Source: a virus
Length of the DNA: 42,235 bases
Virus record (IMG/VR): IMGVR_UViG_3300020215_000089
Span: 1-42,235 of that record
Strand: one strand, 5' to 3'
In this document: positions 1 through 42,235 of the stretch, one piece after another
Position numbering within the stretch: position 1 is the stretch's first letter
How the letters are laid out: every line of letters begins with the position of its first letter
The notes under the pieces: model-generated
Told to the model about the DNA's origin: nothing
The model's database searches: none
What the model saw: the letters and a program-made list of their open reading frames with translations, nothing else
Made by a program: the position numbers and the translations under genes

Positions 1-127
1 CCCTCCTGCGCCTGGGCCGAGCCGAGGAAAACCGCGAGGAGGAGGCTTAGGACCAAAGTCGCGTCCCCCGGATCGTGAATCCAGCCGAAGCCGTGTTCTT
101 AAACGTGTCGATCGCACGATTCTTCCC
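1..127. repeat. Terminal overlap: 1-127 is identical to 42109-42235 (circular genome of 42,108 bp)
   Basis: Both ends read ccctcctgcgcctgggccgagccgagg...gtcgatcgcacgattcttccc. 127 nt equals a common assembler k-mer, so I read it as a circularisation overlap. Confidence 0.95.
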
Positions 128-700
128 GTCCAAGTAGATGGCCATAAGCTCGTTTCGCTTGGTCACAATCTCGGGCGTTTGAATCTCAGCCGTGAGCAAA
201 AGCCACGCGGCAAAGGCGCACAGAGAAAGGTGGAACTGCGCCATGAGTGAGGAGGAATTAAGCGGGACGGACGTGTCCCCGGACATCGAAGCCGGCAGCG
301 GGTAGTGCCTCATGACGAGGGGTTTGGCCTCGACTGGGATGGGGCAAACACGAACCTGTTTCCGGGCCTCCTCGGGGTCGACGATGTAGTATTCAGGGGT
401 CCCAGTTTCGCTCGCCCAATCCTGCCCCTTGAGACGGGCTATTTCGTGCCGCGAAATCGGCTTAAGCTCTGCCCCGTCATACTGGACCCAATCCTCATAC
501 ATGAAGTCCGAGGGCAAATCGTAGGTTGCAAGGCCATCTTCGGTCGTCCAAGACTGGTCCCGCCAAAGGACTCTGGAATCCAGCGCAAACTGCTCTTGGG
601 CGCGGTCTAGCGCCGTGTTGTACTCGGCAGGCGTGTAGCGCGTCTGGTTCTTATCCCCGCACATTCGGGCGGTCTCCGTCCGCATCGTTCCGCGATTCAT
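47..700 (-). CDS. Virion protein, putative head-tail adaptor / tail tubular protein A analogue (assigned by synteny only)
   Basis: 217 aa. The ATG at 700 overlaps the stop of the upstream glycosyltransferase (ATGA). Its stop overlaps the TTG start of the 936-aa tail gene across the circular junction. It occupies the gp11-like slot of T7-like gene order. No motif recognised. Confidence 0.45.
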   Translation of the reverse strand: MNRGTMRTETARMCGDKNQTRYTPAEYNTALDRAQEQFALDSRVLWRDQSWTTEDGLATYDLPSDFMYEDWVQYDGAELKPISRHEIARLKGQDWASETGTPEYYIVDPEEARKQVRVCPIPVEAKPLVMRHYPLPASMSGDTSVPLNSSSLMAQFHLSLCAFAAWLLLTAEIQTPEIVTKRNELMAIYLDGKNRAIDTFKNTASAGFTIRGTRLWS

Positions 701-1938
701 TGGGTCACCTCAGTTGCGGGGACAAAAGGTTTTCCCGTCACAGCGTCAATGACGCCGTCCCAGGACTCCTCAACGACTTGGACATTGGTCTTGACCTGCT
801 GGGCATACTCGGGCGTCTCGATCTTCTTGACCTGCCCCCGGGAGACAATCTCGCGCAGGATCTTTTCGTAAGCGAACACGTTGCGGTCGACGTTAAAGTC
901 CTGCCGGGCCCGCTCATAGGCCGCATTGCCAATCTGCCGCCTCTTGGCCCGGTCGGTAATGAGGGACTCCAAGGCCGCCTGGAACCCGTCCGGGGTATCA
1001 GCCAGGAGCGCGTCTTTGCCGTTGACCAGCGTCTCCGCGAAGTGGCCCACATTGGACGCCACGCAGGGAACGCGCATGCCGGCGTATTCCAACCACCTAA
1101 GGTTTGACTTGCCCCGGTTAAAGGCATTGTCGACAAGGGGAGCTAGGCCGATGTCGAAACCCAGGGACCCCAGGAAGTGCGGGTATTTGTCGATACGGGT
1201 AAATTTCTTAACGCACTCAACGCCCCGAATCCCTTTGAGGAAGTCGGGGATTCCATGGACGAACACGAAACGCACGTTGGAATACTTGGCGAGGATGTTC
1301 TTAACGACGGGCTGGATAATGCGAAGGTCTTCGTTATGAGAGGCCCCACCCATCCAACCGATGCGGATTTGGCCCTTTCTCCCCCGCTTCTGGACGCGGT
1401 CCCAGACCTTGAAATCCAGGCTGTTGTGGACAACGGAGATGTTCTCGTTAAGGTCGCTGTAGACCTCTTTGAGGTAGTTGGTCGAGACAATCATCGCGTC
1501 GGCCGCCTTGAACTGCTCGACGGCCAACCGACGGAAGGGCGTCCCGGGGTCGTAGAAGGGCGCAGCCGGGTTGTAATCGGCGGTGGACAGCATGTTGTCG
1601 TCGATTTCGACGCAGATAGGGACCTTGCCCCCGAGGTGAGCGGACGCCTCTTTCATCGACAAGAACATGTCCAGGGCGGCGGGCGTATGGACCATGCCCA
1701 TAACCACGACGTCCGCCTTCCTAAAGTGGTCCCAAAGCTCGTTGAAGATCCTTGTCCTATGCGCCGGGTCCTCGATGTCCATTTCCCACGGGTGATTTTC
1801 GGTCAGCTCGTACTTGAACCAGGGCATATGGGACAGATACGCGCGGTTTCGGTGGGCCGCGACGTTCCAAGACCACATGCGGTAGTAACTGACTCCCGCG
1901 TTCGAGGTGGGGATATACAGGACTTTGAGTGGTGTCAT
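697..1938 (-). CDS. Glycosyltransferase, GT-B fold (family 1/4-like)
   Basis: 413 aa. The C-terminal half carries a GT1-type signature: GWMGGASHNEDL ... NRGKSNLRWLEYAGMRVPCVASNVGHFAETLVNGKDALL. Confidence 0.8.
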   Translation of the reverse strand: MTPLKVLYIPTSNAGVSYYRMWSWNVAAHRNRAYLSHMPWFKYELTENHPWEMDIEDPAHRTRIFNELWDHFRKADVVVMGMVHTPAALDMFLSMKEASAHLGGKVPICVEIDDNMLSTADYNPAAPFYDPGTPFRRLAVEQFKAADAMIVSTNYLKEVYSDLNENISVVHNSLDFKVWDRVQKRGRKGQIRIGWMGGASHNEDLRIIQPVVKNILAKYSNVRFVFVHGIPDFLKGIRGVECVKKFTRIDKYPHFLGSLGFDIGLAPLVDNAFNRGKSNLRWLEYAGMRVPCVASNVGHFAETLVNGKDALLADTPDGFQAALESLITDRAKRRQIGNAAYERARQDFNVDRNVFAYEKILREIVSRGQVKKIETPEYAQQVKTNVQVVEESWDGVIDAVTGKPFVPATEVTQ

Positions 1939-1966
1939 TTGGTTTTAGATCGGGCGCTTTAGGCCG

Positions 1967-2003
1967 AAAAAAAGCCTCTCACGCGGGGGAATGCGTGAAA
2001 GGC
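1967..2003 (-). terminator. Rho-independent terminator inside the late operon
   Basis: Minus strand has GCCTTTCACGC, a loop, then GCGTGAGAGGC (11 bp, one G-U) followed by TTTTTTT. It lies in the 138-nt gap between two glycosyltransferase genes. Confidence 0.7.
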
Positions 2004-2076
2004 TCCAAACAGCCTAAAGCGGGGCTCGCGGGTTTGGCCGCGATTCGGCGGGGATCAGCCGCCTACCCGATATTTG

Positions 2077-2802
2077 TTACGCGGTTACTCGATATGCCTC
2101 CAAGTATTTGGTCTTGAACGCCTTAACCTCTTCCGGTTTCCGGGTCTGAGAGATGCCAGACCCCAGGAGCCGATAAGCAGCTAAGACGTTGGGAACGAAA
2201 TCGAAGCGAACGCCAGACATGTAGAGCTGGGTCTGGAAACACCAGTCGTCAATTCCCAGGCGGGCCACGTCGCCGCCTTGGTAGGGGAACTTCAAAGCCA
2301 GTTCCTTGGTGTAAGCGGTCGTGCTGTGGACGATGCGGTTTTCTAGGGTTTCCAGAGCCCGTTCCTTGTTGAACACGTCGGCCGGAATCTCGCCCGCCTG
2401 ACGCCCGCAAGCGTCCATTTGAACGGCAGAGCCGTAGAGGAACTGAGCGCCTTTACTAAACTTCTCGGCCGTGATCTTGGCTCTGTTAGGTAACGCCAGG
2501 TCGTCGGCATCCAGGACCAAGATAACGTCGCCGGTCGCCGCGAGGTTGCCGACATTGCGGGACTCAGAACGGCCACGGTTGTGCTGATTGCGGATAACCC
2601 GGACGAGGGCCTCTTTCTTGGCCTGCAAGACCGGATCGACCCACTTGGCCGTAAGGGCCTGCTGCGTTGAGTCGGTGGAACAGTCGTCCACCACAATGAC
2701 CTCGATGTCGCGATACGTCTGCTCAAGGCAGGACTGAACTGCCTGGCAGACCCAGGCGGCGCTGTTGTAGCTGGGGATGACGAAACTAAGCCGCATTGAC
2801 AA
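2077..2802 (-). CDS. Glycosyltransferase family 2 (GT-A)
   Basis: 241 aa. LSFVIPSYNSAAWVCQAVQSCLEQTYRDIEVIVVDDCSTDST and LVLDADDL are classic GT2 motifs. Confidence 0.85.
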   Translation of the reverse strand: MSMRLSFVIPSYNSAAWVCQAVQSCLEQTYRDIEVIVVDDCSTDSTQQALTAKWVDPVLQAKKEALVRVIRNQHNRGRSESRNVGNLAATGDVILVLDADDLALPNRAKITAEKFSKGAQFLYGSAVQMDACGRQAGEIPADVFNKERALETLENRIVHSTTAYTKELALKFPYQGGDVARLGIDDWCFQTQLYMSGVRFDFVPNVLAAYRLLGSGISQTRKPEEVKAFKTKYLEAYRVTA

Positions 2803-4255
2803 CCTCCAGGACCTTGGCCGGGCTTAGCGCCTGGCGGTAGTAATCGACGGCCTTTTGATTGGGACCCTCTTTGGCCAGCTTGCGGAGCCGCTCAACCATG
2901 GACACGATAAACTGCTCGTCCGTCACGCGGTCATCAAGGAACCCGGCATAAGGGCTCTGGACGTTCGAGACGACGTGACGGCCGGTTACAAGCATCCGCT
3001 TGAGCGCCGGTGACATACAGCGGTCAACCCAAAAGTGGATAACTCCCGTGTAGTCCTCGATTTTGTGGACGCCCCCGGCCGTGTCTATGTCGATGTCCGG
3101 GCACGCTCGCTTGATGGTCGACAGCGCGTGCTGGTACTGAGCCGACGCATCGACCAGGAATTTGGGCGTCTCGGGCATCGGGGGAATTTCCCCCGCATGG
3201 ACGATGGGCAGGGGAAGGATCTGGGTCTGGAAACCAGCCTTGTCCATGATCCGTTGAGAAGCCTTGTCCTCAACGAACATCTTGAAGGCTTGATTAAACC
3301 GTCCGGTGTATTCCTCTAGGGCCTTGAGCGAGACTGCATGATAAATCTCCTCGACGTTGTCTTTCGTCCAGAAGAGGACCTTTTTGTGCTGGGGGCCCCA
3401 CAAGGACGCATGAAGCCCAGCAACCCCGGGATTGAGACTAAAACCGATCTGGATAATGGTCTTGTAGTGGTTCGGCTTGTCATTGGGGCGGTCCTCATAG
3501 TCCGCGTCGATGAGCTTGGCCAGGGCAATCCCGTCGTGCTTGTCGGACAGGCTCGTAACACACACTTCACGGCAGGGGATCTTATGCTTGGCGCGGACCT
3601 TGTCCTTTCGACCTAGCCAAGCCTCGGGAGTGCAGCCCTTACCGCTGATGGACTCAGGCGTCGGGTAGGCCGTCGAGAAGGCATAGCCGGCCAGATACTT
3701 ACCCACACCGCCACGCTCGACCACCGACAGCCAAAAATCCCAGTCCTGGAGGGATTCCAGGTCCTCGTCCCAGAGCCCCACCAGCTCACGCCGCAGCGGG
3801 AAACACGTCGAGATGTAGTTTGAAACCCGAAGGAGCCACGGATCAAAAGGCTCTGAATTGATGGCCCCGCGCTCGCCGAAGAACTTATAACCGCCATAGA
3901 CGAAGCCGACGTCCTTATTTCGGTCGAGAATATCGACCCAGTTTTTAGCCGCGTGGGGCTCAATCTCGCAGTCGGAATCCCAGAACACAACGTAGGGGGT
4001 CTGGGACGTGTGCTTAAAGCCCTCGTTTCTCGCCTTGCACGCCCCGCCGTGGTCGATCTGGACTATCTTGTGATCGGGCCACTTCTTCATGAGCCTGGCA
4101 ATGAGTCGGGCCGCGTCCTCGTCTGCTCCATCGAGGACAAAAACCGCTTCCCATTCCTTGAGCGACTGAGCCAAGAGGGATTTAATGCACCGCTCCAAGA
4201 TTTCGTGCTTGGGCTTATAGACGGGCAGGATGAAGCTGAGCCTAGGCGTGTGCAA
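2786..4255 (-). CDS. Two-domain glycosyltransferase: N-terminal GT2 plus GT-B-like C-terminal half
   Basis: 489 aa with a TTG start. The N-terminus has LSFILPVYKPKHEILERCIKSLLAQS...VFVLDGADED and WDSDCE. The C-terminal ~250 aa contains MLVTGRHVVSNVQSPYAGFLDD, reminiscent of GT1 C-domains. Confidence 0.7.
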   Translation of the reverse strand: MHTPRLSFILPVYKPKHEILERCIKSLLAQSLKEWEAVFVLDGADEDAARLIARLMKKWPDHKIVQIDHGGACKARNEGFKHTSQTPYVVFWDSDCEIEPHAAKNWVDILDRNKDVGFVYGGYKFFGERGAINSEPFDPWLLRVSNYISTCFPLRRELVGLWDEDLESLQDWDFWLSVVERGGVGKYLAGYAFSTAYPTPESISGKGCTPEAWLGRKDKVRAKHKIPCREVCVTSLSDKHDGIALAKLIDADYEDRPNDKPNHYKTIIQIGFSLNPGVAGLHASLWGPQHKKVLFWTKDNVEEIYHAVSLKALEEYTGRFNQAFKMFVEDKASQRIMDKAGFQTQILPLPIVHAGEIPPMPETPKFLVDASAQYQHALSTIKRACPDIDIDTAGGVHKIEDYTGVIHFWVDRCMSPALKRMLVTGRHVVSNVQSPYAGFLDDRVTDEQFIVSMVERLRKLAKEGPNQKAVDYYRQALSPAKVLEVVNAA

Positions 4256-5063
4256 GTTGTCTCTCCAGGTTGGAATAGTGGAAGCGGTATGTAGAAAACG
4301 GGCCAGGATAATTGGCCGGGATGAACTTAAACCCCTGACCGTCCTTGAACGTCACCCGGGGATGGGCAAGGGCAACGGCGCGCGCCTCCTCGGCGGTAGA
4401 ACCCTGGTTGATGCAGCACTTAACCATGCGGTCAATACGCCTCTCTAAAGGCCGAACGTCCGAGAAGTGCCAGACCTCAAGACCAGAATCATCGACCTCG
4501 TAGGGGTAGCGGTCGAAGGCTTGGCCGTGGAACTCGTGCGAGTCTCCCGTTATCTCGGAGAAATAGACGTCCTCCTCCACAGCGCCATAAAATCCGTGGT
4601 AATGGGCTCCCAGGTCTGGATTCCTTAGCCGGTAGATGTTCTTCCAGTACGCCCCCCGCCCCTCGATAATCTCGAAGAGCTGGCCTCCAGGCTCGCCGGC
4701 GAAACTCCGAACGCGCGTCTTGAGCGCCACGGCCTTGGACGCTTTCAGACAAAGAATTTGCTCGGGATTGAGGACGTACATGTCTGGATGGAGAAACCAC
4801 GCCAGGTCGGTGTCTAGTGACCACATGCACTCATTGAAGATACGGACGTAGTCCTCTTGGAGGTTCTTGGGGTCACGCCCACGGACTAGCTTGATCTTGT
4901 GGCCAAATGGCGTCTGCTTGATGGCCTCTATGATTTCGAGCGTCCCGTCCGTGCTGTTGCCGTCAAACAGACACACCTGGTCAATGAAAGGCAGGATGCG
5001 GAGCAAGTGCGCCGCGATCCACGGGGCCTCATTCTTAATGAGAGTGAACGTGCCCACGCTCAT
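4242..5063 (-). CDS. GT2-like glycosyltransferase
   Basis: ORF 4242..5111 trimmed to the ATG at 5063, which forms an ATGA overlap with the upstream stop. FTLIKNEAPWI...LFDGNSTDGTLEII resembles the GT2-like family. Confidence 0.6.
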   Translation of the reverse strand: MSVGTFTLIKNEAPWIAAHLLRILPFIDQVCLFDGNSTDGTLEIIEAIKQTPFGHKIKLVRGRDPKNLQEDYVRIFNECMWSLDTDLAWFLHPDMYVLNPEQILCLKASKAVALKTRVRSFAGEPGGQLFEIIEGRGAYWKNIYRLRNPDLGAHYHGFYGAVEEDVYFSEITGDSHEFHGQAFDRYPYEVDDSGLEVWHFSDVRPLERRIDRMVKCCINQGSTAEEARAVALAHPRVTFKDGQGFKFIPANYPGPFSTYRFHYSNLERQLAHA

Positions 5064-5590
5064 CGGATGGCCACCACATTGAGCGACACAAATTTCCCGT
5101 CCGTGTTGCACCGCATCCGGCTACAATCGTCGGGATTGCCTATCGGGAACTCTTCAACCTGGGACACCTCCGAAAACCCAGCCACGCGGAGGAGATGCTT
5201 GAGCCGGTCGAAGTCAAAACCGGCGTAATGGTATGCCGTCTTGTAGCCCTGGTCGCCCCAAAGGAAGTTGACTACCCAGTCGGCCATCCCGTGCTTGAGG
5301 TAAAGTTCTACAGCCCGCTTAAAGTCAGGCACGCCGACGTAGAGGACCCCGCCCTTGCAAAGAACCCTCGCCCACTCTTTGAGAACGTCCACAGTCTTTG
5401 GGTGCGGGAAGTGTTCCAGGACGTGGGATGCGTAGATTTCCGACACTTCCCCATCTTTGAAGCGGGAAAGGTCGGAGATATCGCCTACGATGTCCACGCC
5501 CCTATGCGGGTCGCAATCCATCCCGGTAAAGCCAGCGATTGGCTTCTCCCGGCAGCCGAGGTTGAGCTTGATGGCGGATTTCACGGGCAT
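5060..5590 (-). CDS. Class I SAM-dependent methyltransferase
   Basis: ORF 5060..5626 trimmed to the ATG at 5590. Motifs are KLNLGC, DIVGDISDL, ASHVLEHF and GGVLYVGVPD (Methyltransf_11/23-like). Confidence 0.75.
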   Translation of the reverse strand: MPVKSAIKLNLGCREKPIAGFTGMDCDPHRGVDIVGDISDLSRFKDGEVSEIYASHVLEHFPHPKTVDVLKEWARVLCKGGVLYVGVPDFKRAVELYLKHGMADWVVNFLWGDQGYKTAYHYAGFDFDRLKHLLRVAGFSEVSQVEEFPIGNPDDCSRMRCNTDGKFVSLNVVAIR

Positions 5591-6873
5591 GTGCAATTCC
5601 CCGATGCGTCGACGGCGGAGGTACACTTAGCCAGGATGTTGGATGAGTTGAGGCACAAGGCCCCGCCAGTCGTCGGCGAACCCGTGCCAGACAAGCCAAT
5701 GCCGCCGCCCGAAGGCAAGGACACGACGCCCTTGGCACCGGACGAATACCGCGTGATCGACCCGCCGTTGTCGATTCTCAAGCCGTCGTTTCCGGCCGCG
5801 TTCATCGCGTCGAGGTAGGTCGTCCCAGCGCCGTAGGCACCGACGCTGTTACCCGTGCCGACGGACTGGATTTGGCCGCCAGCCTTGCTGACCGTGATGT
5901 TATCGACGGCGATGATTCCGCCCGTTACCGTGCCGCTAGAAACGGCCGTCCGGCCCCAGGAAAACGCCCCGTCAAGACGGATTCCCGTTTGCGTCCCCGT
6001 GCCGATGGCGATGAAGTTGTCAGAGCCCATCCGAAGGGCCGTTATGTCGTCGGTGTTGGCCGCGTTGCGCCAAGCGATTGGGAAGCTATTCCTAAGTCCA
6101 AGTCCGCCATTGGTCGCGGCACTCTGACCTAGCCGGATGTTCGACACGGTTGAATAGATCGTGTCGAAATAGGCGTTTGAATGGTTGAGAATGCCGTAGA
6201 TGGTCGATGTCGCCGTGCTTGACTGCGGGCCGTCGATCTCAAGTCCAACGCAAGGCCACGTCCCCTTGGTTTTGTCGTCGGACGTGCAGCCCATGGCGTG
6301 GAAGTTGTTGACCTGGACGGGCTTGTAACCGGGCCCCGTGGACACAACCAACTGAGACGACGCGACACCCTGGAGAATGGCCGAGTCGGCCATGTTGGAC
6401 CCAACCTGGATGATCGGATTAGCCACGATGGACCACAGGTTGTTGGACTGAGAATCCAAGTAATTACCAAGCAGGTCAGGCCGGTTGGCGGCACCGTTGA
6501 CTCCGACTCCAAGAATCAAGTTCTTATGCGTCGGGCTTCCCGGATAACCCGCGTTAGAACCAACCACAACCCCGTTGAGGCTGATTAGGACGTGGTGGGT
6601 CCCCGTCGTGCCGGCGATGACAAAGGCCCGCATACCGGCGTCCCGATGGATTCCCAAGGCCGGATCGTTGGCAAAGCCTAAGACAGGGTCGCCGGCCGAG
6701 CCATCGGATAACGTGGCCGCCGAGAAAGAGGCGTCAAACTGGCCGTTTGAGTCCCGCAGCGGGATGGTCAGCGGGGTAGACTCCGAATCGGCAGTCACGT
6801 TTGACGCCGGATTTGTAGTAATCCCAAGCGCCAGCGATGGCAACAGTAGGAGGGCTAGAGTTTTCACGGGCAA
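5581..6873 (-). CDS. Fibre/spike-like protein, long paralog, with signal-peptide-like N-terminus
   Basis: ORF 5581..6909 trimmed to the TTG at 6873. The N-terminus is (M)PVKTLALLLLPSLALG-ITTNP. TPLTIPLRDSNGQFDASF resembles the RD-x-G-x-F motif of phage fibre N-termini. The centre is Gly/Ser/Thr/Asn-rich. The C-terminus is a shared Cys4 module, ...ALCLNSSNILAKCTSAVDASGNCTCP. Confidence 0.6.
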   Translation of the reverse strand: MPVKTLALLLLPSLALGITTNPASNVTADSESTPLTIPLRDSNGQFDASFSAATLSDGSAGDPVLGFANDPALGIHRDAGMRAFVIAGTTGTHHVLISLNGVVVGSNAGYPGSPTHKNLILGVGVNGAANRPDLLGNYLDSQSNNLWSIVANPIIQVGSNMADSAILQGVASSQLVVSTGPGYKPVQVNNFHAMGCTSDDKTKGTWPCVGLEIDGPQSSTATSTIYGILNHSNAYFDTIYSTVSNIRLGQSAATNGGLGLRNSFPIAWRNAANTDDITALRMGSDNFIAIGTGTQTGIRLDGAFSWGRTAVSSGTVTGGIIAVDNITVSKAGGQIQSVGTGNSVGAYGAGTTYLDAMNAAGNDGLRIDNGGSITRYSSGAKGVVSLPSGGGIGLSGTGSPTTGGALCLNSSNILAKCTSAVDASGNCTCP

Positions 6874-7499
6874 GTGCAATTCCCCGATCCGTCCCCAGCC
6901 GACGTGCATTTGCTCAGGACGTTCGACGAGTTAAGACACAGCATTCCGCCCGTAGTGGGCGCTCCCGTGCCGCTAATGGAAACTCCGCCGCCTGCGGGAA
7001 GAGTGATTACGCCCTTGGCACCCGACGAATAGCGCGTAATAGCCCCCCCGTTATCAATGCGGAGACCGTCGTTACCCGCAGCGTTCATGGCGTCCAAGTA
7101 AGTCGTTCCAGCGCCATAAGCGCCCATGTTGGCCGCGCTGCCGACAGCCTGAACCTGGACGCTCGCCTTAGTCGCCGTGATATTTCCCGACACGTTGAAT
7201 GCGGCATTGGACCCGTCCACCGTGGCCACTCCGCTTGACACGTGCAGGCGGGTATTGGGCTGGAGCGTGCCAATTCCCACATTCTGGCCAACGGTCTGGA
7301 TGGTGTTTGTGTTGACGGTGATCGTCGTCACATCCAAATCGGCAATCGCCGCGTTAAACTGACCGTTCGCATCGCGCAGAGGGATGGTCATGGGCGTGCT
7401 ATCAGAGTCCGCCGTGACGTTGGAGGCTGGGTTGGTCGTAATCGCCAAAGCCTGGCCTCCGATCATGATGAGGGCCGCAAGGGCCAAGAGCTTCTTCAT
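6864..7499 (-). CDS. Fibre-like protein, short paralog, with Sec-type signal peptide
   Basis: ORF 6864..7532 trimmed to the ATG at 7499 (GGAGG, then 5 nt). It begins MKKLLALAALIMIGGQALA-ITTNPASNVTADSDSTPMTIPLRDANGQF. The C-terminal ~85 aa are nearly identical in protein to the neighbour 5581-6873. Confidence 0.6.
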   Translation of the reverse strand: MKKLLALAALIMIGGQALAITTNPASNVTADSDSTPMTIPLRDANGQFNAAIADLDVTTITVNTNTIQTVGQNVGIGTLQPNTRLHVSSGVATVDGSNAAFNVSGNITATKASVQVQAVGSAANMGAYGAGTTYLDAMNAAGNDGLRIDNGGAITRYSSGAKGVITLPAGGGVSISGTGAPTTGGMLCLNSSNVLSKCTSAGDGSGNCTCP

Positions 7500-7544
7500 T
7501 CCAGCCTCCGTAACTTCGTTTCGATAGTTCATGGCTTCAAGGCC

Positions 7545-7568
7545 GCCGCCCCCATTTCTGGGAGCGGC
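7545..7568 (-). promoter_or_regulatory. Stable GAAA-tetraloop hairpin just 3' of the capsid gene
   Basis: Minus strand reads GCCGCTCCCA-GAAA-TGGGGGCGGC (10 bp, one G-U). No U-tract follows, so it is more likely an RNA stabiliser or processing element than a terminator. Confidence 0.35.
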
Positions 7569-7584
7569 AGCTTCAAACCATCAA

Positions 7585-8673
7585 CTACACCAGCTCGTGG
7601 GTCGCGAGGATGCAACCCGCCGAGGGATTCAACACCGCTCCAGCCATGCGGACCTTGAAGGCCACCGTGCTGTTGAGGTGGTAAGGATCGTTGGTGGACT
7701 GCGGGCCGGGACGAGTGATGATGAACTTCACCGCACCGCCAAGCTCGGCCGCCGCCAGACACCCAGAGCCGAAAATGGGCGTCAGGTTGACGGAGTGAGC
7801 CGCGACGGCGTAGCGCGGGCAGTTGGCGGACTCCAGGAAGCGGACCTGGTGGACCGTCGCCACCTCGTGCTTGTACATGGTCTGTTTCGGACCCTCGGCG
7901 TAGTTGAGATGCCACTGCTTGAAGTCCGAGTTGCCCAGCATCGTCGCGATGGCGTTGGGATGGGCGATGGCCACATACTTACCATCCGACATCGGATCGA
8001 CGTTGAGCCGCTTGAGGCGAGCAACGGCCTTCCGCACGCCGATGGGGCCAAGGCGGGCAGAGATGGACGGAGCCGTCTTGGACACCGCCGACAGGCGAGC
8101 CGCCGACGTGCCGAAGACAACCGGCAAGCCGAACTGGAGGCTGTTGGCAGTCGTGCCGGTGTTGGCGCAGAACGCCGACGCCAGAACCGACATCCACGCC
8201 GACAGGATCTTGGTCTTGGTGTCCGCGAGCTGACCGACCTGGACGCGGGCGGCCGCGCCCGAGCCCTTGAACACGGCGTACTGGAGCGCGTTGTCCACCG
8301 TCAAGGCCGCGCTGTTCTCGATCTCACGCATGGCACCCTCGTCGACATCCAAAACCGCCGTCTGGCGAACCAGGTCCGTGATCTTGAAGTGCCGGCCGAA
8401 GGAGTTGATCGAGACATTGACCTTCCGCGAGGAAAGGGCAGTCGCGGCATTGGCGGACGCCTCAGCCAGGAAGGAAGACGCCGCAGCGATCCTGCGGAAG
8501 CCGTTCCAGGTGATCTGAGTGCCAGACCCCTGCGGGATGGGGTAAATCTGACCATCCATCTGAGGGACCTGGTAAAACCAGACCTTGTCGTAGAGCGCCC
8601 GCATGGCGCGCCGCGAAAAGTAAGATTCCAGTAGGTTGTCGTTGTTTACGGTGCTAGTATTTGCGTCGGCCAC
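7585..8673 (-). CDS. Major capsid protein (HK97 fold, podovirus type)
   Basis: 362 aa directly after the scaffold-like gene. IPQGSGTQITWNGFRR...SRKVNVSINSFGRHFKITDLVRQTAVLDVDEGAMREI resembles N4-gp56/T7-type capsid proteins. This is from memory, not searched. Confidence 0.75.
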   Translation of the reverse strand: MADANTSTVNNDNLLESYFSRRAMRALYDKVWFYQVPQMDGQIYPIPQGSGTQITWNGFRRIAAASSFLAEASANAATALSSRKVNVSINSFGRHFKITDLVRQTAVLDVDEGAMREIENSAALTVDNALQYAVFKGSGAAARVQVGQLADTKTKILSAWMSVLASAFCANTGTTANSLQFGLPVVFGTSAARLSAVSKTAPSISARLGPIGVRKAVARLKRLNVDPMSDGKYVAIAHPNAIATMLGNSDFKQWHLNYAEGPKQTMYKHEVATVHQVRFLESANCPRYAVAAHSVNLTPIFGSGCLAAAELGGAVKFIITRPGPQSTNDPYHLNSTVAFKVRMAGAVLNPSAGCILATHELV

Positions 8674-8694
8674 TTAACTCTCGACCCCTGTTTC

Positions 8695-9684
8695 TTAGCG
8701 GAACCTCAAGCCTCTGGATTTCCAGAAAGCCGCTTCCTGCTCGGGCGTCATCTTGGCCAGGTGGGCGTTGATTTCGTCCGGGCTCATGGCGGCGTAGTTG
8801 GGCTCTGAGGGCTTGACGACAACTCGGGGGGCCGGATTGACTGGCGTAGGCGGAGCCTTCGCTGTCTTTCCCGTGGGAGTGGGGGTCTGAACCTGCTCCC
8901 CTGAGTCTTGCATCATCTCGGCTAACTTCAGGTCTGCCAGGTATTCGCGATAAGCCGCAGTCCAGGACGGGAGCCCTTTTTCCTCTCGTATCGCGGTTAG
9001 CTTCTCGATCCCCTCGGACGTAAAGACCCAAGGGTCCCGCTTGCGAATGACCTCAAGCTCCCGCCGCCTCTCCTGGTCCTCCAGCTTTTGGTTCAGGCTT
9101 TGAAGGCTCTGCGCCTCGGCTGAGTGCTTGGCTTCCATCATCTTGACCATGACCCTCGCCTGAGCGATGGCATGGGCTTGATGGATGGGCTGGCCAGCCG
9201 CCGCCGCCTCGTTAATCAGGTCTTGCGCCACCTGAATCTCAAAGGGCGACAAACTGACCGGAACAGGCGTAGACGGTGGGACAGCCGGGACGGGAGCGCC
9301 AGACTTGAGGGCGGCAACCTCGTTTTGTTTCTGCCGCAATTTGCGCTCCAGCTCGGCGTACTTGGCCAACGCCTCCTCGGCGCTAACCGTGGACTTTGTG
9401 ACTTTCTCCTGATTGACCGAACCGTCAGGGTTTTTGAACTTGTCCGGGACGGGAGTTGCCGGGGCCGTGGCCGGTTGCTCGGGCTCGACCGTCTCAGTCA
9501 CGTTCTCAACCTTCGGCGGCTCTTGCGTCTGCTGCTGCTCTTTGGCGAGGAAGGCTAGGTCCTTAGCCAGGTCCCCCGGCTTACCGGAGAACTCCTGCGG
9601 TGGGGCTTCATTGACGACGGGGTTTGCTCCCCCAGCGCCAAGGTCAACTTCCACCGTCTCAACCGTCGTGCCTTCGCCTTCCAT
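8695..9684 (-). CDS. Scaffolding protein (putative)
   Basis: 329 aa, acidic and Pro/Glu/Ala/Gln-rich with coiled-coil-like segments. It lies between the portal and the capsid gene. GAGGAG sits 6 nt upstream of the ATG. Confidence 0.6.
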   Translation of the reverse strand: MEGEGTTVETVEVDLGAGGANPVVNEAPPQEFSGKPGDLAKDLAFLAKEQQQTQEPPKVENVTETVEPEQPATAPATPVPDKFKNPDGSVNQEKVTKSTVSAEEALAKYAELERKLRQKQNEVAALKSGAPVPAVPPSTPVPVSLSPFEIQVAQDLINEAAAAGQPIHQAHAIAQARVMVKMMEAKHSAEAQSLQSLNQKLEDQERRRELEVIRKRDPWVFTSEGIEKLTAIREEKGLPSWTAAYREYLADLKLAEMMQDSGEQVQTPTPTGKTAKAPPTPVNPAPRVVVKPSEPNYAAMSPDEINAHLAKMTPEQEAAFWKSRGLRFR

Positions 9685-9718
9685 GCTTTTCTCCTCGGGT
9701 TATCCTTTCGGGCCCGTC

Positions 9719-9994
9719 CTACTCCCCAGCCCCTATCCGGGGTTGTGGGGTCCCTGCTCGAATTTCATCCTCGACCGTCTCTTTGAAGTCCTCAAGCGCA
9801 CGGGCGCGAGAACCAAGACGAATCCCCGTCTTTCCAGTGGCCGACTCACACTTGGAAGACGACACGAGGTTAAAAAGCTGTTCCTTGGGGTCCCGGATCA
9901 TGCCTTCCAGAATTTCCCGGATGAGATGGCCACCAAGGCTGTTCCACGCCTCGGAGATGGCCAAAGACCTCTGGACGGGGGTCAGCTCAGCCAC
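9719..9994 (-). CDS. Small hypothetical head-module protein
   Basis: Hand-trimmed from ORF 9719..10147 to the GTG at 9994, which follows GGAGGA and overlaps the portal stop. It fills the 300-nt gap between portal and scaffold. Confidence 0.4.
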   Translation of the reverse strand: MAELTPVQRSLAISEAWNSLGGHLIREILEGMIRDPKEQLFNLVSSSKCESATGKTGIRLGSRARALEDFKETVEDEIRAGTPQPRIGAGE

Positions 9995-11984
9995 GCGGCG
10001 GCTCCTCCGGTTGTGGCGGCGGGGCCATCTGCTGAGCCATGCCGACGGCCATTTCCTGGGCCTTAGAGGCGATCTGGAGAGCGTCAGCCTCGGGCAGGAT
10101 GTAGGTGTCCTCGTCCTCGCCCAGGTCGGCAATCTGGGACTTGGCATTGCCCAGAGTGTTAAACCAGGGCATCATGCCGAACTGCTGCTGGAGGGCGACC
10201 TTTTGAGCCTGCCTCCGGGCCTTGTTCTCCATCTCGAAGACCCCCTTAGGGATCAGCCTGTAGTTCTGGGCCACCTGCTCAGGGCTCATGAGGATGAGTT
10301 GAGCGGCCTTCTCAGGCCCCAAGGCCATGACGTAGTCCTCGGGGTTGTAGTTCTGGTAGATGAGTGCCCAGATTCGATGGGACAGGCGCTTCTGGAAACC
10401 GAACTCGGACAGCTTGGCCAAAAAGGCCATCTTGTCCTGGGTTACGCCTTGCTGAATCTCCTGCCCGCCTAGCGTGCGGTTGGAGTCGTTAACCTGATTG
10501 GCCGTGCCAAGGGTTGCCCGGGTTACCGACGTGCGCTCCTGGGCGATGCGCTCCCATTCCTGGGGCTCGACGAAGGCTGTACGATCAGGCCCGCCCATGT
10601 CGATGCGCTGGAAGAAGTTCGACAGGTTGGCTTGGTCTACGCCCTTGGGCAGTTTGAAGCGGATGACGTTGCGGTTTTCGTCCACGTCCTTGGGGTCAAC
10701 GAGGGCGCTCTCGATAATCGCGAACTTCTGCATAAGCCCAATTGACCCAGCGTCCAACCGTTGATTGACCGTCTCGGAGGCCACAAGCTGGGCGTCCTTG
10801 AGCATCTCAGGGATGCCCCGGCCGTAGGACTGGCCGGCCACGGGCATATAGTCGTCCTGCTCAAGGTCAGGCTCGCCGTCGTAGGTGTCATTGACGGCGA
10901 CAGACACGACGCAAACGCCTTTCTTAATGCGGAGGCGGGCGGGGACTAGAGCCTCGGGGTCATCAATCGGCTGACCGTCGATGAGGACCCATTTCTTGGG
11001 CAAACGGGCCTGAATCTCGAAGCACTCATGTTGACGGGCGTAATCCGGCCGCTCGACCTTGGTGTCGGAAATCTGCCGGTCAGACTCGACTTGCTTCTTG
11101 TCCTCAGGCGTCTCCTCATCGGAGGGCAGGTCCTTGAGCTTGGCCGCGGCCTCGGGCAGGTAATAGCCTTCCGCAGCGCCCTTGACGATGTCGCCATAGG
11201 TCTCGTAGTAGCGATGGGCAATCGGGAAGCCCTTGGTCGTGTTGAGGGACTTGGGGTCTTTGAAGATGTCCCAGATGGAGATATGTTCGAGTCTGACACC
11301 CCGGTAGGTAATGACGTCTTGGACCTCGTCCCGGTAGCCGATGATGCGCGCCTGACCGCTGAGACTGCGGAACAGGGACATGGGGTCAGAAAGGCTCACC
11401 TGCTCATAGACCGGCACCTTGACCGGCCGGGGCTCGACCTTCTCCTCAAACCTGGCCCGCATAAAGCCCGACCCATACGTCGTCTTGTCCTCGTTGACGG
11501 CGTTGCGGGCTATTTCGTACTCGGCCTTTTCCCGCTCGATGAGGACCAAGTCACGGATCAACTCACCCTGGTCAACCGGAGGCGGCATGCCCGGCACCAC
11601 CTGCCGGGGAACCTCAACGCGGGGTTTGTACTCAAGCGGCGGCTTGGCCCCTAGCTCGATGTGAAACAGGCTTGCTAGGGCGTTCTCACGGTGGGACGCC
11701 GTCAGCGGCCAGACGGCCTTGGACTGCCACTTCTCTTTCTTGGCCGCGAGGTTGGCGTCATAGATCGAGTCAGCCGCCCTCTGCCACCGCCGCCACTGCT
11801 CTTCCCAGGAGTTTTTGCGCCACTCCATGGACTTGTCAAGCCAGCGGGTTGCCCAGTCCAGCAGCTCGCCCAGCATGGCGTCACGGTCGAGGACGATTTC
11901 CTCCGGGATTGCCGGGGTTTCGGCTTCTACCGGGTTTTCCGGGAAAACGGGGTTGACGGACTCGGGCATCTCGGCGCTATTCAT
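9987..11984 (-). CDS. Portal protein (putative)
   Basis: About 665 aa from the ATG at 11984, which forms an ATGA overlap with the upstream ORF. It is the largest head-module ORF between the terminase and the scaffold. Assigned by size and position. Confidence 0.7.
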   Translation of the reverse strand: MNSAEMPESVNPVFPENPVEAETPAIPEEIVLDRDAMLGELLDWATRWLDKSMEWRKNSWEEQWRRWQRAADSIYDANLAAKKEKWQSKAVWPLTASHRENALASLFHIELGAKPPLEYKPRVEVPRQVVPGMPPPVDQGELIRDLVLIEREKAEYEIARNAVNEDKTTYGSGFMRARFEEKVEPRPVKVPVYEQVSLSDPMSLFRSLSGQARIIGYRDEVQDVITYRGVRLEHISIWDIFKDPKSLNTTKGFPIAHRYYETYGDIVKGAAEGYYLPEAAAKLKDLPSDEETPEDKKQVESDRQISDTKVERPDYARQHECFEIQARLPKKWVLIDGQPIDDPEALVPARLRIKKGVCVVSVAVNDTYDGEPDLEQDDYMPVAGQSYGRGIPEMLKDAQLVASETVNQRLDAGSIGLMQKFAIIESALVDPKDVDENRNVIRFKLPKGVDQANLSNFFQRIDMGGPDRTAFVEPQEWERIAQERTSVTRATLGTANQVNDSNRTLGGQEIQQGVTQDKMAFLAKLSEFGFQKRLSHRIWALIYQNYNPEDYVMALGPEKAAQLILMSPEQVAQNYRLIPKGVFEMENKARRQAQKVALQQQFGMMPWFNTLGNAKSQIADLGEDEDTYILPEADALQIASKAQEMAVGMAQQMAPPPQPEEPPRG

Positions 11985-12199
11985 CGCGTCTCCACGCTCG
12001 CCATGCGAAGTCCCCAACGCGAAAAGGGCGCTTGCGGCAGATCCTGGTAGGCGACTCGCAGGGAACCCGGCTTAGGGGTGTAACCGGCCTCGCGAAGTCT
12101 CCGAGAAACGCTCCGCCGCAGCCAGCGGAAGAAATCCAACGGCAGGCGTAGGTCGGAACCAACCATCGTCGACGCCGAGTAGACGGCTGCACTATTCAT
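11981..12199 (-). CDS. Hypothetical protein
   Basis: 72 aa, trimmed from ORF 11981..12274 to the ATG at 12199. It is coupled at both ends (ATGAATAG at its start, ATGA at the portal start). Confidence 0.4.
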   Translation of the reverse strand: MNSAAVYSASTMVGSDLRLPLDFFRWLRRSVSRRLREAGYTPKPGSLRVAYQDLPQAPFSRWGLRMASVETR

Positions 12200-12356
12200 C
12201 GGGCGTTCCGTCCTTGTGGGCGTAAATGACCTCGTGCCCGATGTGCTTGGGGCGAATCTCAGACTTGGAGCCAAGGAAGGTCTTGCAGTCGAGGCAGCGG
12301 ATAGCCTCCCAACGTCTAGGCTTCTCGGACGCCTGCTCGTAGACCCATCTAGGCAT
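12192..12356 (-). CDS. Hypothetical small protein
   Basis: 54 aa from the ATG at 12356 (MPRWVYEQ...), overlapping the terL stop by 8 nt. Confidence 0.45.
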   Translation of the reverse strand: MPRWVYEQASEKPRRWEAIRCLDCKTFLGSKSEIRPKHIGHEVIYAHKDGTPDE

Positions 12357-13932
12357 CGGTGTTGACTCCGTAGCCGCTAGACGTGGCGGGAACCCAGGCC
12401 GAGACATCCTCAACCACCGGCCCGCTCATCAAGTCGTAGCGCAGGACGTCGCAGAAGTCCTTGTGATCTTCCATCGGCTTGCCCGTCTTGGGGTCGCGCG
12501 ACCACCGCTCAAGGGCGGCAATCAAGTTCTTGCAGCGCGGGGAAATGCGGATCTTTGGGCGGTTAAGACCGTCTAAGGGCTTAGACTTGTCGTAGGCCAG
12601 GTACTCCTTAACCTTGAGGATTCCCGTCTCAATCTCCTCGGCATTGGTGTAGGAGTTGGAGAACTCAATGCCCTGCTCGGCAAACTCCTGACGGAGGGTA
12701 AGCCCACCAACCGTCCTGCGAACTGCACCGAAATGGCGGTCAAGGATTCGGCTATCAACTCTCCGCCCTTTCTCTCGGGCACGGATCAAGTCAGCGTAGT
12801 CTTTGACCGTTAAATTGCTGTCTTTGGCTCCCTCAAACGGGAAATCGGGCCACTCGTCGTAGTAGTGGACGACTCCGGCCTTGTCGACATACCGCCAGAG
12901 GATGGCCAGGGGCTTGGCAATGGCAGGATCGCACGCCATCCCAATCGAGATAGGCTCATCCGTCGGCGGTTCAAACTCTTCCTTGGCCACATGGACAGAG
13001 CGGTCAAAGGTCTTGAAGATGCGGCCCGACAGGTGCATGAAATTTCCATGCGCCCGGGCCTCAATCTCGTCAGGGTCGTAGCGGGCAATGATGCGCTGGA
13101 TGTCGTCATGCTGGAGCTGGCCATTCTTGCCATGCTCAACACAGTTGTCCTCGATGTCGGCATGGAGACAGACGGCCTTGCCAACCGGCTTGCCATCAAC
13201 CACGATTTCCGGCTTGTCTACGATGTCGTCTTTGACCCAGGCCGAGGACAAAAGCGGGGTCATGTCGAAGATGTTGATACCGCCCATGCGCTGACGGGCC
13301 ACGCAAGCGTTGAAGATGGGCTTGGGCGGCGGCTCGACAAACACATTGATAGCGATGGTCTTACCCTCGAACTCCTTAACCGCCTGCTCGTTGGTCATGA
13401 CCTCACCGAAAAAGCCCGTATCGGTGTAGAGAAAGCGGTTGTATTGCTTGCCGCCCTTGACCCAGGTGTACCGCCCCTTGGGCCACCACTTAGCCGCTTC
13501 CATCTGGATGGGGCCGATGTCGCTGACCAGCTCGGACTCAGTGACGATGCGGATGCGCTTAGGCCAACGCTTGGGATATTCCTGGTACAGCGGATAATCG
13601 AAGGCCGACGACGGAGCGCCCCACATGATCGCCCCGAGGATGGCGAACACGATGGACGTTTTCCCCACTCCGTTGGCGTAGGCCAGCACGGTTATGAAGT
13701 TCTCCAGGTTGCCGATTTCACGGATTGCCCTCTCCTGCGCTCCGTTGGGCACCAGGAACCGCAGCGGCGTCTGAACCCTGGCCAGCTCCACTTCCTTCAC
13801 CCAGGCCAACGCTTGCGATTGTTTCTCCGGCGATAAGCTGCTCCAGGAGTCCCTTAGCTTGATGAGGGTTTGCGTCCAGTCCCTCGAATTGATGGGAGGA
13901 TTCAACGGTCTCTTGGGGCTTACCGATTCCAT
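12349..13932 (-). CDS. terL: Terminase large subunit
   Basis: 527 aa with a Walker-A-like VLAYANGVGKTS. Size and position are typical. The start is uncertain because the first 215 nt overlap the TerS-like ORF. Confidence 0.9.
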   Translation of the reverse strand: MESVSPKRPLNPPINSRDWTQTLIKLRDSWSSLSPEKQSQALAWVKEVELARVQTPLRFLVPNGAQERAIREIGNLENFITVLAYANGVGKTSIVFAILGAIMWGAPSSAFDYPLYQEYPKRWPKRIRIVTESELVSDIGPIQMEAAKWWPKGRYTWVKGGKQYNRFLYTDTGFFGEVMTNEQAVKEFEGKTIAINVFVEPPPKPIFNACVARQRMGGINIFDMTPLLSSAWVKDDIVDKPEIVVDGKPVGKAVCLHADIEDNCVEHGKNGQLQHDDIQRIIARYDPDEIEARAHGNFMHLSGRIFKTFDRSVHVAKEEFEPPTDEPISIGMACDPAIAKPLAILWRYVDKAGVVHYYDEWPDFPFEGAKDSNLTVKDYADLIRAREKGRRVDSRILDRHFGAVRRTVGGLTLRQEFAEQGIEFSNSYTNAEEIETGILKVKEYLAYDKSKPLDGLNRPKIRISPRCKNLIAALERWSRDPKTGKPMEDHKDFCDVLRYDLMSGPVVEDVSAWVPATSSGYGVNTDA

Positions 13933-14101
13933 AGGCCATGATCGTCTTGATGGCGTCTAACTGCTGCTTGTTGGGCGTCTCGGCCAGCGGACGCAGGAAG
14001 GTCTCGGCCTGCTCTACCGTCCATTTCTTGCACCAGTCCAGGAATGGCTTTTGCTTCGGGCGGCCAGCAGGGTTGCCACTCTTGCCAGGCTCAAAGGGCA
14101 T
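13718..14101 (-). CDS. terS: Terminase small subunit (putative)
   Basis: The N-terminal GKSGNPAGRPK motif is typical of one phage small-terminase family. It lies immediately upstream of terL. The C-terminal ~70 aa are low-complexity and overlap terL out of frame. Confidence 0.6.
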   Translation of the reverse strand: MPFEPGKSGNPAGRPKQKPFLDWCKKWTVEQAETFLRPLAETPNKQQLDAIKTIMAYGIGKPQETVESSHQFEGLDANPHQAKGLLEQLIAGETIASVGLGEGSGAGQGSDAAAVPGAQRSAGEGNP

Positions 14102-14666
14102 CTCTGCTCCCGGCTGTTACCGGCTTGAAAATCAATGAATCGTCAGAGCTATGAGGAATGACGGAAAGCGTCCCGTCGTTCTCGATTCTGGCCAGAGATG
14201 AGCGGATGGCGTCTTTGACTTCGAGCTTTAGGCGGATTTCGCGCTCGTAATGGTCGGCCACGAAATCAAGGACGTCCTCAACACGCTGGCCATACGGCTG
14301 GGGGCGGTTAGCCCACAGCTCCAGATTCTCAATGCGGTTGTCGGACTTAATTCCGTTCTTGTGGTGGACAGACTCCCACGGCCTCAGATCGCGCCTAAGA
14401 TGTCTCTGCATGACAACCCGATGCTCAGAATCCCCGCAGACGCGCATATAACCGTTGGGGTCCGGGCGTCGGCCGCCCTTCCAGTTACCGCTAAGCTCAC
14501 CGCGCCGCGCGTCGACACAGGCCCGGCTACAGAAAGACGATTCCGGGCGATGGCTCCAGGCCACTTCGCCGCAGTTGCGGCACAAAAAGCTGTAGACGGT
14601 CCTTCGCCTTTCCCCAATCGCACTTAAGCGCGCGAACTTCGGGACAATCTCTTCCTCAGTTCTCAC
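14091..14666 (-). CDS. HNH endonuclease (terminase-associated position)
   Basis: GYMRVCGDSEHRVVMQRHL...VHHKNGIKSDNRIENLEL is an HNH_3-type motif. The start is GTG, preceded by GAGGG. Confidence 0.85.
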   Translation of the reverse strand: MRTEEEIVPKFARLSAIGERRRTVYSFLCRNCGEVAWSHRPESSFCSRACVDARRGELSGNWKGGRRPDPNGYMRVCGDSEHRVVMQRHLRRDLRPWESVHHKNGIKSDNRIENLELWANRPQPYGQRVEDVLDFVADHYEREIRLKLEVKDAIRSSLARIENDGTLSVIPHSSDDSLIFKPVTAGSRDAL

Positions 14667-14680
14667 GCCACACCCTCACG

Positions 14681-14719
14681 CAAAAAAGAGAGCCCCCGCC
14701 CGGGATAGGACGGAGGCTC
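14681..14719 (-). terminator. Rho-independent terminator (proximal of a tandem pair)
   Basis: Minus strand has GAGCCTCCG, a loop, then CGGGGGCTC, followed by TCTTTTTTG. It ends 15 nt before the HNH start. Confidence 0.6.
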
Positions 14720-14757
14720 GTGCTGGTTGCTGAGGCCAGCGAATCGGTTTACGGCAT

Positions 14758-14791
14758 AAAAAAAGAGGCCGCGCATTTAAGCGCCAGCCTC
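14758..14791 (-). terminator. Rho-independent terminator (distal of a tandem pair)
   Basis: Minus strand has GAGGC..GGCGC-ttaaat-GCGC..GCCTC followed by TTTTTTT. Confidence 0.55.
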
Positions 14792-14855
14792 AGCAGGGTT
14801 AGTCTACACCCTCGAACGGATGTTCGCTAGATTTTTAAAGTCGCATTTTGTCGCA

Positions 14856-15164
14856 TCACCAGCCCAATGACGCCCAGCCGTAGGCGTCTGGCTTGGCAAT
14901 CTTAATCATGTTGTACAGATAGCCCCGTTGCTGGGTGCGGCTCACCGCTATTTCACTCCTGAGTGTCCCGTCCGCGCTTATCCTCGCGTCGGGCTTTGGT
15001 GGCGCAACGTGCTCGGCCCAAAACTCCTCGAACTCATTGTCTAGCTGGAAGAATATCTCCCGCGCATCAATCGACGCCTTAAAAAGAATGTCCGGCCTTT
15101 CTAGCGTATGCTCACAGTATGGGAGATGGACCGAGGCTTTCCCCTCAACCGCCCGGCACTTCAT
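14856..15164 (-). CDS. Hypothetical protein
   Basis: 102-aa ORF, last gene before the tandem terminators. Its ATG forms an ATGA overlap with the upstream HTH ORF. Confidence 0.6.
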   Translation of the reverse strand: MKCRAVEGKASVHLPYCEHTLERPDILFKASIDAREIFFQLDNEFEEFWAEHVAPPKPDARISADGTLRSEIAVSRTQQRGYLYNMIKIAKPDAYGWASLGW

Positions 15165-15331
15165 TTAGTGCTTACCCCGAACCGCTCGCACAGCCGGTAA
15201 AGCGTTGCCCTATGTATCCTGTGCGCCGCGCAAATCTCAGCGACCGCGTGTTTTCGTAGATAGTCGGCATTGACCTTGTCCAGCTTCCGGCGAAACTCCC
15301 TAGCTATGGCTGCTCGGCGCTTTTCGGTGAT
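15161..15331 (-). CDS. Small helix-turn-helix protein with apparent non-canonical (ATC) start
   Basis: Hand translation gives ITEKRRAAIAREFRRKLDKVNADYLRKHAVAEICAAHRIHRATLYRLCERFGVSTK*. GGGAGGAG lies 4-6 nt upstream of the ATC. There is no in-frame ATG, GTG or TTG after the upstream stop. Its stop overlaps the next ATG. Confidence 0.4.
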   Translation of the reverse strand: MTEKRRAAIAREFRRKLDKVNADYLRKHAVAEICAAHRIHRATLYRLCERFGVSTK

Positions 15332-15356
15332 TGCTCTCCTCCCTGCCGCATAGACG

Positions 15357-15563
15357 TTACCAGCCGCAACCGCAATACGTCTTTGTGTCCCACAAAAACC
15401 CCCGCGTTACAGCTATGACGTGCTGGCAAATGTGTTTAGCCTTTGTGCATTTCTCGCCGCGCGCCCGAACCGGACATCCGCCCAGGTGGTCGGGGTGATT
15501 TCTCGCAGAATCGCAGTAAAACACATGCTCGTCCTCGTGGCCGCACTTCGCGCATTTATCCAT
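15357..15563 (-). CDS. Cys/His-rich small protein (zinc-binding-like)
   Basis: ORF 15357..15584 trimmed to the ATG at 15563 (GAGG, then 7 nt). The sequence is MDKCAKCGHEDEHVFYCDS...CGCGW. Confidence 0.5.
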   Translation of the reverse strand: MDKCAKCGHEDEHVFYCDSARNHPDHLGGCPVRARGEKCTKAKHICQHVIAVTRGFLWDTKTYCGCGW

Positions 15564-15810
15564 TGCGATGCCTCGACGGGACATAAACCGGGACCCACTT
15601 CCCGTCCTTGGTCAGCTTCTTTTTGAACGTGTTTTCAGGCGGGACCATCGCCCCGCGCTCAAGATCCCTTAGCCTCTTCATCGTCTTGGCTTTCTTCTGC
15701 ATGACCTTGGACAGACATTTGTCCTGACACAGATGGGCGCACGCGCCGCACGACTTGCAAATCAGGTAGTCCACGATCCCGGCTCTCAGGCACTTCATGC
15801 AAACGGCCAT
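15556..15810 (-). CDS. Cys-rich small protein (zinc-finger-like)
   Basis: 84 aa with CMKC...CKSCGACAHLC and an AAGGAG Shine-Dalgarno site. Confidence 0.55.
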   Translation of the reverse strand: MAVCMKCLRAGIVDYLICKSCGACAHLCQDKCLSKVMQKKAKTMKRLRDLERGAMVPPENTFKKKLTKDGKWVPVYVPSRHRNG

Positions 15811-16113
15811 TTATTTCTCCTTTTCCAGTGCGTCGGCCAAATCCCTAAAAAATCGGACAGCCTCGGCGCGGGCATCGGGACACATGATTCCGTTCTCATA
15901 CATGGGCCTACCATCAATCTGGCTATTGCTTCGCCATGCGCCCCGCGTCGGCCCATAGTCATTGCCGCTTCCAAAGTCGTACCCATAGCCCGTCAAAATC
16001 GCCCACACGGCCCTAATGTTTGGGGAACAGGCGGCCTGTAGGCACATCAAAAACGCCTCTGCCATCTTCGTATTCAATCCTTCCTCCACCAGCCGTCTTT
16101 GGTTTTTCGCCAA
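15811..16113 (-). CDS. Hypothetical protein
   Basis: 100-aa ORF with a TTG start. An alternative ATG lies at 16065. Confidence 0.5.
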   Translation of the reverse strand: MAKNQRRLVEEGLNTKMAEAFLMCLQAACSPNIRAVWAILTGYGYDFGSGNDYGPTRGAWRSNSQIDGRPMYENGIMCPDARAEAVRFFRDLADALEKEK

Positions 16114-16125
16114 CCGTCGTTTGTT

Positions 16126-16386
16126 TTATTCAAGGCTAACCCCATTGTCCGCCATAATCTCATGGAGCTTGTCGCGCACGTCCTGGGAATGGACAGGGCC
16201 GCCCTCTCCGTACTTGGTGAGGCCCCGCAGCCATTGGTCGAACTCATGGACGGTGATGTACCAGTCCTGGGCCTTAACAGCGATGGCGTGGGCCTCGCGG
16301 TCGTCGGCGTTGTCGAGGTTGAATTCGAGCTTGGCGATCAGGGCTTCTCCATCACCTTCTCGGCCGCCTTGCCAATCCGTGCCCAT
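16126..16386 (-). CDS. Hypothetical protein
   Basis: 86-aa acidic ORF in the operon. Confidence 0.5.
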   Translation of the reverse strand: MGTDWQGGREGDGEALIAKLEFNLDNADDREAHAIAVKAQDWYITVHEFDQWLRGLTKYGEGGPVHSQDVRDKLHEIMADNGVSLE

Positions 16387-16529
16387 CGAAGAACGTCGGC
16401 AACATCGGCAAGTGTGTTCCGCTCGATCTCTTTGACCAGGACCAGGAATAGATCAATGTCTAGGCCGTACAGCTTCGTCACGGTGGGGTAGTCGTTGAAG
16501 CTTGCGTGGCCGCATTTTTCGCAGATCAT
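16338..16529 (-). CDS. Hypothetical small protein
   Basis: Trimmed to the ATG at 16529 (MICEKCGH...), which follows GGAGGGGAA and forms an ATGA overlap with the upstream stop. Confidence 0.5.
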   Translation of the reverse strand: MICEKCGHASFNDYPTVTKLYGLDIDLFLVLVKEIERNTLADVADVLRWARIGKAAEKVMEKP

Positions 16530-16693
16530 TTCCCCTCCGTCGCTCGTCTGATTTCTTTTCCGCAAGCATCTACCCCATACGCCTCGATACACAATTGAGC
16601 CATGACTATCCGCCTTCGCTTACACTGGAAATAGATCGTGCCGCACATACCTACTACGATCAGGATTCTGGACACTATTAGTATTGGCTTCAT
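16526..16693 (-). CDS. Small membrane protein
   Basis: Trimmed to the ATG at 16693 (MKPILIVSRILIVVGMCGTIYF...), which forms an ATGA overlap with the upstream micro-ORF. Confidence 0.45.
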   Translation of the reverse strand: MKPILIVSRILIVVGMCGTIYFQCKRRRIVMAQLCIEAYGVDACGKEIRRATEGK

Positions 16694-16812
16694 CTCCCCT
16701 CCGTCGCCTGAGCCTTGGGGGCGGGGCGGCCGTCGCAGATAAGGTGCATGCCAAGCGACAGGCACATCCCGCATTTGCAGACCTCGTGACCGCACTCGCG
16801 ATCTTCGTTCAT
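16690..16812 (-). CDS. 40-aa Cys-rich micro-ORF
   Basis: MNEDRECGHEVCKCGMCLSLGMHLICDG... GGGAGGGG precedes the ATG. Both ends form ATGA overlaps. Confidence 0.35.
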   Translation of the reverse strand: MNEDRECGHEVCKCGMCLSLGMHLICDGRPAPKAQATEGR

Positions 16813-17399
16813 CGCCCCTCCCGCGCGTCCGGGGCGGCGGCCTTGATGTTCCTGAAAATCGAAAACATCCTCGTCGCCCGCTGGACGCCAGTTACGACGG
16901 CGATGAGCCCAAGCAAGTCCCACTCCCCGCGCTTGAATGACGGGTACTTTGTGTCCAGGACGCAGAGATACCCGCCCGGCTCCAAGACGCGCTTCGCCTC
17001 GCGCATAAACCCGCGCATGGGAAACGGCTTGCATCCGTATTTCTTTGAGTCGGCCGCCGAATAGGGAGGGTCGGACAGCACCAGGGAATAGCTGTTGTCC
17101 GGGAACGGAAGAGCGTCGGCTGGGGCCTGGACCTTCGGGCATCGAACCTCGTCAACGTGAAGGTCCACGGTCATCCCCGGCCCTTTGATGGTGCCGCTGG
17201 GGCAATGGAGTATCCGATCATGTGGGATCCCAGGGAACAGGGCGAGCGCCCGCTCCACGAATCCGCGCGGGTATTGGCCGTAAAGAGTCACCTTCTGATA
17301 CGCCGTCCCGCAGTACCACACCCCGTAAATCCAGCCCTTATCCTCGACGGTGATGGGGTACTTGCTATAGGTCTTGTTCCAATTCTCGACTGAAATCAC
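16809..17399 (-). CDS. DNA methyltransferase (N6-adenine / N4-cytosine class, DPPY motif)
   Basis: 196 aa with LVLSDPPY (motif IV) and an upstream ILHCPSGT segment resembling motif I. Confidence 0.8.
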   Translation of the reverse strand: MISVENWNKTYSKYPITVEDKGWIYGVWYCGTAYQKVTLYGQYPRGFVERALALFPGIPHDRILHCPSGTIKGPGMTVDLHVDEVRCPKVQAPADALPFPDNSYSLVLSDPPYSAADSKKYGCKPFPMRGFMREAKRVLEPGGYLCVLDTKYPSFKRGEWDLLGLIAVVTGVQRATRMFSIFRNIKAAAPDAREGR

Positions 17400-17863
17400 T
17401 TCGCGGCCTCCCCTTTGGTTTTGAGACGATCAAGCCTGACGACGGCGTTGTGCAGGTCTAGCTTCGCCTTGTCTAGCGCCGCACCTTCGCTTAGCCATGC
17501 CCGCTCCGCCGCCTCCACCACCGCCCTCTCCGCAAGTGCCAGGGTGACGGAGGGCGCGGCGCGCTTGTTCCATGCACCGCGCGATAGTGCCCATGCCTCG
17601 GGTCCTCTCCCGACGTCTGAAACCTGATAGGCGGACCACGGTTCGCCTTCGTGTTCGTTATTGAATCGCCATTCGACTATCCCGGGGCGCTTGTCATAGG
17701 CCGACAAGACGGCTTCGATGGCCTCTTTGCGGCCCAGCGGGATCGCGGCCACGATCACACTCGCGTCGTCAGAGCATCTATAGCCGGAAATCCACCATGG
17801 GAATTTTAGCGTGTAAGCGCCCATTTCCTCGGTCGAGTACCACGAAATCCGTCGGTATTTCAT
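17396..17863 (-). CDS. Hypothetical protein
   Basis: Trimmed to the ATG at 17863 (MKYRRISW...), preceded by GGGAGGGAG and forming an ATGA overlap. Confidence 0.55.
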   Translation of the reverse strand: MKYRRISWYSTEEMGAYTLKFPWWISGYRCSDDASVIVAAIPLGRKEAIEAVLSAYDKRPGIVEWRFNNEHEGEPWSAYQVSDVGRGPEAWALSRGAWNKRAAPSVTLALAERAVVEAAERAWLSEGAALDKAKLDLHNAVVRLDRLKTKGEAAK

Positions 17864-18042
17864 TGAATCTCCCTCCCGCGCTCCGTGGCTGCTACGACTT
17901 CCCGGTAATACTCCACCGCGCCCACAAGCTCTTTGCGCGGGCGCTTCTTGTCGGCCACCGAACACGCGACCATCAAGACGAACTCGCGGGCCTGGGGCAG
18001 CCGTCGCAACCCTTCGGCTCGTGACATCGGCCTCTTAGCCAT
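17860..18042 (-). CDS. Hypothetical small protein
   Basis: Trimmed to the ATG at 18042 (AGGAG, then 7 nt). Confidence 0.45.
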   Translation of the reverse strand: MAKRPMSRAEGLRRLPQAREFVLMVACSVADKKRPRKELVGAVEYYREVVAATERGREIQ

Positions 18043-18208
18043 TCTTTTTCTCCTGGGCGGCGGCCAGAGCCAACGAGTCGAACGAAATCGAATACGAAAT
18101 GCCGGCGTTGCTTTCCGACAGCAGCGAGTTATATTCCGCGTGCGCCTCAATCCATGCGCGATAAGCCTTGTGAACCTTCGTCGCGGCGGCCTTCAACCTC
18201 TTATCCAT
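18035..18208 (-). CDS. Hypothetical small protein (57 aa, not in ORF track)
   Basis: Hand translation gives MDKRLKAAATKVHKAYRAWIEAHAEYNSLLSESNAGISYSISFDSLALAAAQEKKNG*. GGAGGAG lies upstream, and both ends overlap the neighbouring genes. Confidence 0.4.
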   Translation of the reverse strand: MDKRLKAAATKVHKAYRAWIEAHAEYNSLLSESNAGISYSISFDSLALAAAQEKKNG

Positions 18209-18479
18209 TTACTCCTCCGTGCGGCTTGTCCCCGAGAGCGGCGAGGGCGGCTTTTAGGACTGGCCCCTGCCGTATGTCACCTATCGCCGCCGCAGCGTCC
18301 GCGACCGCCCGCAGCTTGGCGTTCTCCTCCTCCAGGCGCACAACTAGATTCCGGCCACGCTCCAGCAGGGTCACGGCCTCGCGCAGCTTCGCCGCTTCGG
18401 CCTCGGCCCGATAAGCGCGATATTCGGCCATCTCGCATTGCGCCTTCCAGTCGGGGATAATGTTGTCCATCTTGGGCAT
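18201..18479 (-). CDS. Hypothetical coiled-coil protein
   Basis: 92-aa ORF, Ala/Glu/Arg-rich. Confidence 0.55.
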   Translation of the reverse strand: MPKMDNIIPDWKAQCEMAEYRAYRAEAEAAKLREAVTLLERGRNLVVRLEEENAKLRAVADAAAAIGDIRQGPVLKAALAALGDKPHGGVNG

Positions 18480-18665
18480 TTAGGCGGCCTCCTTCTTCGA
18501 CTTCTCGGCGCGCTTCTGGGCGCGGATAGCGTCACACCATCCCTTTTCGTACGCCATGGCGACAATTCGATTGTCTCGGAGCTTTTTATATCCGACCTTC
18601 ATCGACCACGAAAATCCGCGCGCCCAGGCCGAAATTGAGACGCGCTTTTTGTCCTCGATCTTCAC
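18480..18665 (-). CDS. Hypothetical small basic protein
   Basis: 61-aa ORF. Confidence 0.5.
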   Translation of the reverse strand: MKIEDKKRVSISAWARGFSWSMKVGYKKLRDNRIVAMAYEKGWCDAIRAQKRAEKSKKEAA

Positions 18666-19225
18666 CGCTCCCCCTTCCGTCGCTCTAGCAGAGACTTAAC
18701 GGCGGGGAGGGCAAAGACGGCTTTGATCCGCATATACGCCTTCCCCGCTTCCTCGCGCCTTCGCTTCACAGTTGGATAGAAGGTCCCCCATTGGCAATCA
18801 AGCTCAAGCATCGCGGCCTGTAGCTCCTCGGCCATCTTCGCCGCCGCCTCCTCGATTTCCCGGCGGGCTGACTCGGAGCGGCGCAGCGCGTTCGCAAGGA
18901 CTAGCCCGAAGTGCTGGGCCGCAGCGGGATCGTCGTAGGCATCGCATCGGTGTCCTTCGGTATAGAACTTCAGCGCCTCCGCGACCTCCGCGTCTTCGAC
19001 CTTCGTCAGCGCGGACAGTTTTGCTTCGGCGGCCTCCATGCGATGGAAGAAGTTGCCCAGCTTCTCGTTCTTTTCCGCCTCCGCCTCCCAGTGCTGCACA
19101 GCCTCGTCGCGCTCCGCCTTAACCGCCGCCAATTCCTCCCGCGCCGAGGACAGGGCGGAGCGCAAACGGCGGACCTCATCGGCTATTTGCATCTTCGGGA
19201 CTTCGGCCCATTCCTGCTCGCTCAT
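18662..19225 (-). CDS. Hypothetical coiled-coil protein
   Basis: 187-aa ORF with ATGA coupling at both ends. Confidence 0.6.
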   Translation of the reverse strand: MSEQEWAEVPKMQIADEVRRLRSALSSAREELAAVKAERDEAVQHWEAEAEKNEKLGNFFHRMEAAEAKLSALTKVEDAEVAEALKFYTEGHRCDAYDDPAAAQHFGLVLANALRRSESARREIEEAAAKMAEELQAAMLELDCQWGTFYPTVKRRREEAGKAYMRIKAVFALPAVKSLLERRKGER

Positions 19226-19311
19226 CGGTTCCTCTTTTCAATCGCGCTTGAAATAAATACGCATCCGAGCCAAAACCACACGCCAATTATCACGGCAGAC
19301 AATTCGCTCAT
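19222..19311 (-). CDS. 29-aa transmembrane micro-ORF
   Basis: Hand translation gives MSELSAVIIGVWFWLGCVFISSAIEKRNR*. Both ends form ATGA overlaps and a G-rich Shine-Dalgarno site lies upstream. Confidence 0.35.
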   Translation of the reverse strand: MSELSAVIIGVWFWLGCVFISSAIEKRNR

Positions 19312-19802
19312 GCCCCCTCTCCCCGCCTGATAGCGGCCTTCTTCCGCAAGCGATAATCCACCAAGTAGCGCAAAAGCCTATCCCTGTGCGCCGCCCGATA
19401 CTTCGCGGCGAGGATCTTCTTGCATTGACGGCAGTATCTGTGACCACGCCTCCAAATCGTGTTTTCAGGGCTAAATTCATGACCCCTTACACAATTGATC
19501 TTGCTGGCCAGGGGATGACGCCCCTTCTTAACGCAATCTCGGAGATTATCGGAAGGGGTCCCCGCAAACAGATGTTTTGGGTTTATGCATTTAGGGTTAT
19601 CGCACTTGTGGCAAATCAGCATCCCGCGCGGTATTTTCCCGACATGGAGGCGATACGCCGCTCGGTGCGCTTGAATTTTCGTGCCGTTGATATAGAGCGC
19701 CCCGTATCCCTTTTGGTCTTTCGACCACGGCCACTCAATGCACGGCCCAATATCTGTGTTCATACCCACCCTCTCGCGTATCTCGCTTAGGCGGTCGGTC
19801 AT
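19308..19802 (-). CDS. HNH endonuclease (second copy, different family member)
   Basis: KGYGALYINGTKIQAHRAAYRLHVGKIPRGMLICHKCDNPKCINPKHLFAGTPSDN is an HNH_3-type signature. Confidence 0.85.
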   Translation of the reverse strand: MTDRLSEIRERVGMNTDIGPCIEWPWSKDQKGYGALYINGTKIQAHRAAYRLHVGKIPRGMLICHKCDNPKCINPKHLFAGTPSDNLRDCVKKGRHPLASKINCVRGHEFSPENTIWRRGHRYCRQCKKILAAKYRAAHRDRLLRYLVDYRLRKKAAIRRGEGA

Positions 19803-20359
19803 GGGTTAGCCTCGAAGAAGGCCCGCGCAAATCCCGGAGGCGTTGCGGCCCTCTCGGTGAAATTCCGCGCTAGGCCGGTTTGTTTGCGGGGACTCCCTTC
19901 CGGCGCGTGAGCTCGCACAAGAGAATCAACGGGCGCAACATCACGACAAAACGGCGGCCCGAATGTTCCCCATAGCCATGTGCGCTTCGTCCACGGATCG
20001 CCGTATTCGTGCGGGTTAAACTTCATCGCCGGTTCGCCAAGCCATTGCCGCAGATAGCCCTGGGGATTCTCCAGTGCCCACCACTTTGGCTTTGCCACGA
20101 CGATTATCCGCAGGCAGGCGTCTACGACTGACAAAGACTCGATGAACTGAGCGTCCGTCGGCCTGCCCCGGCACATTCGCATTCGGCAAAACATCGTGCA
20201 AGGCGGGGCGGCAAGGATGCCGTGAACGTGTGGGGGCGGCGTGTAGAGACGAACGTCCTGATCCGGCAGCGTGACAAGGCGAACGTCATAGCCCGCGTCC
20301 CGGTACGGCTTCGACCAGGAGCCTGTTCCGCCGCACAAATCGAGAATGATCCGCCTCAC
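19799..20359 (-). CDS. Compact DNA cytosine-5 methyltransferase-like protein
   Basis: Trimmed to the GTG at 20359, which forms a GTGA overlap. Motifs are ILDLCGGTGSW (motif I), AAPPCTMFC (motif IV) and WALENP (motif VI-like). At 186 aa it is far shorter than a canonical Dcm. Confidence 0.55.
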   Translation of the reverse strand: MRRIILDLCGGTGSWSKPYRDAGYDVRLVTLPDQDVRLYTPPPHVHGILAAPPCTMFCRMRMCRGRPTDAQFIESLSVVDACLRIIVVAKPKWWALENPQGYLRQWLGEPAMKFNPHEYGDPWTKRTWLWGTFGPPFCRDVAPVDSLVRAHAPEGSPRKQTGLARNFTERAATPPGFARAFFEANP

Positions 20360-20745
20360 TTCTTCTCCTCCGTCCCCGGGGCGGGGAGGGCCAGGGCCTT
20401 TAGGACAGCACGACATTTTCTCTCGGCGGGGTTGTTATCACCGCGAGTGCAGGCACCGACGCATAAGCCGACATGGCCGTCAGTGTTTACCTGAGCCTCC
20501 AACGCCTCCCGCAGCCGCCCCGCGTACTCTTTCCACGCCTTGATTTCCGCCTCTAGCTCTTCAAATGGCTTCAAAAGCTCAAAGAAGTGCCCCGGTAAGT
20601 ATTGCCCGTTCCACAAAGCCGCCCTAGATTCCCAATCCTCTAGGCGCTTCTCTAGCTCCGTAATGCGCTTCACCGCCCGCGCCTCGGCGTTCTCTACTCC
20701 CTGGGCGTAGCCGGCGTCCATGGCTTCTCGGATGACATCTTTCAA
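20356..20745 (-). CDS. Hypothetical coiled-coil protein
   Basis: 129-aa ORF. Confidence 0.55.
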   Translation of the reverse strand: MKDVIREAMDAGYAQGVENAEARAVKRITELEKRLEDWESRAALWNGQYLPGHFFELLKPFEELEAEIKAWKEYAGRLREALEAQVNTDGHVGLCVGACTRGDNNPAERKCRAVLKALALPAPGTEEKK

Positions 20746-20915
20746 GACAGCACCTCCGCGACAAGGCGGATTTTCTTGCCCAACAAACTCTTCTTTACGT
20801 ACACCGGGGCAAGGTTAAGGCCCAGAAATCGGACGAAGCCGTCGCCCATATCGTAATCCCAGCACGGATGCCCCACCCCCAGCACCACCCGCCGCGCCTT
20901 CTTTTTCTTGGTCAT
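20742..20915 (-). CDS. Hypothetical small protein
   Basis: Trimmed to the ATG at 20915 (MTKKKKARR...), which forms a TAATG junction with the upstream micro-ORF. Confidence 0.45.
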   Translation of the reverse strand: MTKKKKARRVVLGVGHPCWDYDMGDGFVRFLGLNLAPVYVKKSLLGKKIRLVAEVLS

Positions 20916-21043
20916 TAGAGTGCCCACAGCACACACAAAAACGCTGATGCGATCAGCGTGTCTCTCGTCGTATTAGCACTGGAGCCAAGGACAAGAGTGA
21001 GAATGGCAAGCCCAAGCACCGCTATGAACCTCACGTGCCTCAC
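20915..21043 (-). CDS. 42-aa two-TM micro-ORF
   Basis: Hand translation gives (V)RHVRFIAVLGLAILTLVLGSSANTTRDTLIASAFLCVLWAL*. Its GTG overlaps the upstream TGA. Confidence 0.35.
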   Translation of the reverse strand: MRHVRFIAVLGLAILTLVLGSSANTTRDTLIASAFLCVLWAL

Positions 21044-21354
21044 GGCTTGGACCGGGCGGCGAGCCGGGACGGCAGATCCTGGACGCGCCGCATAACGTGC
21101 GTTACCTCATCGGCCGTCAGGTGCCCCATAACGTCATCGGTGATACCCGAGTCGTAGCAGAGGACGCCGTCATGAAGCACGGCAAGCTCCCATTCGTTCT
21201 CATTGTCGGTATAGGAGCCGTAGCCGCCGCCAAGTGGAATCGTGAACCGGACCACGCTAACGCCAAACCCGTTGGGGAAGTCCATCCTGGCTTGTCTCCC
21301 GCCCATGTGATGCGGCCCGAACTCCAAATCCTCGAACGTCTTTACGTTATCCAT
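21040..21354 (-). CDS. Hypothetical protein
   Basis: 104-aa ORF with GGGAGGA upstream. Confidence 0.6.
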   Translation of the reverse strand: MDNVKTFEDLEFGPHHMGGRQARMDFPNGFGVSVVRFTIPLGGGYGSYTDNENEWELAVLHDGVLCYDSGITDDVMGHLTADEVTHVMRRVQDLPSRLAARSKP

Positions 21355-21384
21355 TCATCCTCCCTTTGCGGATGGCGTCAAAGC

Positions 21385-21492
21385 GGCCGTGCGATGGGAA
21401 GGGATTCGAACCCTCAACTGGCTTCCCCCCTGGTATTCCTCCAGGGCGCACCATTTCTGGAACGGGGAGTGCATCCGGGCGTCATCGCACGG
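21385..21492 (-). ncRNA. tRNA-like structured element (consensus T-arm closed by an 11-bp helix); identity unknown
   Basis: Minus strand reads GCCGTGCGATG...GAGGG-TTCGAAT-CCCTT-CC-CATCGCACGGC. Inside are a CCA-GAAA-TGG tetraloop hairpin and a CCTGG-AGGAATA-CCAGG hairpin. The element overlaps the doubtful ORF 21355..21771. Confidence 0.3.
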
Positions 21493-21690
21493 CTTTACTG
21501 CTTCGCCAATGGCGCGTCCTAGGAAGCCAAAGGCGACATCTGAGAGCATGGGCGGGTCCTGCCCCCGCTCGGGCTGCTCTGTGAGCCCACTTGCTGGCGA
21601 AGCCGGGCATGGTTTCCCCCGTCGGGTACTTTGTCCCCTCGCCGCTTCAGCAGTACGCGCGTCATCTCGCCGCGCTGCCATGCTCAAAAC

Positions 21691-21762
21691 AGGAGCCCCG
21701 CCGGACTCGCACCGGCTATCATCCCTTTGTATCGGGGTCGCTCGATTCTTTGCGTTGGGGCT
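21691..21762 (-). ncRNA. 72-nt degenerate tRNA-like element
   Basis: Minus strand has a GAGCCCC/GGGGCTC 7-bp acceptor-like helix and a GCCGG-TGCGAGT-CCGGC T-arm-like hairpin directly before the 3' strand. The D and anticodon arms are poor. Confidence 0.25.
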
Positions 21763-21767
21763 CGAAA

Positions 21768-21920
21768 TCATTCCGGCAGCACTTCCCGGACGCTGTCTAT
21801 AACGTCCTGCTGGGCCAGGGGCTTGCTTAGGTCGTAGCCGGACAGGTCCAGGGACAAACGAACGTCGCCATTAGGCGCAACGACAAGCAGCTTCCAGCCC
21901 GTGAACTTGAGCGGCTTCAT
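21768..21920 (-). CDS. Hypothetical small protein
   Basis: Trimmed to the ATG at 21920 (MKPLKFTGWKLLVVAPNG...), which forms an ATGA overlap. Confidence 0.45.
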   Translation of the reverse strand: MKPLKFTGWKLLVVAPNGDVRLSLDLSGYDLSKPLAQQDVIDSVREVLPE

Positions 21921-22225
21921 GCGCCATCCCCGGTGGCCTTGGCGATGGCGGCGTGGGCGATAGCCTTTACTTCCTTGTCGTCGCCCGGGAATGGCTGGGA
22001 ATGCCACAACATGAACGCTTTCAGCGCTTCCAGCAGGTCATCGTGGGCATTGACCGCTCGAACGATTAGCCCCGCGTAGCGCATAGTTGCCTCGGCGACG
22101 TGTTTGCCGTCCGCATTGCGAATCCTGCCGGGAAACTCCGCGTCCAGACGCAGCGGCAGTTTGCATTCGTTGTTCATGCGCTCCATGTCCTCGTAGTACT
22201 TGCGCCAATCCGCAGAAGTAGGCAT
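21917..22225 (-). CDS. Hypothetical protein
   Basis: Trimmed to the ATG at 22225 (MPTSADWRKYYEDM...), which forms a TAATG junction. Confidence 0.55.
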   Translation of the reverse strand: MPTSADWRKYYEDMERMNNECKLPLRLDAEFPGRIRNADGKHVAEATMRYAGLIVRAVNAHDDLLEALKAFMLWHSQPFPGDDKEVKAIAHAAIAKATGDGA

Positions 22226-22446
22226 TAGCGGGCCTCCACGTTGCGACCGATCAACTGCGAGAACTCGCCGCGATAAAACGCCGTGCCTCCGTTCTCGTAG
22301 CAGGCAAGCGTGTAGTGAGCGCCGCGACCGCCGACCAGCACCACCCACAGAACCGCGCCCGTCACCTTCCGCACCTTCTCGGGCATCGTGATAGTTCCCT
22401 CAATCGCGTACTCTTTTCCCTGCACCGTCATCGTTTGGTTGGTCAT
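22225..22446 (-). CDS. Hypothetical protein, first gene of a leaderless transcript
   Basis: 73-aa ORF. Its ATG lies 6 nt downstream of a -10 element and there is no Shine-Dalgarno site. Confidence 0.55.
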   Translation of the reverse strand: MTNQTMTVQGKEYAIEGTITMPEKVRKVTGAVLWVVLVGGRGAHYTLACYENGGTAFYRGEFSQLIGRNVEAR

Positions 22447-22452
22447 GAGTAA

Positions 22453-22481
22453 AGTGTAGCCTATATAGGCTACGCTGTCAA
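22453..22481 (-). promoter_or_regulatory. Sigma-70-type promoter (leftward)
   Basis: Minus strand has TTGACA, a 17-nt spacer, TACACT, then 6 nt and the ATG. Confidence 0.6.
22456..22473. promoter_or_regulatory. Perfect 18-bp palindromic operator
   Basis: GTAGCCTATATAGGCTAC lies inside the spacer and -10 of the leftward promoter. Confidence 0.6.
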
Positions 22482-22500
22482 GGGCTTTTTGTATCCGGTA

Positions 22501-22529
22501 TTGACTATCCGCCGATCCTGCCCTATACT
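22501..22529 (+). promoter_or_regulatory. Sigma-70-type promoter (rightward)
   Basis: TTGACT, a 17-nt spacer, TATACT, then 6 nt and the GTG. Confidence 0.6.
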
Positions 22530-22535
22530 GTCTGC

Positions 22536-22673
22536 GTGGAACAGCCCTGCCCCGAGTGCGGCAAGACGTTCAAACCGGCTACTTACTGGCAGAAGTTTTG
22601 CGGCTCTACCTGCCGCCAACGCGTTAAAATGCGCCGGTACAGGACCAACCGGAAGAAGCGCGAGAAGTCTTAG
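22536..22673 (+). CDS. 45-aa zinc-ribbon protein with basic tail, leaderless (not in ORF track)
   Basis: Hand translation gives (M)EQPCPECGKTFKPATYWQKFCGSTCRQRVKMRRYRTNRKKREKS*. It lies antisense within the minus-strand operon. Its TAG overlaps the TAA of the convergent gene. Confidence 0.5.
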   Translation: MEQPCPECGKTFKPATYWQKFCGSTCRQRVKMRRYRTNRKKREKS

Positions 22674-22873
22674 CACGGCTGACCCTTTAGGGCCTTGTCG
22701 GCCACGCAGCACAGGAAATCTGTGTCTGGCCCGCAAAGATGCTCCGCAGCTCCTAGGCGAATCTTTATCTTCGCTAAGGCAACCCCAAGCCTCACGTTGT
22801 CGTCCATGAGCCTTTTTAGGTGCGGGCGGCACGACTGGCACTCCGCGATGTGGTCACAGGTGTATTCCGTCAT
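22670..22873 (-). CDS. Cys-rich small protein
   Basis: 67-aa ORF with an ATGA overlap to the upstream gene. Confidence 0.5.
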   Translation of the reverse strand: MTEYTCDHIAECQSCRPHLKRLMDDNVRLGVALAKIKIRLGAAEHLCGPDTDFLCCVADKALKGQPC

Positions 22874-23223
22874 TCGGCCCTCGTCTTTTTCTCGTAGTCG
22901 TCTATCGCCTTCCGCGCCGTCCTACGCATATCGGCGGCATCGTCTTTAAGCGTGATGGCGTGTAGCGCGTCCTCCAGGCCCTTGATCCATTCGCCCAGCA
23001 TGCGGACGCTGGCCTCCATGTCGCGGGCGTAGCCGTAAGCATCGGCGCGTTCGGACTCTTTTTCGTCGATCCCGTCAAGGATGGCGTCGGCGATGGCGTT
23101 ACGCAGCGCGACGTGGGCCAAGAATCCGCCGCACTTGATCCAGTTGTGCTTCTCGGCCTCTTGAAGGATCTTGTTTGCTCGGTTGTGTGCGTCTGTGTGC
23201 ATATTCGGAAAAGCGTCAGGCAT
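22870..23223 (-). CDS. Hypothetical protein
   Basis: 117-aa ORF. Confidence 0.55.
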   Translation of the reverse strand: MPDAFPNMHTDAHNRANKILQEAEKHNWIKCGGFLAHVALRNAIADAILDGIDEKESERADAYGYARDMEASVRMLGEWIKGLEDALHAITLKDDAADMRRTARKAIDDYEKKTRAE

Positions 23224-23581
23224 CTTCCCCCCTTAACCCTTCGTCGCACATAGAGACGATGGTCTCAGCCGCAGCCGTACACTGGCCGCACGGAACCCAT
23301 TGCCCTTCTCCCGCGTAGAAGCGGATTTTCGACAGGACTTCGCGTAGGCGCTCAACTTCATCGGCTAATACCTGCCCGCTGGGCGGTCCCCAGTTTCTTA
23401 CGGCCCCCACGGCTGATTTGATTTCATCCGGCATTGAGCCCCCGCCATAGCAGCCGCAGCACTCAAACTCTTTTGTCGTTTCGTCCACCGGGAGCCCGTC
23501 CCAATCGTGGCACCAATGGGCCTTTTTGCCGGTAAGAATCTTGCCCCGATAGCGGATACAGTCTTCTTCCCACTGACTCAC
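23216..23581 (-). CDS. Cys-rich hypothetical protein
   Basis: 121-aa ORF. Confidence 0.55.
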   Translation of the reverse strand: MSQWEEDCIRYRGKILTGKKAHWCHDWDGLPVDETTKEFECCGCYGGGSMPDEIKSAVGAVRNWGPPSGQVLADEVERLREVLSKIRFYAGEGQWVPCGQCTAAAETIVSMCDEGLRGEDA

Positions 23582-24111
23582 GGATAACCCTCCGGTCTCG
23601 GCACCGGCCCAATGGCGTCGGCCTTGGCCTTATACTCATCAACCATCCGCAAGTAGTCCTGCCGGCCGAGTTTCAGGATCGTCTTTGACTTGGCTCGCAG
23701 CGCCCACATCCGATCCGCGCCGAATATCTCCATGTGCCTAAAGACGTACTCGTCACGTTGGCGCATTTCGCAATAATTGCAGCTCGCGCAAGCGCCCACT
23801 ACGGCATCCTCGTCGAAGTAAATGGCGTTGCCTTTCGCCTTGGACAAAAGGTGATAGGCGCACTCGATAGGTCGGACATGGCAGATGAGGCACCGCCCCA
23901 TGTCTTTATGGGCATCCCGGCGCTTTATGAATGTGGCGAACGCATCCCAGGCCCGCTTTTTGAGCTTCGATATGCTCTCTAGCCGCTTCCTCTTGGGCTT
24001 CTTCGGCTTCTTAATGCCCAGGACGGCCCCAACTTCCGCATTGAAGACGGCGTTTTCCACCCGGCGGGACGCCCGGGCCTGGCGCTTGGCGATGGATTCG
24101 GAGATGTTCAC
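23578..24111 (-). CDS. NinG-like protein (putative recombination-associated)
   Basis: A basic N-terminus is followed by WDAFATFIKRRDAH..GRCLICH...AYHLLSKAKGNAIYFDEDAVVGACASCN, laid out like lambda NinG/DUF1364. Confidence 0.5.
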   Translation of the reverse strand: MNISESIAKRQARASRRVENAVFNAEVGAVLGIKKPKKPKRKRLESISKLKKRAWDAFATFIKRRDAHKDMGRCLICHVRPIECAYHLLSKAKGNAIYFDEDAVVGACASCNYCEMRQRDEYVFRHMEIFGADRMWALRAKSKTILKLGRQDYLRMVDEYKAKADAIGPVPRPEGYP

Positions 24112-24314
24112 CGGGACAACCTCTCCTTTTCCAGCCGCATTGCCTCGTCAATCGCCTCGCGCACAGATGGCATTGGTGCAGTTTTCCCCAAACACAAGTC
24201 GTCAGGATGGCAGGTAAGCGAGTACCCGACGACGTAGCCACCATACACGCAGTAAAGCTCGCGGGGCGCTTCGCCCATAAAATCGAGCCGCATCTTGTCC
24301 GTTATCTCGCTCAT
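24108..24314 (-). CDS. Hypothetical small protein
   Basis: 68-aa ORF. A GTGA overlap couples it to the downstream gene. Confidence 0.5.
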   Translation of the reverse strand: MSEITDKMRLDFMGEAPRELYCVYGGYVVGYSLTCHPDDLCLGKTAPMPSVREAIDEAMRLEKERLSR

Positions 24315-24390
24315 AAATTAGTGCGCGGGATTACCCGCCCGCGCTCGGGCCCGCCATTCCTTTCCCCGCCCGTCCCCGCCAACCTAGCCG

Positions 24391-24720
24391 CACCTAACCA
24401 TTCCTGCCATTGCAATCCTCTCCTATCCTCAGCGGACCCAGCCTCTCCTGACCTATCCTGCCGTTCCATAGGACGCCGTTCGTTGCCTTGCCTCTCCACG
24501 CCTGCCATACCATGCTCGTCGCACCCATCCAGACGACACCAGTCCTAACGACGCCTTACCGCTCCTGCCAATCCCCGTCGCACCTGTACTAAACGCACCT
24601 AACCTCTCCTGCCGTTCCGTGCCAAACCTTCCCGGACCAGTCCTAACCTGACCAAGCCTGCCGCACCATCCGATCCCGGCGACTCCGTGCCCCGCGCTCC
24701 CGGGCCCAACCACACCTGCC
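24391..24720. repeat. Iteron-like array (candidate replication origin or protein-binding array)
   Basis: CCTGCC occurs seven times, at 24403, 24457, 24501, 24564, 24608, 24657 and 24715. The extended minus-strand consensus is GGCAGG-N3-GGTNAGG. The plus strand is strongly C-rich and G-poor here, and no credible CDS is present. Confidence 0.55.
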
Positions 24721-25161
24721 TTACGCCACAGCCTCAACCTGGCGACTCTTCCGAACTCGCTTTGCCGCCGCAAACACTTCCGCCAGCTCTTTAATCGCCC
24801 GATACTTCTTCTCGAATCGCTCAAGATCCTCAAGCGCATCGTTAAGGAGAACGCGCCGCATCCCGGCATCATCGAGGACCTCGGTTAAGACTCGATAGCC
24901 GCCGCCGTCCGCTTTGTCGGAGCTTAGAGCCACAAACATGCGGGATTCCTTTTCGCCATTACCCACCTTCACGACGTTCACAAAGACGCGGATTAAATGC
25001 CGCGCCTGCTCTAGTCGCCACGCATGGGCGGCCGAGGAGTCGTCCCAGTTGAACTTGGGATGCAGCGGAGAACTCGGAGACTTGGCCTCCTTAACAACAT
25101 CCTCCGGGCGAAGAATCCCGCCGTTCTGTAGGCGGATACGCTCCAGCTCTTCACGAATCAC
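24721..25161 (-). CDS. Hypothetical conserved phage protein
   Basis: 146-aa ORF with ILRPEDVVKEAKSPSSPLHPKFNWDDSSAAHAWRLEQARHLI. I have seen this motif type in phage proteins but cannot name the family. Confidence 0.55.
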   Translation of the reverse strand: MIREELERIRLQNGGILRPEDVVKEAKSPSSPLHPKFNWDDSSAAHAWRLEQARHLIRVFVNVVKVGNGEKESRMFVALSSDKADGGGYRVLTEVLDDAGMRRVLLNDALEDLERFEKKYRAIKELAEVFAAAKRVRKSRQVEAVA

Positions 25162-25850
25162 TGCTTGCCCTCAACCGTGAACGTCCCCCAGCCGCAGCCG
25201 ACGGAATTTTTAGAGTCGGGGCGACCCTCCGCAATCCCGACCTGCAACCCGGCCCGCATCAAGAGGTTGCTAATGTCGGTCGTGGTGAGCATGTCGGCGT
25301 CGAAACGAATCCGCAGGAAAGCGTGCCACGACTCCCACATGGGCCGAACCCGAACGTCAACGCTGCCGTTATCATTCCTGGCGTAGCCCTCATGACGGCG
25401 GGGCGTCCCATAGATGCGTATAAGCGGCGTCCCGTCCTCTTTTTCGACCCCATCAGCCTCGATGAAGATGGCCAGCTTGGCGCGAGTCATAACGTAGCCG
25501 GCGATTTTGCAGGCCGACACCAGGGCCGCACGAAACGCCCCCGCAGGCACGCCGTCCCAACCCTCGGTGGAGATGTGCCGTGCCTCCTGATAGACCGCGT
25601 CAAAGTCCTTGGCCACGCGCTCCTTTTTGCTCTTGGCGCTCTTTCCCTGCGCCTGGGTCGCCATAATCTGCTGGCGGGCCTTCGTAGAGAACTTATGGAT
25701 GACGAGAGGCGCGTTTCCTACGATCTTGAACTTTGCCACCTGGAAATTAGGGGCCTTGATGGTCACCATTACCCCAGATTCCTGAGCCTTCCCCGGCACC
25801 GCCACAAACGACTTGCGATCCAAGACTGCCGCGCCATTTTCTTTTGACAT
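25158..25850 (-). CDS. Hypothetical protein
   Basis: 230-aa ORF with an ATGA-type overlap. No motif recognised. Confidence 0.6.
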   Translation of the reverse strand: MSKENGAAVLDRKSFVAVPGKAQESGVMVTIKAPNFQVAKFKIVGNAPLVIHKFSTKARQQIMATQAQGKSAKSKKERVAKDFDAVYQEARHISTEGWDGVPAGAFRAALVSACKIAGYVMTRAKLAIFIEADGVEKEDGTPLIRIYGTPRRHEGYARNDNGSVDVRVRPMWESWHAFLRIRFDADMLTTTDISNLLMRAGLQVGIAEGRPDSKNSVGCGWGTFTVEGKQ

Positions 25851-25865
25851 TCGATTCCTTCCCCC

Positions 25866-26300
25866 TTATTTTTTTGCCGACTCAAAACACCGCATACACC
25901 AGGCGCTTAATGCGCCATTCGGATACTTCACGATCTTCAAATTAGCCGTCCCTTCCCCGCATTTCCGGCAATGCGCCCCGCACGTCGAACAGACCCGGGC
26001 ATTTCCTTGAAGCCTGTACGTCCTGCACAGCGGGCAGAGATTCCCCTCGTCTTTCCCTTTGTCGCCATTAACCCGCTCCCAATACCTGACACAAGCCCGC
26101 CAGTCCTGAACCTTCGTCTTTCCCCTAACCCAGCCGTTGGCCGTGTAGTGGTCAACGAATCTGGCGGCATCAATCCCATTCCTGCGTTCCTCACAGTACG
26201 CCCTAACCTCGTCAACTGACGGCGGTACGAACCGCTTGCTCTGCTGCGGAGTCGGGTAGAACCGACACCCGCAGTCCGGGCACTCTGTCAGTCCGGTCAT
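25866..26300 (-). CDS. Cys-rich protein, possibly replication-associated
   Basis: 144 aa. Zinc-ribbon-like CPDCGC and CSTCGAHCRKC clusters flank PPSVDEVRAYCEERRNGIDAARFVDHYTANGWVRGKTKVQDWRACVRYWE, a motif type seen in phage replication-organiser proteins. Confidence 0.4.
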   Translation of the reverse strand: MTGLTECPDCGCRFYPTPQQSKRFVPPSVDEVRAYCEERRNGIDAARFVDHYTANGWVRGKTKVQDWRACVRYWERVNGDKGKDEGNLCPLCRTYRLQGNARVCSTCGAHCRKCGEGTANLKIVKYPNGALSAWCMRCFESAKK

Positions 26301-26669
26301 TGGTGTAACGTCCTCCTGATGTCAAAAGAGCGACTTTCCGGTAGAGGTGAGTGCATTTTTCACCCATACCGAACGCTACTGGACGCCGAGAACGCCTGTT
26401 TACGCTTGCGCGTTGCTGCCGGACTAAGCCTGAACCGTGGTCTGTTCGCTCACGGTTTGATCTTTTCTCCGGGTTTTTATCGTCGAGGCAGCTTGGGTAT
26501 TCTCATCTACCCATTCCCGATTTACTCTCACCCCTACCCTCCCGGGCGCAGTCGCCGCGTTGCCGGGCTCGAAATTGTGCCTAGCCCCAGCCGGCGGGGG
26601 GCAGGACTTTACGCCATATACCTGGCGCTGGTCGAAGCCGACATCTGCGAGCCATTGGCTCAAACAGTA

Positions 26670-26766
26670 GTCCGCGCCAGGAGTCGAACCCGGCTTCTTC
26701 CCGGTATGGCCCCCGTCTCCGCGACGGACCTCTAGCCGGGATGCTCTAACCGATGAGCTAACGGAC
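26670..26766 (-). tRNA. tRNA-like gene with ~26-nt insertion in the anticodon loop; specificity undetermined
   Basis: Minus strand shows GTCCGTT, TAGCTCATCGGTTAGAGCA (canonical D-arm), TCCCGG, a 31-nt insert containing a CCGTC-GCGGA-GACGG hairpin, CCGGGA, AGAAG, CCGGG-TTCGACT-CCTGG (canonical T-arm), and CGCGGAC. The acceptor stem has one mismatch. Confidence 0.45.
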
Positions 26767-26773
26767 GGGGTCA

Positions 26774-27052
26774 TTACGGAGCCAGCCGATACCCGAATCC
26801 GTTTACCGTCTCAATGACCGGAACGCGCAGCTTGCGGCGAATCCGGGAGACGTGCTGGGCAATAGTCCGCGAGTCGGGAGACGCGGGATCGTCGCCATAA
26901 ACCTCTGTATTGATCGCGGCCAGGGAGGCGATGCCGTCGTAGCTGGCGATGACCCGCAAAACGTCGAACTCCTTGCGACCCAAGTGAACGCGCTTACCCT
27001 TAACGAACACTTCCCTCCGCTTCTCGTTGATGGTCAGGACCGGCTTTTTCAT
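26774..27052 (-). CDS. Winged-helix DNA-binding protein (OmpR/PhoB C-terminal type, stand-alone)
   Basis: VHLGRKEFDVLRVIAS...RTIAQHVSRIRRKLRVPVIETVNGFGYRLAP matches the Trans_reg_C pattern. Confidence 0.75.
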   Translation of the reverse strand: MKKPVLTINEKRREVFVKGKRVHLGRKEFDVLRVIASYDGIASLAAINTEVYGDDPASPDSRTIAQHVSRIRRKLRVPVIETVNGFGYRLAP

Positions 27053-27146
27053 GGTGTCTCTCCTGTTGTTTTGCGGAAACGAAACACTCTTGTCACAGTT
27101 TTGTTAACAACCCGGCCGATAAAAAAAGACGTCGCGACGAGTACGA

Positions 27147-27383
27147 CTAGAACGATTCGGCGTACCGCTTGAGCGAGTCCAGAGAGTAGGGGTGGCGGCC
27201 GCGCGGCATCTGCTTTAGAGCGATTCCCTTGGCGCGATAGCGGCACGCCCTAACACTCAGGGCGCTCGGGTCCGCCTTGAACTTGCGGGCAACGTCTGAC
27301 ACCGTGGCCGACGTCTGCCACGTCTTAATGAACTCGCGCGGGTCAATCTCGATTTTTTTCACTTTACCTGCTCCTGTTGGCAT
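27147..27383 (-). CDS. Small HTH-like protein
   Basis: 78-aa ORF with TWQTSATVSDVARKFKADPSALSVRACRYR. Confidence 0.45.
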   Translation of the reverse strand: MPTGAGKVKKIEIDPREFIKTWQTSATVSDVARKFKADPSALSVRACRYRAKGIALKQMPRGRHPYSLDSLKRYAESF

Positions 27384-27735
27384 TCATGTTTCCGTAAATG
27401 CGGTTTTTGATGCTTTGGTGAGTCACAGACAGTCCGTCCCAAAGACGTCTAAGGTGGCGCGTCTCGGCCTTAACCACCTTCTTTCGCTCGTCAGCCGTAA
27501 GATCCTCGTGCTTCTCACGGGCGACAAAGACGGCCTGGGCCTCGGCCTGGGATAGGTAGCTCTCACAGTCAGCCAGGAGACGGCCGGCGTCGTCTGCCGA
27601 CTGGATAGCCGCGTCAAGGTCCTGGTGCCGCCCCTCGGGGCTGTCAGGAAGTGGCGAGCGGGCGTAAGCCTCAAGCTCTGCCCGGCGCTCAGCCGTGGAC
27701 TCAAGCCATTGCTCTAAGGTCAGCTCGCCGGTCAT
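27364..27735 (-). CDS. Hypothetical protein
   Basis: Trimmed to the ATG at 27735 (MTGELTLEQWL...), which forms an ATGA overlap. Confidence 0.55.
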   Translation of the reverse strand: MTGELTLEQWLESTAERRAELEAYARSPLPDSPEGRHQDLDAAIQSADDAGRLLADCESYLSQAEAQAVFVAREKHEDLTADERKKVVKAETRHLRRLWDGLSVTHQSIKNRIYGNMNANRSR

Positions 27736-27848
27736 TTCTTGGTCGCCTCGATCATGAGCCCGCAGCAAAACGTCATGGCCCCGACAGGACGACGGATTAA
27801 CCGTCGGCACCCGAGGCAGCACAACTCCTCCTCTTGCGGCCGAATCAT
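27732..27848 (-). CDS. 38-aa Cys-rich micro-ORF
   Basis: MIRPQEEELCCLGCRRLIRRPVGAMTFCCGLMIEATKK*, with an ATGA overlap at both ends. Confidence 0.35.
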   Translation of the reverse strand: MIRPQEEELCCLGCRRLIRRPVGAMTFCCGLMIEATKK

Positions 27849-27988
27849 CGGACAACTGGAGCCCCCGCCCACAACCACGGGACGATAGTTCCAATAAGGA
27901 AAGTCGCGGACGCCAGGACAAACCACCAAGACCAAACGCTTGTCGCCCGCTCGATGGCCTTTTCTAAGGCTTCCCCGGCTGTGTTCAT
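27845..27988 (-). CDS. 47-aa transmembrane micro-ORF (not in track)
   Basis: Hand translation gives MNTAGEALEKAIERATSVWSWWFVLASATFLIGTIVPWLWAGAPVVR*. Confidence 0.4.
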   Translation of the reverse strand: MNTAGEALEKAIERATSVWSWWFVLASATFLIGTIVPWLWAGAPVVR

Positions 27989-28140
27989 GGCTTGGCTCCC
28001 AGGCTTTCAAGTTTGTAGTGCGCGTCCCGCAGCTCGCCTTGGAGCTGGCGCACGGCCTCGGCCAGCATCTTGGCCACGACTCCCTGACTGGTCCGCTCGG
28101 CCAACTCTAGGCAGGCTTCAATGTCTTGCTCTTTAATCAA
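27985..28140 (-). CDS. 51-aa coiled-coil micro-ORF (not in track)
   Basis: The TTG overlaps the upstream TGA and GGAGGA lies upstream. The sequence is (M)IKEQDIEACLELAERTSQGVVAKMLAEAVRQLQGELRDAHYKLESLGAKP*. Confidence 0.4.
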   Translation of the reverse strand: MIKEQDIEACLELAERTSQGVVAKMLAEAVRQLQGELRDAHYKLESLGAKP

Positions 28141-28412
28141 GCGTCCTCCTCGGACTGGTCAAACGGCCCCTTAAACCTCATGGCCTGGAAGATGGCCGCG
28201 TTTACTTGATGCTCGGTTTTGTCCGTCACACGGAAAGAGGCAAACACACCATCAGGCCCAACGATGGTTAGGAGGCACCCACCAGGCTCATTAGTGACGA
28301 TGAGGCGGCTTCCGTACACCTTGGCGTCCTGGATAGTCCAAGAGGGCTCGCCCGGATTGTTGCCAACCAGGTCTCTTTCGACCCCGTCACCGCACTTGAA
28401 ACTGTTTTTCAT
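28137..28412 (-). CDS. Hypothetical protein
   Basis: 91-aa ORF. Confidence 0.55.
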   Translation of the reverse strand: MKNSFKCGDGVERDLVGNNPGEPSWTIQDAKVYGSRLIVTNEPGGCLLTIVGPDGVFASFRVTDKTEHQVNAAIFQAMRFKGPFDQSEEDA

Positions 28413-28467
28413 GGTTTAAGCCTGGTGGGTTTCCCCTACGCCGCCAGGCGCGGCGAGTCGATTCCGA

Positions 28468-29232
28468 CTAGAACGGGACAGATTCCAGGTCCTCCACGGG
28501 CGGCTCGACCTCTTCCGTCGTCTTGACCGGCGCGTCCTCGACGATCTTGCCGATGTTCTTGAAGCGCCCGTCCTTGCTCGGGCTCCAGGTCAACTTGACG
28601 TACTTGCCCTCGGCCTTAGCCTTGCCCAGGATCACTTGGTGGGCCTCGTCAAAAGAGGACGCGAAAGACCCATCCGGCAGCTTAACGGAGATGCACAGTC
28701 CACCCTTAGACGTCGGCTTGGCCGTCACGATGGACGGGATGAAGCGGACAACCTGCGGATCGGAGCCAGAAATGGCCCCATTGAACACCTTAGCCGCCGT
28801 CTGCATGGTCTGAGACCTCGGGGCTTCATGGTGGGTAGCCGCGTTTGCGTCGTCGTCCTCGGTCGACAGCCCAAGGATTGCCGCGATGGCATAGCGCCGC
28901 GAGTAGGTGACGCTGGAGGCCACCTTCTGAGGGTTTGACGTGTCCTCAATCAGCGGATAGTCGAAGCTCTCCGAGTGTCCCCCAACGTGGTAGAGCGTCG
29001 TCCGCAGGTAGTTCTTTCCGTTGAGCTGGACGCCCCCCTGGAGGATGGCAAAGCCATTCTCCGTCAGGATTCCCCGCACCGACTCCCACACCGCGCCCAG
29101 GGTCGCGTACTTGCTCCCGAAGTGCGGATTAGAGGCGTCTTTCTTCACGGGCTCCAGGACGCCCTGGACCTTATTGAACGCCTTGAGAAACGCGATCTTC
29201 GGATCGTCTGACGTCTCGGTTTTCGTCGCCAT
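28468..29232 (-). CDS. erf: ERF-family single-strand annealing recombinase
   Basis: NPHFGSKYATLGAVWESVRGILTENGF...SSVTYSRRYAIAAILGLSTEDDDANAA matches the ERF signature. The C-terminus ends in EDLESVPF. Confidence 0.85.
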   Translation of the reverse strand: MATKTETSDDPKIAFLKAFNKVQGVLEPVKKDASNPHFGSKYATLGAVWESVRGILTENGFAILQGGVQLNGKNYLRTTLYHVGGHSESFDYPLIEDTSNPQKVASSVTYSRRYAIAAILGLSTEDDDANAATHHEAPRSQTMQTAAKVFNGAISGSDPQVVRFIPSIVTAKPTSKGGLCISVKLPDGSFASSFDEAHQVILGKAKAEGKYVKLTWSPSKDGRFKNIGKIVEDAPVKTTEEVEPPVEDLESVPF

Positions 29233-29240
29233 AGCTCCCC

Positions 29241-29453
29241 CTATCTGTCGTTAATTGCGTCCCAAATCGCCTCAGCCTCGGCCATTCTGTCGGCCGCGTC
29301 CAACTCGGAACACACGCAAAGCGTCGTGATTCGCTCGCTATCGAACATCGGGCACATGCGGTTGTGTTCCGACTCGACCGGCTCCAAGAGACGGTCCAGG
29401 CAGTCCCGAATCACTTGGGCGTTACGGTCTGCAATAGCTGATGGGCCTGGCAT
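29241..29453 (-). CDS. Hypothetical small protein
   Basis: 70-aa ORF. Confidence 0.5.
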   Translation of the reverse strand: MPGPSAIADRNAQVIRDCLDRLLEPVESEHNRMCPMFDSERITTLCVCSELDAADRMAEAEAIWDAINDR

Positions 29454-29641
29454 AGCTTGGACTCCCCCTTCTCAGGAATGACGCACCCACACTTAAAGGG
29501 CGCGTTTGAATCGGTAAGCTCAAAGGAAAGGAACTGAGGTTGAGCCGCCGCCTGGGCAATCGTATAGAGGGCTGACACCAGGTCGTAATTGCCCGACAGC
29601 TCCCGGCCATCGGTTAGACGAACGGTCACGCGATAGCTCAT
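29411..29641 (-). CDS. Hypothetical small protein
   Basis: Trimmed to the ATG at 29641 (MSYRVTVRLTDGREL...), which forms an ATGA overlap. Confidence 0.5.
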   Translation of the reverse strand: MSYRVTVRLTDGRELSGNYDLVSALYTIAQAAAQPQFLSFELTDSNAPFKCGCVIPEKGESKLCQAHQLLQTVTPK

Positions 29642-29814
29642 TTGCCCTCCGTAAGCGCCCGGCGCAGCTCTTCGGCCGTCCAAAACGTCTGCTTCACAGC
29701 GCCTTTCTTCTTCCCTGTCCGCAGGGCCAAGCGCCTAACCGTCTCGGGATGCCAGCCCGTCATCTTGACGACGTCAGAGGCCGAATAGAGGCCATTTGGG
29801 TCTAGGCGGATCAT
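29638..29814 (-). CDS. 58-aa HTH protein (AlpA/excisionase-like; not in track)
   Basis: Hand translation gives MIRLDPNGLYSASDVVKMTGWHPETVRRLALRTGKKKGAVKQTFWTAEELRRALTEGK*. Confidence 0.5.
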   Translation of the reverse strand: MIRLDPNGLYSASDVVKMTGWHPETVRRLALRTGKKKGAVKQTFWTAEELRRALTEGK

Positions 29815-29849
29815 ATTCTTGTCACCTTAGTGCTAAAATAAGGACGCAC

Positions 29850-30149
29850 ATGGGGCCGGAGCCACCTGTTAAGGTTGGTTTCCCCATGTGCGTCGATTCT
29901 GTTTCCAAGGCTCCGGTAAGCCATTGTCAAACTCTCTTATTGCGACCTATGTCCGATACGACTAACCCTCTAAAACCCGTTTTTTCCGACGCCTCCGAAG
30001 TAACGCTAAGCTCGGAGGGCTTTTTCGTTCTCGACTTCTCCTACTCAGCCGTGCCGCCGATTCCCGTCTCGCGGATCGTCATGCCACGCCGGGAGGCGGT
30101 CGAACTGGCCCGCAAAATATTCCACTTGCCCGAACGGACGTCCCTTTGA
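29850..30149 (+). CDS. DUF3467-like protein (plus strand, embedded antisense)
   Basis: ORF 29796..30149 trimmed to the ATG at 29850 (AGGA, then 5 nt). EVTLSSEGFFVLDFSYSAVPPIPVSRIVMPRREAVELARKIFHL resembles DUF3467 proteins (from memory). Confidence 0.4.
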   Translation: MGPEPPVKVGFPMCVDSVSKAPVSHCQTLLLRPMSDTTNPLKPVFSDASEVTLSSEGFFVLDFSYSAVPPIPVSRIVMPRREAVELARKIFHLPERTSL

Positions 30150-30247
30150 TACTCAGTCACGTTCCCGGCGTTGTCGATCTTCGCCATTCGCGGCGCGGGA
30201 AACTGCTCCGTCATCAGCCGCTTGAACTTCTCGTAAGTGATCGTCAC
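30041..30247 (-). CDS. First ORF of the early leftward operon (hypothetical)
   Basis: GTG start after AAGGAG, about 100 nt downstream of the leftward promoter. The C-terminal third overlaps the convergent plus-strand ORF and looks less protein-like. Confidence 0.35.
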   Translation of the reverse strand: MTITYEKFKRLMTEQFPAPRMAKIDNAGNVTEYQRDVRSGKWNILRASSTASRRGMTIRETGIGGTAE

Positions 30248-30342
30248 GGTGGCTCCTTTGCTCCGTTTTTGTCACAACTTTGCTACGTCGTTCCGTCTGC
30301 GTCTCGGGCTATGATGTCTGGCCCGAATGCCCAACGACTGCA

Positions 30343-30375
30343 TTTGTATACAAACGATAGCACTTGTATGCAAAC
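30343..30375. promoter_or_regulatory. Two operator-like sites
   Basis: TTTGTATACAAA (perfect 12-bp palindrome, 30343-30354) and CTTGTATGCAAAC (30363-30375) have centres about 20 bp apart. Confidence 0.55.
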
Positions 30376-30382
30376 GTGTCAA
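30354..30382 (-). promoter_or_regulatory. Early leftward promoter
   Basis: Minus strand has TTGACA, a 17-nt spacer and TATCGT. One operator lies in the spacer and the other just downstream of the -10. Confidence 0.55.
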
Positions 30383-30393
30383 GTGCTTTTTTG

Positions 30394-30723
30394 ATGCCAA
30401 AATCTCCGACGAAGAAAACGGCGCGCGAGAAAAAATCGCCCCCGATCATCATGATGCGAACCGACCCGGAATTTAAAAAGCGATTCGACGACGCGGCAGA
30501 TTTCCGTGGATGGTCAATGCAGAAGGCCCTTGAGCGGGTCTTGGGGAAATGGATCGAAGAGGTTGAACAGGAACGGGGGCCGAAGCCGCCGCCAACTCAG
30601 AATCCCCGCGACGGCGACATAAATCCGCCTTCAGGTCGCGACGGGGACGGGAAGAAAGGCTATCTACACAAATCTACTTCGTCTCATTCGCCTGCCGCAA
30701 AACCCGGGCAAGTTTCTCAATGA
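30394..30723 (+). CDS. Ribbon-helix-helix regulator (candidate repressor)
   Basis: ORF 30364..30723 trimmed to the ATG at 30394. PPIIMMRTDPEFKKRFDDAADFRGWSMQKALERVLGKWIEE fits a strand-helix-helix (CopG/Arc) layout, followed by a disordered tail. Confidence 0.55.
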   Translation: MPKSPTKKTAREKKSPPIIMMRTDPEFKKRFDDAADFRGWSMQKALERVLGKWIEEVEQERGPKPPPTQNPRDGDINPPSGRDGDGKKGYLHKSTSSHSPAAKPGQVSQ

Positions 30724-30898
30724 GTATGCCAGCCCCATCACGCTTCGTTACTGTGTGCTGGCATCCGGCAATGTCGCGAAAACAGATGATGACGAAGCGG
30801 TCTTGGCCCCTGATTTCAAGACCCACGCCGACAAGCATTGAACCGCAATCAGTGAATGTCGCCACGTCGCACGCCATGATCTTTTCGCACGGGTCCAT
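30674..30898 (-). CDS. Possible small minus-strand ORF between lysogeny genes
   Basis: This is the C-terminal 74 aa of ORF 30674..31159 (MDPCEKIMACDVATFTDCGSMLVGVGLEIRGQDRFVIICF...). No Shine-Dalgarno site, and it overlaps the RHH gene tail. Confidence 0.25.
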   Translation of the reverse strand: MDPCEKIMACDVATFTDCGSMLVGVGLEIRGQDRFVIICFRDIAGCQHTVTKRDGAGILIEKLARVLRQANETK

Positions 30899-31020
30899 GC
30901 TGGAAGTATAAAGTTCGTAGGTGGAAGTTCCAGACCCCAAACGCCGTAAAACTCGCAAGATGACTAACGCTTTAAATGCGACATTCTCCGACGGAGAAAC
31001 GGCAAATCGTGAGGTAAAAA

Positions 31021-31443
31021 ATGGGTAAGTGGTTGCTGGGCTCCGTCGCGCTTCTCTCGGCCTGCACCATTCCCGCCATGACCCCTGAAGAAGTCGCCGT
31101 CGCACAAAGAGCAGGGAACGTCTGCACGCGATTTGCGCTTCCCCAAAACTGCTACACATACCTCCCCGTCAAGCAATTCGTCGAGATATATGGCGACAGG
31201 ATGAGCCAGCAGGAGCGCGGAGATTTTTTCATTGCTCAGGTCCTTCACGGAAAAAGAGCCCAGGAGCAAGACCAGCTCAACAGAGAGTGGGGCGCGGCGA
31301 TGCAGCAGTTCAGCAACGACATGCGGGAAATCAACCGCCAGCAACAGCAGTTGTATCAGGTTCCCCCGCCCCCAGCACCATGGCAACAAACCATAACGAA
31401 CTGCCAGAACACTTACGGCGGCTTCAGGTGTACCAGCTACTAA
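31021..31443 (+). CDS. Prophage lipoprotein
   Basis: MGKWLLGSVALLSAC contains the lipobox LSAC. GAGG lies upstream. The mature part is Gln-rich. Confidence 0.7.
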   Translation: MGKWLLGSVALLSACTIPAMTPEEVAVAQRAGNVCTRFALPQNCYTYLPVKQFVEIYGDRMSQQERGDFFIAQVLHGKRAQEQDQLNREWGAAMQQFSNDMREINRQQQQLYQVPPPPAPWQQTITNCQNTYGGFRCTSY

Positions 31444-31444
31444 G

Positions 31445-31693
31445 ATGAAGCCGTCCCTGTCCTGGGACTTTGCCGCCTACATGGTCTGCCTTGTCGTCAT
31501 GCAAGGCTTTATCCGGCAAGCTCTCAAGACCTTCGGCTTTAGCGGCAAGACCTTCGAGGAGCATATCCAGTCCTACCGGGTCGATTCGTTTTGGACGCTC
31601 CTTAACCACGCCTGTCTGGCCTTCATTTACTCGGTAATAGGGATCTTCGTTTTCGCCAAGACCCTGGACTATCTGGTCTGGATGTTTAGTTAG
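31445..31693 (+). CDS. Two-TM membrane protein
   Basis: 82-aa ORF with hydrophobic segments FAAYMVCLVVMQGF and ACLAFIYSVIGIFVFA. Confidence 0.6.
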   Translation: MKPSLSWDFAAYMVCLVVMQGFIRQALKTFGFSGKTFEEHIQSYRVDSFWTLLNHACLAFIYSVIGIFVFAKTLDYLVWMFS

Positions 31694-32710
31694 GTGCCAG
31701 GACTCATTAAACGCGGGAAGGTCTGGTACTCGGACATCCGCCTCAACGGGCGGCGGGTCCGCAAGCCCCTAAGCACTGATAAGGTCGTCGCCCAGCAGAA
31801 GCTCCGGGACCTATCCGACGAGCGCCATTCCGTGAAATACGGGGCGGGCGGGGACATGCGCTGGGGGCCGTTCAAAGAGAAATACCTAGCCTTCTGTCTC
31901 GTCGATAAAAAACCATTTACCGTCGTACGCACGAAGGTCTCCCTAGGTCATTACGAAAAGTTCGCCAAGCCAAAGACCCTCTCGGACGTGACCCCGGAAA
32001 CCCTGGAGCAGTTTAAGGGCCACAGAAAGGCGCAGGGGATTGGGAATGCCACGATAAACGTAGACGTGAAGAAGGTAAAAGCCCTCATGCGCCGGGCGAT
32101 GCTCTGGGGTTATATCGACAAGTGGAACGGCGCGGCGGTTAAGGAACTGCGGGAGACGCGCAACCGGGAGAGATTCTACACGGTCGAGGAACTAAAACGA
32201 CTCCTCGACGTTTGCCGGGCCAAGAAATACGGCTTTTACCAGTGGGAGACGGTCTGCCTGCTGGCCGCCCAGGCGGGGCTGCGAAGATCCGAAATCTACC
32301 ACCTTGCCTGGAAGGACATCGACCTGGAGTCCGGGATGCTGCACGTCTCCTCAAAAGAGGGCTGGGACCCCAAGACCGACAAGTCCAGCCGGCACATCCC
32401 GATTGCCAAAGACCTCGCCAAGCATCTCAAGGGCCTGAAGCGATCAACCCCATGGGTCATTGGCGAGCGCCCGTCCAAGTCCGTCATGTCCGCCTACTTC
32501 CAGAAAATCAGCCGCAAGGCCAGGCTAGACGGGAACCTCCACACCCTGCGCCACACCTTCGGAAGCCACCTAGCCCAAGCCGGCGTCCCCCTTCACACCA
32601 TCGCCAAGCTAATGGGGCACTCGACGACGCGCACGACGGAACTCTACGCCCACCTAGCCCCCAAGGACCTCAAGTCCGCAATCAGCAGGCTTCCCGGAAT
32701 CGGCCTTTAA
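31694..32710 (+). CDS. int: Tyrosine integrase
   Basis: 338 aa with a GTG start. The catalytic region is RRSEI...HTLRHTFGSHLAQAGVPLHTIAKLMGHSTTRTTELYAHL. Confidence 0.9.
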   Translation: MPGLIKRGKVWYSDIRLNGRRVRKPLSTDKVVAQQKLRDLSDERHSVKYGAGGDMRWGPFKEKYLAFCLVDKKPFTVVRTKVSLGHYEKFAKPKTLSDVTPETLEQFKGHRKAQGIGNATINVDVKKVKALMRRAMLWGYIDKWNGAAVKELRETRNRERFYTVEELKRLLDVCRAKKYGFYQWETVCLLAAQAGLRRSEIYHLAWKDIDLESGMLHVSSKEGWDPKTDKSSRHIPIAKDLAKHLKGLKRSTPWVIGERPSKSVMSAYFQKISRKARLDGNLHTLRHTFGSHLAQAGVPLHTIAKLMGHSTTRTTELYAHLAPKDLKSAISRLPGIGL

Positions 32711-32917
32711 TTTGGTCCCAATTTGGACACAATCCCGAGGAGAAACCTGTGTCCCCTCCAGGAATTTAACCGTAAGGCGGTTTCCCGAGGAGAAAATGGG
32801 CAATGTCTCGTTCTCCGTCGAGAAAACCCCGCTTTCCCCAACCCATGACCGCGTAAATCCATCAACTCAGCCAGAAAAATGGACCCAAAATGGACACAAA
32901 GAACGGGCCTAAATAGT
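32711..32917. mobile_element. Candidate attP region
   Basis: Tandem 11-bp units ATTTGGTCCCA/ATTTGGACACA (32710-32731) and AATGGACCCAA/AATGGACACAA (32878-32899) lie in direct orientation. CCCGAGGAGAAA occurs at 32734 and 32784, exactly 50 bp apart. The region follows directly after int. Confidence 0.5.
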
Positions 32918-33721
32918 CTAGCGGATCATAAACCGGGACTGGCCCTCGTAGCGACCGAAGCGTCCTGTAGCCCACTTCCCGCAATCTGTACATTGATACC
33001 GCTGGCGCTTGCCGGTGGACAGGAAGATAAAGCCCCGGCATTGAAGATTGGCGCTCTTGCAGGCCGGGCAGGTAAATGAGGCTTTGGACATGGGGTTTAG
33101 GTTGGGATGGCCAGTCATCCAGGGCCTTAGTTTGAGATAGACCCGCTCCAGGAGCCCCACGTCCCCAAGGTTGTATTTCTTCATCTGAGCCCAGGACTCG
33201 GGGTCGCCATTGAGACATCCGATCCACATATCTATTCCCGGATGCCTAACCTTCCGGCCGACCCCTAGAAATTCTCCAAGGTCGTCTAGTTTGTTGGAGT
33301 TAAAATCGAAGGCCGCGCGGGCCGCTTTGAGGGTATCGACCCGTTTGTGTGGCGGGGGCGGGGTCAGGCCGTGCTTGATAAAGTCGGTGTTGGACCGCTT
33401 GTCGTCAAAATCAACGACGTTATGCCCGACGGTTATGTCCGCCTGGCAAAACAGGGCATGGAGGGCCTTGATTAGCTCCCGGTTGTTCTCTTTGTCCTTG
33501 GCGTAGCCCTTGAAGTCTGGGAGGGCTAGGACGTGCCCCTCGGCTTCACCCAGCCACTTCCAGGCAAAGGAGATGATCTGCCGATGCTTGATGACTCGGA
33601 TGACGTCCTGTTGCCAGACGCCCCAGGTGTAAGCGATGTTTGGGCTCGTCTCTAGGTCGTAGAGGAGGATTCTTGCAGCAGTTTCCGTCGCGTCGGGCGA
33701 CTTCGTTTGATTTGCTGGCAC
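32918..33721 (-). CDS. DEDD 3'-5' exonuclease with C-terminal zinc ribbon
   Basis: Motifs are ILLYDLETSP (Exo I), GHNVVDFD (Exo II) and YNLGDVGLLERVY (Exo III), plus CPAC...CTDC. The GTG start follows AGGAGG. Confidence 0.8.
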   Translation of the reverse strand: MPANQTKSPDATETAARILLYDLETSPNIAYTWGVWQQDVIRVIKHRQIISFAWKWLGEAEGHVLALPDFKGYAKDKENNRELIKALHALFCQADITVGHNVVDFDDKRSNTDFIKHGLTPPPPHKRVDTLKAARAAFDFNSNKLDDLGEFLGVGRKVRHPGIDMWIGCLNGDPESWAQMKKYNLGDVGLLERVYLKLRPWMTGHPNLNPMSKASFTCPACKSANLQCRGFIFLSTGKRQRYQCTDCGKWATGRFGRYEGQSRFMIR

Positions 33722-33739
33722 TTAACGCCTCCTGTGCGT

Positions 33740-33919
33740 CTACTCCTCTTCTTCCTCCGACCCGCCTTTAAGCTCGAACAAAGTAGCTCCCCCGCACCCA
33801 GCACAGTAAATTGTCTGCCGCCCGGGCTGGACGAGGACATAAAGCAAGACCGTGCAATCTTCGTTTCCGCACCTTTGAATCGACCACGCTATTCCGCCTT
33901 TATCCCGTGGGCTGTCCAT
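33740..33919 (-). CDS. 59-aa zinc-ribbon micro-ORF (not in track)
   Basis: Hand translation gives MDSPRDKGGIAWSIQRCGNEDCTVLLYVLVQPGRQTIYCAGCGGATLFELKGGSEEEEE*. Confidence 0.4.
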   Translation of the reverse strand: MDSPRDKGGIAWSIQRCGNEDCTVLLYVLVQPGRQTIYCAGCGGATLFELKGGSEEEEE

Positions 33920-33925
33920 AGGTAT

Positions 33926-34090
33926 CTAGTCGGCCCATTTCTGGTGATGTTCAAAGGCGGCGCAGGTTTCTGCTGATAGGTCCTCGTCCGTTTTGCCCCG
34001 GATCTTTTCAAGTCGGAAGGACCACCCGCACGAACAAGCGACTGTGATGAGCGCGATTCGCTTGAGCTGGTGCCCATTTACTTGGCCCAT
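33926..34090 (-). CDS. 54-aa micro-ORF (not in track)
   Basis: Hand translation gives MGQVNGHQLKRIALITVACSCGWSFRLEKIRGKTDEDLSAETCAAFEHHQKWAD*. It looks more protein-like than the listed 62-aa ORF 33889..34077. Confidence 0.4.
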   Translation of the reverse strand: MGQVNGHQLKRIALITVACSCGWSFRLEKIRGKTDEDLSAETCAAFEHHQKWAD

Positions 34091-34491
34091 TGGACCGTGA
34101 GCTGTAAATCCTCGCCTTCTAGGTCATCCTCGAACCGCTTAACGGCATCCCGGGAGCCAAGGAGGGCCTTTTGTCCGGCCAGCTCGCCTATGGCATTACC
34201 CAGGAGGACGCAGCCTTCCGAATCAGACTTGAGCCCCTTGTCCACGTCCCCGCAGAAGTTCCCGCTATGAATCTGGATGGCTTTATACCCAGGAACGCCC
34301 AAAAGCCAGTAAACGTCCTTATTTCGCTTAGGCGAGTGGCCTTTCCGGCACAGATAAACCCCTTCGGGTATACACTCGGGCGGCTCGCCCGAATAGCATT
34401 GGAATCCCGAATCAAGGGTAAAGAGACCAAAGGTCCCCTGGTCGGAGGACTCCTTTCGGATTAGGGTTGCCTTTCGTGTTTGTCTAGCCAT
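34078..34491 (-). CDS. DUF5675-like protein (function unknown; in lysis-like block)
   Basis: Trimmed to the ATG at 34491. LIRKESSDQGTFGLFTLD...PEGVYLCRKGHSPKRNKDVYWLLGVPGYKAIQIHSGN...SEGCVLLG resembles DUF5675 (from memory). Confidence 0.5.
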   Translation of the reverse strand: MARQTRKATLIRKESSDQGTFGLFTLDSGFQCYSGEPPECIPEGVYLCRKGHSPKRNKDVYWLLGVPGYKAIQIHSGNFCGDVDKGLKSDSEGCVLLGNAIGELAGQKALLGSRDAVKRFEDDLEGEDLQLTVQWAK

Positions 34492-34577
34492 GCGAAGAGG
34501 GCAAGCAAGCACACGGCGGCAACAAAGCACAGCCCACCGATATAAGACGCCCCAGCCAGGACCCAGCCGCCAATCAT
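34461..34577 (-). CDS. 38-aa transmembrane micro-ORF
   Basis: Hand translation gives MIGGWVLAGASYIGGLCFVAAVCLLALFAWLDKHERQP*. It forms an ATGA overlap with the upstream gene. Confidence 0.35.
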   Translation of the reverse strand: MIGGWVLAGASYIGGLCFVAAVCLLALFAWLDKHERQP

Positions 34578-34849
34578 TTCGGCGCGGGGACGATCTTATC
34601 GAGGGCATCCCGCACCCTAGACGCCTTATCCAGCAAAGTCGGGACGAGGGCCGGGGCAAGGACAGCCCACACCTGAGCCGCCTGCTCGGCGTCGATTACC
34701 CCGGCGTATTTCAAGAGGTAGACCAAGGACATAACTCCCAGGTTTATCTCCGAGCGATGCCCCTTTAGCTTGTCGTTTGCCCAAGCGACTGCGCCGACAA
34801 GCCTTTTTCCCAAGCTGAGCTGAGCAACCTTGACGAGTAGCCAATTCAT
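34574..34849 (-). CDS. Holin-like membrane protein (putative)
   Basis: 91 aa with two hydrophobic segments (INLGVMSLVYLLKYAGVI and VWAVLAPALVPTLL). AGGAGG lies upstream. Confidence 0.4.
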   Translation of the reverse strand: MNWLLVKVAQLSLGKRLVGAVAWANDKLKGHRSEINLGVMSLVYLLKYAGVIDAEQAAQVWAVLAPALVPTLLDKASRVRDALDKIVPAPK

Positions 34850-34916
34850 TGATCCTCCTAGAATCTCCAGCTAAAAGAGATGCGAAATCGGCGCAAGACG
34901 CGAGACAAAAGCCACC

Positions 34917-35123
34917 TCACTTTTGGTCACTCAACAGGGCAATCAACTTACTCGGAGCGTAGACGAGGAGAGCCAACCCTGCCCCAACACCTGCCGCCCA
35001 ATTTTTGATGCGCTCCAGGGCCCGAAGCCGCTGCCCGTGATCGTTTAGGCGCTCGTCCGTCGTCTTTAGCTGTTGCTCGATCCGGGACAGTCCGCTAATA
35101 ACCCTCTCCTGGAAGTCGTCCAT
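34917..35123 (-). CDS. Tail-anchored membrane protein with coiled-coil N-terminus
   Basis: 68 aa with a C-terminal WAAGVGAGLALLVYAPSKLIALL. AGGAG lies upstream. Confidence 0.5.
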   Translation of the reverse strand: MDDFQERVISGLSRIEQQLKTTDERLNDHGQRLRALERIKNWAAGVGAGLALLVYAPSKLIALLSDQK

Positions 35124-35131
35124 ACAGTCTC

Positions 35132-35299
35132 CTATGACCGCTGCATTATGACGATGGCGTCGATTGCGCGGTTAAACGCACGCATGGCATAAAGGGCCTG
35201 GCAAGAGACGTAAATGGACAGCGCCGCCAGACACGCGCACAACAACTCCATGAGCAGGAGAAGGCGCGGCATGAGCTTGTCCGTTTTTCTTCGCCCCAT
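35132..35299 (-). CDS. Small single-TM membrane protein
   Basis: Trimmed to the ATG at 35299, which forms a TAATG junction. The sequence is MGRRKTDKLMPRLLLLMELLCACLAALSIYV... Confidence 0.45.
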   Translation of the reverse strand: MGRRKTDKLMPRLLLLMELLCACLAALSIYVSCQALYAMRAFNRAIDAIVIMQRS

Positions 35300-35631
35300 T
35301 AGTCCCCCACACACGGGTATTTCTGCTCACAGTAGAGCGGGTCGAAAGGACGCTCCAAGTGGCAGATTTCATGCGGCAAACAGCCCATGTACCGCTTGCC
35401 GATAAAGATGGTTGCCTTGCGGCCAAATTGACCGGGTTTGAAACACGCTACCGGCTTGTGTTTAAGGGGCTCGCCCCGGTCATTCTTGGGGCAGATGGCC
35501 GCACAGTGGTTGCCCACGGCGATAGAGTCACAGGCCAGCACGTTGTAGTCGAAGTAACGGAACCGCTGGCAGTTGGCCGACTTCCAGGGCGTTGCACATC
35601 CGGTCAACAGCAGGATGGCTAGGAGTCTCAT
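35299..35631 (-). CDS. Cys-rich lipoprotein with HExxH motif
   Basis: Trimmed to the ATG at 35631, which forms an ATGA overlap. MRLLAILLLTGC contains the lipobox LTGC. The protein has LPHEICHLERP and about 10 Cys. Confidence 0.6.
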   Translation of the reverse strand: MRLLAILLLTGCATPWKSANCQRFRYFDYNVLACDSIAVGNHCAAICPKNDRGEPLKHKPVACFKPGQFGRKATIFIGKRYMGCLPHEICHLERPFDPLYCEQKYPCVGD

Positions 35632-36251
35632 TGAGCCCCAAAACAAGAGATATACACCTGTGTAAAATCGAAAAACGAGACATTCTTTAACGTCGAAAAG
35701 CTCGCCTGATCTACCGCCTTTGCCTCTGAGAGGTGGCAAGACGACGAGTTGTCATCGGTCGTGTATTGCACCGTGCAGAAACAGGCGTAATTCGTGTCTG
35801 CATACGCCTTGGCGAAATTCACGACGTAATTCCCTGTCGACATTCGGCTCGTCGAAGTGACGTTGATGTCGTACACCGACGCACCCGTCCCTCCGGTAAT
35901 GACGGCCAACACAGAGGCAAAGGAGCCCTGGTAGAGGGCATTTGCCGTAGACGTGGCCGGGGCGATACTGTTTACTGTCATCGTGGACGAGTTGACGAGG
36001 TTGAACGTCCCGGAAATGCTCAGGTTTGACGCCGATGAGTTGCCCGTCATCGAGACGTTCGCCGTGAATGTGGACGCAGCCGTCGCCTCGAAGCCTCCCT
36101 GGAATGTCGGTTTGCCCGTCAGCGTTGGCCGCCCGCTTTGCAGTTCACGGATGTCTAGCCCCAGGTTTTTGACCTTCTCGTCAAACGCAGGACTGTAGGT
36201 CCCGGACGATTGGGCGGCGGCAAGGGTCGCCGACAGGAGGAGGAGGGACAT
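35628..36251 (-). CDS. Short tail-fibre-like protein with signal-peptide-like N-terminus
   Basis: MSLLLLSATLAAAQS-SG at the N-terminus, then LTGKPTFQGG and Ser/Thr/Asn-rich repeats. It occupies the fibre slot after the internal-protein genes. Confidence 0.5.
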   Translation of the reverse strand: MSLLLLSATLAAAQSSGTYSPAFDEKVKNLGLDIRELQSGRPTLTGKPTFQGGFEATAASTFTANVSMTGNSSASNLSISGTFNLVNSSTMTVNSIAPATSTANALYQGSFASVLAVITGGTGASVYDINVTSTSRMSTGNYVVNFAKAYADTNYACFCTVQYTTDDNSSSCHLSEAKAVDQASFSTLKNVSFFDFTQVYISCFGAQ

Positions 36252-37621
36252 CAAGGGAGCGCGGGCCTCTCCCTGCGGCTCATATACGCTTGCTCCAGGG
36301 CCGAGGCTGTAGCGGCCTGCGGGGCAACGCGATAGACAGCCCCGGGAACTTTTCCCAAAAGCGCCGCACCCTTTAGCGCCGTACCATAGGCCAACGGGGA
36401 CACCACCGCCGCGCCGCCCAGGCCACCCAGGACAGCGCCAACCGCAGCACCCGGAACACCACCAATAGCCCCGCCCGTTGCAGCGCCGGACGTAACCCCG
36501 GAAGTAAGCGCCCCCCAGAATCTGGCTACGTTGGGCTGGCCGTTGATGTTGCGCGGCAACGCGGAGCCAAAGTCGCCGGCAACCTCATTTTCCCAGGCCG
36601 CCCGCCTTGCCGCCCGCCACTCGGGATATCCCGGGGGCTGGATCTGCGGATTTTGGTAGGGAATCTTCTGACCCGCGATATAGGTAAACTTCGTTTGAGG
36701 ACCGACCGGCGGCCCGCCCTTTTCAATGAAATCGTCAAACTGCGTCTTGAGGCCTTGCGCCTGCTCGGATACTTGCTGCGCCATCTCGACGCCACGCGAG
36801 CGCATGTCCCGGATGATTCTTCCCGCTTGGCTGGCATTTACGGCCTCTTGGATTGATAGCGTGCCGTCGCGCAGTTTGTTGTAAGCGTCTCGCATCGTGT
36901 CCATGGCCCTGGAAACCGTGTCGAAGGGGTCATCGGACTTGGCGATGAACTCCCTCCGCGAAGTGGTCCCAGAGGCCGAGTGGAAAGAATCGTAAGCCTT
37001 GGACACCGCATCGTCGGACGGAGCGCGAAGCAACAGACTCGGATCAGCGGCCACCGCTGCGCCGGACTTCTCATCGACGTTGGCAAAGAGCTTGAAAATT
37101 GCCCCACCGGCCTTATTCAGGGCCGGGCGGACGGCTCGCACGCCAGCGCCGATGGCCTGCCCCGCACCCTCACCCGCCGCGTTTTCCAATCCCGCCCGGT
37201 TGACCTGTCCCAAGACCTCACCCGCAGGCGTGAACTCCCGCCCTGTGGCGGCATTATTGGCCTGAACGAGGGCTTGCCGGGCCGATTCCATGCCCGTCGC
37301 GCCAATGTAAGCCCCGCCAAGTCCAGCCAGGGCCACTCCGGGCAGGCCAAACGGAGCCCCATACGGAGCCGCCGCCGCAGCCCCCGCCATTGCACCCGCC
37401 GCCGCAGGCGTGGCCCGCGCCAAAGTCCCCAGGAGTCCGGTCGGACGGTTGCTTAGAATGTCGGAATCGGAGCCAACGGACTGGCGCAAGACGTTCCCGG
37501 CCCCAGCCACGGATGCCTCAATAAACGATGGCTCCTCTTTCGTCTGGGCGAGTGAGTAGCCAGGCGGCAAATCACGGGTTTGCGGAGCCTCGGAATATCC
37601 CGGAGGAAGTTCGCGCTTCAT
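36251..37621 (-). CDS. Internal virion / ejection-like protein (Gly/Ala-rich, glycine-zipper segments)
   Basis: Trimmed to the ATG at 37621, which forms an ATGA overlap. Assigned by composition and by position after the nozzle-like gene. Confidence 0.45.
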   Translation of the reverse strand: MKRELPPGYSEAPQTRDLPPGYSLAQTKEEPSFIEASVAGAGNVLRQSVGSDSDILSNRPTGLLGTLARATPAAAGAMAGAAAAAPYGAPFGLPGVALAGLGGAYIGATGMESARQALVQANNAATGREFTPAGEVLGQVNRAGLENAAGEGAGQAIGAGVRAVRPALNKAGGAIFKLFANVDEKSGAAVAADPSLLLRAPSDDAVSKAYDSFHSASGTTSRREFIAKSDDPFDTVSRAMDTMRDAYNKLRDGTLSIQEAVNASQAGRIIRDMRSRGVEMAQQVSEQAQGLKTQFDDFIEKGGPPVGPQTKFTYIAGQKIPYQNPQIQPPGYPEWRAARRAAWENEVAGDFGSALPRNINGQPNVARFWGALTSGVTSGAATGGAIGGVPGAAVGAVLGGLGGAAVVSPLAYGTALKGAALLGKVPGAVYRVAPQAATASALEQAYMSRRERPALP

Positions 37622-38661
37622 TGTTTCCACCCCACGAACTTGGGACCGTTGTAAAGGGCAACGCGAGTGCGCCCGGAACCGTCAACAAGCGGCACCTCTT
37701 CCACGCCGCCGCCGCCCAAAGAGGCCAGCTCGGCGTCAGGGATTCCAAGATCGGGGAAAACAACATCAGGGTTGATTCCCGGATACTGAGCCGCACGACG
37801 AGAAAGGGCCGAACGCTCCGACTCAACGCCCTTCTTTTGCTCGTCGTAGATGGCTTTAGCCGTATCGAGAATTACCTTGTTTTTTTCGTTGGCGCTGACG
37901 CGGCCCTGCTTAGCGTTGTTCCAGGCCGTGGCCAACCGCTGAGCCAGGGGAGTTGCCTGGTTGCTCAGCGCAATTTCCCCCTCGCGAACGACGGAGTTTG
38001 GATCAAGAATCTTGACCAGCGCGTACACCGTCGCGATGTCGCTGATACCGCTGGGATTCTTCGCCAAAGCGGCGATGTTGCGGTAAGCGTCACGGATCTG
38101 GGTGAAGTTCTTGACCGGCTGAGCGTTGCGGTAATCGTCGTAAAGCTGGGACTCAATCCGTGCCCGCTCTGTCAGCTCAAGCCCACCCGCACCCCGGGCT
38201 TTGTCCGCCTCGGCCTTCGTCTTGTCTATCTGGGCGCGGGTTAGCTCCTGGGACAAATCCTGCTTGCCGAACATCTTCACAAGGCTCTGCTTGAACTGGT
38301 CAGCGGCGGATAAGGTTTGCGGGCTATACGGTCCAACCGGAGGATTGGGGCTTGTGGCCAAACTAAGGACGGTCGGGTCGGTCTCAGCAATCGTCTTGCC
38401 GCCGAGGGCGAACCGCTCTTGAAGATCGGCAAGCCCGGCCGCGCGCTTTTGATTGGCCAGGGCACCTTGAGCGGACTGGACCTGGAGGTTGTGTAGCTCT
38501 CCCGCCCGTGCATCCTGGACGCCCTGCCGCTCAAGCTGTTTCTGCTGGAGGTAGGCGTTATAGATAGAGTCGATGGTGTTTCCAACATCCCGGAATTGGA
38601 ACGTCGGATCACCAGGGGCCTGGAACTGCGGATTAGACTGCGCCGGTGTAAACCATTTCAT
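37618..38661 (-). CDS. Internal virion-like protein
   Basis: 347-aa Gln/Ala-rich ORF with ATGA overlaps at both ends. Confidence 0.45.
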   Translation of the reverse strand: MKWFTPAQSNPQFQAPGDPTFQFRDVGNTIDSIYNAYLQQKQLERQGVQDARAGELHNLQVQSAQGALANQKRAAGLADLQERFALGGKTIAETDPTVLSLATSPNPPVGPYSPQTLSAADQFKQSLVKMFGKQDLSQELTRAQIDKTKAEADKARGAGGLELTERARIESQLYDDYRNAQPVKNFTQIRDAYRNIAALAKNPSGISDIATVYALVKILDPNSVVREGEIALSNQATPLAQRLATAWNNAKQGRVSANEKNKVILDTAKAIYDEQKKGVESERSALSRRAAQYPGINPDVVFPDLGIPDAELASLGGGGVEEVPLVDGSGRTRVALYNGPKFVGWKQ

Positions 38662-39344
38662 GGTCGAAAGAGCCCTCCCGCGTTGTAGCCCACGTCTCCG
38701 CCAAGCTGAGCGCCAAGCCGCGCGCCCGCCAGACCCATCCCAGTAGGCGCAAGGGCCGCGCCAAGGCCCGCTCCGAGACCAATGCCAGCGATGCTGCCAA
38801 GAGCCCCGGCCCGCTGATTCCTACGCTGCTGGTTCAGGTAGTTCTGGTACATGTCGTTCATGTAGTTGCGGTCTTCGATCTGATACTTGCGCTGTCGCGT
38901 CTCATCTCGAAGCCCATAGGCCCGCTCCAGGGCTCCCTGGCCCTGCGCGGCGTAGCTGTTCTGAAGGTGGCTCAGGTTCTTGCCGTAGAAGTCAGCCAGG
39001 AGGGCTTGGCGGTTCTGGGCGAGCTGAGCCCCGGCAGAGGCAACCTGGGCCGATTGGGCCGACGTGACCGGCCGTCCAAGGGAGGCGAATTGGGAGTTAG
39101 AGGCCGCCGCCGCACGGCCCAGAATGTCCTGGTCGGAGGCGGCCAAGCGAGCCCCAAGCCGGTCGGTGTTCTGCTCCATTAGCTTGCTCTGGAACTCGGG
39201 GAGCTGCTGGGCGATTAGGCTGGCCTCATACTCACCAATCCCGCCTTCATCGAGAAACTTGCCGATATAGGCCAACTCCTGCGGGGTAGGTGTACGCCCA
39301 AGCGTCTGCTTCCACAAATTCGCGACTGCGTTTAAATCAGCCAT
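38658..39344 (-). CDS. Internal virion-like protein with C-terminal glycine-zipper
   Basis: 228 aa with GGAGGA upstream and a C-terminal GALGSIAGIGLGAGLGAALAPTGMGLAGARLGAQLGG. Confidence 0.45.
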   Translation of the reverse strand: MADLNAVANLWKQTLGRTPTPQELAYIGKFLDEGGIGEYEASLIAQQLPEFQSKLMEQNTDRLGARLAASDQDILGRAAAASNSQFASLGRPVTSAQSAQVASAGAQLAQNRQALLADFYGKNLSHLQNSYAAQGQGALERAYGLRDETRQRKYQIEDRNYMNDMYQNYLNQQRRNQRAGALGSIAGIGLGAGLGAALAPTGMGLAGARLGAQLGGDVGYNAGGLFRP

Positions 39345-39353
39345 GATTCCTCC

Positions 39354-42164
39354 TCACGGTCCTGTTACGTTCCAAGGCCACGACAGCCAGGTAATCCCGA
39401 GCCCCAACACCTCAAACGGGGTTGTCGAGTTGTTCCCGACTCTGAGCGACATAAAGTTTTGAGGCGACGTCTTTGGCAGATTGAAATTGCTCCGGGCGTA
39501 TGTGATGCCAGAGCCAGTAGACAGCGACACGGTGTAATCGCCCATCTCGCCGTTGGAGAATGTGTAGGTAGCGGTCAAACTCCCGGCCCCGTTATTGCGG
39601 CTGAGGAGAGAGACGTTTTTAAATTCTTTCTCAACGAATGGATTAGCCGAGCCGACATCCTTGCTCTGCCAGTAGGCGTTGATGGGCCGGCCGTCGTCTG
39701 AATCCACAAGGCCGTAGAGATTCCACGTCCCCGAAGACGCCGCCCCGAAATAGAGACTGTTATTGATGAGACGGGGAGCCTGGGCTTGGATCGAGAACGG
39801 GAACCACGCGCCCAAGCGACGGTCGAACTTGAGGAGGCGATTGGAGTAAGGCGCTCCATTAATCGTCGTCGTCCAGTAGATGGAGTCTTTAATCGAGTCG
39901 TAGACAGCCCAGGACGGCTGAGCGGGCGTGCCTTCATTCCAGGCGAGCGTGCAGGCGTCTACTTGGGCCTGGTCGGTGGCTGAGCCAAGGAGCGAGCGCC
40001 AGCCGATGTAAACGGCCGTATTGGTGGCAATCGTCACCGTCGCGTTGTTGGTAAGGCTCGTCTGCCACGTCAATGGAGCCGTCGCCGGGAGTGTTTCGCA
40101 CGTCGCGGCTGACGTGGCGTAGTAGACAATTGACCCGCTTCCCGCCGTCGTGTCGGCGCACGAGAGCGTCCCCCAAGACGAAATCGAGCTGTTGGGCTGG
40201 ATGCACCGAGTAACGAACTGACCCGTCGTGACGAAAACTAGGGAGGTGGTAGAAACCGACGGCGATTCAATGAGGCTGGTAAACGTGTACGTCGCTCGAT
40301 ATTGCGCGTAGCGGTTAGCCGTTACCGACCCAACGGCAATTCCCCCGTTGGCAATCGACTGGTAATAGCTCCACATATCGTCATTCGGAGACGACGAGAA
40401 GCGCACAGAGAAAGACATCGTGGCTCCAGCCTGGAGGCTTACAGCGGACGTGAACTGACCGTAGATTGACGCTGGGACCCCGGACTCTAAAACCCTGGAC
40501 GTAAATGTGGAAACGCTCCCAATGTCGGCTCGGCCAGTTGCGGCTACGCCGACTGCCGGATAAAGGAAGTCAAAGGAAGCAACCCCAGAGGTGTCCCCCG
40601 CCTCTGTGGCCCCACCCATGAAGGCGTAAGCCGTAGCCGAGTAGGCATTGGTCGCCGTGACAGACGCCTTAAAGACACCGTCCCTGTAGAAATACGTCGC
40701 CGGATGGGACGTGACGATGATTGTGAACGTCGAAAATGCCGTCTGGTCGCGGGCCTCGGAGAAAATCTGCACGCCATCCGAGAAATACTGGGTCGCGTTG
40801 TTTCGAATGATGACGTATGGGGCATTCCCCAGGACCCCAGTGCTGTCGGCCGCCGCCCCGACCATCGTGTACCCGTCGTTGTTGGCAGAGTGCCGCGCAT
40901 TGAAAACGAGAGACTTAGACTGGCTCGTGCTTCCCAAGGCGCGGACAACGCGGTAAGTGTCGTTGATCGAGATAAACGACTGCGTGTAAATCCCGTTGGT
41001 AACGGCCTGATTCGGGGCAGTACCGCCAACCGTCCCAACCGTCCAGCCATCGGAAAGCGGGAGAGTGTTCCCCTCAAAGCGGAACGTGTAGCTGCTGGTC
41101 ACGCCTGAAAACACAAAGGCGGGAGAAAGGTCAGACACCGTCGTGCTAGCGGGGAACATAGAACCCGGGATCGTGTTGAGGTTCCAGGTTCCAGTCGGGA
41201 ACTGCACGCCCGCCTGCCAATCGGCCTGGGTCGTTTGTGTGTTCGAGTTTTCCCCACCGCCCAACCCTCCTGACTGGCTCTTAACAAGGTTGGGGATCTT
41301 GGCTGAGATTTGGCGCAGCGCCCCGCCGCACAGCTCCCAATAGTTCTTGTCCTGGGCGCGGAAGTAGAGGCAGTTTCCGGCCGTCGTGATTGACCCCGGG
41401 TCGGTCGTGCCGATGTTGGGCGACAGGATCGAGCATCGCGTGGTGTACTGGTTGCCCAGCTCGCACGCAGAAATCGAAGCCGTCTTAAAGACGTAGAGGA
41501 TGCCGTCTAGGTGTTTGAGGCCGCGGACTTTGTCTCCCGGAGCCCCGAAGTCGTCAAAGTAGGAGTCCTCTGGGTTTACTCCAAGCGTAAAAGCCGTGTA
41601 GTTGCCGGCCGAGGACAAATGGACCCTGTTGGGCTGGCCTGAGATGTCCCCCACGGCCAGACGGTCGCCGGTTAGCTCAAGGATAGACCCCTGCGGCATT
41701 CCCGGAGGACTGGTCCGGGTCGTGCCGTCATAGGCCATGATCGGGTCGTATTTGTTATTGGCCCCGTAGAGGACTCCCCCAACGTCCACAAAGGACCATC
41801 GAGTTATTCCGGCCGCCGCCGTGGTCAGGAACGTCGAAAAGGCGTTTCCGTTGGTCGACTTGGCGCAATTGCGATCCTGGCAGACGATGTCTAACCGGTT
41901 ACCAGATGAGTCGATAAACGAATGGGAGCCCGTGACCGGCGATGTGGAAACGGTCAGGTCGGCGGTCTTGGAGAAGCCCTTGCGCTTGAGGATGGCCGAG
42001 CCCTCAAGGTTAGACTCGACGTTTAGAGCGTCTTGGGCGTCACAGTTGTTGAGCGTGGCCGGCGTGTCGGCGTCGTTTAAGCCGTGGAAGCAGGCGGACT
42101 GGTAGGCACCCTCCTGCGCCTGGGCCGAGCCGAGGAAAACCGCGAGGAGGAGGCTTAGGACCAA
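39354..42164 (-). CDS. Large tail protein, nozzle / tail tubular protein B analogue, with signal-peptide-like N-terminus
   Basis: 936 aa. The TTG start overlaps the stop of the adaptor-like gene across the junction. The N-terminus reads (M)VLSLLLAVFLGSAQA-QEG. The sequence looks beta-rich and is Cys-rich. Function is assigned by size and synteny. Confidence 0.5.
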   Translation of the reverse strand: MVLSLLLAVFLGSAQAQEGAYQSACFHGLNDADTPATLNNCDAQDALNVESNLEGSAILKRKGFSKTADLTVSTSPVTGSHSFIDSSGNRLDIVCQDRNCAKSTNGNAFSTFLTTAAAGITRWSFVDVGGVLYGANNKYDPIMAYDGTTRTSPPGMPQGSILELTGDRLAVGDISGQPNRVHLSSAGNYTAFTLGVNPEDSYFDDFGAPGDKVRGLKHLDGILYVFKTASISACELGNQYTTRCSILSPNIGTTDPGSITTAGNCLYFRAQDKNYWELCGGALRQISAKIPNLVKSQSGGLGGGENSNTQTTQADWQAGVQFPTGTWNLNTIPGSMFPASTTVSDLSPAFVFSGVTSSYTFRFEGNTLPLSDGWTVGTVGGTAPNQAVTNGIYTQSFISINDTYRVVRALGSTSQSKSLVFNARHSANNDGYTMVGAAADSTGVLGNAPYVIIRNNATQYFSDGVQIFSEARDQTAFSTFTIIVTSHPATYFYRDGVFKASVTATNAYSATAYAFMGGATEAGDTSGVASFDFLYPAVGVAATGRADIGSVSTFTSRVLESGVPASIYGQFTSAVSLQAGATMSFSVRFSSSPNDDMWSYYQSIANGGIAVGSVTANRYAQYRATYTFTSLIESPSVSTTSLVFVTTGQFVTRCIQPNSSISSWGTLSCADTTAGSGSIVYYATSAATCETLPATAPLTWQTSLTNNATVTIATNTAVYIGWRSLLGSATDQAQVDACTLAWNEGTPAQPSWAVYDSIKDSIYWTTTINGAPYSNRLLKFDRRLGAWFPFSIQAQAPRLINNSLYFGAASSGTWNLYGLVDSDDGRPINAYWQSKDVGSANPFVEKEFKNVSLLSRNNGAGSLTATYTFSNGEMGDYTVSLSTGSGITYARSNFNLPKTSPQNFMSLRVGNNSTTPFEVLGLGITWLSWPWNVTGP

Positions 42165-42235
42165 AGTCGCGTCCCCCGGATCGTGAATCCAGCCGAAGCC
42201 GTGTTCTTAAACGTGTCGATCGCACGATTCTTCCC
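42109..42235. repeat. Second copy of the terminal overlap (= 1-127)
   Basis: Identical by direct reading. Confidence 0.95.

Follow-up and report, generated by a model that had tools for sequence, protein, structure and literature searches.

The slot between the major capsid gene and the head-tail adaptor gene of this uncultured, short-tailed (podovirus-like) phage encodes one methyltransferase (MT) and four glycosyltransferase (GT) proteins with five GT domains among them, and we consider it probable, with some reservation, that these enzymes, expressed late, glycosylate one or more virion proteins of the phage step by step in the cytoplasm and cap the glycan by O-methylation. Judged by its distribution among relatives, the cassette belongs to the core of the head-neck module in a large clade of uncultured podoviruses. 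If this still unproven proposal is true, a large phage group covers its virions with a methylated glycan chain.

In the mechanism that we propose, soluble GTs would take host nucleotide sugars as donors. These are two canonical inverting GT2 domains, one of which is joined to a compact GT-B domain, together with a divergent GT-A-like protein and a GT4-like GT-B enzyme, and they would attach sugars one by one directly to Ser/Thr (or Asn) residues of structural proteins while the particle is being built. The class-I SAM MT would then O-methylate a sugar, probably the terminal one added by the GT-B enzyme, because some distant relatives encode MT and GT-B as one fused protein. The particle would acquire a coat of short oligosaccharides with methyl caps, likely to mask, stabilise or tune the adhesion of the virion surface, and relatives might vary this coat through extra sugar-nucleotide tailoring genes in the same slot. 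The order of the enzyme steps, the sugar identities and the biological role are what we infer.

The window (the whole stretch analysed, 42,235 nt) is a circular assembly with a 127-nt terminal repeat. The entire slot, from capsid gene through adaptor gene, lies on the minus strand, and 6,884 nt separate its borders: upstream the major capsid protein (MCP; 362 aa, 7585..8673; phrog_1357 major head protein, E 9e-28; weak match to PF25209), for which we collected 510 representative homologues, and downstream an SU10-type head-tail adaptor (217 aa, 47..700; PF24175 SU10_adaptor, 55.4 bits, cut-off 27). In between lie two fibre-like paralogs (par1 and par2), the MT and the GT genes GT289, GT489, GT241 and GTB. 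Past the adaptor the operon carries on across the circular junction into the gene for a 936-aa "nozzle-like" protein (39354..42164, minus strand). Since the essential adaptor and nozzle genes lie downstream on the same strand, late transcription must cross the cassette, which is of necessity co-transcribed within the capsid-to-adaptor operon. The preliminary description had assigned the genes to the late operon, in keeping with this position, the shared strand and the overlapping of the genes.

Enzymes of the cassette

The MT (174 aa, 5060..5584, minus strand as are all genes of the slot) is a class-I SAM methyltransferase (PF08241, 32.6 bits against 21.2; phrog_6636) that is predicted to act on a sugar; it is conserved across related loci and fused to the GT-B protein in three of them (L047-L049). 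GT289 (4242..5063; 273 aa from the ATG at 5063) is a divergent GT-A-like protein that matches PF00535 with 21.6 bits, below the 23.3 cut-off. It carries HPD at the expected DxD position and residues invariant across homologues, aligns with the GT-A half of GT489 (hhalign match probability 89%) and, as a profile against PDB, matches SpsA (1.6e-4) and GmaR (2.3e-3). GT489 (489 aa, 2786..4255) is bifunctional: residues 1-~220 form a GT2/GT-A half (73 bits) with conserved D93xD95 and QDWD, and residues ~225-489 adopt a compact GT-B fold in AF2 models (pLDDT 93.5 and 93.9). The best Foldseek matches of this C-terminal half were SenB, the 8xsg glucosyltransferase, SdgB, GtfC and Gtf3; its likeness to SdgB, GtfC and Gtf3, which are cytoplasmic, protein-glycosylating GT-B enzymes, is at the level of the fold. 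GT241 (2077..2802) is a canonical soluble GT2, an inverting GT-A enzyme (PF00535, 101.6 bits) with conserved D98-x-D100 (DxD) and D185/D186. GTB (413 aa, 697..1938) has a GT-B fold and is GT4-like, with PF13524 (41.9 bits), PF13692 (34.7) and PF00534 (28.8) all above cut-off, a match to phrog_7162 (E 3e-40), a GT4 C-domain as its profile match in PDB and invariant residues in the alignment. The inventory given in the preliminary description (an MT, four GT genes and an extra GT-B half in the 489-aa protein) was thus borne out by domain matches and AF2/Foldseek. None of the five enzymes contains a TM-like segment, and on sequence grounds all are soluble.

The fold and profile searches proposed in the preliminary description assigned folds to the enzymes; the sequence and structure matches are generic, among them enzymes that act on small molecules, teichoic acids or lipid-linked glycans, and GT and MT folds tell nothing of acceptor class. 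Two other readings draw on these matches. The first, remodelling of the host envelope, would have the GTs and MT alter a cell-surface polymer on the cytoplasmic face (an O-antigen unit, capsule/EPS, a teichoic-acid-like polymer or an S-layer glycan), for superinfection exclusion or so that progeny do not re-adsorb; we regard it as unlikely. It can point to weak GT2 matches to PglI, WcaA, TuaG, EpsD/E and TarP-type enzymes and to PHROG "GtrB-like" families, yet all matches fall far under equivalog cut-offs and span the generic nucleotide-binding half only, and the enzymes lack the TM helices that GtrB has. Prophage-encoded TarP and seroconverting phages remodel host surface glycans, and this phage is of temperate type (integrase at 31694-32710, ERF, NinG); phages with this lifestyle often carry genes for host-surface conversion, a point against virion glycosylation. 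On the other side, no flippase, polymerase, Und-P transferase or NDP-sugar gene was found anywhere in the window, GtrA/GtrC and a priming phosphoglycosyltransferase are likewise absent, and the genes overlap between capsid and adaptor instead of forming a separately promoted moron near int/att. The absence of lipid-carrier (Gtr-type) machinery agrees with the preliminary description, and we share its preference for virion protein glycosylation over O-antigen conversion.

The second reading is that the cassette makes a virocell metabolite rather than a protein modification: a methylated oligosaccharide, free or on a carrier, or a glycosylated small molecule. The best matches do include the small-molecule GTs SenB, BshA, tetrahydrobiopterin glucosyltransferase and MftF-like enzymes, and small-molecule O-methyltransferases as well. 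We nevertheless hold this to be very unlikely: the genome hints at no aglycone pathway, and the strict linkage to capsid and adaptor, together with the co-divergence with structural proteins described below, would be hard to account for.

Conservation across related phages

The order MT-GT289-GT489-GT241-GTB-adaptor was found again in about 30 of the 31 related loci from metagenomic phages that were informative and in 17 of 17 closed slots, and was also seen from MT to adaptor in NCBI and ENA contigs. The search of related phages proposed in the preliminary description did find the same enzyme genes in the same order. Capsid identity among the cassette-bearing loci goes down to 25%. Mantel correlations with MCP distances (r) were 0.87 for GT489, 0.81 for GTB, 0.78 for GT289, 0.74 for GT241 and 0.54 for MT, against 0.90 for the portal and 0.89 for the adaptor, indicating that the cassette enzymes co-diverge with capsid, portal and adaptor in their sequences; their mean identities (38-49%) are at least those of portal and adaptor. 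In many relatives the first cassette gene begins 0-60 nt from the MCP stop and the ATGA overlap between GTB and adaptor is conserved. No anomaly in GC, GC3 or codon use was found in the cassette. The idea of an island spliced into the operon is ruled out by the clade-wide conservation, the co-divergence and the lack of compositional anomaly.

Homologues of GT489 formed 344 clusters (the longest contig among the 120 listed is 43.9 kb), and its architecture occurred in none of 185,579 GTDB species representatives, which argues against host envelope remodelling. Sugar-tailoring genes do vary among the relatives, as they do in surface-polysaccharide loci, but the fixed order and content of the cassette and its co-divergence with the capsid at MCP identities of 25-54% are unlike host-serotype-driven morons. 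These variable genes encode a DegT aminotransferase, a GDP-mannose-dehydratase/epimerase-family enzyme, a carbamoyltransferase and radical-SAM proteins in the same slot; the noted lack of NDP-sugar genes therefore holds for this genome and not for its relatives.

In favour of virion glycosylation, the slot in MW202801.1 contains another set of sugar enzymes, the last of which is a homologous GT-B encoded just ahead of an SU10-type adaptor. A PhyH-type dioxygenase gene and a radical-SAM gene lie in this slot as well, which could speak for DNA hypermodification, with the GTs glycosylating modified phage bases and the MT acting in the same pathway, as in T4 or MT/TET/GT systems. Glycosylation of 5hmC or 5hmU by phage GTs is well established. 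Systems combining MT, dioxygenase and GT have been described as well (10.1101/2023.12.21.572611; PMC13326640). The genome of our phage, however, has no dCMP/dUMP hydroxymethylase, TET/JBP, DNA C5-MT or nucleotide kinase, the MT is a small Methyltransf_11 protein devoid of a DNA-MT domain, and the genes lie at the capsid-adaptor junction, outside the replication module. To our knowledge, five GT domains acting on DNA would be unprecedented. We consider DNA hypermodification extremely improbable; both it and Gtr-type seroconversion are poorly supported.

Candidate acceptors and precedents

If virion glycosylation is the function, the acceptor would be a virion protein, with adjacency favouring the capsid protein as candidate and the nozzle-like and fibre proteins being possible ones. 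The nozzle-like protein is rich in Ser/Thr/Asn and has a signal-like leader that is conserved among its homologues. The 208-aa tail-fibre protein (35628..36254, minus strand; phrog_11355 tail fiber, E 4.5e-5) also has a signal-like leader and contains 7 N-x-S/T sequons among its 14 Asn, against a shuffle mean of 3.7 (P 0.04, uncorrected, with 17 proteins tested). The seven sequons reported earlier were thus confirmed, though for a protein of 208 aa with 14 Asn, and their enrichment is weak. Sequons in the remaining fibre-like proteins, par1 and par2 included, were at chance, and no clade-wide acceptor motif was found, the sequon enrichment being marginal.

The neighbouring paralogs par1 (211 aa, 6864..7499, alternative start 7532) and par2 (428 aa, 5581..6867, with a GTG start overlapping the par1 stop as GTGA) had been the local acceptor candidates of the preliminary description. 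Their C-terminal 128 aa are 71% and their N-terminal 34 aa 79% identical, and they are true paralogs. Par1 has a Sec-signal-like leader (MKKLLALAALIMIGGQALA followed by ITT) and a C-terminal 4-Cys motif. The leader recurs in the par2 homologue family P0002-P0007, together with the motif GGALCLN..KCTS..DASGNCTCP at the C-terminus. Neither has a match in Pfam, PHROG or NCBIfam, the label "fibre-like" resting on the motifs and genomic context of the family. Par1, par2 and similar leader-bearing fibre proteins might be the targets, glycosylated before export in a manner resembling serine-rich-repeat adhesin or autotransporter glycosylation: they sit immediately upstream of the MT, coupled to it via GTGA overlaps, consist of 28-29% Ser+Thr+Asn, bear Sec-like leaders and even Cys counts, and the C-terminal half of GT489 resembles SdgB, GtfC and Gtf3, whose substrates, secreted adhesins, are glycosylated in the cytoplasm. 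We deem this decidedly unlikely, given that their sequons are at chance, that nearly all cassette-bearing relatives lack par1/par2 homologues (L010, L034 and L012 giving short N-terminal matches only) and that the fibre family is present in phages devoid of any GT (L008, L005). Unlike the enzyme cassette, the paralogs are lineage-specific. Sec-signal-like leaders and even cysteine counts were found only in the four fibre/nozzle-like proteins; leaders on the most obvious Ser/Thr-rich candidate acceptors fit poorly with cytoplasmic virion assembly.

The combination of an MT with a GT set is less unusual than had been supposed: an MT followed by tandem GT genes beside the capsid gene has already been studied experimentally in cluster O mycobacteriophages (PMC11600133). 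In one of these, Corndog, the capsid gene adjoins an MT and three GT genes, whose reported targets are capsid and tail tube (PMC11600133, PMC12363180, citing Freeman 2023). We found no homology between the cassette and the experimentally validated Corndog enzymes, and the likeness is one of analogy. The same applies to the GT-GT-MT protein A064R of chlorovirus PBCV-1, by which the viral capsid glycan is built in the cytoplasm (PMC9614988).

Gene junctions and hairpins

Overlaps of 4 nt (GTGA/ATGA) join par1/par2, par2/MT, MT/GT289 and GTB/adaptor, and longer ones GT289/GT489 (14 nt), GT489/GT241 (17 nt) and adaptor/nozzle (10 nt). The translational coupling claimed for the block holds at these overlaps and is broken at two structured gaps, MCP/par1 (85 nt) and GT241/GTB (138 nt), each with a hairpin. 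A consensus scan detected no promoter-like excess at the cassette. The MCP/par1 hairpin (7524..7588, minus strand) is GC-rich, covers the MCP stop codon and lacks a U-tract; with an MFE of -46.8 kcal/mol (z = -7.7; 0 of 200 shuffles fold as well), it may function in attenuation, processing or stabilisation.

The GT241/GTB gap folds at -71.1 kcal/mol (z = -7.8) and contains an intrinsic-terminator-like hairpin (1964..2006, minus strand) with a 12-14 bp stem, an 8-nt loop and a following U7, which the consensus scan had missed. This hairpin splits the cassette in this genome, a point against the proposed virion glycosylation; in relatives the gap is absent and GT241 and GTB overlap.

A block of glycosyltransferases and a methyltransferase in the late operon

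The window carries an exact 127-nt terminal direct repeat (1-127 and 42109-42235), the signature of a circular assembly of 42,108 bp, and we found the same genome in several metagenomes as contigs of 42.0-42.2 kb. All morphogenesis genes lie on the minus strand: TerL (13932-12349), the portal (12017-9987; a borderline match to PF23899 SU10_portal, 29.6 versus a cut-off of 30), a scaffold-like protein (9684-8695), the major capsid protein (MCP, 8673-7585; phrog_1357, E 9e-28), the adaptor (700-47; PF24175 SU10_adaptor, 55.4 bits versus 27) and a 936-aa nozzle-like protein, whose gene (42164-39354) continues the operon across the circular junction and overlaps that of the adaptor by 10 nt once the terminal repeat is removed. 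Three Gly/Ala-rich internal-protein-like genes come next, before the gene for fib208, a 208-aa tail fibre (36254-35628; phrog_11355). Both the adaptor/portal type and the order TerL-portal-scaffold-MCP-adaptor-nozzle are those of an SU10-like podovirus head-neck module. Genes of temperate type are also present (a tyrosine integrase at 31694-32710 on the plus strand, an ERF recombinase and NinG), as is HNH; in the related locus L053, homologues of ERF and NinG are located at 6619-7383 and 11740-12273. Searches for tRNAs and for Rfam families found none in the window.

Seven minus-strand genes occupy the slot between MCP and adaptor: two fibre-like paralogs, par1 (7499-6864) and par2 (6867-5581), and a cassette of five enzyme genes, MT (5584-5060), GT289 (5063-4242), GT489 (4255-2786), GT241 (2802-2077) and GTB (1938-697). 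The preliminary description regarded this block as translationally coupled throughout, and overlaps indeed occur at six junctions (4-nt GTGA/ATGA overlaps at par1/par2, par2/MT, MT/GT289 and GTB/adaptor, 14 nt at GT289/GT489 and 17 nt at GT489/GT241), but two structured gaps of 85 and 138 nt break the continuity. The 85-nt gap 3' of MCP holds a GC-rich hairpin (7524-7588, minus strand; -46.8 kcal/mol, z = -7.7) that covers the MCP stop codon, is devoid of a U-tract and may serve as an attenuator, processing site or stabiliser that sets the ratio of capsid to downstream expression. Between GT241 and GTB, the 138-nt gap has a folding energy of -71.1 kcal/mol (z = -7.8). Here, midway along the late operon, lies a hairpin that looks like a canonical intrinsic terminator, with U7 behind it (1964-2006, minus strand); it was overlooked in a consensus scan that gave no excess of promoters or terminators and emerged only upon folding. 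Such a hairpin points to attenuation or to a need for antitermination. The essential adaptor and nozzle genes lie downstream on the same strand, overlapping, so that late transcription must cross the cassette. The gap is missing in relatives, where GT241 and GTB overlap.

GT241 is a canonical inverting GT2/GT-A enzyme (PF00535, 101.6 bits versus a cut-off of 23.3) in which D98xD100 and D185/D186 are conserved, and the N-terminal half of GT489 is of the same type (PF00535, 73.1 bits versus 23.3; D93xD95 conserved), matching the GT2 enzymes WrtF, K4CP, RmlT, TarP and SpsA. GT289 (273/289 aa) is a divergent GT-A-like protein: its PF00535 score of 21.6 bits lies under the gathering score of 23.3 and HPD stands in the DxD position, over its first ~100 residues it can be aligned to the GT489 GT-A half (hhalign, 89% probability over 95 columns), and its profile matches SpsA in the PDB at 1.6e-4, with which a match to GmaR agrees. 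The earlier suggestion that the 489-aa protein carries an additional GT-B-like half proved correct, as AF2 models of GT489 are confident (pLDDT 93.5 at full length, 93.9 over residues 225-489), and Foldseek pairs the C-terminal half with GT-B enzymes of compact form (SenB, glucosyltransferase 8xsg of Actinobacillus minor, SdgB, GtfC, Gtf3 and BshA; E down to 4e-6, TM 0.5-0.66). GTB is a GT4-like GT-B enzyme (PF13524, PF13692 and PF00534 above cut-off) in which K277 and E284, among other residues, are invariant across homologues, and MT is a class-I SAM methyltransferase that matches Methyltransf_11 only. Catalytic motifs of the cassette enzymes are invariant or nearly so among relatives, and all five enzymes lack transmembrane-like segments, the maximal 19-residue hydropathy being below 1.5 in each. 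An NCBIfam search returned no match near any curated or equivalog cut-off for the cassette enzymes, and donor and acceptor therefore cannot be read from homology.

Glycosylation of DNA by these enzymes is extremely unlikely, because every partner enzyme expected for such a pathway (compare 10.1101/2023.12.21.572611) is missing: genome-wide Pfam annotation revealed no nucleotide-modification gene in the rest of the genome, neither a dCMP/dUMP hydroxymethylase nor a TET/JBP enzyme nor a DNA C5-methyltransferase, and the domain of MT is confined to the Methyltransf_11 type. A second class-I methyltransferase of 196 aa is encoded in the early region (17399-16809, minus strand; PF08241, 25.7 bits); we considered it as a partner of the cassette MT and rejected it, as the two are unrelated (BLASTP E = 0.03).

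The cassette is kept throughout the clade and co-diverges with structural genes

No cultured phage is closely related to the window phage: the GenBank phage collection holds no close relative of its capsid and gave no match to GT489 at E < 1e-10. An exhaustive search of representatives yielded 510 MCP relatives. Scanning IMG/VR with the single MCP sequence returned no matches and a 23-sequence MCP alignment was too diverse as a seed, so we used a 7-sequence alignment of the closest relatives, which retrieved 43 loci (MCP identity 25-54%), many of them on contigs of 40-42.6 kb. The order MT, GT289, GT489, GT241, GTB, adaptor, nozzle-like is kept in all 17 slots closed by an adaptor or nozzle gene and, counting every locus with at least ~3.4 kb 3' of MCP, the same cassette order is found in about 30 of 31. 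The sole exception (L046; MCP 28% identical) has no cassette gene within ~10 kb downstream of MCP. The layout recurs in a 41.4-kb NCBI contig, with one extra glycosyltransferase, and in a contig of the Hainich groundwater assembly ERZ1292632. The distance from the MCP stop codon to the start of the cassette is 0-60 nt in many relatives, and the ATGA overlap between GTB and adaptor is widely kept. Homologues of GT489 and GTB fall into 344 and 674 clusters, respectively, and none of the best 120 for GT489 resides on a contig longer than 43.9 kb. The clade is large and uncultured; its podoviruses of ~40-44 kb come from metagenomes such as those of groundwater, and its protein clusters number in the hundreds.

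We then compared pairwise protein distances with MCP distances among the relatives and found the enzymes to follow the capsid about as closely as portal and adaptor (Mantel r of 0.87 for GT489, 0.81 for GTB, 0.78 for GT289, 0.74 for GT241 and 0.54 for MT, versus 0.90 for portal and 0.89 for adaptor). On average the enzymes are 38-49% identical, at or above the 38% of portal and adaptor, and in GC, GC3 and codon usage the cassette matches TerL, adaptor and nozzle. The notion that the block is an island spliced into the operon, put forward in the preliminary description, is thus ruled out: conservation in about 30 of 31 loci, co-divergence with MCP and the lack of a compositional anomaly all argue against recent insertion, and the five enzymes have long been inherited vertically as a core of the clade's head-neck module. 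A small-molecule product, although compatible with the enzyme folds alone, leaves this linkage to structural genes unexplained and is very unlikely.

Around this core the slot content varies. A DegT-type aminotransferase gene lies in the slot of six loci (L047, at 11888-13186, L035, L037, L045, L049 and L050), a gene for an enzyme of the GDP-mannose-dehydratase/epimerase family in two (L010, at 12985-13860, and L034) and a NodU/CmcH carbamoyltransferase gene in two others (L041, at 17925-19562, and L042). Single loci encode a radical-SAM enzyme (L044, 6870-7925), a methyltransferase resembling CmcI and rhamnosyl-O-methyltransferases (L048, 4560-5165) or an extra glycosyltransferase (L059, 8486-9202), and homing endonucleases are inserted at L010 11164-11709, L040 11080-11628 and L043 10792-11403. 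In the most distant cassette-bearing subclade we detected no separate MT gene; there, GT-B is fused to an N-terminal Methyltransf_11-type domain (L047 15511-17355, L048 7661-9628, L049 15297-17081), a Rosetta-stone link of MT to the GT-B step.

A more distant uncultured podovirus, from Manatee Spring (MW202801.1), likewise has an SU10-type structural module with a block of sugar enzymes between MCP and adaptor, comprising a radical SAM enzyme, a GT2, a PhyH dioxygenase, a methyltransferase, a NodB-like protein and a GT-B. Its GT-B gene overlaps the adaptor start and encodes a protein 28% identical to GTB, whereas most of its other enzymes differ, GT489 and GT289 are missing and its MCP is only 22% identical. 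The adaptor of this phage is an unannotated 237-aa ORF (L001 13161-13874, record 24288-25001) with 33.9 bits to PF24175.

Comparison with known glycosylation systems

Glycosylation of one or more virion proteins, late and in the cytoplasm, is the best-supported reading of the cassette, and we hold it to be probable, if by no means secure. This function had been proposed in the preliminary description, and it stands even though the block is no inserted island, the fibre paralogs and sequons are poor evidence and the coupling of the genes is discontinuous. To our knowledge, phage-encoded virion glycosylation, usually held to be rare, has been demonstrated experimentally only in a few actinobacteriophages; virion glycosylation as such is a known phenomenon, and what stands out here is a clade-wide podovirus head-neck core that includes a clade-specific bifunctional GT-A/GT-B enzyme.

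The gp35 methyltransferase and the gp36-gp38 glycosyltransferases of the cluster O mycobacteriophage Corndog are reported to modify capsid and tail-tube subunits, and Che8 gp110 and Myrna represent further mycobacteriophage systems of virion glycosylation (Freeman et al. 2023, cited after PMC11600133, PMC12363180 and PMC11256854). We checked the Corndog layout and found an O-methyltransferase gene followed by three glycosyltransferase genes just upstream of MCP. The window thus resembles Corndog in having an MT gene and tandem genes for soluble glycosyltransferases in a structural operon adjoining MCP, and its soluble MT and four glycosyltransferase genes between MCP and adaptor conform to the Che8/Corndog/Myrna type. 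Homology to the Corndog cassette was rejected, as blastp of gp35-38 against the cassette enzymes gave nothing below E = 0.47 and phmmer nothing at E <= 10; the cassette is an analogous, not an orthologous, solution. Moreover, Corndog is a siphovirus of Actinobacteria with its cassette upstream of MCP, whereas the window phage is an SU10-like podovirus, probably of a diderm host, with its cassette downstream; unlike that of Corndog, the window cassette comprises five GT domains, two of them joined in a GT-A/GT-B fusion, and is a clade-wide, co-diverging core.

In the chlorovirus PBCV-1, the terminal part of the capsid N-glycan is assembled and methylated by A061L together with A064R, a three-domain protein (GT-GT-MT) that lacks a signal (PMC9614988). 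PBCV-1 (A064R, the A061L methyltransferase and A111/114R) and the cassette share cytoplasmic multi-domain glycosyltransferases and a class-I SAM methyltransferase, and a GT-MT fusion occurs both in A064R and in relatives L047-L049 of the window phage. This is resemblance without demonstrated homology; in addition PBCV-1 belongs to the eukaryotic giant viruses, its MCP is a double jelly roll, and its genes are scattered and expressed early. In the reading that we favour, a late-expressed cytoplasmic assembly line would build a short, methyl-capped glycan directly on a virion protein; by analogy with A064R, the MT/GT-B fusion suggests that GTB would add the terminal sugar, which MT would then methylate. 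We infer from its adjacency that MCP is the favoured acceptor, with the nozzle-like and fibre proteins as possible ones; such a glycan may serve in shielding, stability or adhesion.

Soluble cytoplasmic glycosyltransferases of GT-B and GT-A fold also act sequentially on Ser-rich adhesins before export, as do SdgA/SdgB of S. aureus and GtfA/B, Gtf3/GtfC and dGT1/GalT1 of the accessory-Sec SRRP systems. The C-terminal half of GT489 has SdgB, GtfC and Gtf3 among its closest structural counterparts, GalT1 (5hea) is among the GT-A matches and candidate acceptors in the window bear Sec-like leaders, but these enzyme matches are at the level of the fold only (TM 0.5-0.66, ~10% identity), and the window has neither accessory Sec nor SD or serine-rich repeats and places its enzymes in a phage structural operon.

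Remodelling of the host envelope is exemplified by O-antigen seroconversion of the Gtr type, in which GtrB is a bactoprenol-phosphate glycosyltransferase with C-terminal transmembrane helices, GtrA a flippase and GtrC an integral-membrane protein, encoded by moron-like genes near int/att that have their own promoter and occur sporadically among relatives. The temperate lifestyle and generic GT2 matches would be compatible with such a role for the cassette: like P22/SfX GtrABC and prophage TarP, it provides phage-encoded GT2 enzymes in a temperate phage, and GT241 weakly matches PHROG 'GtrB-like' families, the phrog_841 match covering only the N-terminal ~120 residues. However, the enzymes have no transmembrane helices, and the genome holds no GtrA or GtrC gene and no other Gtr component, flippase, polymerase or priming enzyme. 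Nor is the placement that of a moron, as the genes overlap one another inside the capsid-adaptor operon away from int/att, show no promoter excess, are co-transcribed with capsid and adaptor and are conserved and co-diverge with the structural genes in ~30/31 relatives. Finally, a scan of 185,579 GTDB species genomes revealed neither the GT489 architecture nor a prophage copy, and hence no host, the only matches in these cellular genomes being to the GT-A half at 25-30%. Host-envelope remodelling is accordingly unlikely.

Virion glycosylation by this cassette would involve machinery non-homologous to that known, with five GT domains and one methyltransferase as a vertically inherited core. If the particles are truly glycosylated, glycan coats of tailed phages would be ancient, widespread beyond Actinobacteria and probably indispensable to this clade, and the cassette with its variable sugar-tailoring additions would form a ready system in which to study the diversification of phage surface glycans. 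Such a glycan could influence stability, adsorption, grazing or immune recognition, and the cassette could lend itself to engineering capsids decorated with glycans.

Fibre paralogs, leaders and candidate acceptors

The fibre-like paralogs par1 and par2 are 71% identical over their C-terminal 128 aa and 79% over their N-terminal 34 aa, and they are the non-conserved part of the slot, with only short N-terminal matches in relatives L010, L034 and L012. They belong to a fibre family that has no model in Pfam, PHROG or NCBIfam and is marked by a C-terminal 4-Cys motif, GTGxPTTGGALCLNxxxxxxKCTSxxDASGNCTCP, found at the C-termini of par1 (6864-6960) and par2 (5581-5680), in the homologues P0002-P0007 and at L005 10001-11038 and L008 10001-11518. 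This family is present in unrelated podovirus and siphovirus structural modules, and P0002-P0007 occur in other podovirus and siphovirus contigs that lack any glycosyltransferase. The paralogs had been cited in support of glycosylation, an argument that falls because they are absent from almost all cassette-bearing relatives; for the same reason it is quite improbable that they are the dedicated targets of the enzymes.

Examination of 17 structural-module proteins and two flanking ORFs revealed Sec-signal-like leaders only on par1 (7499-7440), par2 (6867-6820), the 936-aa protein (42164-42110) and fib208 (36254-36200), each of which combines a basic n-region with a hydrophobic stretch of 10-15 residues and an AxA-like site. 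Among the glycosylation candidates these proteins are the richest in Ser/Thr/Asn, and their Cys counts are even (4, 6, 12 and 4, respectively), the internal proteins having 0. Hydrophobicity of the leader, not its sequence, is conserved in 13/17 nozzle homologues, and leader character is also kept by members of the fibre family and by further slot proteins in relatives (leader-bearing homologues include L008, L010, L015, L021, L023, L033, L036 and L052). A literature search on signal peptides of podovirus tail proteins yielded nothing useful, and Sec-type leaders sit uneasily with cytoplasmic podovirus assembly. That the four leaders are genuine Sec signals on receptor-binding-type proteins with disulfide-forming cysteines, which the cassette would glycosylate in the cytoplasm before export so that the tail or fibre apparatus of the clade would be completed in the periplasm or extracellularly, strikes us as decidedly far-fetched. 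It would entail an obligate glycan-dependent extracytoplasmic step in tailed-phage assembly, for which we know of no precedent.

The preliminary count of N-x-S/T sequons in fib208 was essentially right (7, among 14 rather than 15 Asn), but the enrichment is marginal relative to shuffled sequences (mean 3.7, P = 0.04, uncorrected for 17 proteins), and sequons are at chance in par1, par2, the 936-aa protein and MCP; we therefore rejected N-glycosylation sequons as an indicator of the acceptor.

Pro/Thr/Ala-rich linkers are frequent targets of O-glycosylation in other systems. The protein in scaffold position (9684-8695, minus strand) has linkers of this kind, e.g. PATAPATPVP, PVPAVPPSTPVPVSLSP and TPTPTGKTAKAPPTPVNPAP. 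Overlapping the end of the fibre gene, a 146-aa ORF (35299-35739, minus strand) encodes a product with 11 Cys and a lipobox-like MRLLAILLLTGC, which, judged by these features, may be a lipoprotein, either resembling an o-spanin or serving in exclusion; a lipoprotein would hint at a diderm host.

Follow-up and report, generated by a model that had tools for sequence, protein, structure and literature searches.

A tRNA-like element, most likely non-decoding, in the early leftward operon of a temperate phage

What is a sequence with the D and T arms of a tRNA, and with a hairpin where its anticodon loop should be, doing among the early genes of a phage? The question is raised by a 98-nt element on the minus strand of a short-tailed, temperate phage, known from an IMG/VR record whose 42,235 nt were analysed in full (the window). 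A first-pass annotation had described a minus-strand tRNA-like gene with canonical D and T arms, and had noted that 31 nt with a hairpin of their own replace the 7-nt anticodon loop; the sequence reads as described on both counts. What is established is that the element descends from a tRNA, how it is built, that it has no usable anticodon loop and that it is co-oriented with the early leftward operon in which it lies. The element is most likely non-decoding, and is either the remains of a tRNA gene or a signal at which tRNA-processing enzymes would cut.

Anatomy and ancestry of the element

In the element the D and T arms are canonical, the anticodon arm is extended and the acceptor comprises 6 bp, with U as the discriminator; its parts are as follows.

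26669..26766, minus strand: the whole tRNA-like element, 98 nt (Rfam tRNA; ARAGORN with introns allowed; cloverleaf of minimum free energy, MFE)
26766-26761, minus strand: acceptor 5′ strand, GUCCGU
26760-26759, minus strand: U8 and A9
26758-26743, minus strand: D stem and loop, GCUC-AUCGGUUA-GAGC
26742, minus strand: A26
26741-26736 and 26704-26699, minus strand: anticodon stem, UCCCGG/CCGGGA
26735-26705, minus strand: loop region, 31 nt, with the hairpin CCGUC-GCGGA-GACGG at 26727-26713
26709..26733, minus strand: 25-nt insert, between U33 (26734) and CAUA (26708-26705)
26698-26694, minus strand: variable region, AGAAG
26677..26693, minus strand: T arm, CCGGG-UUCGACU-CCUGG, with the motif GGUUCGACUCC at 26691-26681
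26676, minus strand: C66
26675-26670, minus strand: acceptor 3′ strand, GCGGAC
26669, minus strand: discriminator U, CCA not being encoded

The Rfam tRNA model (RF00005) aligned with the element from end to end (model positions 1-71) at 26.0 bits, short of the gathering score of 29, with 31-33 nt in place of the 7-nt anticodon loop. The E-value that is reported for Rfam is multiplied by 4227 families, and the 0.12 obtained for 19 kb corresponds to a single-family value of ~6e-5 over the 42-kb window, which places the match far above chance. ARAGORN, which had been proposed as a check, called no tRNA in the window with default settings, i.e., the phage has no intact tRNA gene by that measure; with introns allowed, its sole call in the window was the element, read as a tRNA-Ser(AGA) with a 24-nt intron at 37/38. 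The same setting gave three calls in 60 dinucleotide-shuffled copies of the genome, used as a false-call check, and one intron call in 535 kb of related loci. A tmRNA was rejected, since both the ARAGORN tmRNA search and Rfam gave no match.

All of the tRNA invariants (U8, A14, G18, G19, A21, G53, T54, T55, C56, A58 and C61) are kept, and pairing is complete in the D stem (4/4) and the T stem (5/5), with 5-6 bp in the anticodon stem and 6 bp in the acceptor. Position 7 of the acceptor is deleted in the Rfam alignment; G48 and C66 are able to lengthen the T stem, so that the stack of acceptor and T stem still amounts to 6 + 6 = 12 bp. The hairpin of the insert lengthens the anticodon stem to a bulged helix of ~16 bp, predicted as 6 bp, a 1-nt bulge, 2 bp, a 2x1 internal loop, 3 bp, a 2-nt bulge, 5 bp and a pentaloop. 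The lower half has thus been turned into a long irregular helix, because the 25-nt hairpin stands between U33 and the old anticodon, and for this reason the element is most likely unable to decode. When folded alone, a 102-nt fragment adopts the cloverleaf with the long anticodon arm (MFE -46.7 kcal/mol, z -2.2). With 34 nt of additional upstream sequence the predicted MFE structure is an alternative fold and not the cloverleaf, the leader CCCCGUC pairing with GACGGGG of the insert. The folding z-scores are modest throughout (-1.2 to -2.2).

The ancestry was followed by a DNA-pattern scan of bacterial genome contigs for the D arm GCUCAUCGGUUAGAGC in combination with the T loop of the element. 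The matches were 119 tRNA genes, all of normal length and 114 of them with the loop CUCAUAA. CU and CAUA, remnants that match this loop, flank the insert in the element, and CAUA (26708-26705) resembles an old anticodon followed by A37. Since this D arm and T loop are almost confined to CAU tRNAs, and the remnants lie on the two sides of the insert, the element is probably, as judged from its sequence, the descendant of a CAU-anticodon tRNA gene of the tRNA-Met or tRNA-Ile2 type.

The operon and two further tRNA-like modules

The features that surround the element, and those to which it can be compared within the window, are the following.

26774..27052, minus strand: winged-helix gene, stand-alone OmpR-type, 92 aa (Pfam Trans_reg_C, E 3.7e-14)
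26424..26774, minus strand: 116-aa ORF that overlaps the element, called by public gene callers
26301..26668, minus strand: 368-nt interval from the element to the 144-aa gene, ending in the AGGAGG ribosome-binding site of that gene
25866..26300, minus strand: 144-aa gene downstream of the element (phrog_15768)
21693..21763, minus strand: second tRNA-shaped module, 71 nt, starting 4 nt past the stop codon of a 50-aa gene
21391..21488, minus strand: third tRNA-like module, with a long closing stem and the T arm GAGGG-UUCGAAU-CCCUU
31694..32710: tyrosine integrase gene, 5 kb from the element

The stop codon of the winged-helix gene lies 7 nt ahead of G1 (26766) of the element, and a search with its protein returned only the protein itself. 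Downstream, the 144-aa protein has an N-terminal domain that is common to phage replication-organiser-type proteins as well as Cys-rich motifs, and its homologues bear PF13730, PF09681 or PF19808; its gene is followed by a conserved pair of genes for 230 and 146 aa, in a module that was found in 80 loci. The 368-nt interval between them is modestly structured on the minus strand (z -2.2), and a Rfam match, a sigma-70-like promoter, a terminator and direct repeats were all sought in it and not found. Neither promoter-like nor terminator-like sites were found from the winged-helix gene to the 144-aa gene, nor direct or operator-like repeats in 26280-26800, and the search for antisense targets of the element in the rest of the genome gave a longest complementarity of 11 nt, which is the chance level.

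The second and third modules are more degenerate than the element at 26.7 kb, and both are found in a different “non-coding” interval of this operon. The second has a perfect 7-bp acceptor and a perfect 5-bp T stem with degenerate D, T and anticodon loops, and over its T arm, the 3′ strand of the acceptor and the trailer it matches the 26.7-kb element at 42 of 54 positions; the third gave a weak match to the Rfam tRNA-Sec model (17.2 bits). A scan of the window for T-arm hairpins found three, compared with a mean of 1.0 in shuffled sequence; each of them falls within one of the two “non-coding” intervals, on the strand that is transcribed. Two of the three tRNA-like modules start 4-7 nt beyond a stop codon. 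Aligned globally, the two intervals scored only slightly better than shuffled sequence (z about 2), so that their homology as cassettes is not clear.

Cutting signal, relic or another origin

RNase P, RNase Z and the CCA-adding enzyme recognise their substrates by the upper half of the tRNA. This half is preserved in the element, as the 12-bp stack of acceptor and T stem and the elbow of D loop and T loop. We tentatively propose, with somewhat less than even confidence, that the element derives from a tRNA(CAU), is specific to this lineage and does not decode, and is, within the early transcript, a candidate substrate of RNase P and RNase Z. It would be transcribed as part of the early leftward polycistronic RNA and, as its upper half is what these enzymes recognise, the transcript should be cut at the borders of the element, i.e., at G1 (26766), 7 nt past the stop of the winged-helix gene, and a second time after U73 (26669). 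Such cuts would leave the regulator and the replication genes on separate mRNAs and set free an RNA of ~98 nt. The transcription through the element, its cleavage by RNase P and RNase Z and any selective value of that cleavage are inferred. A broader version of this proposal, which our analysis leaves doubtful, is that the phage has made former tRNA genes into “punctuation marks”, with three modules placed after stop codons in the early operon. In that case the cuts by host RNase P and RNase Z would fix the ends and the stabilities of the regulator and replication mRNAs, and the best-preserved module would also be freed as a stable, anticodon-less mimic of a tRNA. A literature search did not find a description of tRNA-derived mRNA punctuation in phages.

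The main alternative, which we regard as rather unlikely, is that the element is a neutral relic, i.e., a phage tRNA(CAU) gene that lost its function recently, when a palindrome of 25 nt was inserted and 1 nt of the acceptor was deleted, any cutting by RNase P being incidental. This would agree with the Rfam score under the threshold, the unusable anticodon loop and a phage that has no intact tRNA gene, and the two more degenerate modules of the same phage resemble later stages of decay. It would also agree with the absence of the element from every relative examined. Across IMG/VR, the JGI metagenomes, GenBank phages and plasmids, homologues were found only among copies that are at least 99.8% identical. 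The phage is present in the samples SRR7003765, SRR7003766, ERZ27257312, ERZ27257313 and JGI 3300020202. An exact search of IMG/VR with a 22-mer of T arm and acceptor found none, a pattern of D arm, gap and T loop found no related element in IMG/VR or the JGI metagenomes (the five matches in the latter are all unrelated tRNAs), and blastn against GenBank phages and plasmids yielded nothing beyond 19-27-nt pieces of tRNA arms. Searches for related loci by the ERF recombinase and the winged-helix protein found none, none of the 80 loci with the 230-aa neighbouring gene has a related element, no tRNA-like sequence accompanies the closest homologue of the 144-aa gene (locus L008), and the only tRNA of locus L002 is an ordinary tRNA-Ala at the end of the contig. 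A literature search for the Methylosinus-1 RNA returned nothing.

Against decay stands the survival of all upper-half invariants and of pairing in every stem, although the intact invariants could equally reflect recent inactivation. The insert prolongs the anticodon helix rather than breaking it. All three modules lie on the transcribed strand, and two of them sit right next to stop codons. Where the modules look older, the loops have drifted but the acceptor and T stems still pair perfectly, which fits selection for a shape that RNase P and RNase Z recognise better than it fits neutral decay. The sole variant in the T arm (26679, U63 to C, in loci L005 and L006) converts the G51-U63 wobble to a G-C pair, and is one of only two SNPs across 3.7 kb of the variant contig; as it is also synonymous in the overlapping 116-aa ORF, it does not discriminate. 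A decayed tRNA and a tRNA-derived regulatory or processing RNA had both been among the readings offered by the first-pass annotation, and these two are viable and now lead the others.

That annotation had further suggested a tRNA that escapes anticodon nucleases. As a decoding tRNA this is unlikely, because a usable anticodon loop is absent, and the idea survives only for a non-decoding decoy, which we consider improbable. Such a mimic would act as a sponge for a tRNA-binding factor of the host, e.g., a tRNA-cleaving defence nuclease or a modification enzyme. The intact elbow and acceptor minihelix, the burial of the anticodon in a helix and the early-expressed position in the genome would suit this role; the searches, in contrast, revealed neither a gene that might act as its partner nor a defence context, and the element is not conserved in other phages and has no complementarity to the rest of the genome above chance.

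A small intron-like insertion, another of the earlier suggestions, has lost ground. On that reading, to which we give little credence, the element would be a functional tRNA with a short, protein-spliced intron like the “enigmatic” ones published for tRNAs of Lak megaphages (PMC6784885), and would decode once the intron is removed. ARAGORN does place a 24-nt intron at the canonical 37/38 site, in a parse (26729-26706) that differs from the one given above, and a pattern of the D-arm type retrieved 36 IMG/VR stretches, in several of which (L089 and L124) deletion of the insert leaves a clean Lys loop. Yet only one excision leaves U33 together with a purine at 37, and its anticodon is AGA (Ser) in a tRNA whose body is class I and whose D arm is of the CAU type; excision around CAU leaves a loop of 6 or 8 nt, and position 7 of the acceptor is absent. 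Moreover, the predicted fold has no bulge-helix-bulge (no 3-nt bulges 4 bp apart), and candidates for RNA ligase, RtcB or a splicing endonuclease were not seen among the annotated phage genes. A group I intron was rejected in view of the length of the insert, 24-33 nt vs. the more than 200 nt of introns with a P1-P9 core, and of the absence of a Rfam intron match.

The stretch downstream had been said to contain no credible CDS. This holds in substance, but the stretch is not free of ORFs, as the 116-aa frame (26774..26424) runs through it. That this ORF is real, and that the tRNA likeness is carried inside a gene, is given as little credence as the spliced tRNA. Its ATG overlaps the upstream stop (TAATG), the frame is open for 116 codons and was called by gene callers, the single SNP is synonymous in it, and there is a parallel in a 138-aa ORF (21771..21355) that exactly fills the second non-coding interval. 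Nevertheless, among 5.8 billion proteins the 116-aa sequence matched only itself, and neither Pfam nor PHROG has a family for it. The GC contents at codon positions 1, 2 and 3 are flat (0.61/0.56/0.63) and the codon score (-0.06) is below that of most neighbouring genes. Chance ORFs are plentiful (56 of the 110 ORFs of at least 100 aa in the window are nested inside longer ones), the ATG is a by-product of the tandem stop TAA-TGA, and a match to the tRNA model at an E-value of ~6e-5 would be unexpected in a random gene. On sequence grounds, the ORF is probably spurious.

Tyrosine integrases often target tRNA genes, and the phage has one. That the element is what remains of an attachment site (attP or a hybrid att), left when the phage integrated into a tRNA gene of its host, was also raised before. 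This origin is nonetheless unsupported and highly improbable, as the integrase is 5 kb away with more than 10 genes between, integration here would interrupt the early operon, the tRNA is represented by its two halves and not by the 3′ part alone, and searches found no repeat copy of either half elsewhere in the window, no T-arm hairpin near the integrase and no bacterial or plasmid tRNA that matches the acceptor or anticodon stems.

If the proposed processing signals are real, phages recycle tRNA genes as mRNA punctuation, a bacteriophage counterpart of the tRNA punctuation and t-elements of mitochondria, which would add a post-transcriptional layer to the control of the early operon; annotators would then have cause to look for tRNA shapes below threshold in the “empty” intervals of phage genomes. 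If the element is instead a relic, it is a snapshot of the death of a phage tRNA gene, in which an insertion in the anticodon loop and a 1-nt deletion in the acceptor have left the upper half untouched, and a warning that gene callers turn such relics into hypothetical proteins, the 116-aa ORF being present in public protein sets. On either reading, the element opens no long-standing question.

Comparison with known systems

The bacterial tRNA-Met and tRNA-Ile2 (CAU) share with the element an identical 16-nt D arm, A26, the same type of T loop and the CU...CAUA remnants, whereas the element has in addition a 25-nt insert, a 6-bp acceptor, a discriminator U in place of A, no encoded CCA, and acceptor and anticodon stems of unrelated sequence. 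The short “enigmatic” introns of Lak megaphage tRNA genes (PMC6784885), and the IMG/VR loci L089, L097 and L124, are similar in that an otherwise good phage tRNA gene has its anticodon loop interrupted by a short insert (20-40 nt) that forms a hairpin. In these, removal of the insert restores a canonical 7-nt loop, which is not the case in the 26.7-kb element, where the acceptor stem is damaged as well and the genome is that of a 42-kb temperate phage without other tRNA genes.

With regard to the predicted cutting, the eukaryotic mascRNA and menRNA provide a parallel, in that a tRNA-like structure ends the upstream RNA and is processed by RNase P and RNase Z; the element is not a mascRNA, as its score with that Rfam model is 14 bits vs. 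a threshold of 42.5. Closer to phages, bacterial RNase P cuts operon mRNAs and the precursor of the P1/P7 C4 RNA (works cited in PMC4919922). The C4 antisense RNA of P1/P7 and the CI RNA of P4 resemble what is predicted here, namely a small structured RNA that a tRNA-processing enzyme excises from a phage operon transcript. Membership of the C4/P4 CI group was rejected, as a Rfam match was absent and complementary targets were not found in the genome.

The t-elements of plant mitochondria, which have a GGTTCRANYCC motif, direct cuts by RNase P and RNase Z at mRNA ends (PMC1920247). The phage element differs from these in that it belongs to a bacteriophage and not to an organelle, in that its cleavage is predicted, and in its fully canonical D arm and the long helical extension of its anticodon arm. 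Like the t-elements, it is a non-canonical cloverleaf with a GGTTCRANYCC T arm, located in a predicted longer transcript next to the end of a coding region, several degenerate copies occur per genome, and it would be expected to serve as a substrate for RNase P at its 5′ side and for RNase Z at its 3′ side.

Anatomy and origin of the tRNA-like element

The first-pass annotation had described a tRNA-like gene with an insertion in its anticodon loop, and its reading of the minus strand at 26766-26669 proved exact when the coordinates were checked. The Rfam tRNA model aligns to the element over its full length with 26.0 bits, just below the 29-bit threshold, with one deletion (position 7) and with 33 nt replacing the 7-nt anticodon loop. 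The reported E-values carry a factor of 4227, the number of families; the 0.12 obtained for 19 kb thus corresponds to ~6e-5 for the tRNA family alone across the whole window. ARAGORN, which the annotation had proposed as a check, made no call at the element in default mode, but with introns allowed the element was its sole call in the window; as background, that mode called 3 sites across 60 shuffled genomes, and in 535 kb of DNA from related phages it made a single call with an intron. The invariant residues U8, A14, G18, G19, A21, G53, T54, T55, C56, A58 and C61 are all kept. The element is real.

In the predicted minimum free energy (MFE) fold of a short fragment, a cloverleaf forms in which the insert prolongs the anticodon arm (6 bp, bulge, 2 bp, internal loop, 3 bp, bulge, 5 bp and a GCGGA loop). 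The folds are context-dependent: folding 26780-26640 gives the cloverleaf as the MFE, folding 26800-26655 does not. The absent acceptor base may be offset by a possible G48-C66 pair, so that the acceptor/T stack would comprise 6+6 = 12 bp, as many as the 7+5 of a normal tRNA.

The exact D arm and T loop of the element were searched for in one genome per bacterial or archaeal species, with spacings from normal to insert-bearing. At least 119 genes were found, all of normal length among the matches listed, and among the latter the anticodon loop was CUCAUAA in 114 of 119 and CUUAUAA in 3 of 119. The best short match of the 5′ part of the element in GenBank phages was an annotated tRNA-Met. The element itself carries CU (26735-26734) directly after the anticodon stem and CAUA (26708-26705) directly before the return strand. 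Given the prevalence of CUCAUAA and these remnants, the simplest history would start from a tRNA-Met or tRNA-Ile2 gene (CAU), into which 25 nt (26733-26709) were inserted between U33 and C34; judged by its sequence, the element is tRNA(CAU)-derived. There are hints that the insert may be of palindromic or duplicative origin. Its 5′ arm GUCCGUC (26723-26729, minus strand) repeats the acceptor 5′ strand GUCCGU (26761-26766), and the leader CCCCGUC (26767-26773) is predicted to pair with the insert GACGGGG (26711-26717), displacing the insert's own hairpin, a pairing that becomes the predicted MFE once more upstream sequence is included.

Excision of the 25 nt leaves a 6-nt loop on a 6-bp stem or an 8-nt loop on the canonical 5-bp stem. 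Of the possible single excisions, the 24-nt intron placed by ARAGORN at 37/38 alone yields U33 and a purine at 37, and its product (anticodon AGA, class I body, CAU-type D arm, discriminator U) is for these features not credible as a bacterial tRNA. No bulge-helix-bulge geometry is present in the predicted fold, a group I intron would be about ten times longer than the insert, and no RNA ligase, RtcB or splicing endonuclease was found among ~50 phage ORFs in the PHROGs or Pfam screen. The element therefore very probably does not act as a decoding tRNA, and the earlier suggestion of a small intron-like element is weakened. It does not qualify as a canonical tRNA, a bulge-helix-bulge-intron tRNA or a group I intron, nor as tmRNA, C4/CI RNA, mascRNA or attP, and the attachment-site origin that had been raised is not supported.

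Genomic setting

The window is a complete IMG/VR virus record of 42,235 bp with direct terminal repeats, in which the following were found:

window, terminase and portal-like proteins (PHROG/Pfam screen)
window, tail proteins (PHROG/Pfam screen)
31694-32710, tyrosine integrase
32918-33721, DNA polymerase exonuclease-subunit-like protein (phrog_403)
window, ERF recombinase
window, NinG-like protein
window, two HNH endonucleases and two DNA methyltransferases
26774-27052, minus strand, stand-alone OmpR-type winged-helix gene (Pfam Trans_reg_C)

This gene content identifies a temperate, bacterial, short-tailed phage. The element is located in the leftward (minus-strand) early region, between the winged-helix gene and a 144-aa gene whose N-terminal domain is also found in replication-organiser proteins of phages. 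Neither a promoter-like nor a terminator-like site was found between the winged-helix gene and the replication genes, so the element should, as far as the sequence indicates, be transcribed inside an early polycistronic RNA. A hairpin followed by a T run at 27131-27147 (minus), between a 78-aa HTH gene and the winged-helix gene, is the only terminator-like site within 26100-27500. The 368 nt downstream of the element (26668-26301) gave no Rfam family, repeats or promoter and have modest structure only.

That this downstream stretch holds no credible CDS, as first annotated, stands with a qualification: a 116-aa ORF (26774-26424) runs through the element and is listed by public gene callers, but is treated here as presumably spurious, since it has no relatives and flat GC. 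Its ATG arises from the two consecutive stop codons (TAA-TGA) that end the upstream gene; among 5.8 billion proteins it found only itself, and Pfam and PHROG gave no match. GC is flat across its codon positions and its codon score lies below that of most neighbours. The window (59% GC) holds 110 ORFs of >=100 aa, 56 of them inside longer ORFs.

Further modules and comparative evidence

Two more tRNA-like modules lie within the interval 21355-21771, which is exactly filled by a 138-aa ORF (21771..21355) with no PHROG match:

21763-21693, minus strand, 71-nt module with a clean cloverleaf MFE (75% of ensemble)
21488-21391, minus strand, third module with a long closing stem, a perfect GGUUCGAAUCC T arm and a weak tRNA-Sec match

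In the 71-nt module the acceptor (7 bp) and T stem (5 bp) are perfectly paired and the loops are degenerate; it resembles the element in T arm, 3′ acceptor strand and trailer (CUGUUUGAGC), with 42/54 positions aligned. The element (26.7 kb) starts 7 nt past the stop codon of the preceding gene, and the 71-nt module (21.7 kb) 4 nt past that of a 50-aa gene. A genome-wide scan for T-arm hairpins returned exactly three, where shuffled sequences gave a mean of 1.0. Each of the three is on the transcribed strand and inside one of the two "non-coding" intervals that hold the element and these modules, intervals that together make up ~1% of the sequence space. Such modules are rare in related phages (2 in 535 kb). 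In another phage contig, L072:982-1054 (+) is a D-arm-less tRNA-like module with a 7-bp acceptor and a GUGGG-UUCGACU-CCCAC T arm, located 75 nt upstream of a homologue of the 230-aa gene. Between the two further modules, 21600-21647 (minus) gives a partial, sequence-rich match to the Rfam Methylosinus-1 RNA (RF03108; 22.4 bits vs a gathering score of 145, model positions 127-174), which may hint at host phylogeny or a larger structured RNA.

The region recurs at 99.8-100% identity in five other contigs. Contig L005, a variant of this phage, has a mosaic ERF gene: in L005:1-870 against 28470-29507 of the window, the C-terminal part of the gene is heavily diverged, with ~80% identity further upstream. 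Outside this block it shows two differences in about 3.5-3.7 kb. The difference at 26679 changes U63 to C, converting the T-stem wobble G51-U63 to G-C. Being synonymous in the 116-aa ORF as well, this change, the only informative SNP in all, does not discriminate. More distant copies were found neither in IMG/VR, JGI metagenomes, GenBank phages and PLSDB plasmids, nor in 80 phage loci with the neighbouring 230-aa and 146-aa gene pair, nor in the one contig whose 144-aa gene is 57% identical. The element thus appears, from these searches, specific to the present phage lineage. In almost every one of the 80 related IMG/VR loci (L009-L088) the 230-aa gene (phrog_4652) lies next to the 146-aa gene (phrog_15946), a conserved pairing, and the family has ~2500 representatives in a 50%-identity library. 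An ordinary tRNA-Ala(AGC) gene at the extreme end of a related IMG/VR contig (L002:113-184, minus) may mark a prophage border.

A candidate processing signal and its known relatives

The features that RNase P, RNase Z and the CCA-adding enzyme recognise are the elbow and the stacked acceptor and T stems rather than the anticodon arm. In the element this upper half is intact, and cleavage would therefore be expected at G1 and after U73. The cut at G1 would define the 3′ end of the winged-helix mRNA, the cut after U73 would create a new 5′ end for the replication-gene RNA, and both together would release a tRNA-like RNA of ~98 nt. Non-tRNA substrates have been reviewed (PMC4919922).

In the two more degenerate modules the loops have drifted, yet the acceptor and T stems are still perfectly paired; this is the main argument that the tRNA shape may be under selection rather than in neutral decay, a weak argument drawn from one genome. 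A neutral relic, i.e., a decayed tRNA, is the less likely but a substantial alternative; the two readings differ only in whether cleavage is of any importance to the phage.

Phage tRNAs with a short insert in the anticodon loop were known before, and "enigmatic" introns were reported in Lak megaphage tRNAs (PMC6784885). A pattern scan of IMG/VR found 36 stretches with 13-43 extra nt between a similar D arm and T loop, a few of them covering two tRNA genes that lie side by side. In phage tRNA genes of L089, L097, L100, L108, L113, L124 and others from IMG/VR and of L248 from JGI, hairpins of 20-41 nt are inserted into the anticodon loop, and L090, L115, L119 and L245-L247 belong to a five-arm type of tRNA-Ile(UAU) that has a second GAU hairpin. 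In L089 and L124 a clean Lys (CUU) loop reappears when the insert is excised, whereas in the element no excision restores the loop and the acceptor stem is damaged too. Degenerate, tRNA-like t-elements of plant mitochondria, located by the motif GGTTCRANYCC, direct cleavage of the proposed kind (PMC1920247), and the element has the structure and position of a t-element-like signal, with cleavage predicted. Rather than forming a new class, the element varies known kinds, the phage pseudo-tRNAs or anticodon-loop-insert tRNAs and the tRNA-like processing signals.

Follow-up and report, generated by a model that had tools for sequence, protein, structure and literature searches.

Organization of the late region

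The window, meaning the whole 42,235-nucleotide stretch of IMG/VR record IMGVR_UViG_3300020215_000089 that was analysed, is the circular, approximately 42.1-kb genome of a temperate podovirus, an uncultured phage. All features located below lie on the minus strand. The major capsid gene (7585-8673), whose product lacks a signal peptide, has unpaired cysteines and serves as our internal control, is followed by two fibre-like paralogues, A (211 aa, 6864-7499) and B (428 aa, 5581-6867), then by a cluster of glycosyltransferase and methyltransferase genes (697-5626) and by an SU10-type head-to-tail adaptor (47-700; Pfam PF24175 match, 1.5e-14), which has no signal peptide. The cluster, which thus sits in the late operon with the fibre-like paralogues on one side and the adaptor on the other, matches the Pfam families GT1/4, GT2 (two clear domains and one weak) and Methyltransf_11, and is kept in the relatives L002, L032, L033, and L034. 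Across the circular junction, the adaptor stop overlaps the TTG start of the nozzle (tail hub) gene (936 aa, 39354-42164). Three ejection-protein-like genes come next (228, 347, and 459 aa; 36251-39344), within the interval named in the sequence-only reading; their products contain hydrophobic segments rich in Gly and Ala, no cysteine and no signal peptide, and their homologues in the same four relatives are likewise free of cysteine. The ATG of a short tail fibre gene (207 aa, 35628-36251) overlaps the TGA of the 459-aa gene, and the fibre stop in turn overlaps (ATGA) the start of a small lipoprotein gene (110 aa, 35299-35631). Beyond it lies a putative lysis region (34078-35314) encoding 60-aa and 68-aa membrane proteins, a 91-aa holin-like protein, and a DUF5675 protein.

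Identity of the 936-aa protein

The AlphaFold2 model of the 936-aa protein (mean pLDDT 80.7) was searched against the PDB with Foldseek, and the top matches were all podovirus nozzle or tail-hub chains, the best being Pa223 (9nwi_Y, 3e-17), with further matches to LME-1, Pan3, A4, P22 gp10, Sf6 gp8, SU10, and T7 gp12; the best matches span 3e-17 to 1e-7 with probability 1.0. Matches in BFVD include proteins called 'P22 Gp10, DNA-stabilising'. No sequence similarity to the solved structures was detectable. The nozzles of P22 (gp10), Sf6 (gp8), T7 (gp12), and SU10 (gp17) share with it a common fold, a β-propeller core with extra domains, and the same gene position directly after the adaptor (for the SU10 architecture, see PMC9509320), the gene directly upstream here being the SU10-type adaptor. 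The 936-aa product is a genuine nozzle, the only one that the genome encodes, and a non-virion role for it was ruled out on these grounds. The sequence-only reading had assigned the signal-bearing late proteins to the virion by position; fold and adaptor adjacency uphold this for the nozzle, while the lipobox protein belongs to a small-lipoprotein family of its own.

The nozzle start codon and signal peptide

The TTG start of the nozzle gene is, judged from the sequence, the correct one. A GGGGGA motif lies 7 nt upstream, and no conserved internal start was found in the nozzle genes of related genomes. The sequence-only reading had reported no other in-frame start within about 140 codons; the TTG is indeed the only early start, but the next in-frame ATG, GTG, or TTG is codon 126. 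Translation from the TTG gives the signal-peptide-like N-terminus that had been described, LVLSLLLAVFLGSAQA (42117-42164), with predicted cleavage before Q17 and QEG following. We recovered 77 homologues of the nozzle, and an n-h-c signal peptide is present in 69 of them as scored by a rule set written for this purpose; a few small ORFs that are spurious also pass it. The eight without the segment seem to be gene calls that were cut short or given the wrong start; in P0008, from L003, an upstream TTG brings back LAIGLILAALLSLPASA followed by QE.

The cleavage consensus is A-x-A then Q, with Ala at −3 in 53/70, Ala at −1 in 64/70, and Gln at +1 in 51/70 (73%), although the homologues share descent and such counts, like the cysteine parities given below, overstate the number of independent events. 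The peptides are diverse (66 distinct sequences among the 68 homologues scored), rich in Leu (30%) and Ala (27%), and have a median length of 17 aa with a median apolar stretch of 14 aa, which is too short for a membrane anchor. They are kept over loci of 31% to 59% G+C. Mature residues 1-8 of the homologues are poor in K/R (9 against 32.6 expected) and rich in D/E (68 against 40.7 expected), from which an N-in/C-out topology is predicted. The peptides are short, and in half of them the n-region lacks both K and R. In distant signal-peptide-bearing clades (L011-L023) the +1 residue is mostly Asp or Glu, as opposed to Gln in the close clade. In the AlphaFold2 model, residues 1-20 have a pLDDT of 58-67, with residues 2-11 helical, and confidence exceeds 90 from residue 21. 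In its sequence, the nozzle N-terminal peptide shows all the hallmarks of a signal peptide that is cleaved.

The short fibre and the fibre-like paralogues

The short fibre matches phrog_11355 ('tail fiber protein') at 4.5e-5. Its approximately 55 N-terminal mature residues are conserved in L002 (a protein of 1055 aa), L003, L032, and L034, and the C-terminal parts diverge. The signal-like start previously described is borne out from the ATG, with the signal peptide MSLLLLSATLAAA at 36213-36251, but the cleavage site proposed then, after AQS and before a serine, gives way to one after AAA, which the homologues suggest is more likely, before Q14 and leaving QSS. The homologous contexts are SLANA then QE (L032 and L034), SLSWG then QS (L003), SLAHG then QT (L002), and FSFA then QD (L033).

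Paralogue A starts with MKKLLALAALIMIGGQALA (7443-7499) followed by ITT, with GGAGG 5 nt upstream of its ATG; its mature N-terminus is conserved, and its C-terminus carries a Cys4 module. All of its homologues located directly downstream of the capsid gene (L002, L003, L005, L007, L008, and L033) have signal-peptide starts. Paralogue B has the same N- and C-terminal modules and a signal peptide at 6823-6867, counted from a GTG at 6867 that overlaps the stop of paralogue A (GTGA). The signal-like starts noted earlier for both proteins, each running into isoleucine, hold, except that B had been read from a TTG at 6873 (MPVKT...), and the GTG is at least as likely; whichever start is used, the signal peptide of B ends TLALLLLPSLALG, then ITT. 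The family has six further members (P0079-P0084), each with a signal peptide, an even number of mature cysteines, and an invariant C-terminal CLN...KCT...GNCTCP module. All the homologues that we recovered of the fibre and the paralogues have a signal peptide. The comparison of homologous N-termini proposed with the sequence-only reading returns the hydrophobic segment throughout these families as well as in the 69 nozzles.

The lipobox protein

The signal-like start of the protein after the fibre gene (35299-35631) is likewise as described: it begins MRLLAILLLTGC, with the lipobox LLTGC. We found 40 cluster representatives of its family; H87, E88, and H91 (HExxH) never vary among them, and they conserve the lipobox. 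The AlphaFold2 model reaches a pLDDT of 93, and no significant PDB fold match was found for it. This protein is an exported HExxH lipoprotein of the lysis/accessory region and not a virion part, and it does fit the earlier suggestion of proteins that are exported and are not virion components. A second lipoprotein gene adjoins the integrase gene.

Paired cysteines

All of these proteins had been called cysteine-rich, a description that suits only the lipoprotein (11 Cys in 110 aa); at 12 Cys among its 936 residues (1.3%), the nozzle is not above the terminase or the glycosyltransferases, and what is unusual is the pairing and co-variation. Both cysteines of the nozzle pair (25,41) occur in 34 sequences, neither in 14, and one alone in 1; the corresponding counts are 6, 43, and 0 for (72,75), 21, 28, and 0 for (218,223), and 45, 4, and 0 for (234,244), and the pairs (95,100), (654,669), and (689,738) are near-invariant. 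The number of mature cysteines ranges from 6 to 18 and is even in 61/68 nozzle homologues, and it is even in 7/7 fibre-like proteins, all sequences of shared descent. In the control, 13 capsid protein homologues from the same phages have 2 to 5 sporadic, unpaired cysteines of mixed parity, in columns that swap with A, L, V, or I. We infer from these alignments that the co-varying pairs of the nozzle are probably a signature of disulfide bonds.

Partition of signal peptides among virion proteins

In five related genomes, signal peptides are found on the post-capsid proteins, the nozzle, and the fibre, and are absent from the capsid, the adaptor, and the three ejection proteins, the last again without cysteine. 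The portal protein has no signal peptide either. The proteins built into or packaged with the head (capsid, portal, adaptor, and ejection proteins) are thus without signal peptides and paired cysteines. A rule-set scan of the window's replication and early genes found no convincing signal peptide.

Comparison with known systems

Relative to the P22, Sf6, T7, and SU10 nozzles, the window's family differs in its 6-18 paired cysteines and in a conserved signal peptide of the cleavable type; none of the characterised nozzles is known to have a signal peptide. The only cultured-phage relatives found by sequence are 'virion structural proteins' of the Bacillus megaterium podophages Page, Palmer, Pony, Pookie, and Pascal, whose host is Gram-positive. 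These have 22-29% identity to the nozzle over its N- and C-terminal parts and share an N-terminal F-x-G-L-N ... D-L-L-N-V motif, but they are about 594 aa long, begin with a hydrophilic stretch in place of a signal peptide, and contain 2-4 unpaired cysteines.

Virion proteins with Sec signal peptides are found in filamentous phages, where signal peptidase I cleaves pIII and pVIII and their assembly takes place outside the cytoplasm, as would hold for the route proposed below; those phages, however, are non-tailed, are extruded through the envelope without lysis, and have no terminase-packaged cytoplasmic capsid. Lom and Bor of lambda, Llp of T5, and Cor are well-known 'morons', exported proteins or lipoproteins encoded beside tail genes, and offer the best analogy for the lipobox protein and the integrase-adjacent lipoprotein, not for the nozzle or fibre, although the window's lipoprotein differs in being a family of its own with an invariant HExxH. 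Other late phage proteins that use Sec are Sec-exported or SAR endolysins, spanins, and the T4 antiholin RI, which is reported to have a cleavable signal peptide (PMC8385771); these are lysis regulators or enzymes and not virion parts. SAR domains stay uncleaved and are rich in Gly, Ala, and Ser, which sets them apart from the Leu-rich A-x-A peptides of the nozzle family. In Porphyromonas gingivalis phages, proteins likewise predicted to have signal peptidase I sites exposing an N-terminal Gln are products of genes of unknown function (Matrishin et al. 2023, PMC10367356), whereas here the proteins with the feature have been identified as nozzle and tail fibre.

Of the window's genes, 47% have a Shine-Dalgarno motif in front of them, which is atypical for classical Bacteroidia. 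The 'Q-rule', by which Gln is the +1 residue of signal peptidase I substrates, applies to 71 ± 10% of substrates in Bacteroidetes and 77% in Ignavibacterium, and +1 Gln is usually below 20% in Spirochaetes and Chlamydiae (PMC5837995). The 73% of the nozzle family matches this rule, though given the 47% figure its tie to the phylum Bacteroidetes is uncertain.

Export followed by late joining, and its alternatives

The sequence-only reading had pointed out that export-type N-termini conflict with the cytoplasmic assembly of tailed phages, and with the Sec- or lipoprotein-like signals borne out, that conflict holds. It had offered three ways out: uncleaved anchors or assembly handles, exported proteins that are not virion components, and wrong start codons. 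The evidence favours a fourth, absent from that list, namely real export and then late joining to heads. We tentatively hold, at somewhat short of even confidence, that cleavable Sec (signal peptidase I) signal peptides are carried by the nozzle and the tail fibre, and probably by both paralogues. The host Sec system would export the tail proteins late in infection, and signal peptidase I would cut them, in the close clade exposing an N-terminal glutamine that could cyclise to pyroglutamate; they would then fold with disulfide bonds in the periplasm. Adaptor-capped, DNA-filled heads would wait in the cytoplasm, to be joined by nozzle and fibres only once holin lesions or lysis merge the compartments. 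The export signals and paired cysteines suggest that tail parts may mature outside the cytoplasm, the site of head building. Periplasmic maturation of tail parts has not been described for tailed phages, and the features pointing to it here extend to nozzles and fibres of about 100 relatives; a literature search for tailed-phage heads joining periplasmic tail parts found no description. The P22 gp10 nozzle helps to hold packaged DNA in the head, so heads waiting without a nozzle of this type would need other means of holding it.

Of the readings that compete with this, an artefact of mis-called starts or chance hydrophobic stretches is very improbable. The TTG start of the nozzle and the eight homologues lacking the segment might be cited for it, but those eight appear truncated or mis-started, the peptide is conserved over the 77 homologues and their range of base composition, ribosome-binding sites and start/stop overlaps back the called starts, and the nozzle offers no other in-frame start before codon 126. 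Wrong starts were therefore rejected, and for the nozzle and the fibre the comparative data refute them. Uncleaved N-termini, serving as inner-membrane tethers, assembly handles, or peptides inserted into a membrane at infection, are also distinctly improbable. Some podovirus tails have membrane-inserting hydrophobic elements, such as the loop of the phi29 tail knob, and the helix modelled at residues 2-11 and the n-regions devoid of K/R would suit such a role. An anchor, however, has no need of a conserved A-x-A motif and a +1 Gln, the 14-aa apolar stretch cannot span a bilayer, and the flanking charges, with an acidic early mature region, predict translocation of the mature part and not its retention in the cytoplasm. 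Moreover, the +1 residue depends on clade as if tuned to the host peptidase, and fibre N-termini dock on the tail, where a membrane-piercing role is hard to explain.

Dual use, which we consider unlikely, would have working signal peptides export part of the pool to act on the envelope, by blocking receptors against superinfection or keeping progeny off debris, with the virion copies staying cytoplasmic where Sec is saturated or shut down late in infection. It keeps assembly in the cytoplasm, accounts for selection for a real signal peptide, and has precedents in the envelope morons next to tail genes and in the Q-rule proteins of P. gingivalis phages, proposed to be host-envelope modifiers (PMC10367356). 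Against it, there is no alternative start for an isoform without the signal peptide, cysteine pairs that co-vary along the full 900 aa of the nozzle imply an oxidised functional form, receptor blocking is not an obvious role for a nozzle, and the signal is on every distal tail protein and not on the receptor-binding one alone. The suggestion of exported non-virion proteins, right for the lipobox protein and rejected for the nozzle and the fibre, in the case of the nozzle by its identity, is possible, if on the unlikely side, for the two post-capsid paralogues and similar small proteins in relatives, which with the glycosyltransferases might form an exported, possibly glycosylated surface or periplasmic module. 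The capsid-to-adaptor cassette varies in gene number and content among relatives, including an HExxH lipoprotein in L032 and, in L033, a Wzy_C membrane protein that among NCBIfam models matches the O-linking oligosaccharyltransferase TfpM best (1.2e-6, below the curated cutoff). The paralogues are nevertheless built like fibres, with a conserved short N-terminal module (…NPASNVTADS..TP.TIPLRD.NG.F), a variable middle, and a shared C-terminal knob; one family member has typical tail-fibre repeats, and the genes are part of the late operon, coupled by start/stop overlaps. A non-virion role for the paralogues would be compatible with export and late joining, which would still cover the nozzle and the fibre.

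Genome layout and the late operon

An exact 127-bp direct repeat forms both ends of the window (1-127 and 42109-42235), so the genome is circular (or terminally redundant), with a length of about 42,108 bp. Nearly all genes lie on the minus strand, no tRNA genes were found in the window, and the presence of an integrase gene (31694-32710) indicates a temperate phage. On the minus strand, the large terminase (12349-13932), portal (9987-12017) and scaffold (8695-9684) genes were labelled from sequence reading and synteny, and PF23899 (SU10_portal) was found at the portal position in one related locus. The late operon continues on the same strand with the major capsid protein (7585-8673), the fibre-like paralogues A (6864-7499) and B (5581-6867), a methyltransferase with four glycosyltransferase-like genes (697-5626) and an SU10-type adaptor (47-700; Pfam PF24175, 1.5e-14). 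Across the circular junction, the adaptor gene is directly upstream of the gene for a 936-aa protein (39354-42164, minus strand), which is followed, still on the minus strand, by three proteins of 228, 347 and 459 aa (36251-39344), a 207-aa tail fibre (35628-36251; phrog_11355, "tail fiber protein") and a lipobox protein (35299-35631). The lipobox gene heads a region of small membrane proteins, a holin-like protein and a DUF5675 protein.

Homing-endonuclease-like genes of the HNH or Endonuclease_7 type occur at differing sites in the structural modules of related contigs (L032 12865-13524; L033 1591-2013; L001 1745-2302 and 2837-3268; L002 19930-20292), in L032 immediately 3' of the nozzle gene, and none was found at the corresponding structural-module positions of the window.

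Identification of the nozzle

For the 936-aa protein, an AlphaFold2 model built from 49 homologues averages a pLDDT of 80.7, with values above 90 over residues 21-300 and 750-930. The top Foldseek matches of this model in the PDB are exclusively nozzle or tail-hub chains of short-tailed phages, with Pa223 first (3e-17) and further matches to LME-1, Pan3, A4, Carin-1, P22 gp10, Sf6 gp8, PhiM1, SU10 and T7 gp12. Matching predicted viral structures in BFVD include ones named "P22 Gp10, DNA-stabilising". No sequence-level match to solved structures was found. As modelled, the protein has a nozzle fold with a β-propeller core, and we identify it as the nozzle of the phage from this predicted structure and from the position of its gene immediately after the adaptor in the late operon. 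Since no other gene of the genome is a candidate nozzle, the 936-aa protein must be incorporated into virions.

Searches for cultured relatives of the clade bearing signal peptides returned no match when three nozzle variants were compared by tblastn to 50,697 phage records, and weak matches to unannotated gut-phage contigs only when the capsid protein was used. The adaptor as a single query in IMG/VR gave no match. The only cultured relatives found were the Bacillus megaterium podophages Page, Palmer, Pony, Pookie and Pascal, whose "virion structural protein" is homologous to the nozzle family of the window and shares its F-x-G-L-N motif. In these phages, however, the protein has a hydrophilic N-terminus just before the motif, and 2-4 unpaired cysteines. 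The signal peptide described below is thus an addition within one branch of the nozzle family.

Gene starts

The N-termini of the nozzle, the fibre, paralogues A and B and the lipobox protein, read again at their positions, are identical to those of an earlier sequence-only reading, which had drawn attention to their signal-peptide-like character. The nozzle TTG is embedded in the final codons of the adaptor gene and is preceded at 7 nt by GGGGGA, and the adaptor stop overlaps the nozzle start in the related contigs L002 and L032-L034 as well as in the window. The start codon of the fibre, an ATG, shares bases with the TGA of the gene before it, the lipobox-protein ATG overlaps the fibre stop (ATGA), and paralogue A has GGAGG 5 nt 5' of its ATG. 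For paralogue B, the most likely start is a GTG overlapping the stop of paralogue A. That reading had also remarked on the scarcity of alternative starts in the nozzle gene, which we find as well: the next in-frame start-type codon is codon 126, and starting there would remove the best-conserved and best-modelled part of the protein. No conserved internal start was found in the nozzle genes of relatives, and an isoform made without the signal peptide from an internal start is excluded. Wrong starts, which had been put forward as one explanation for these N-termini, are likewise excluded, as are hydrophobic stretches arising by chance.

Signal peptides on the nozzle, fibre and paralogues

Among 5.8 billion proteins searched, 77 nozzle homologues were found, whose signal peptides were scored by a rule-based script. 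The comparison of homologous N-termini that had been proposed shows a signal peptide of the same kind in 69 of the 77, and the other eight look like truncated or mis-started gene calls; for one of them (P0008), an upstream TTG on its contig (L003) restores LAIGLILAALLSLPASA, with QE after the predicted cut. An n-h-c tripartite layout, with the hydrophobic core at the extreme N-terminus, is present in the nozzle family, the fibre and both paralogues. The nozzle signal peptides have a median length of 17 aa and consist of 30% Leu and 27% Ala, and since 66 distinct sequences occur among the 68 homologues scored, it is composition and not sequence that is kept.

At the predicted nozzle cleavage site, position −3 is Ala in 53 of 70 sequences (Val in 8, Ser in 4) and position −1 is Ala in 64 of 70, while Pro is never the first mature residue (+1). 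The site lies 7-10 residues ahead of the conserved mature F-x-G-L-N motif. The apolar stretch is 8-20 residues long, with a median of 14, which suits the core of a signal peptide and is too short for a stable membrane anchor. Over the first eight mature residues, K/R number 9 versus 32.6 expected and D/E 68 versus 40.7 expected, a charge pattern that points to a segment that must cross a membrane rather than one retained in the cytoplasm. Of 68 homologues, 34 have an n-region without net charge and 33 one with a net charge of +1 or more; the n-regions of the nozzle and fibre of the window have no K or R, and that of paralogue A has KK. Residues 1-20 of the AlphaFold2 nozzle model are of low confidence and lie outside the fold.

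Other types of targeting signal were considered and rejected. In none of the listed N-termini is the hydrophobic core preceded by an RR motif in Tat register (S/T-R-R-x-F-L-K was sought). A SAR domain is ruled out by the Leu and Ala content and the conserved A-x-A, as opposed to the weakly hydrophobic, Gly/Ala/Ser-rich and uncleaved segments of that kind. The nozzle, fibre and paralogues have no lipobox, which rejects a lipoprotein signal, and no NCBIfam match to a C-terminal sorting domain, which rejects type IX secretion cargo. More generally, the curated NCBIfam families gave no match for the nozzle, fibre, paralogues or lipoproteins.

Five related genomes were read to determine which proteins carry the signal (the window, L002, L032, L033 and L034). 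All five have signal peptides on the nozzle, the tail fibre and one to three post-capsid proteins, and in all five the capsid, the adaptor and the three post-nozzle proteins have none. The post-nozzle proteins contain hydrophobic stretches rich in Gly and Ala and, in all five genomes, lack cysteine altogether, next to a nozzle with 12-16 cysteines; they fit ejection proteins, which travel in the head and must unfold to pass the tail. For the 207-aa fibre, a word-indexed search for homologues returned only the fibre itself, and its relatives were therefore read from neighbouring loci. About 55 mature N-terminal residues are kept across these relatives, joined to C-terminal parts of 200 to about 1100 aa; a conserved docking end with a varied C-terminal part is the usual design of a tail fibre. 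The paralogue family has a common C-terminal module (...GGALCLN...KCTSA.DASGNCTCP) and variable middles, with a signal peptide in all members. Signal peptides are also present on the nozzle, the next gene and 1000-aa fibres at distant loci of 31% to 54% G+C, which makes the trait an old one that spans hosts of very different G+C.

Cysteine pairing

All of these proteins had been described as cysteine-rich, which overstates the case: at 1.3% Cys, the nozzle does not exceed the terminase or the glycosyltransferases, and the lipoprotein alone is rich in cysteine. An early-region protein of 144 aa (25866-26300, minus strand), probably a zinc-finger protein (CPDCGC...), has 13 cysteines, so a high count alone is no sign of export in this genome.

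The pairing of the nozzle cysteines is what is unusual. In the alignment of 49 nozzle sequences (window numbering), Cys 25 and Cys 41 are both present in 34 sequences and both absent from 14, with only one of the two in a single sequence. No sequence has only one member of the pairs 72/75 (both in 6, neither in 43), 218/223 (both in 21, neither in 28) or 234/244 (both in 45, neither in 4). The pairs 95/100, 654/669 and 689/738 occur in 48 of 49 sequences and are jointly absent from the single outlier. The mature nozzle has an even number of cysteines in 61 of 68 homologues (range 6 to 18), as do the mature parts of 7 of 7 fibre-like proteins. As a control, in the capsid protein of the same phages, cysteines exchange with Ala, Leu, Val and Ile, and their number varies between 2 and 5, odd and even counts both occurring. 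The sequences are related by descent, and these counts are not independent trials. Nevertheless, the nozzle cysteines seem to behave as disulfide partners, the repeated gain and loss of whole pairs being otherwise hard to explain.

The residue after the cleavage site and the host

Gln occupies the +1 position in 73% of the close nozzle clade (51/70) and in all six fibres read (the window and five related). Under the so-called Q-rule of Bacteroidetes, cleavage by signal peptidase I leaves Gln at the N-terminus of 71 ± 10% of its substrates, and a periplasmic glutaminyl cyclase turns this Gln into pyroglutamate; the corresponding +1 Gln share is 77% in Ignavibacterium and typically below 20% in Spirochaetes and Chlamydiae (PMC5837995). 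The predicted +1 Gln of the close clade matches this rule. In the distant nozzle clades with signal peptides (L011-L023), +1 is mostly Asp or Glu. A +1 residue that differs between clades is what is expected if the cleavage site is really used, and points to genuine processing by a host enzyme. It could also mark the host lineage of uncultured phages, separating hosts that follow the Q-rule from others.

We assign no host phylum despite the match to the Q-rule. Of the called genes of the window, 47% are preceded at 5-16 nt by GGAG, GAGG or AGGA, versus 10% at random positions, and such strong use of Shine-Dalgarno sequences, atypical of classical Bacteroidia, does not fit that group. No host prophage was found in 185,579 species genomes in two scans with nozzle and capsid profiles, and a metagenome scan with the integrase retrieved solely a 3.9-kb fragment of the same phage. 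In the lysis region of L034, a 157-aa protein (18147-18620) begins with a membrane segment and ends in ...GAYRF, which resembles an outer-membrane β-barrel signal. This protein, perhaps a spanin-like one of the single-component type, would hint at a host with an outer membrane.

A possible assembly route and its alternatives

Judged from their sequences, these peptides appear to have the full anatomy of cleaved Sec signals, with right starts, and the mature parts a disulfide-type cysteine pattern; the head-internal proteins have neither. Evidence of this kind for export signals and disulfide-type cysteines on the essential distal tail proteins extends over more than 100 related genomes and contigs. 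In the route we propose, the head, portal, adaptor and ejection proteins would assemble and package DNA in the cytoplasm, and the nozzle and fibres would be exported via Sec late in infection. Signal peptidase I would trim the exported tail proteins, leaving those of the close clade with an N-terminal Gln, possibly as pyroglutamate, and in the periplasm the nozzle and fibres would be oxidised (disulfide-bonded) and perhaps glycosylated. They would join the DNA-filled, adaptor-capped heads only once cytoplasm and periplasm had become one space through holin lesions or lysis. By a rough estimate, such late joining is feasible, as about 100 heads and several hundred nozzle subunits in about 1 fL amount to 0.1-1 µM, which allows proteins to associate within seconds. 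The main difficulty is that the nozzle homologue of P22 helps retain packaged DNA, so heads waiting for a nozzle would need the portal or adaptor to keep the genome in place.

The narrower claim, that real virion proteins carry functional export signals, we consider likely. The full chain of Sec export, cleavage, periplasmic oxidation and late joining to heads is held more tentatively, at slightly less than an even chance. That virions are built in two compartments throughout a clade of short-tailed phages, the halves joining only after the inner membrane is breached at lysis, is more doubtful again.

A rival explanation is a split pool, in which part of the nozzle and fibre protein is exported to act on the envelope and part stays in the cytoplasm for virions. 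Classical assembly would be kept, but a split pool provides no means of making the form that lacks a signal peptide, and it leaves the disulfide-type pairs along the entire nozzle unexplained. That the segments are uncleaved anchors or assembly handles, as the sequence-only reading had offered, is disfavoured by the A-x-A|Q motif, by how short the core is, by the charges that flank it and by a +1 residue that differs between clades. The post-capsid paralogues could instead lie outside the virion: they could form an exported, possibly glycosylated module with the neighbouring glycosyltransferases, a view favoured by the Wzy_C protein encoded there in L033, with its weak similarity to an O-linking oligosaccharyltransferase.

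Signal peptides are familiar on phage lysis proteins (Sec-exported and SAR endolysins, spanins), on envelope "morons" (Lom, Bor, Llp, Cor) and on filamentous-phage coat proteins. To our knowledge, textbook models always have tailed phages assemble in the cytoplasm. T4 RI is described as a phage lysis protein with a signal peptide (PMC8385771), and in Porphyromonas gingivalis phages, proteins of unknown function obey the Q-rule, for which host-surface modification was proposed (PMC10367356). We found no report of signal peptides on nozzles or tail fibres, or of tail maturation outside the cytoplasm, in a literature search of incomplete coverage, and so this is a lack of evidence and not evidence of absence. 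The nozzle and fibres are known kinds of protein, new in bearing export signals, and the biology implied would be new for tailed phages. If the proposed route is true, this would be the first known tailed phage to send its host-recognition apparatus via the secretory pathway, comparable to the glycoproteins of enveloped eukaryotic viruses. Should experiments agree, virion assembly by a route in which the head matures in one compartment and the tail in another would be new, and would explain disulfide bonds, and possibly glycans, on an exposed phage tail; how packaged DNA is held before the nozzle arrives would become a question, and pipelines taking a signal peptide as evidence against a virion protein would mislabel such genes.

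Lipoproteins and glycosylation genes

The lipobox protein (MRLLAILL-LTGC), which had been listed with the predicted virion proteins, we read instead as an exported accessory or lysis-region lipoprotein outside the virion, of a sort ordinary for a phage. Its family comprises about 40 cluster representatives of 100-150 aa, with the lipobox kept throughout, conserved cysteines and an invariant HExxH. In 31 sequences H87, E88 and H91 are invariant, and they fall within helix 79-93 of a model with a pLDDT of 93. No significant PDB match was found for the fold; the best matches, weak at E 0.6-0.9, are two HExxH peptidases, tricorn factor F3 and Ste24p. The protein is probably a small zinc peptidase. 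In L032, a HERAH lipoprotein (3882-4190) is located among the post-capsid signal-peptide genes and not after the fibre.

A second lipoprotein of the window (31021-31443, plus strand) begins MGKWLLGSVALLSAC..., with the lipobox ...LLSAC. Together with an 82-aa membrane protein, it adjoins the integrase on the strand opposite the late genes, and the two look like an envelope module expressed in lysogeny, perhaps for superinfection exclusion.

Between the capsid and adaptor genes, a conserved cluster combines a methyltransferase with glycosyltransferase-like genes (GT2, GT1/4), three to five in number (697-5626 on the minus strand of the window; L002 6040-9361; L032 4187-8827; L033 3743-9360; L034 3325-9351). 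The cluster, which lies within the late structural operon, suggests glycosylation of virion or exported proteins. N-linked glycosylation was rejected, as N-x-S/T sequons in the signal-peptide proteins are no commoner than composition predicts, and so was O-glycosylation of the Bacteroidetes type, as D-[ST]-[AILMTV] is not enriched (289 observed versus 330 expected in the nozzle family). In L033, a Wzy_C membrane protein (PF04932; 2516-3749) is encoded between a fibre-like gene with a signal peptide and the glycosyltransferases, and among NCBIfam families it comes closest to TfpM, an O-linking oligosaccharyltransferase, with a match (1.2e-6) that falls far short of the curated cutoff. Phage-encoded periplasmic glycan transfer would fit exported substrates.
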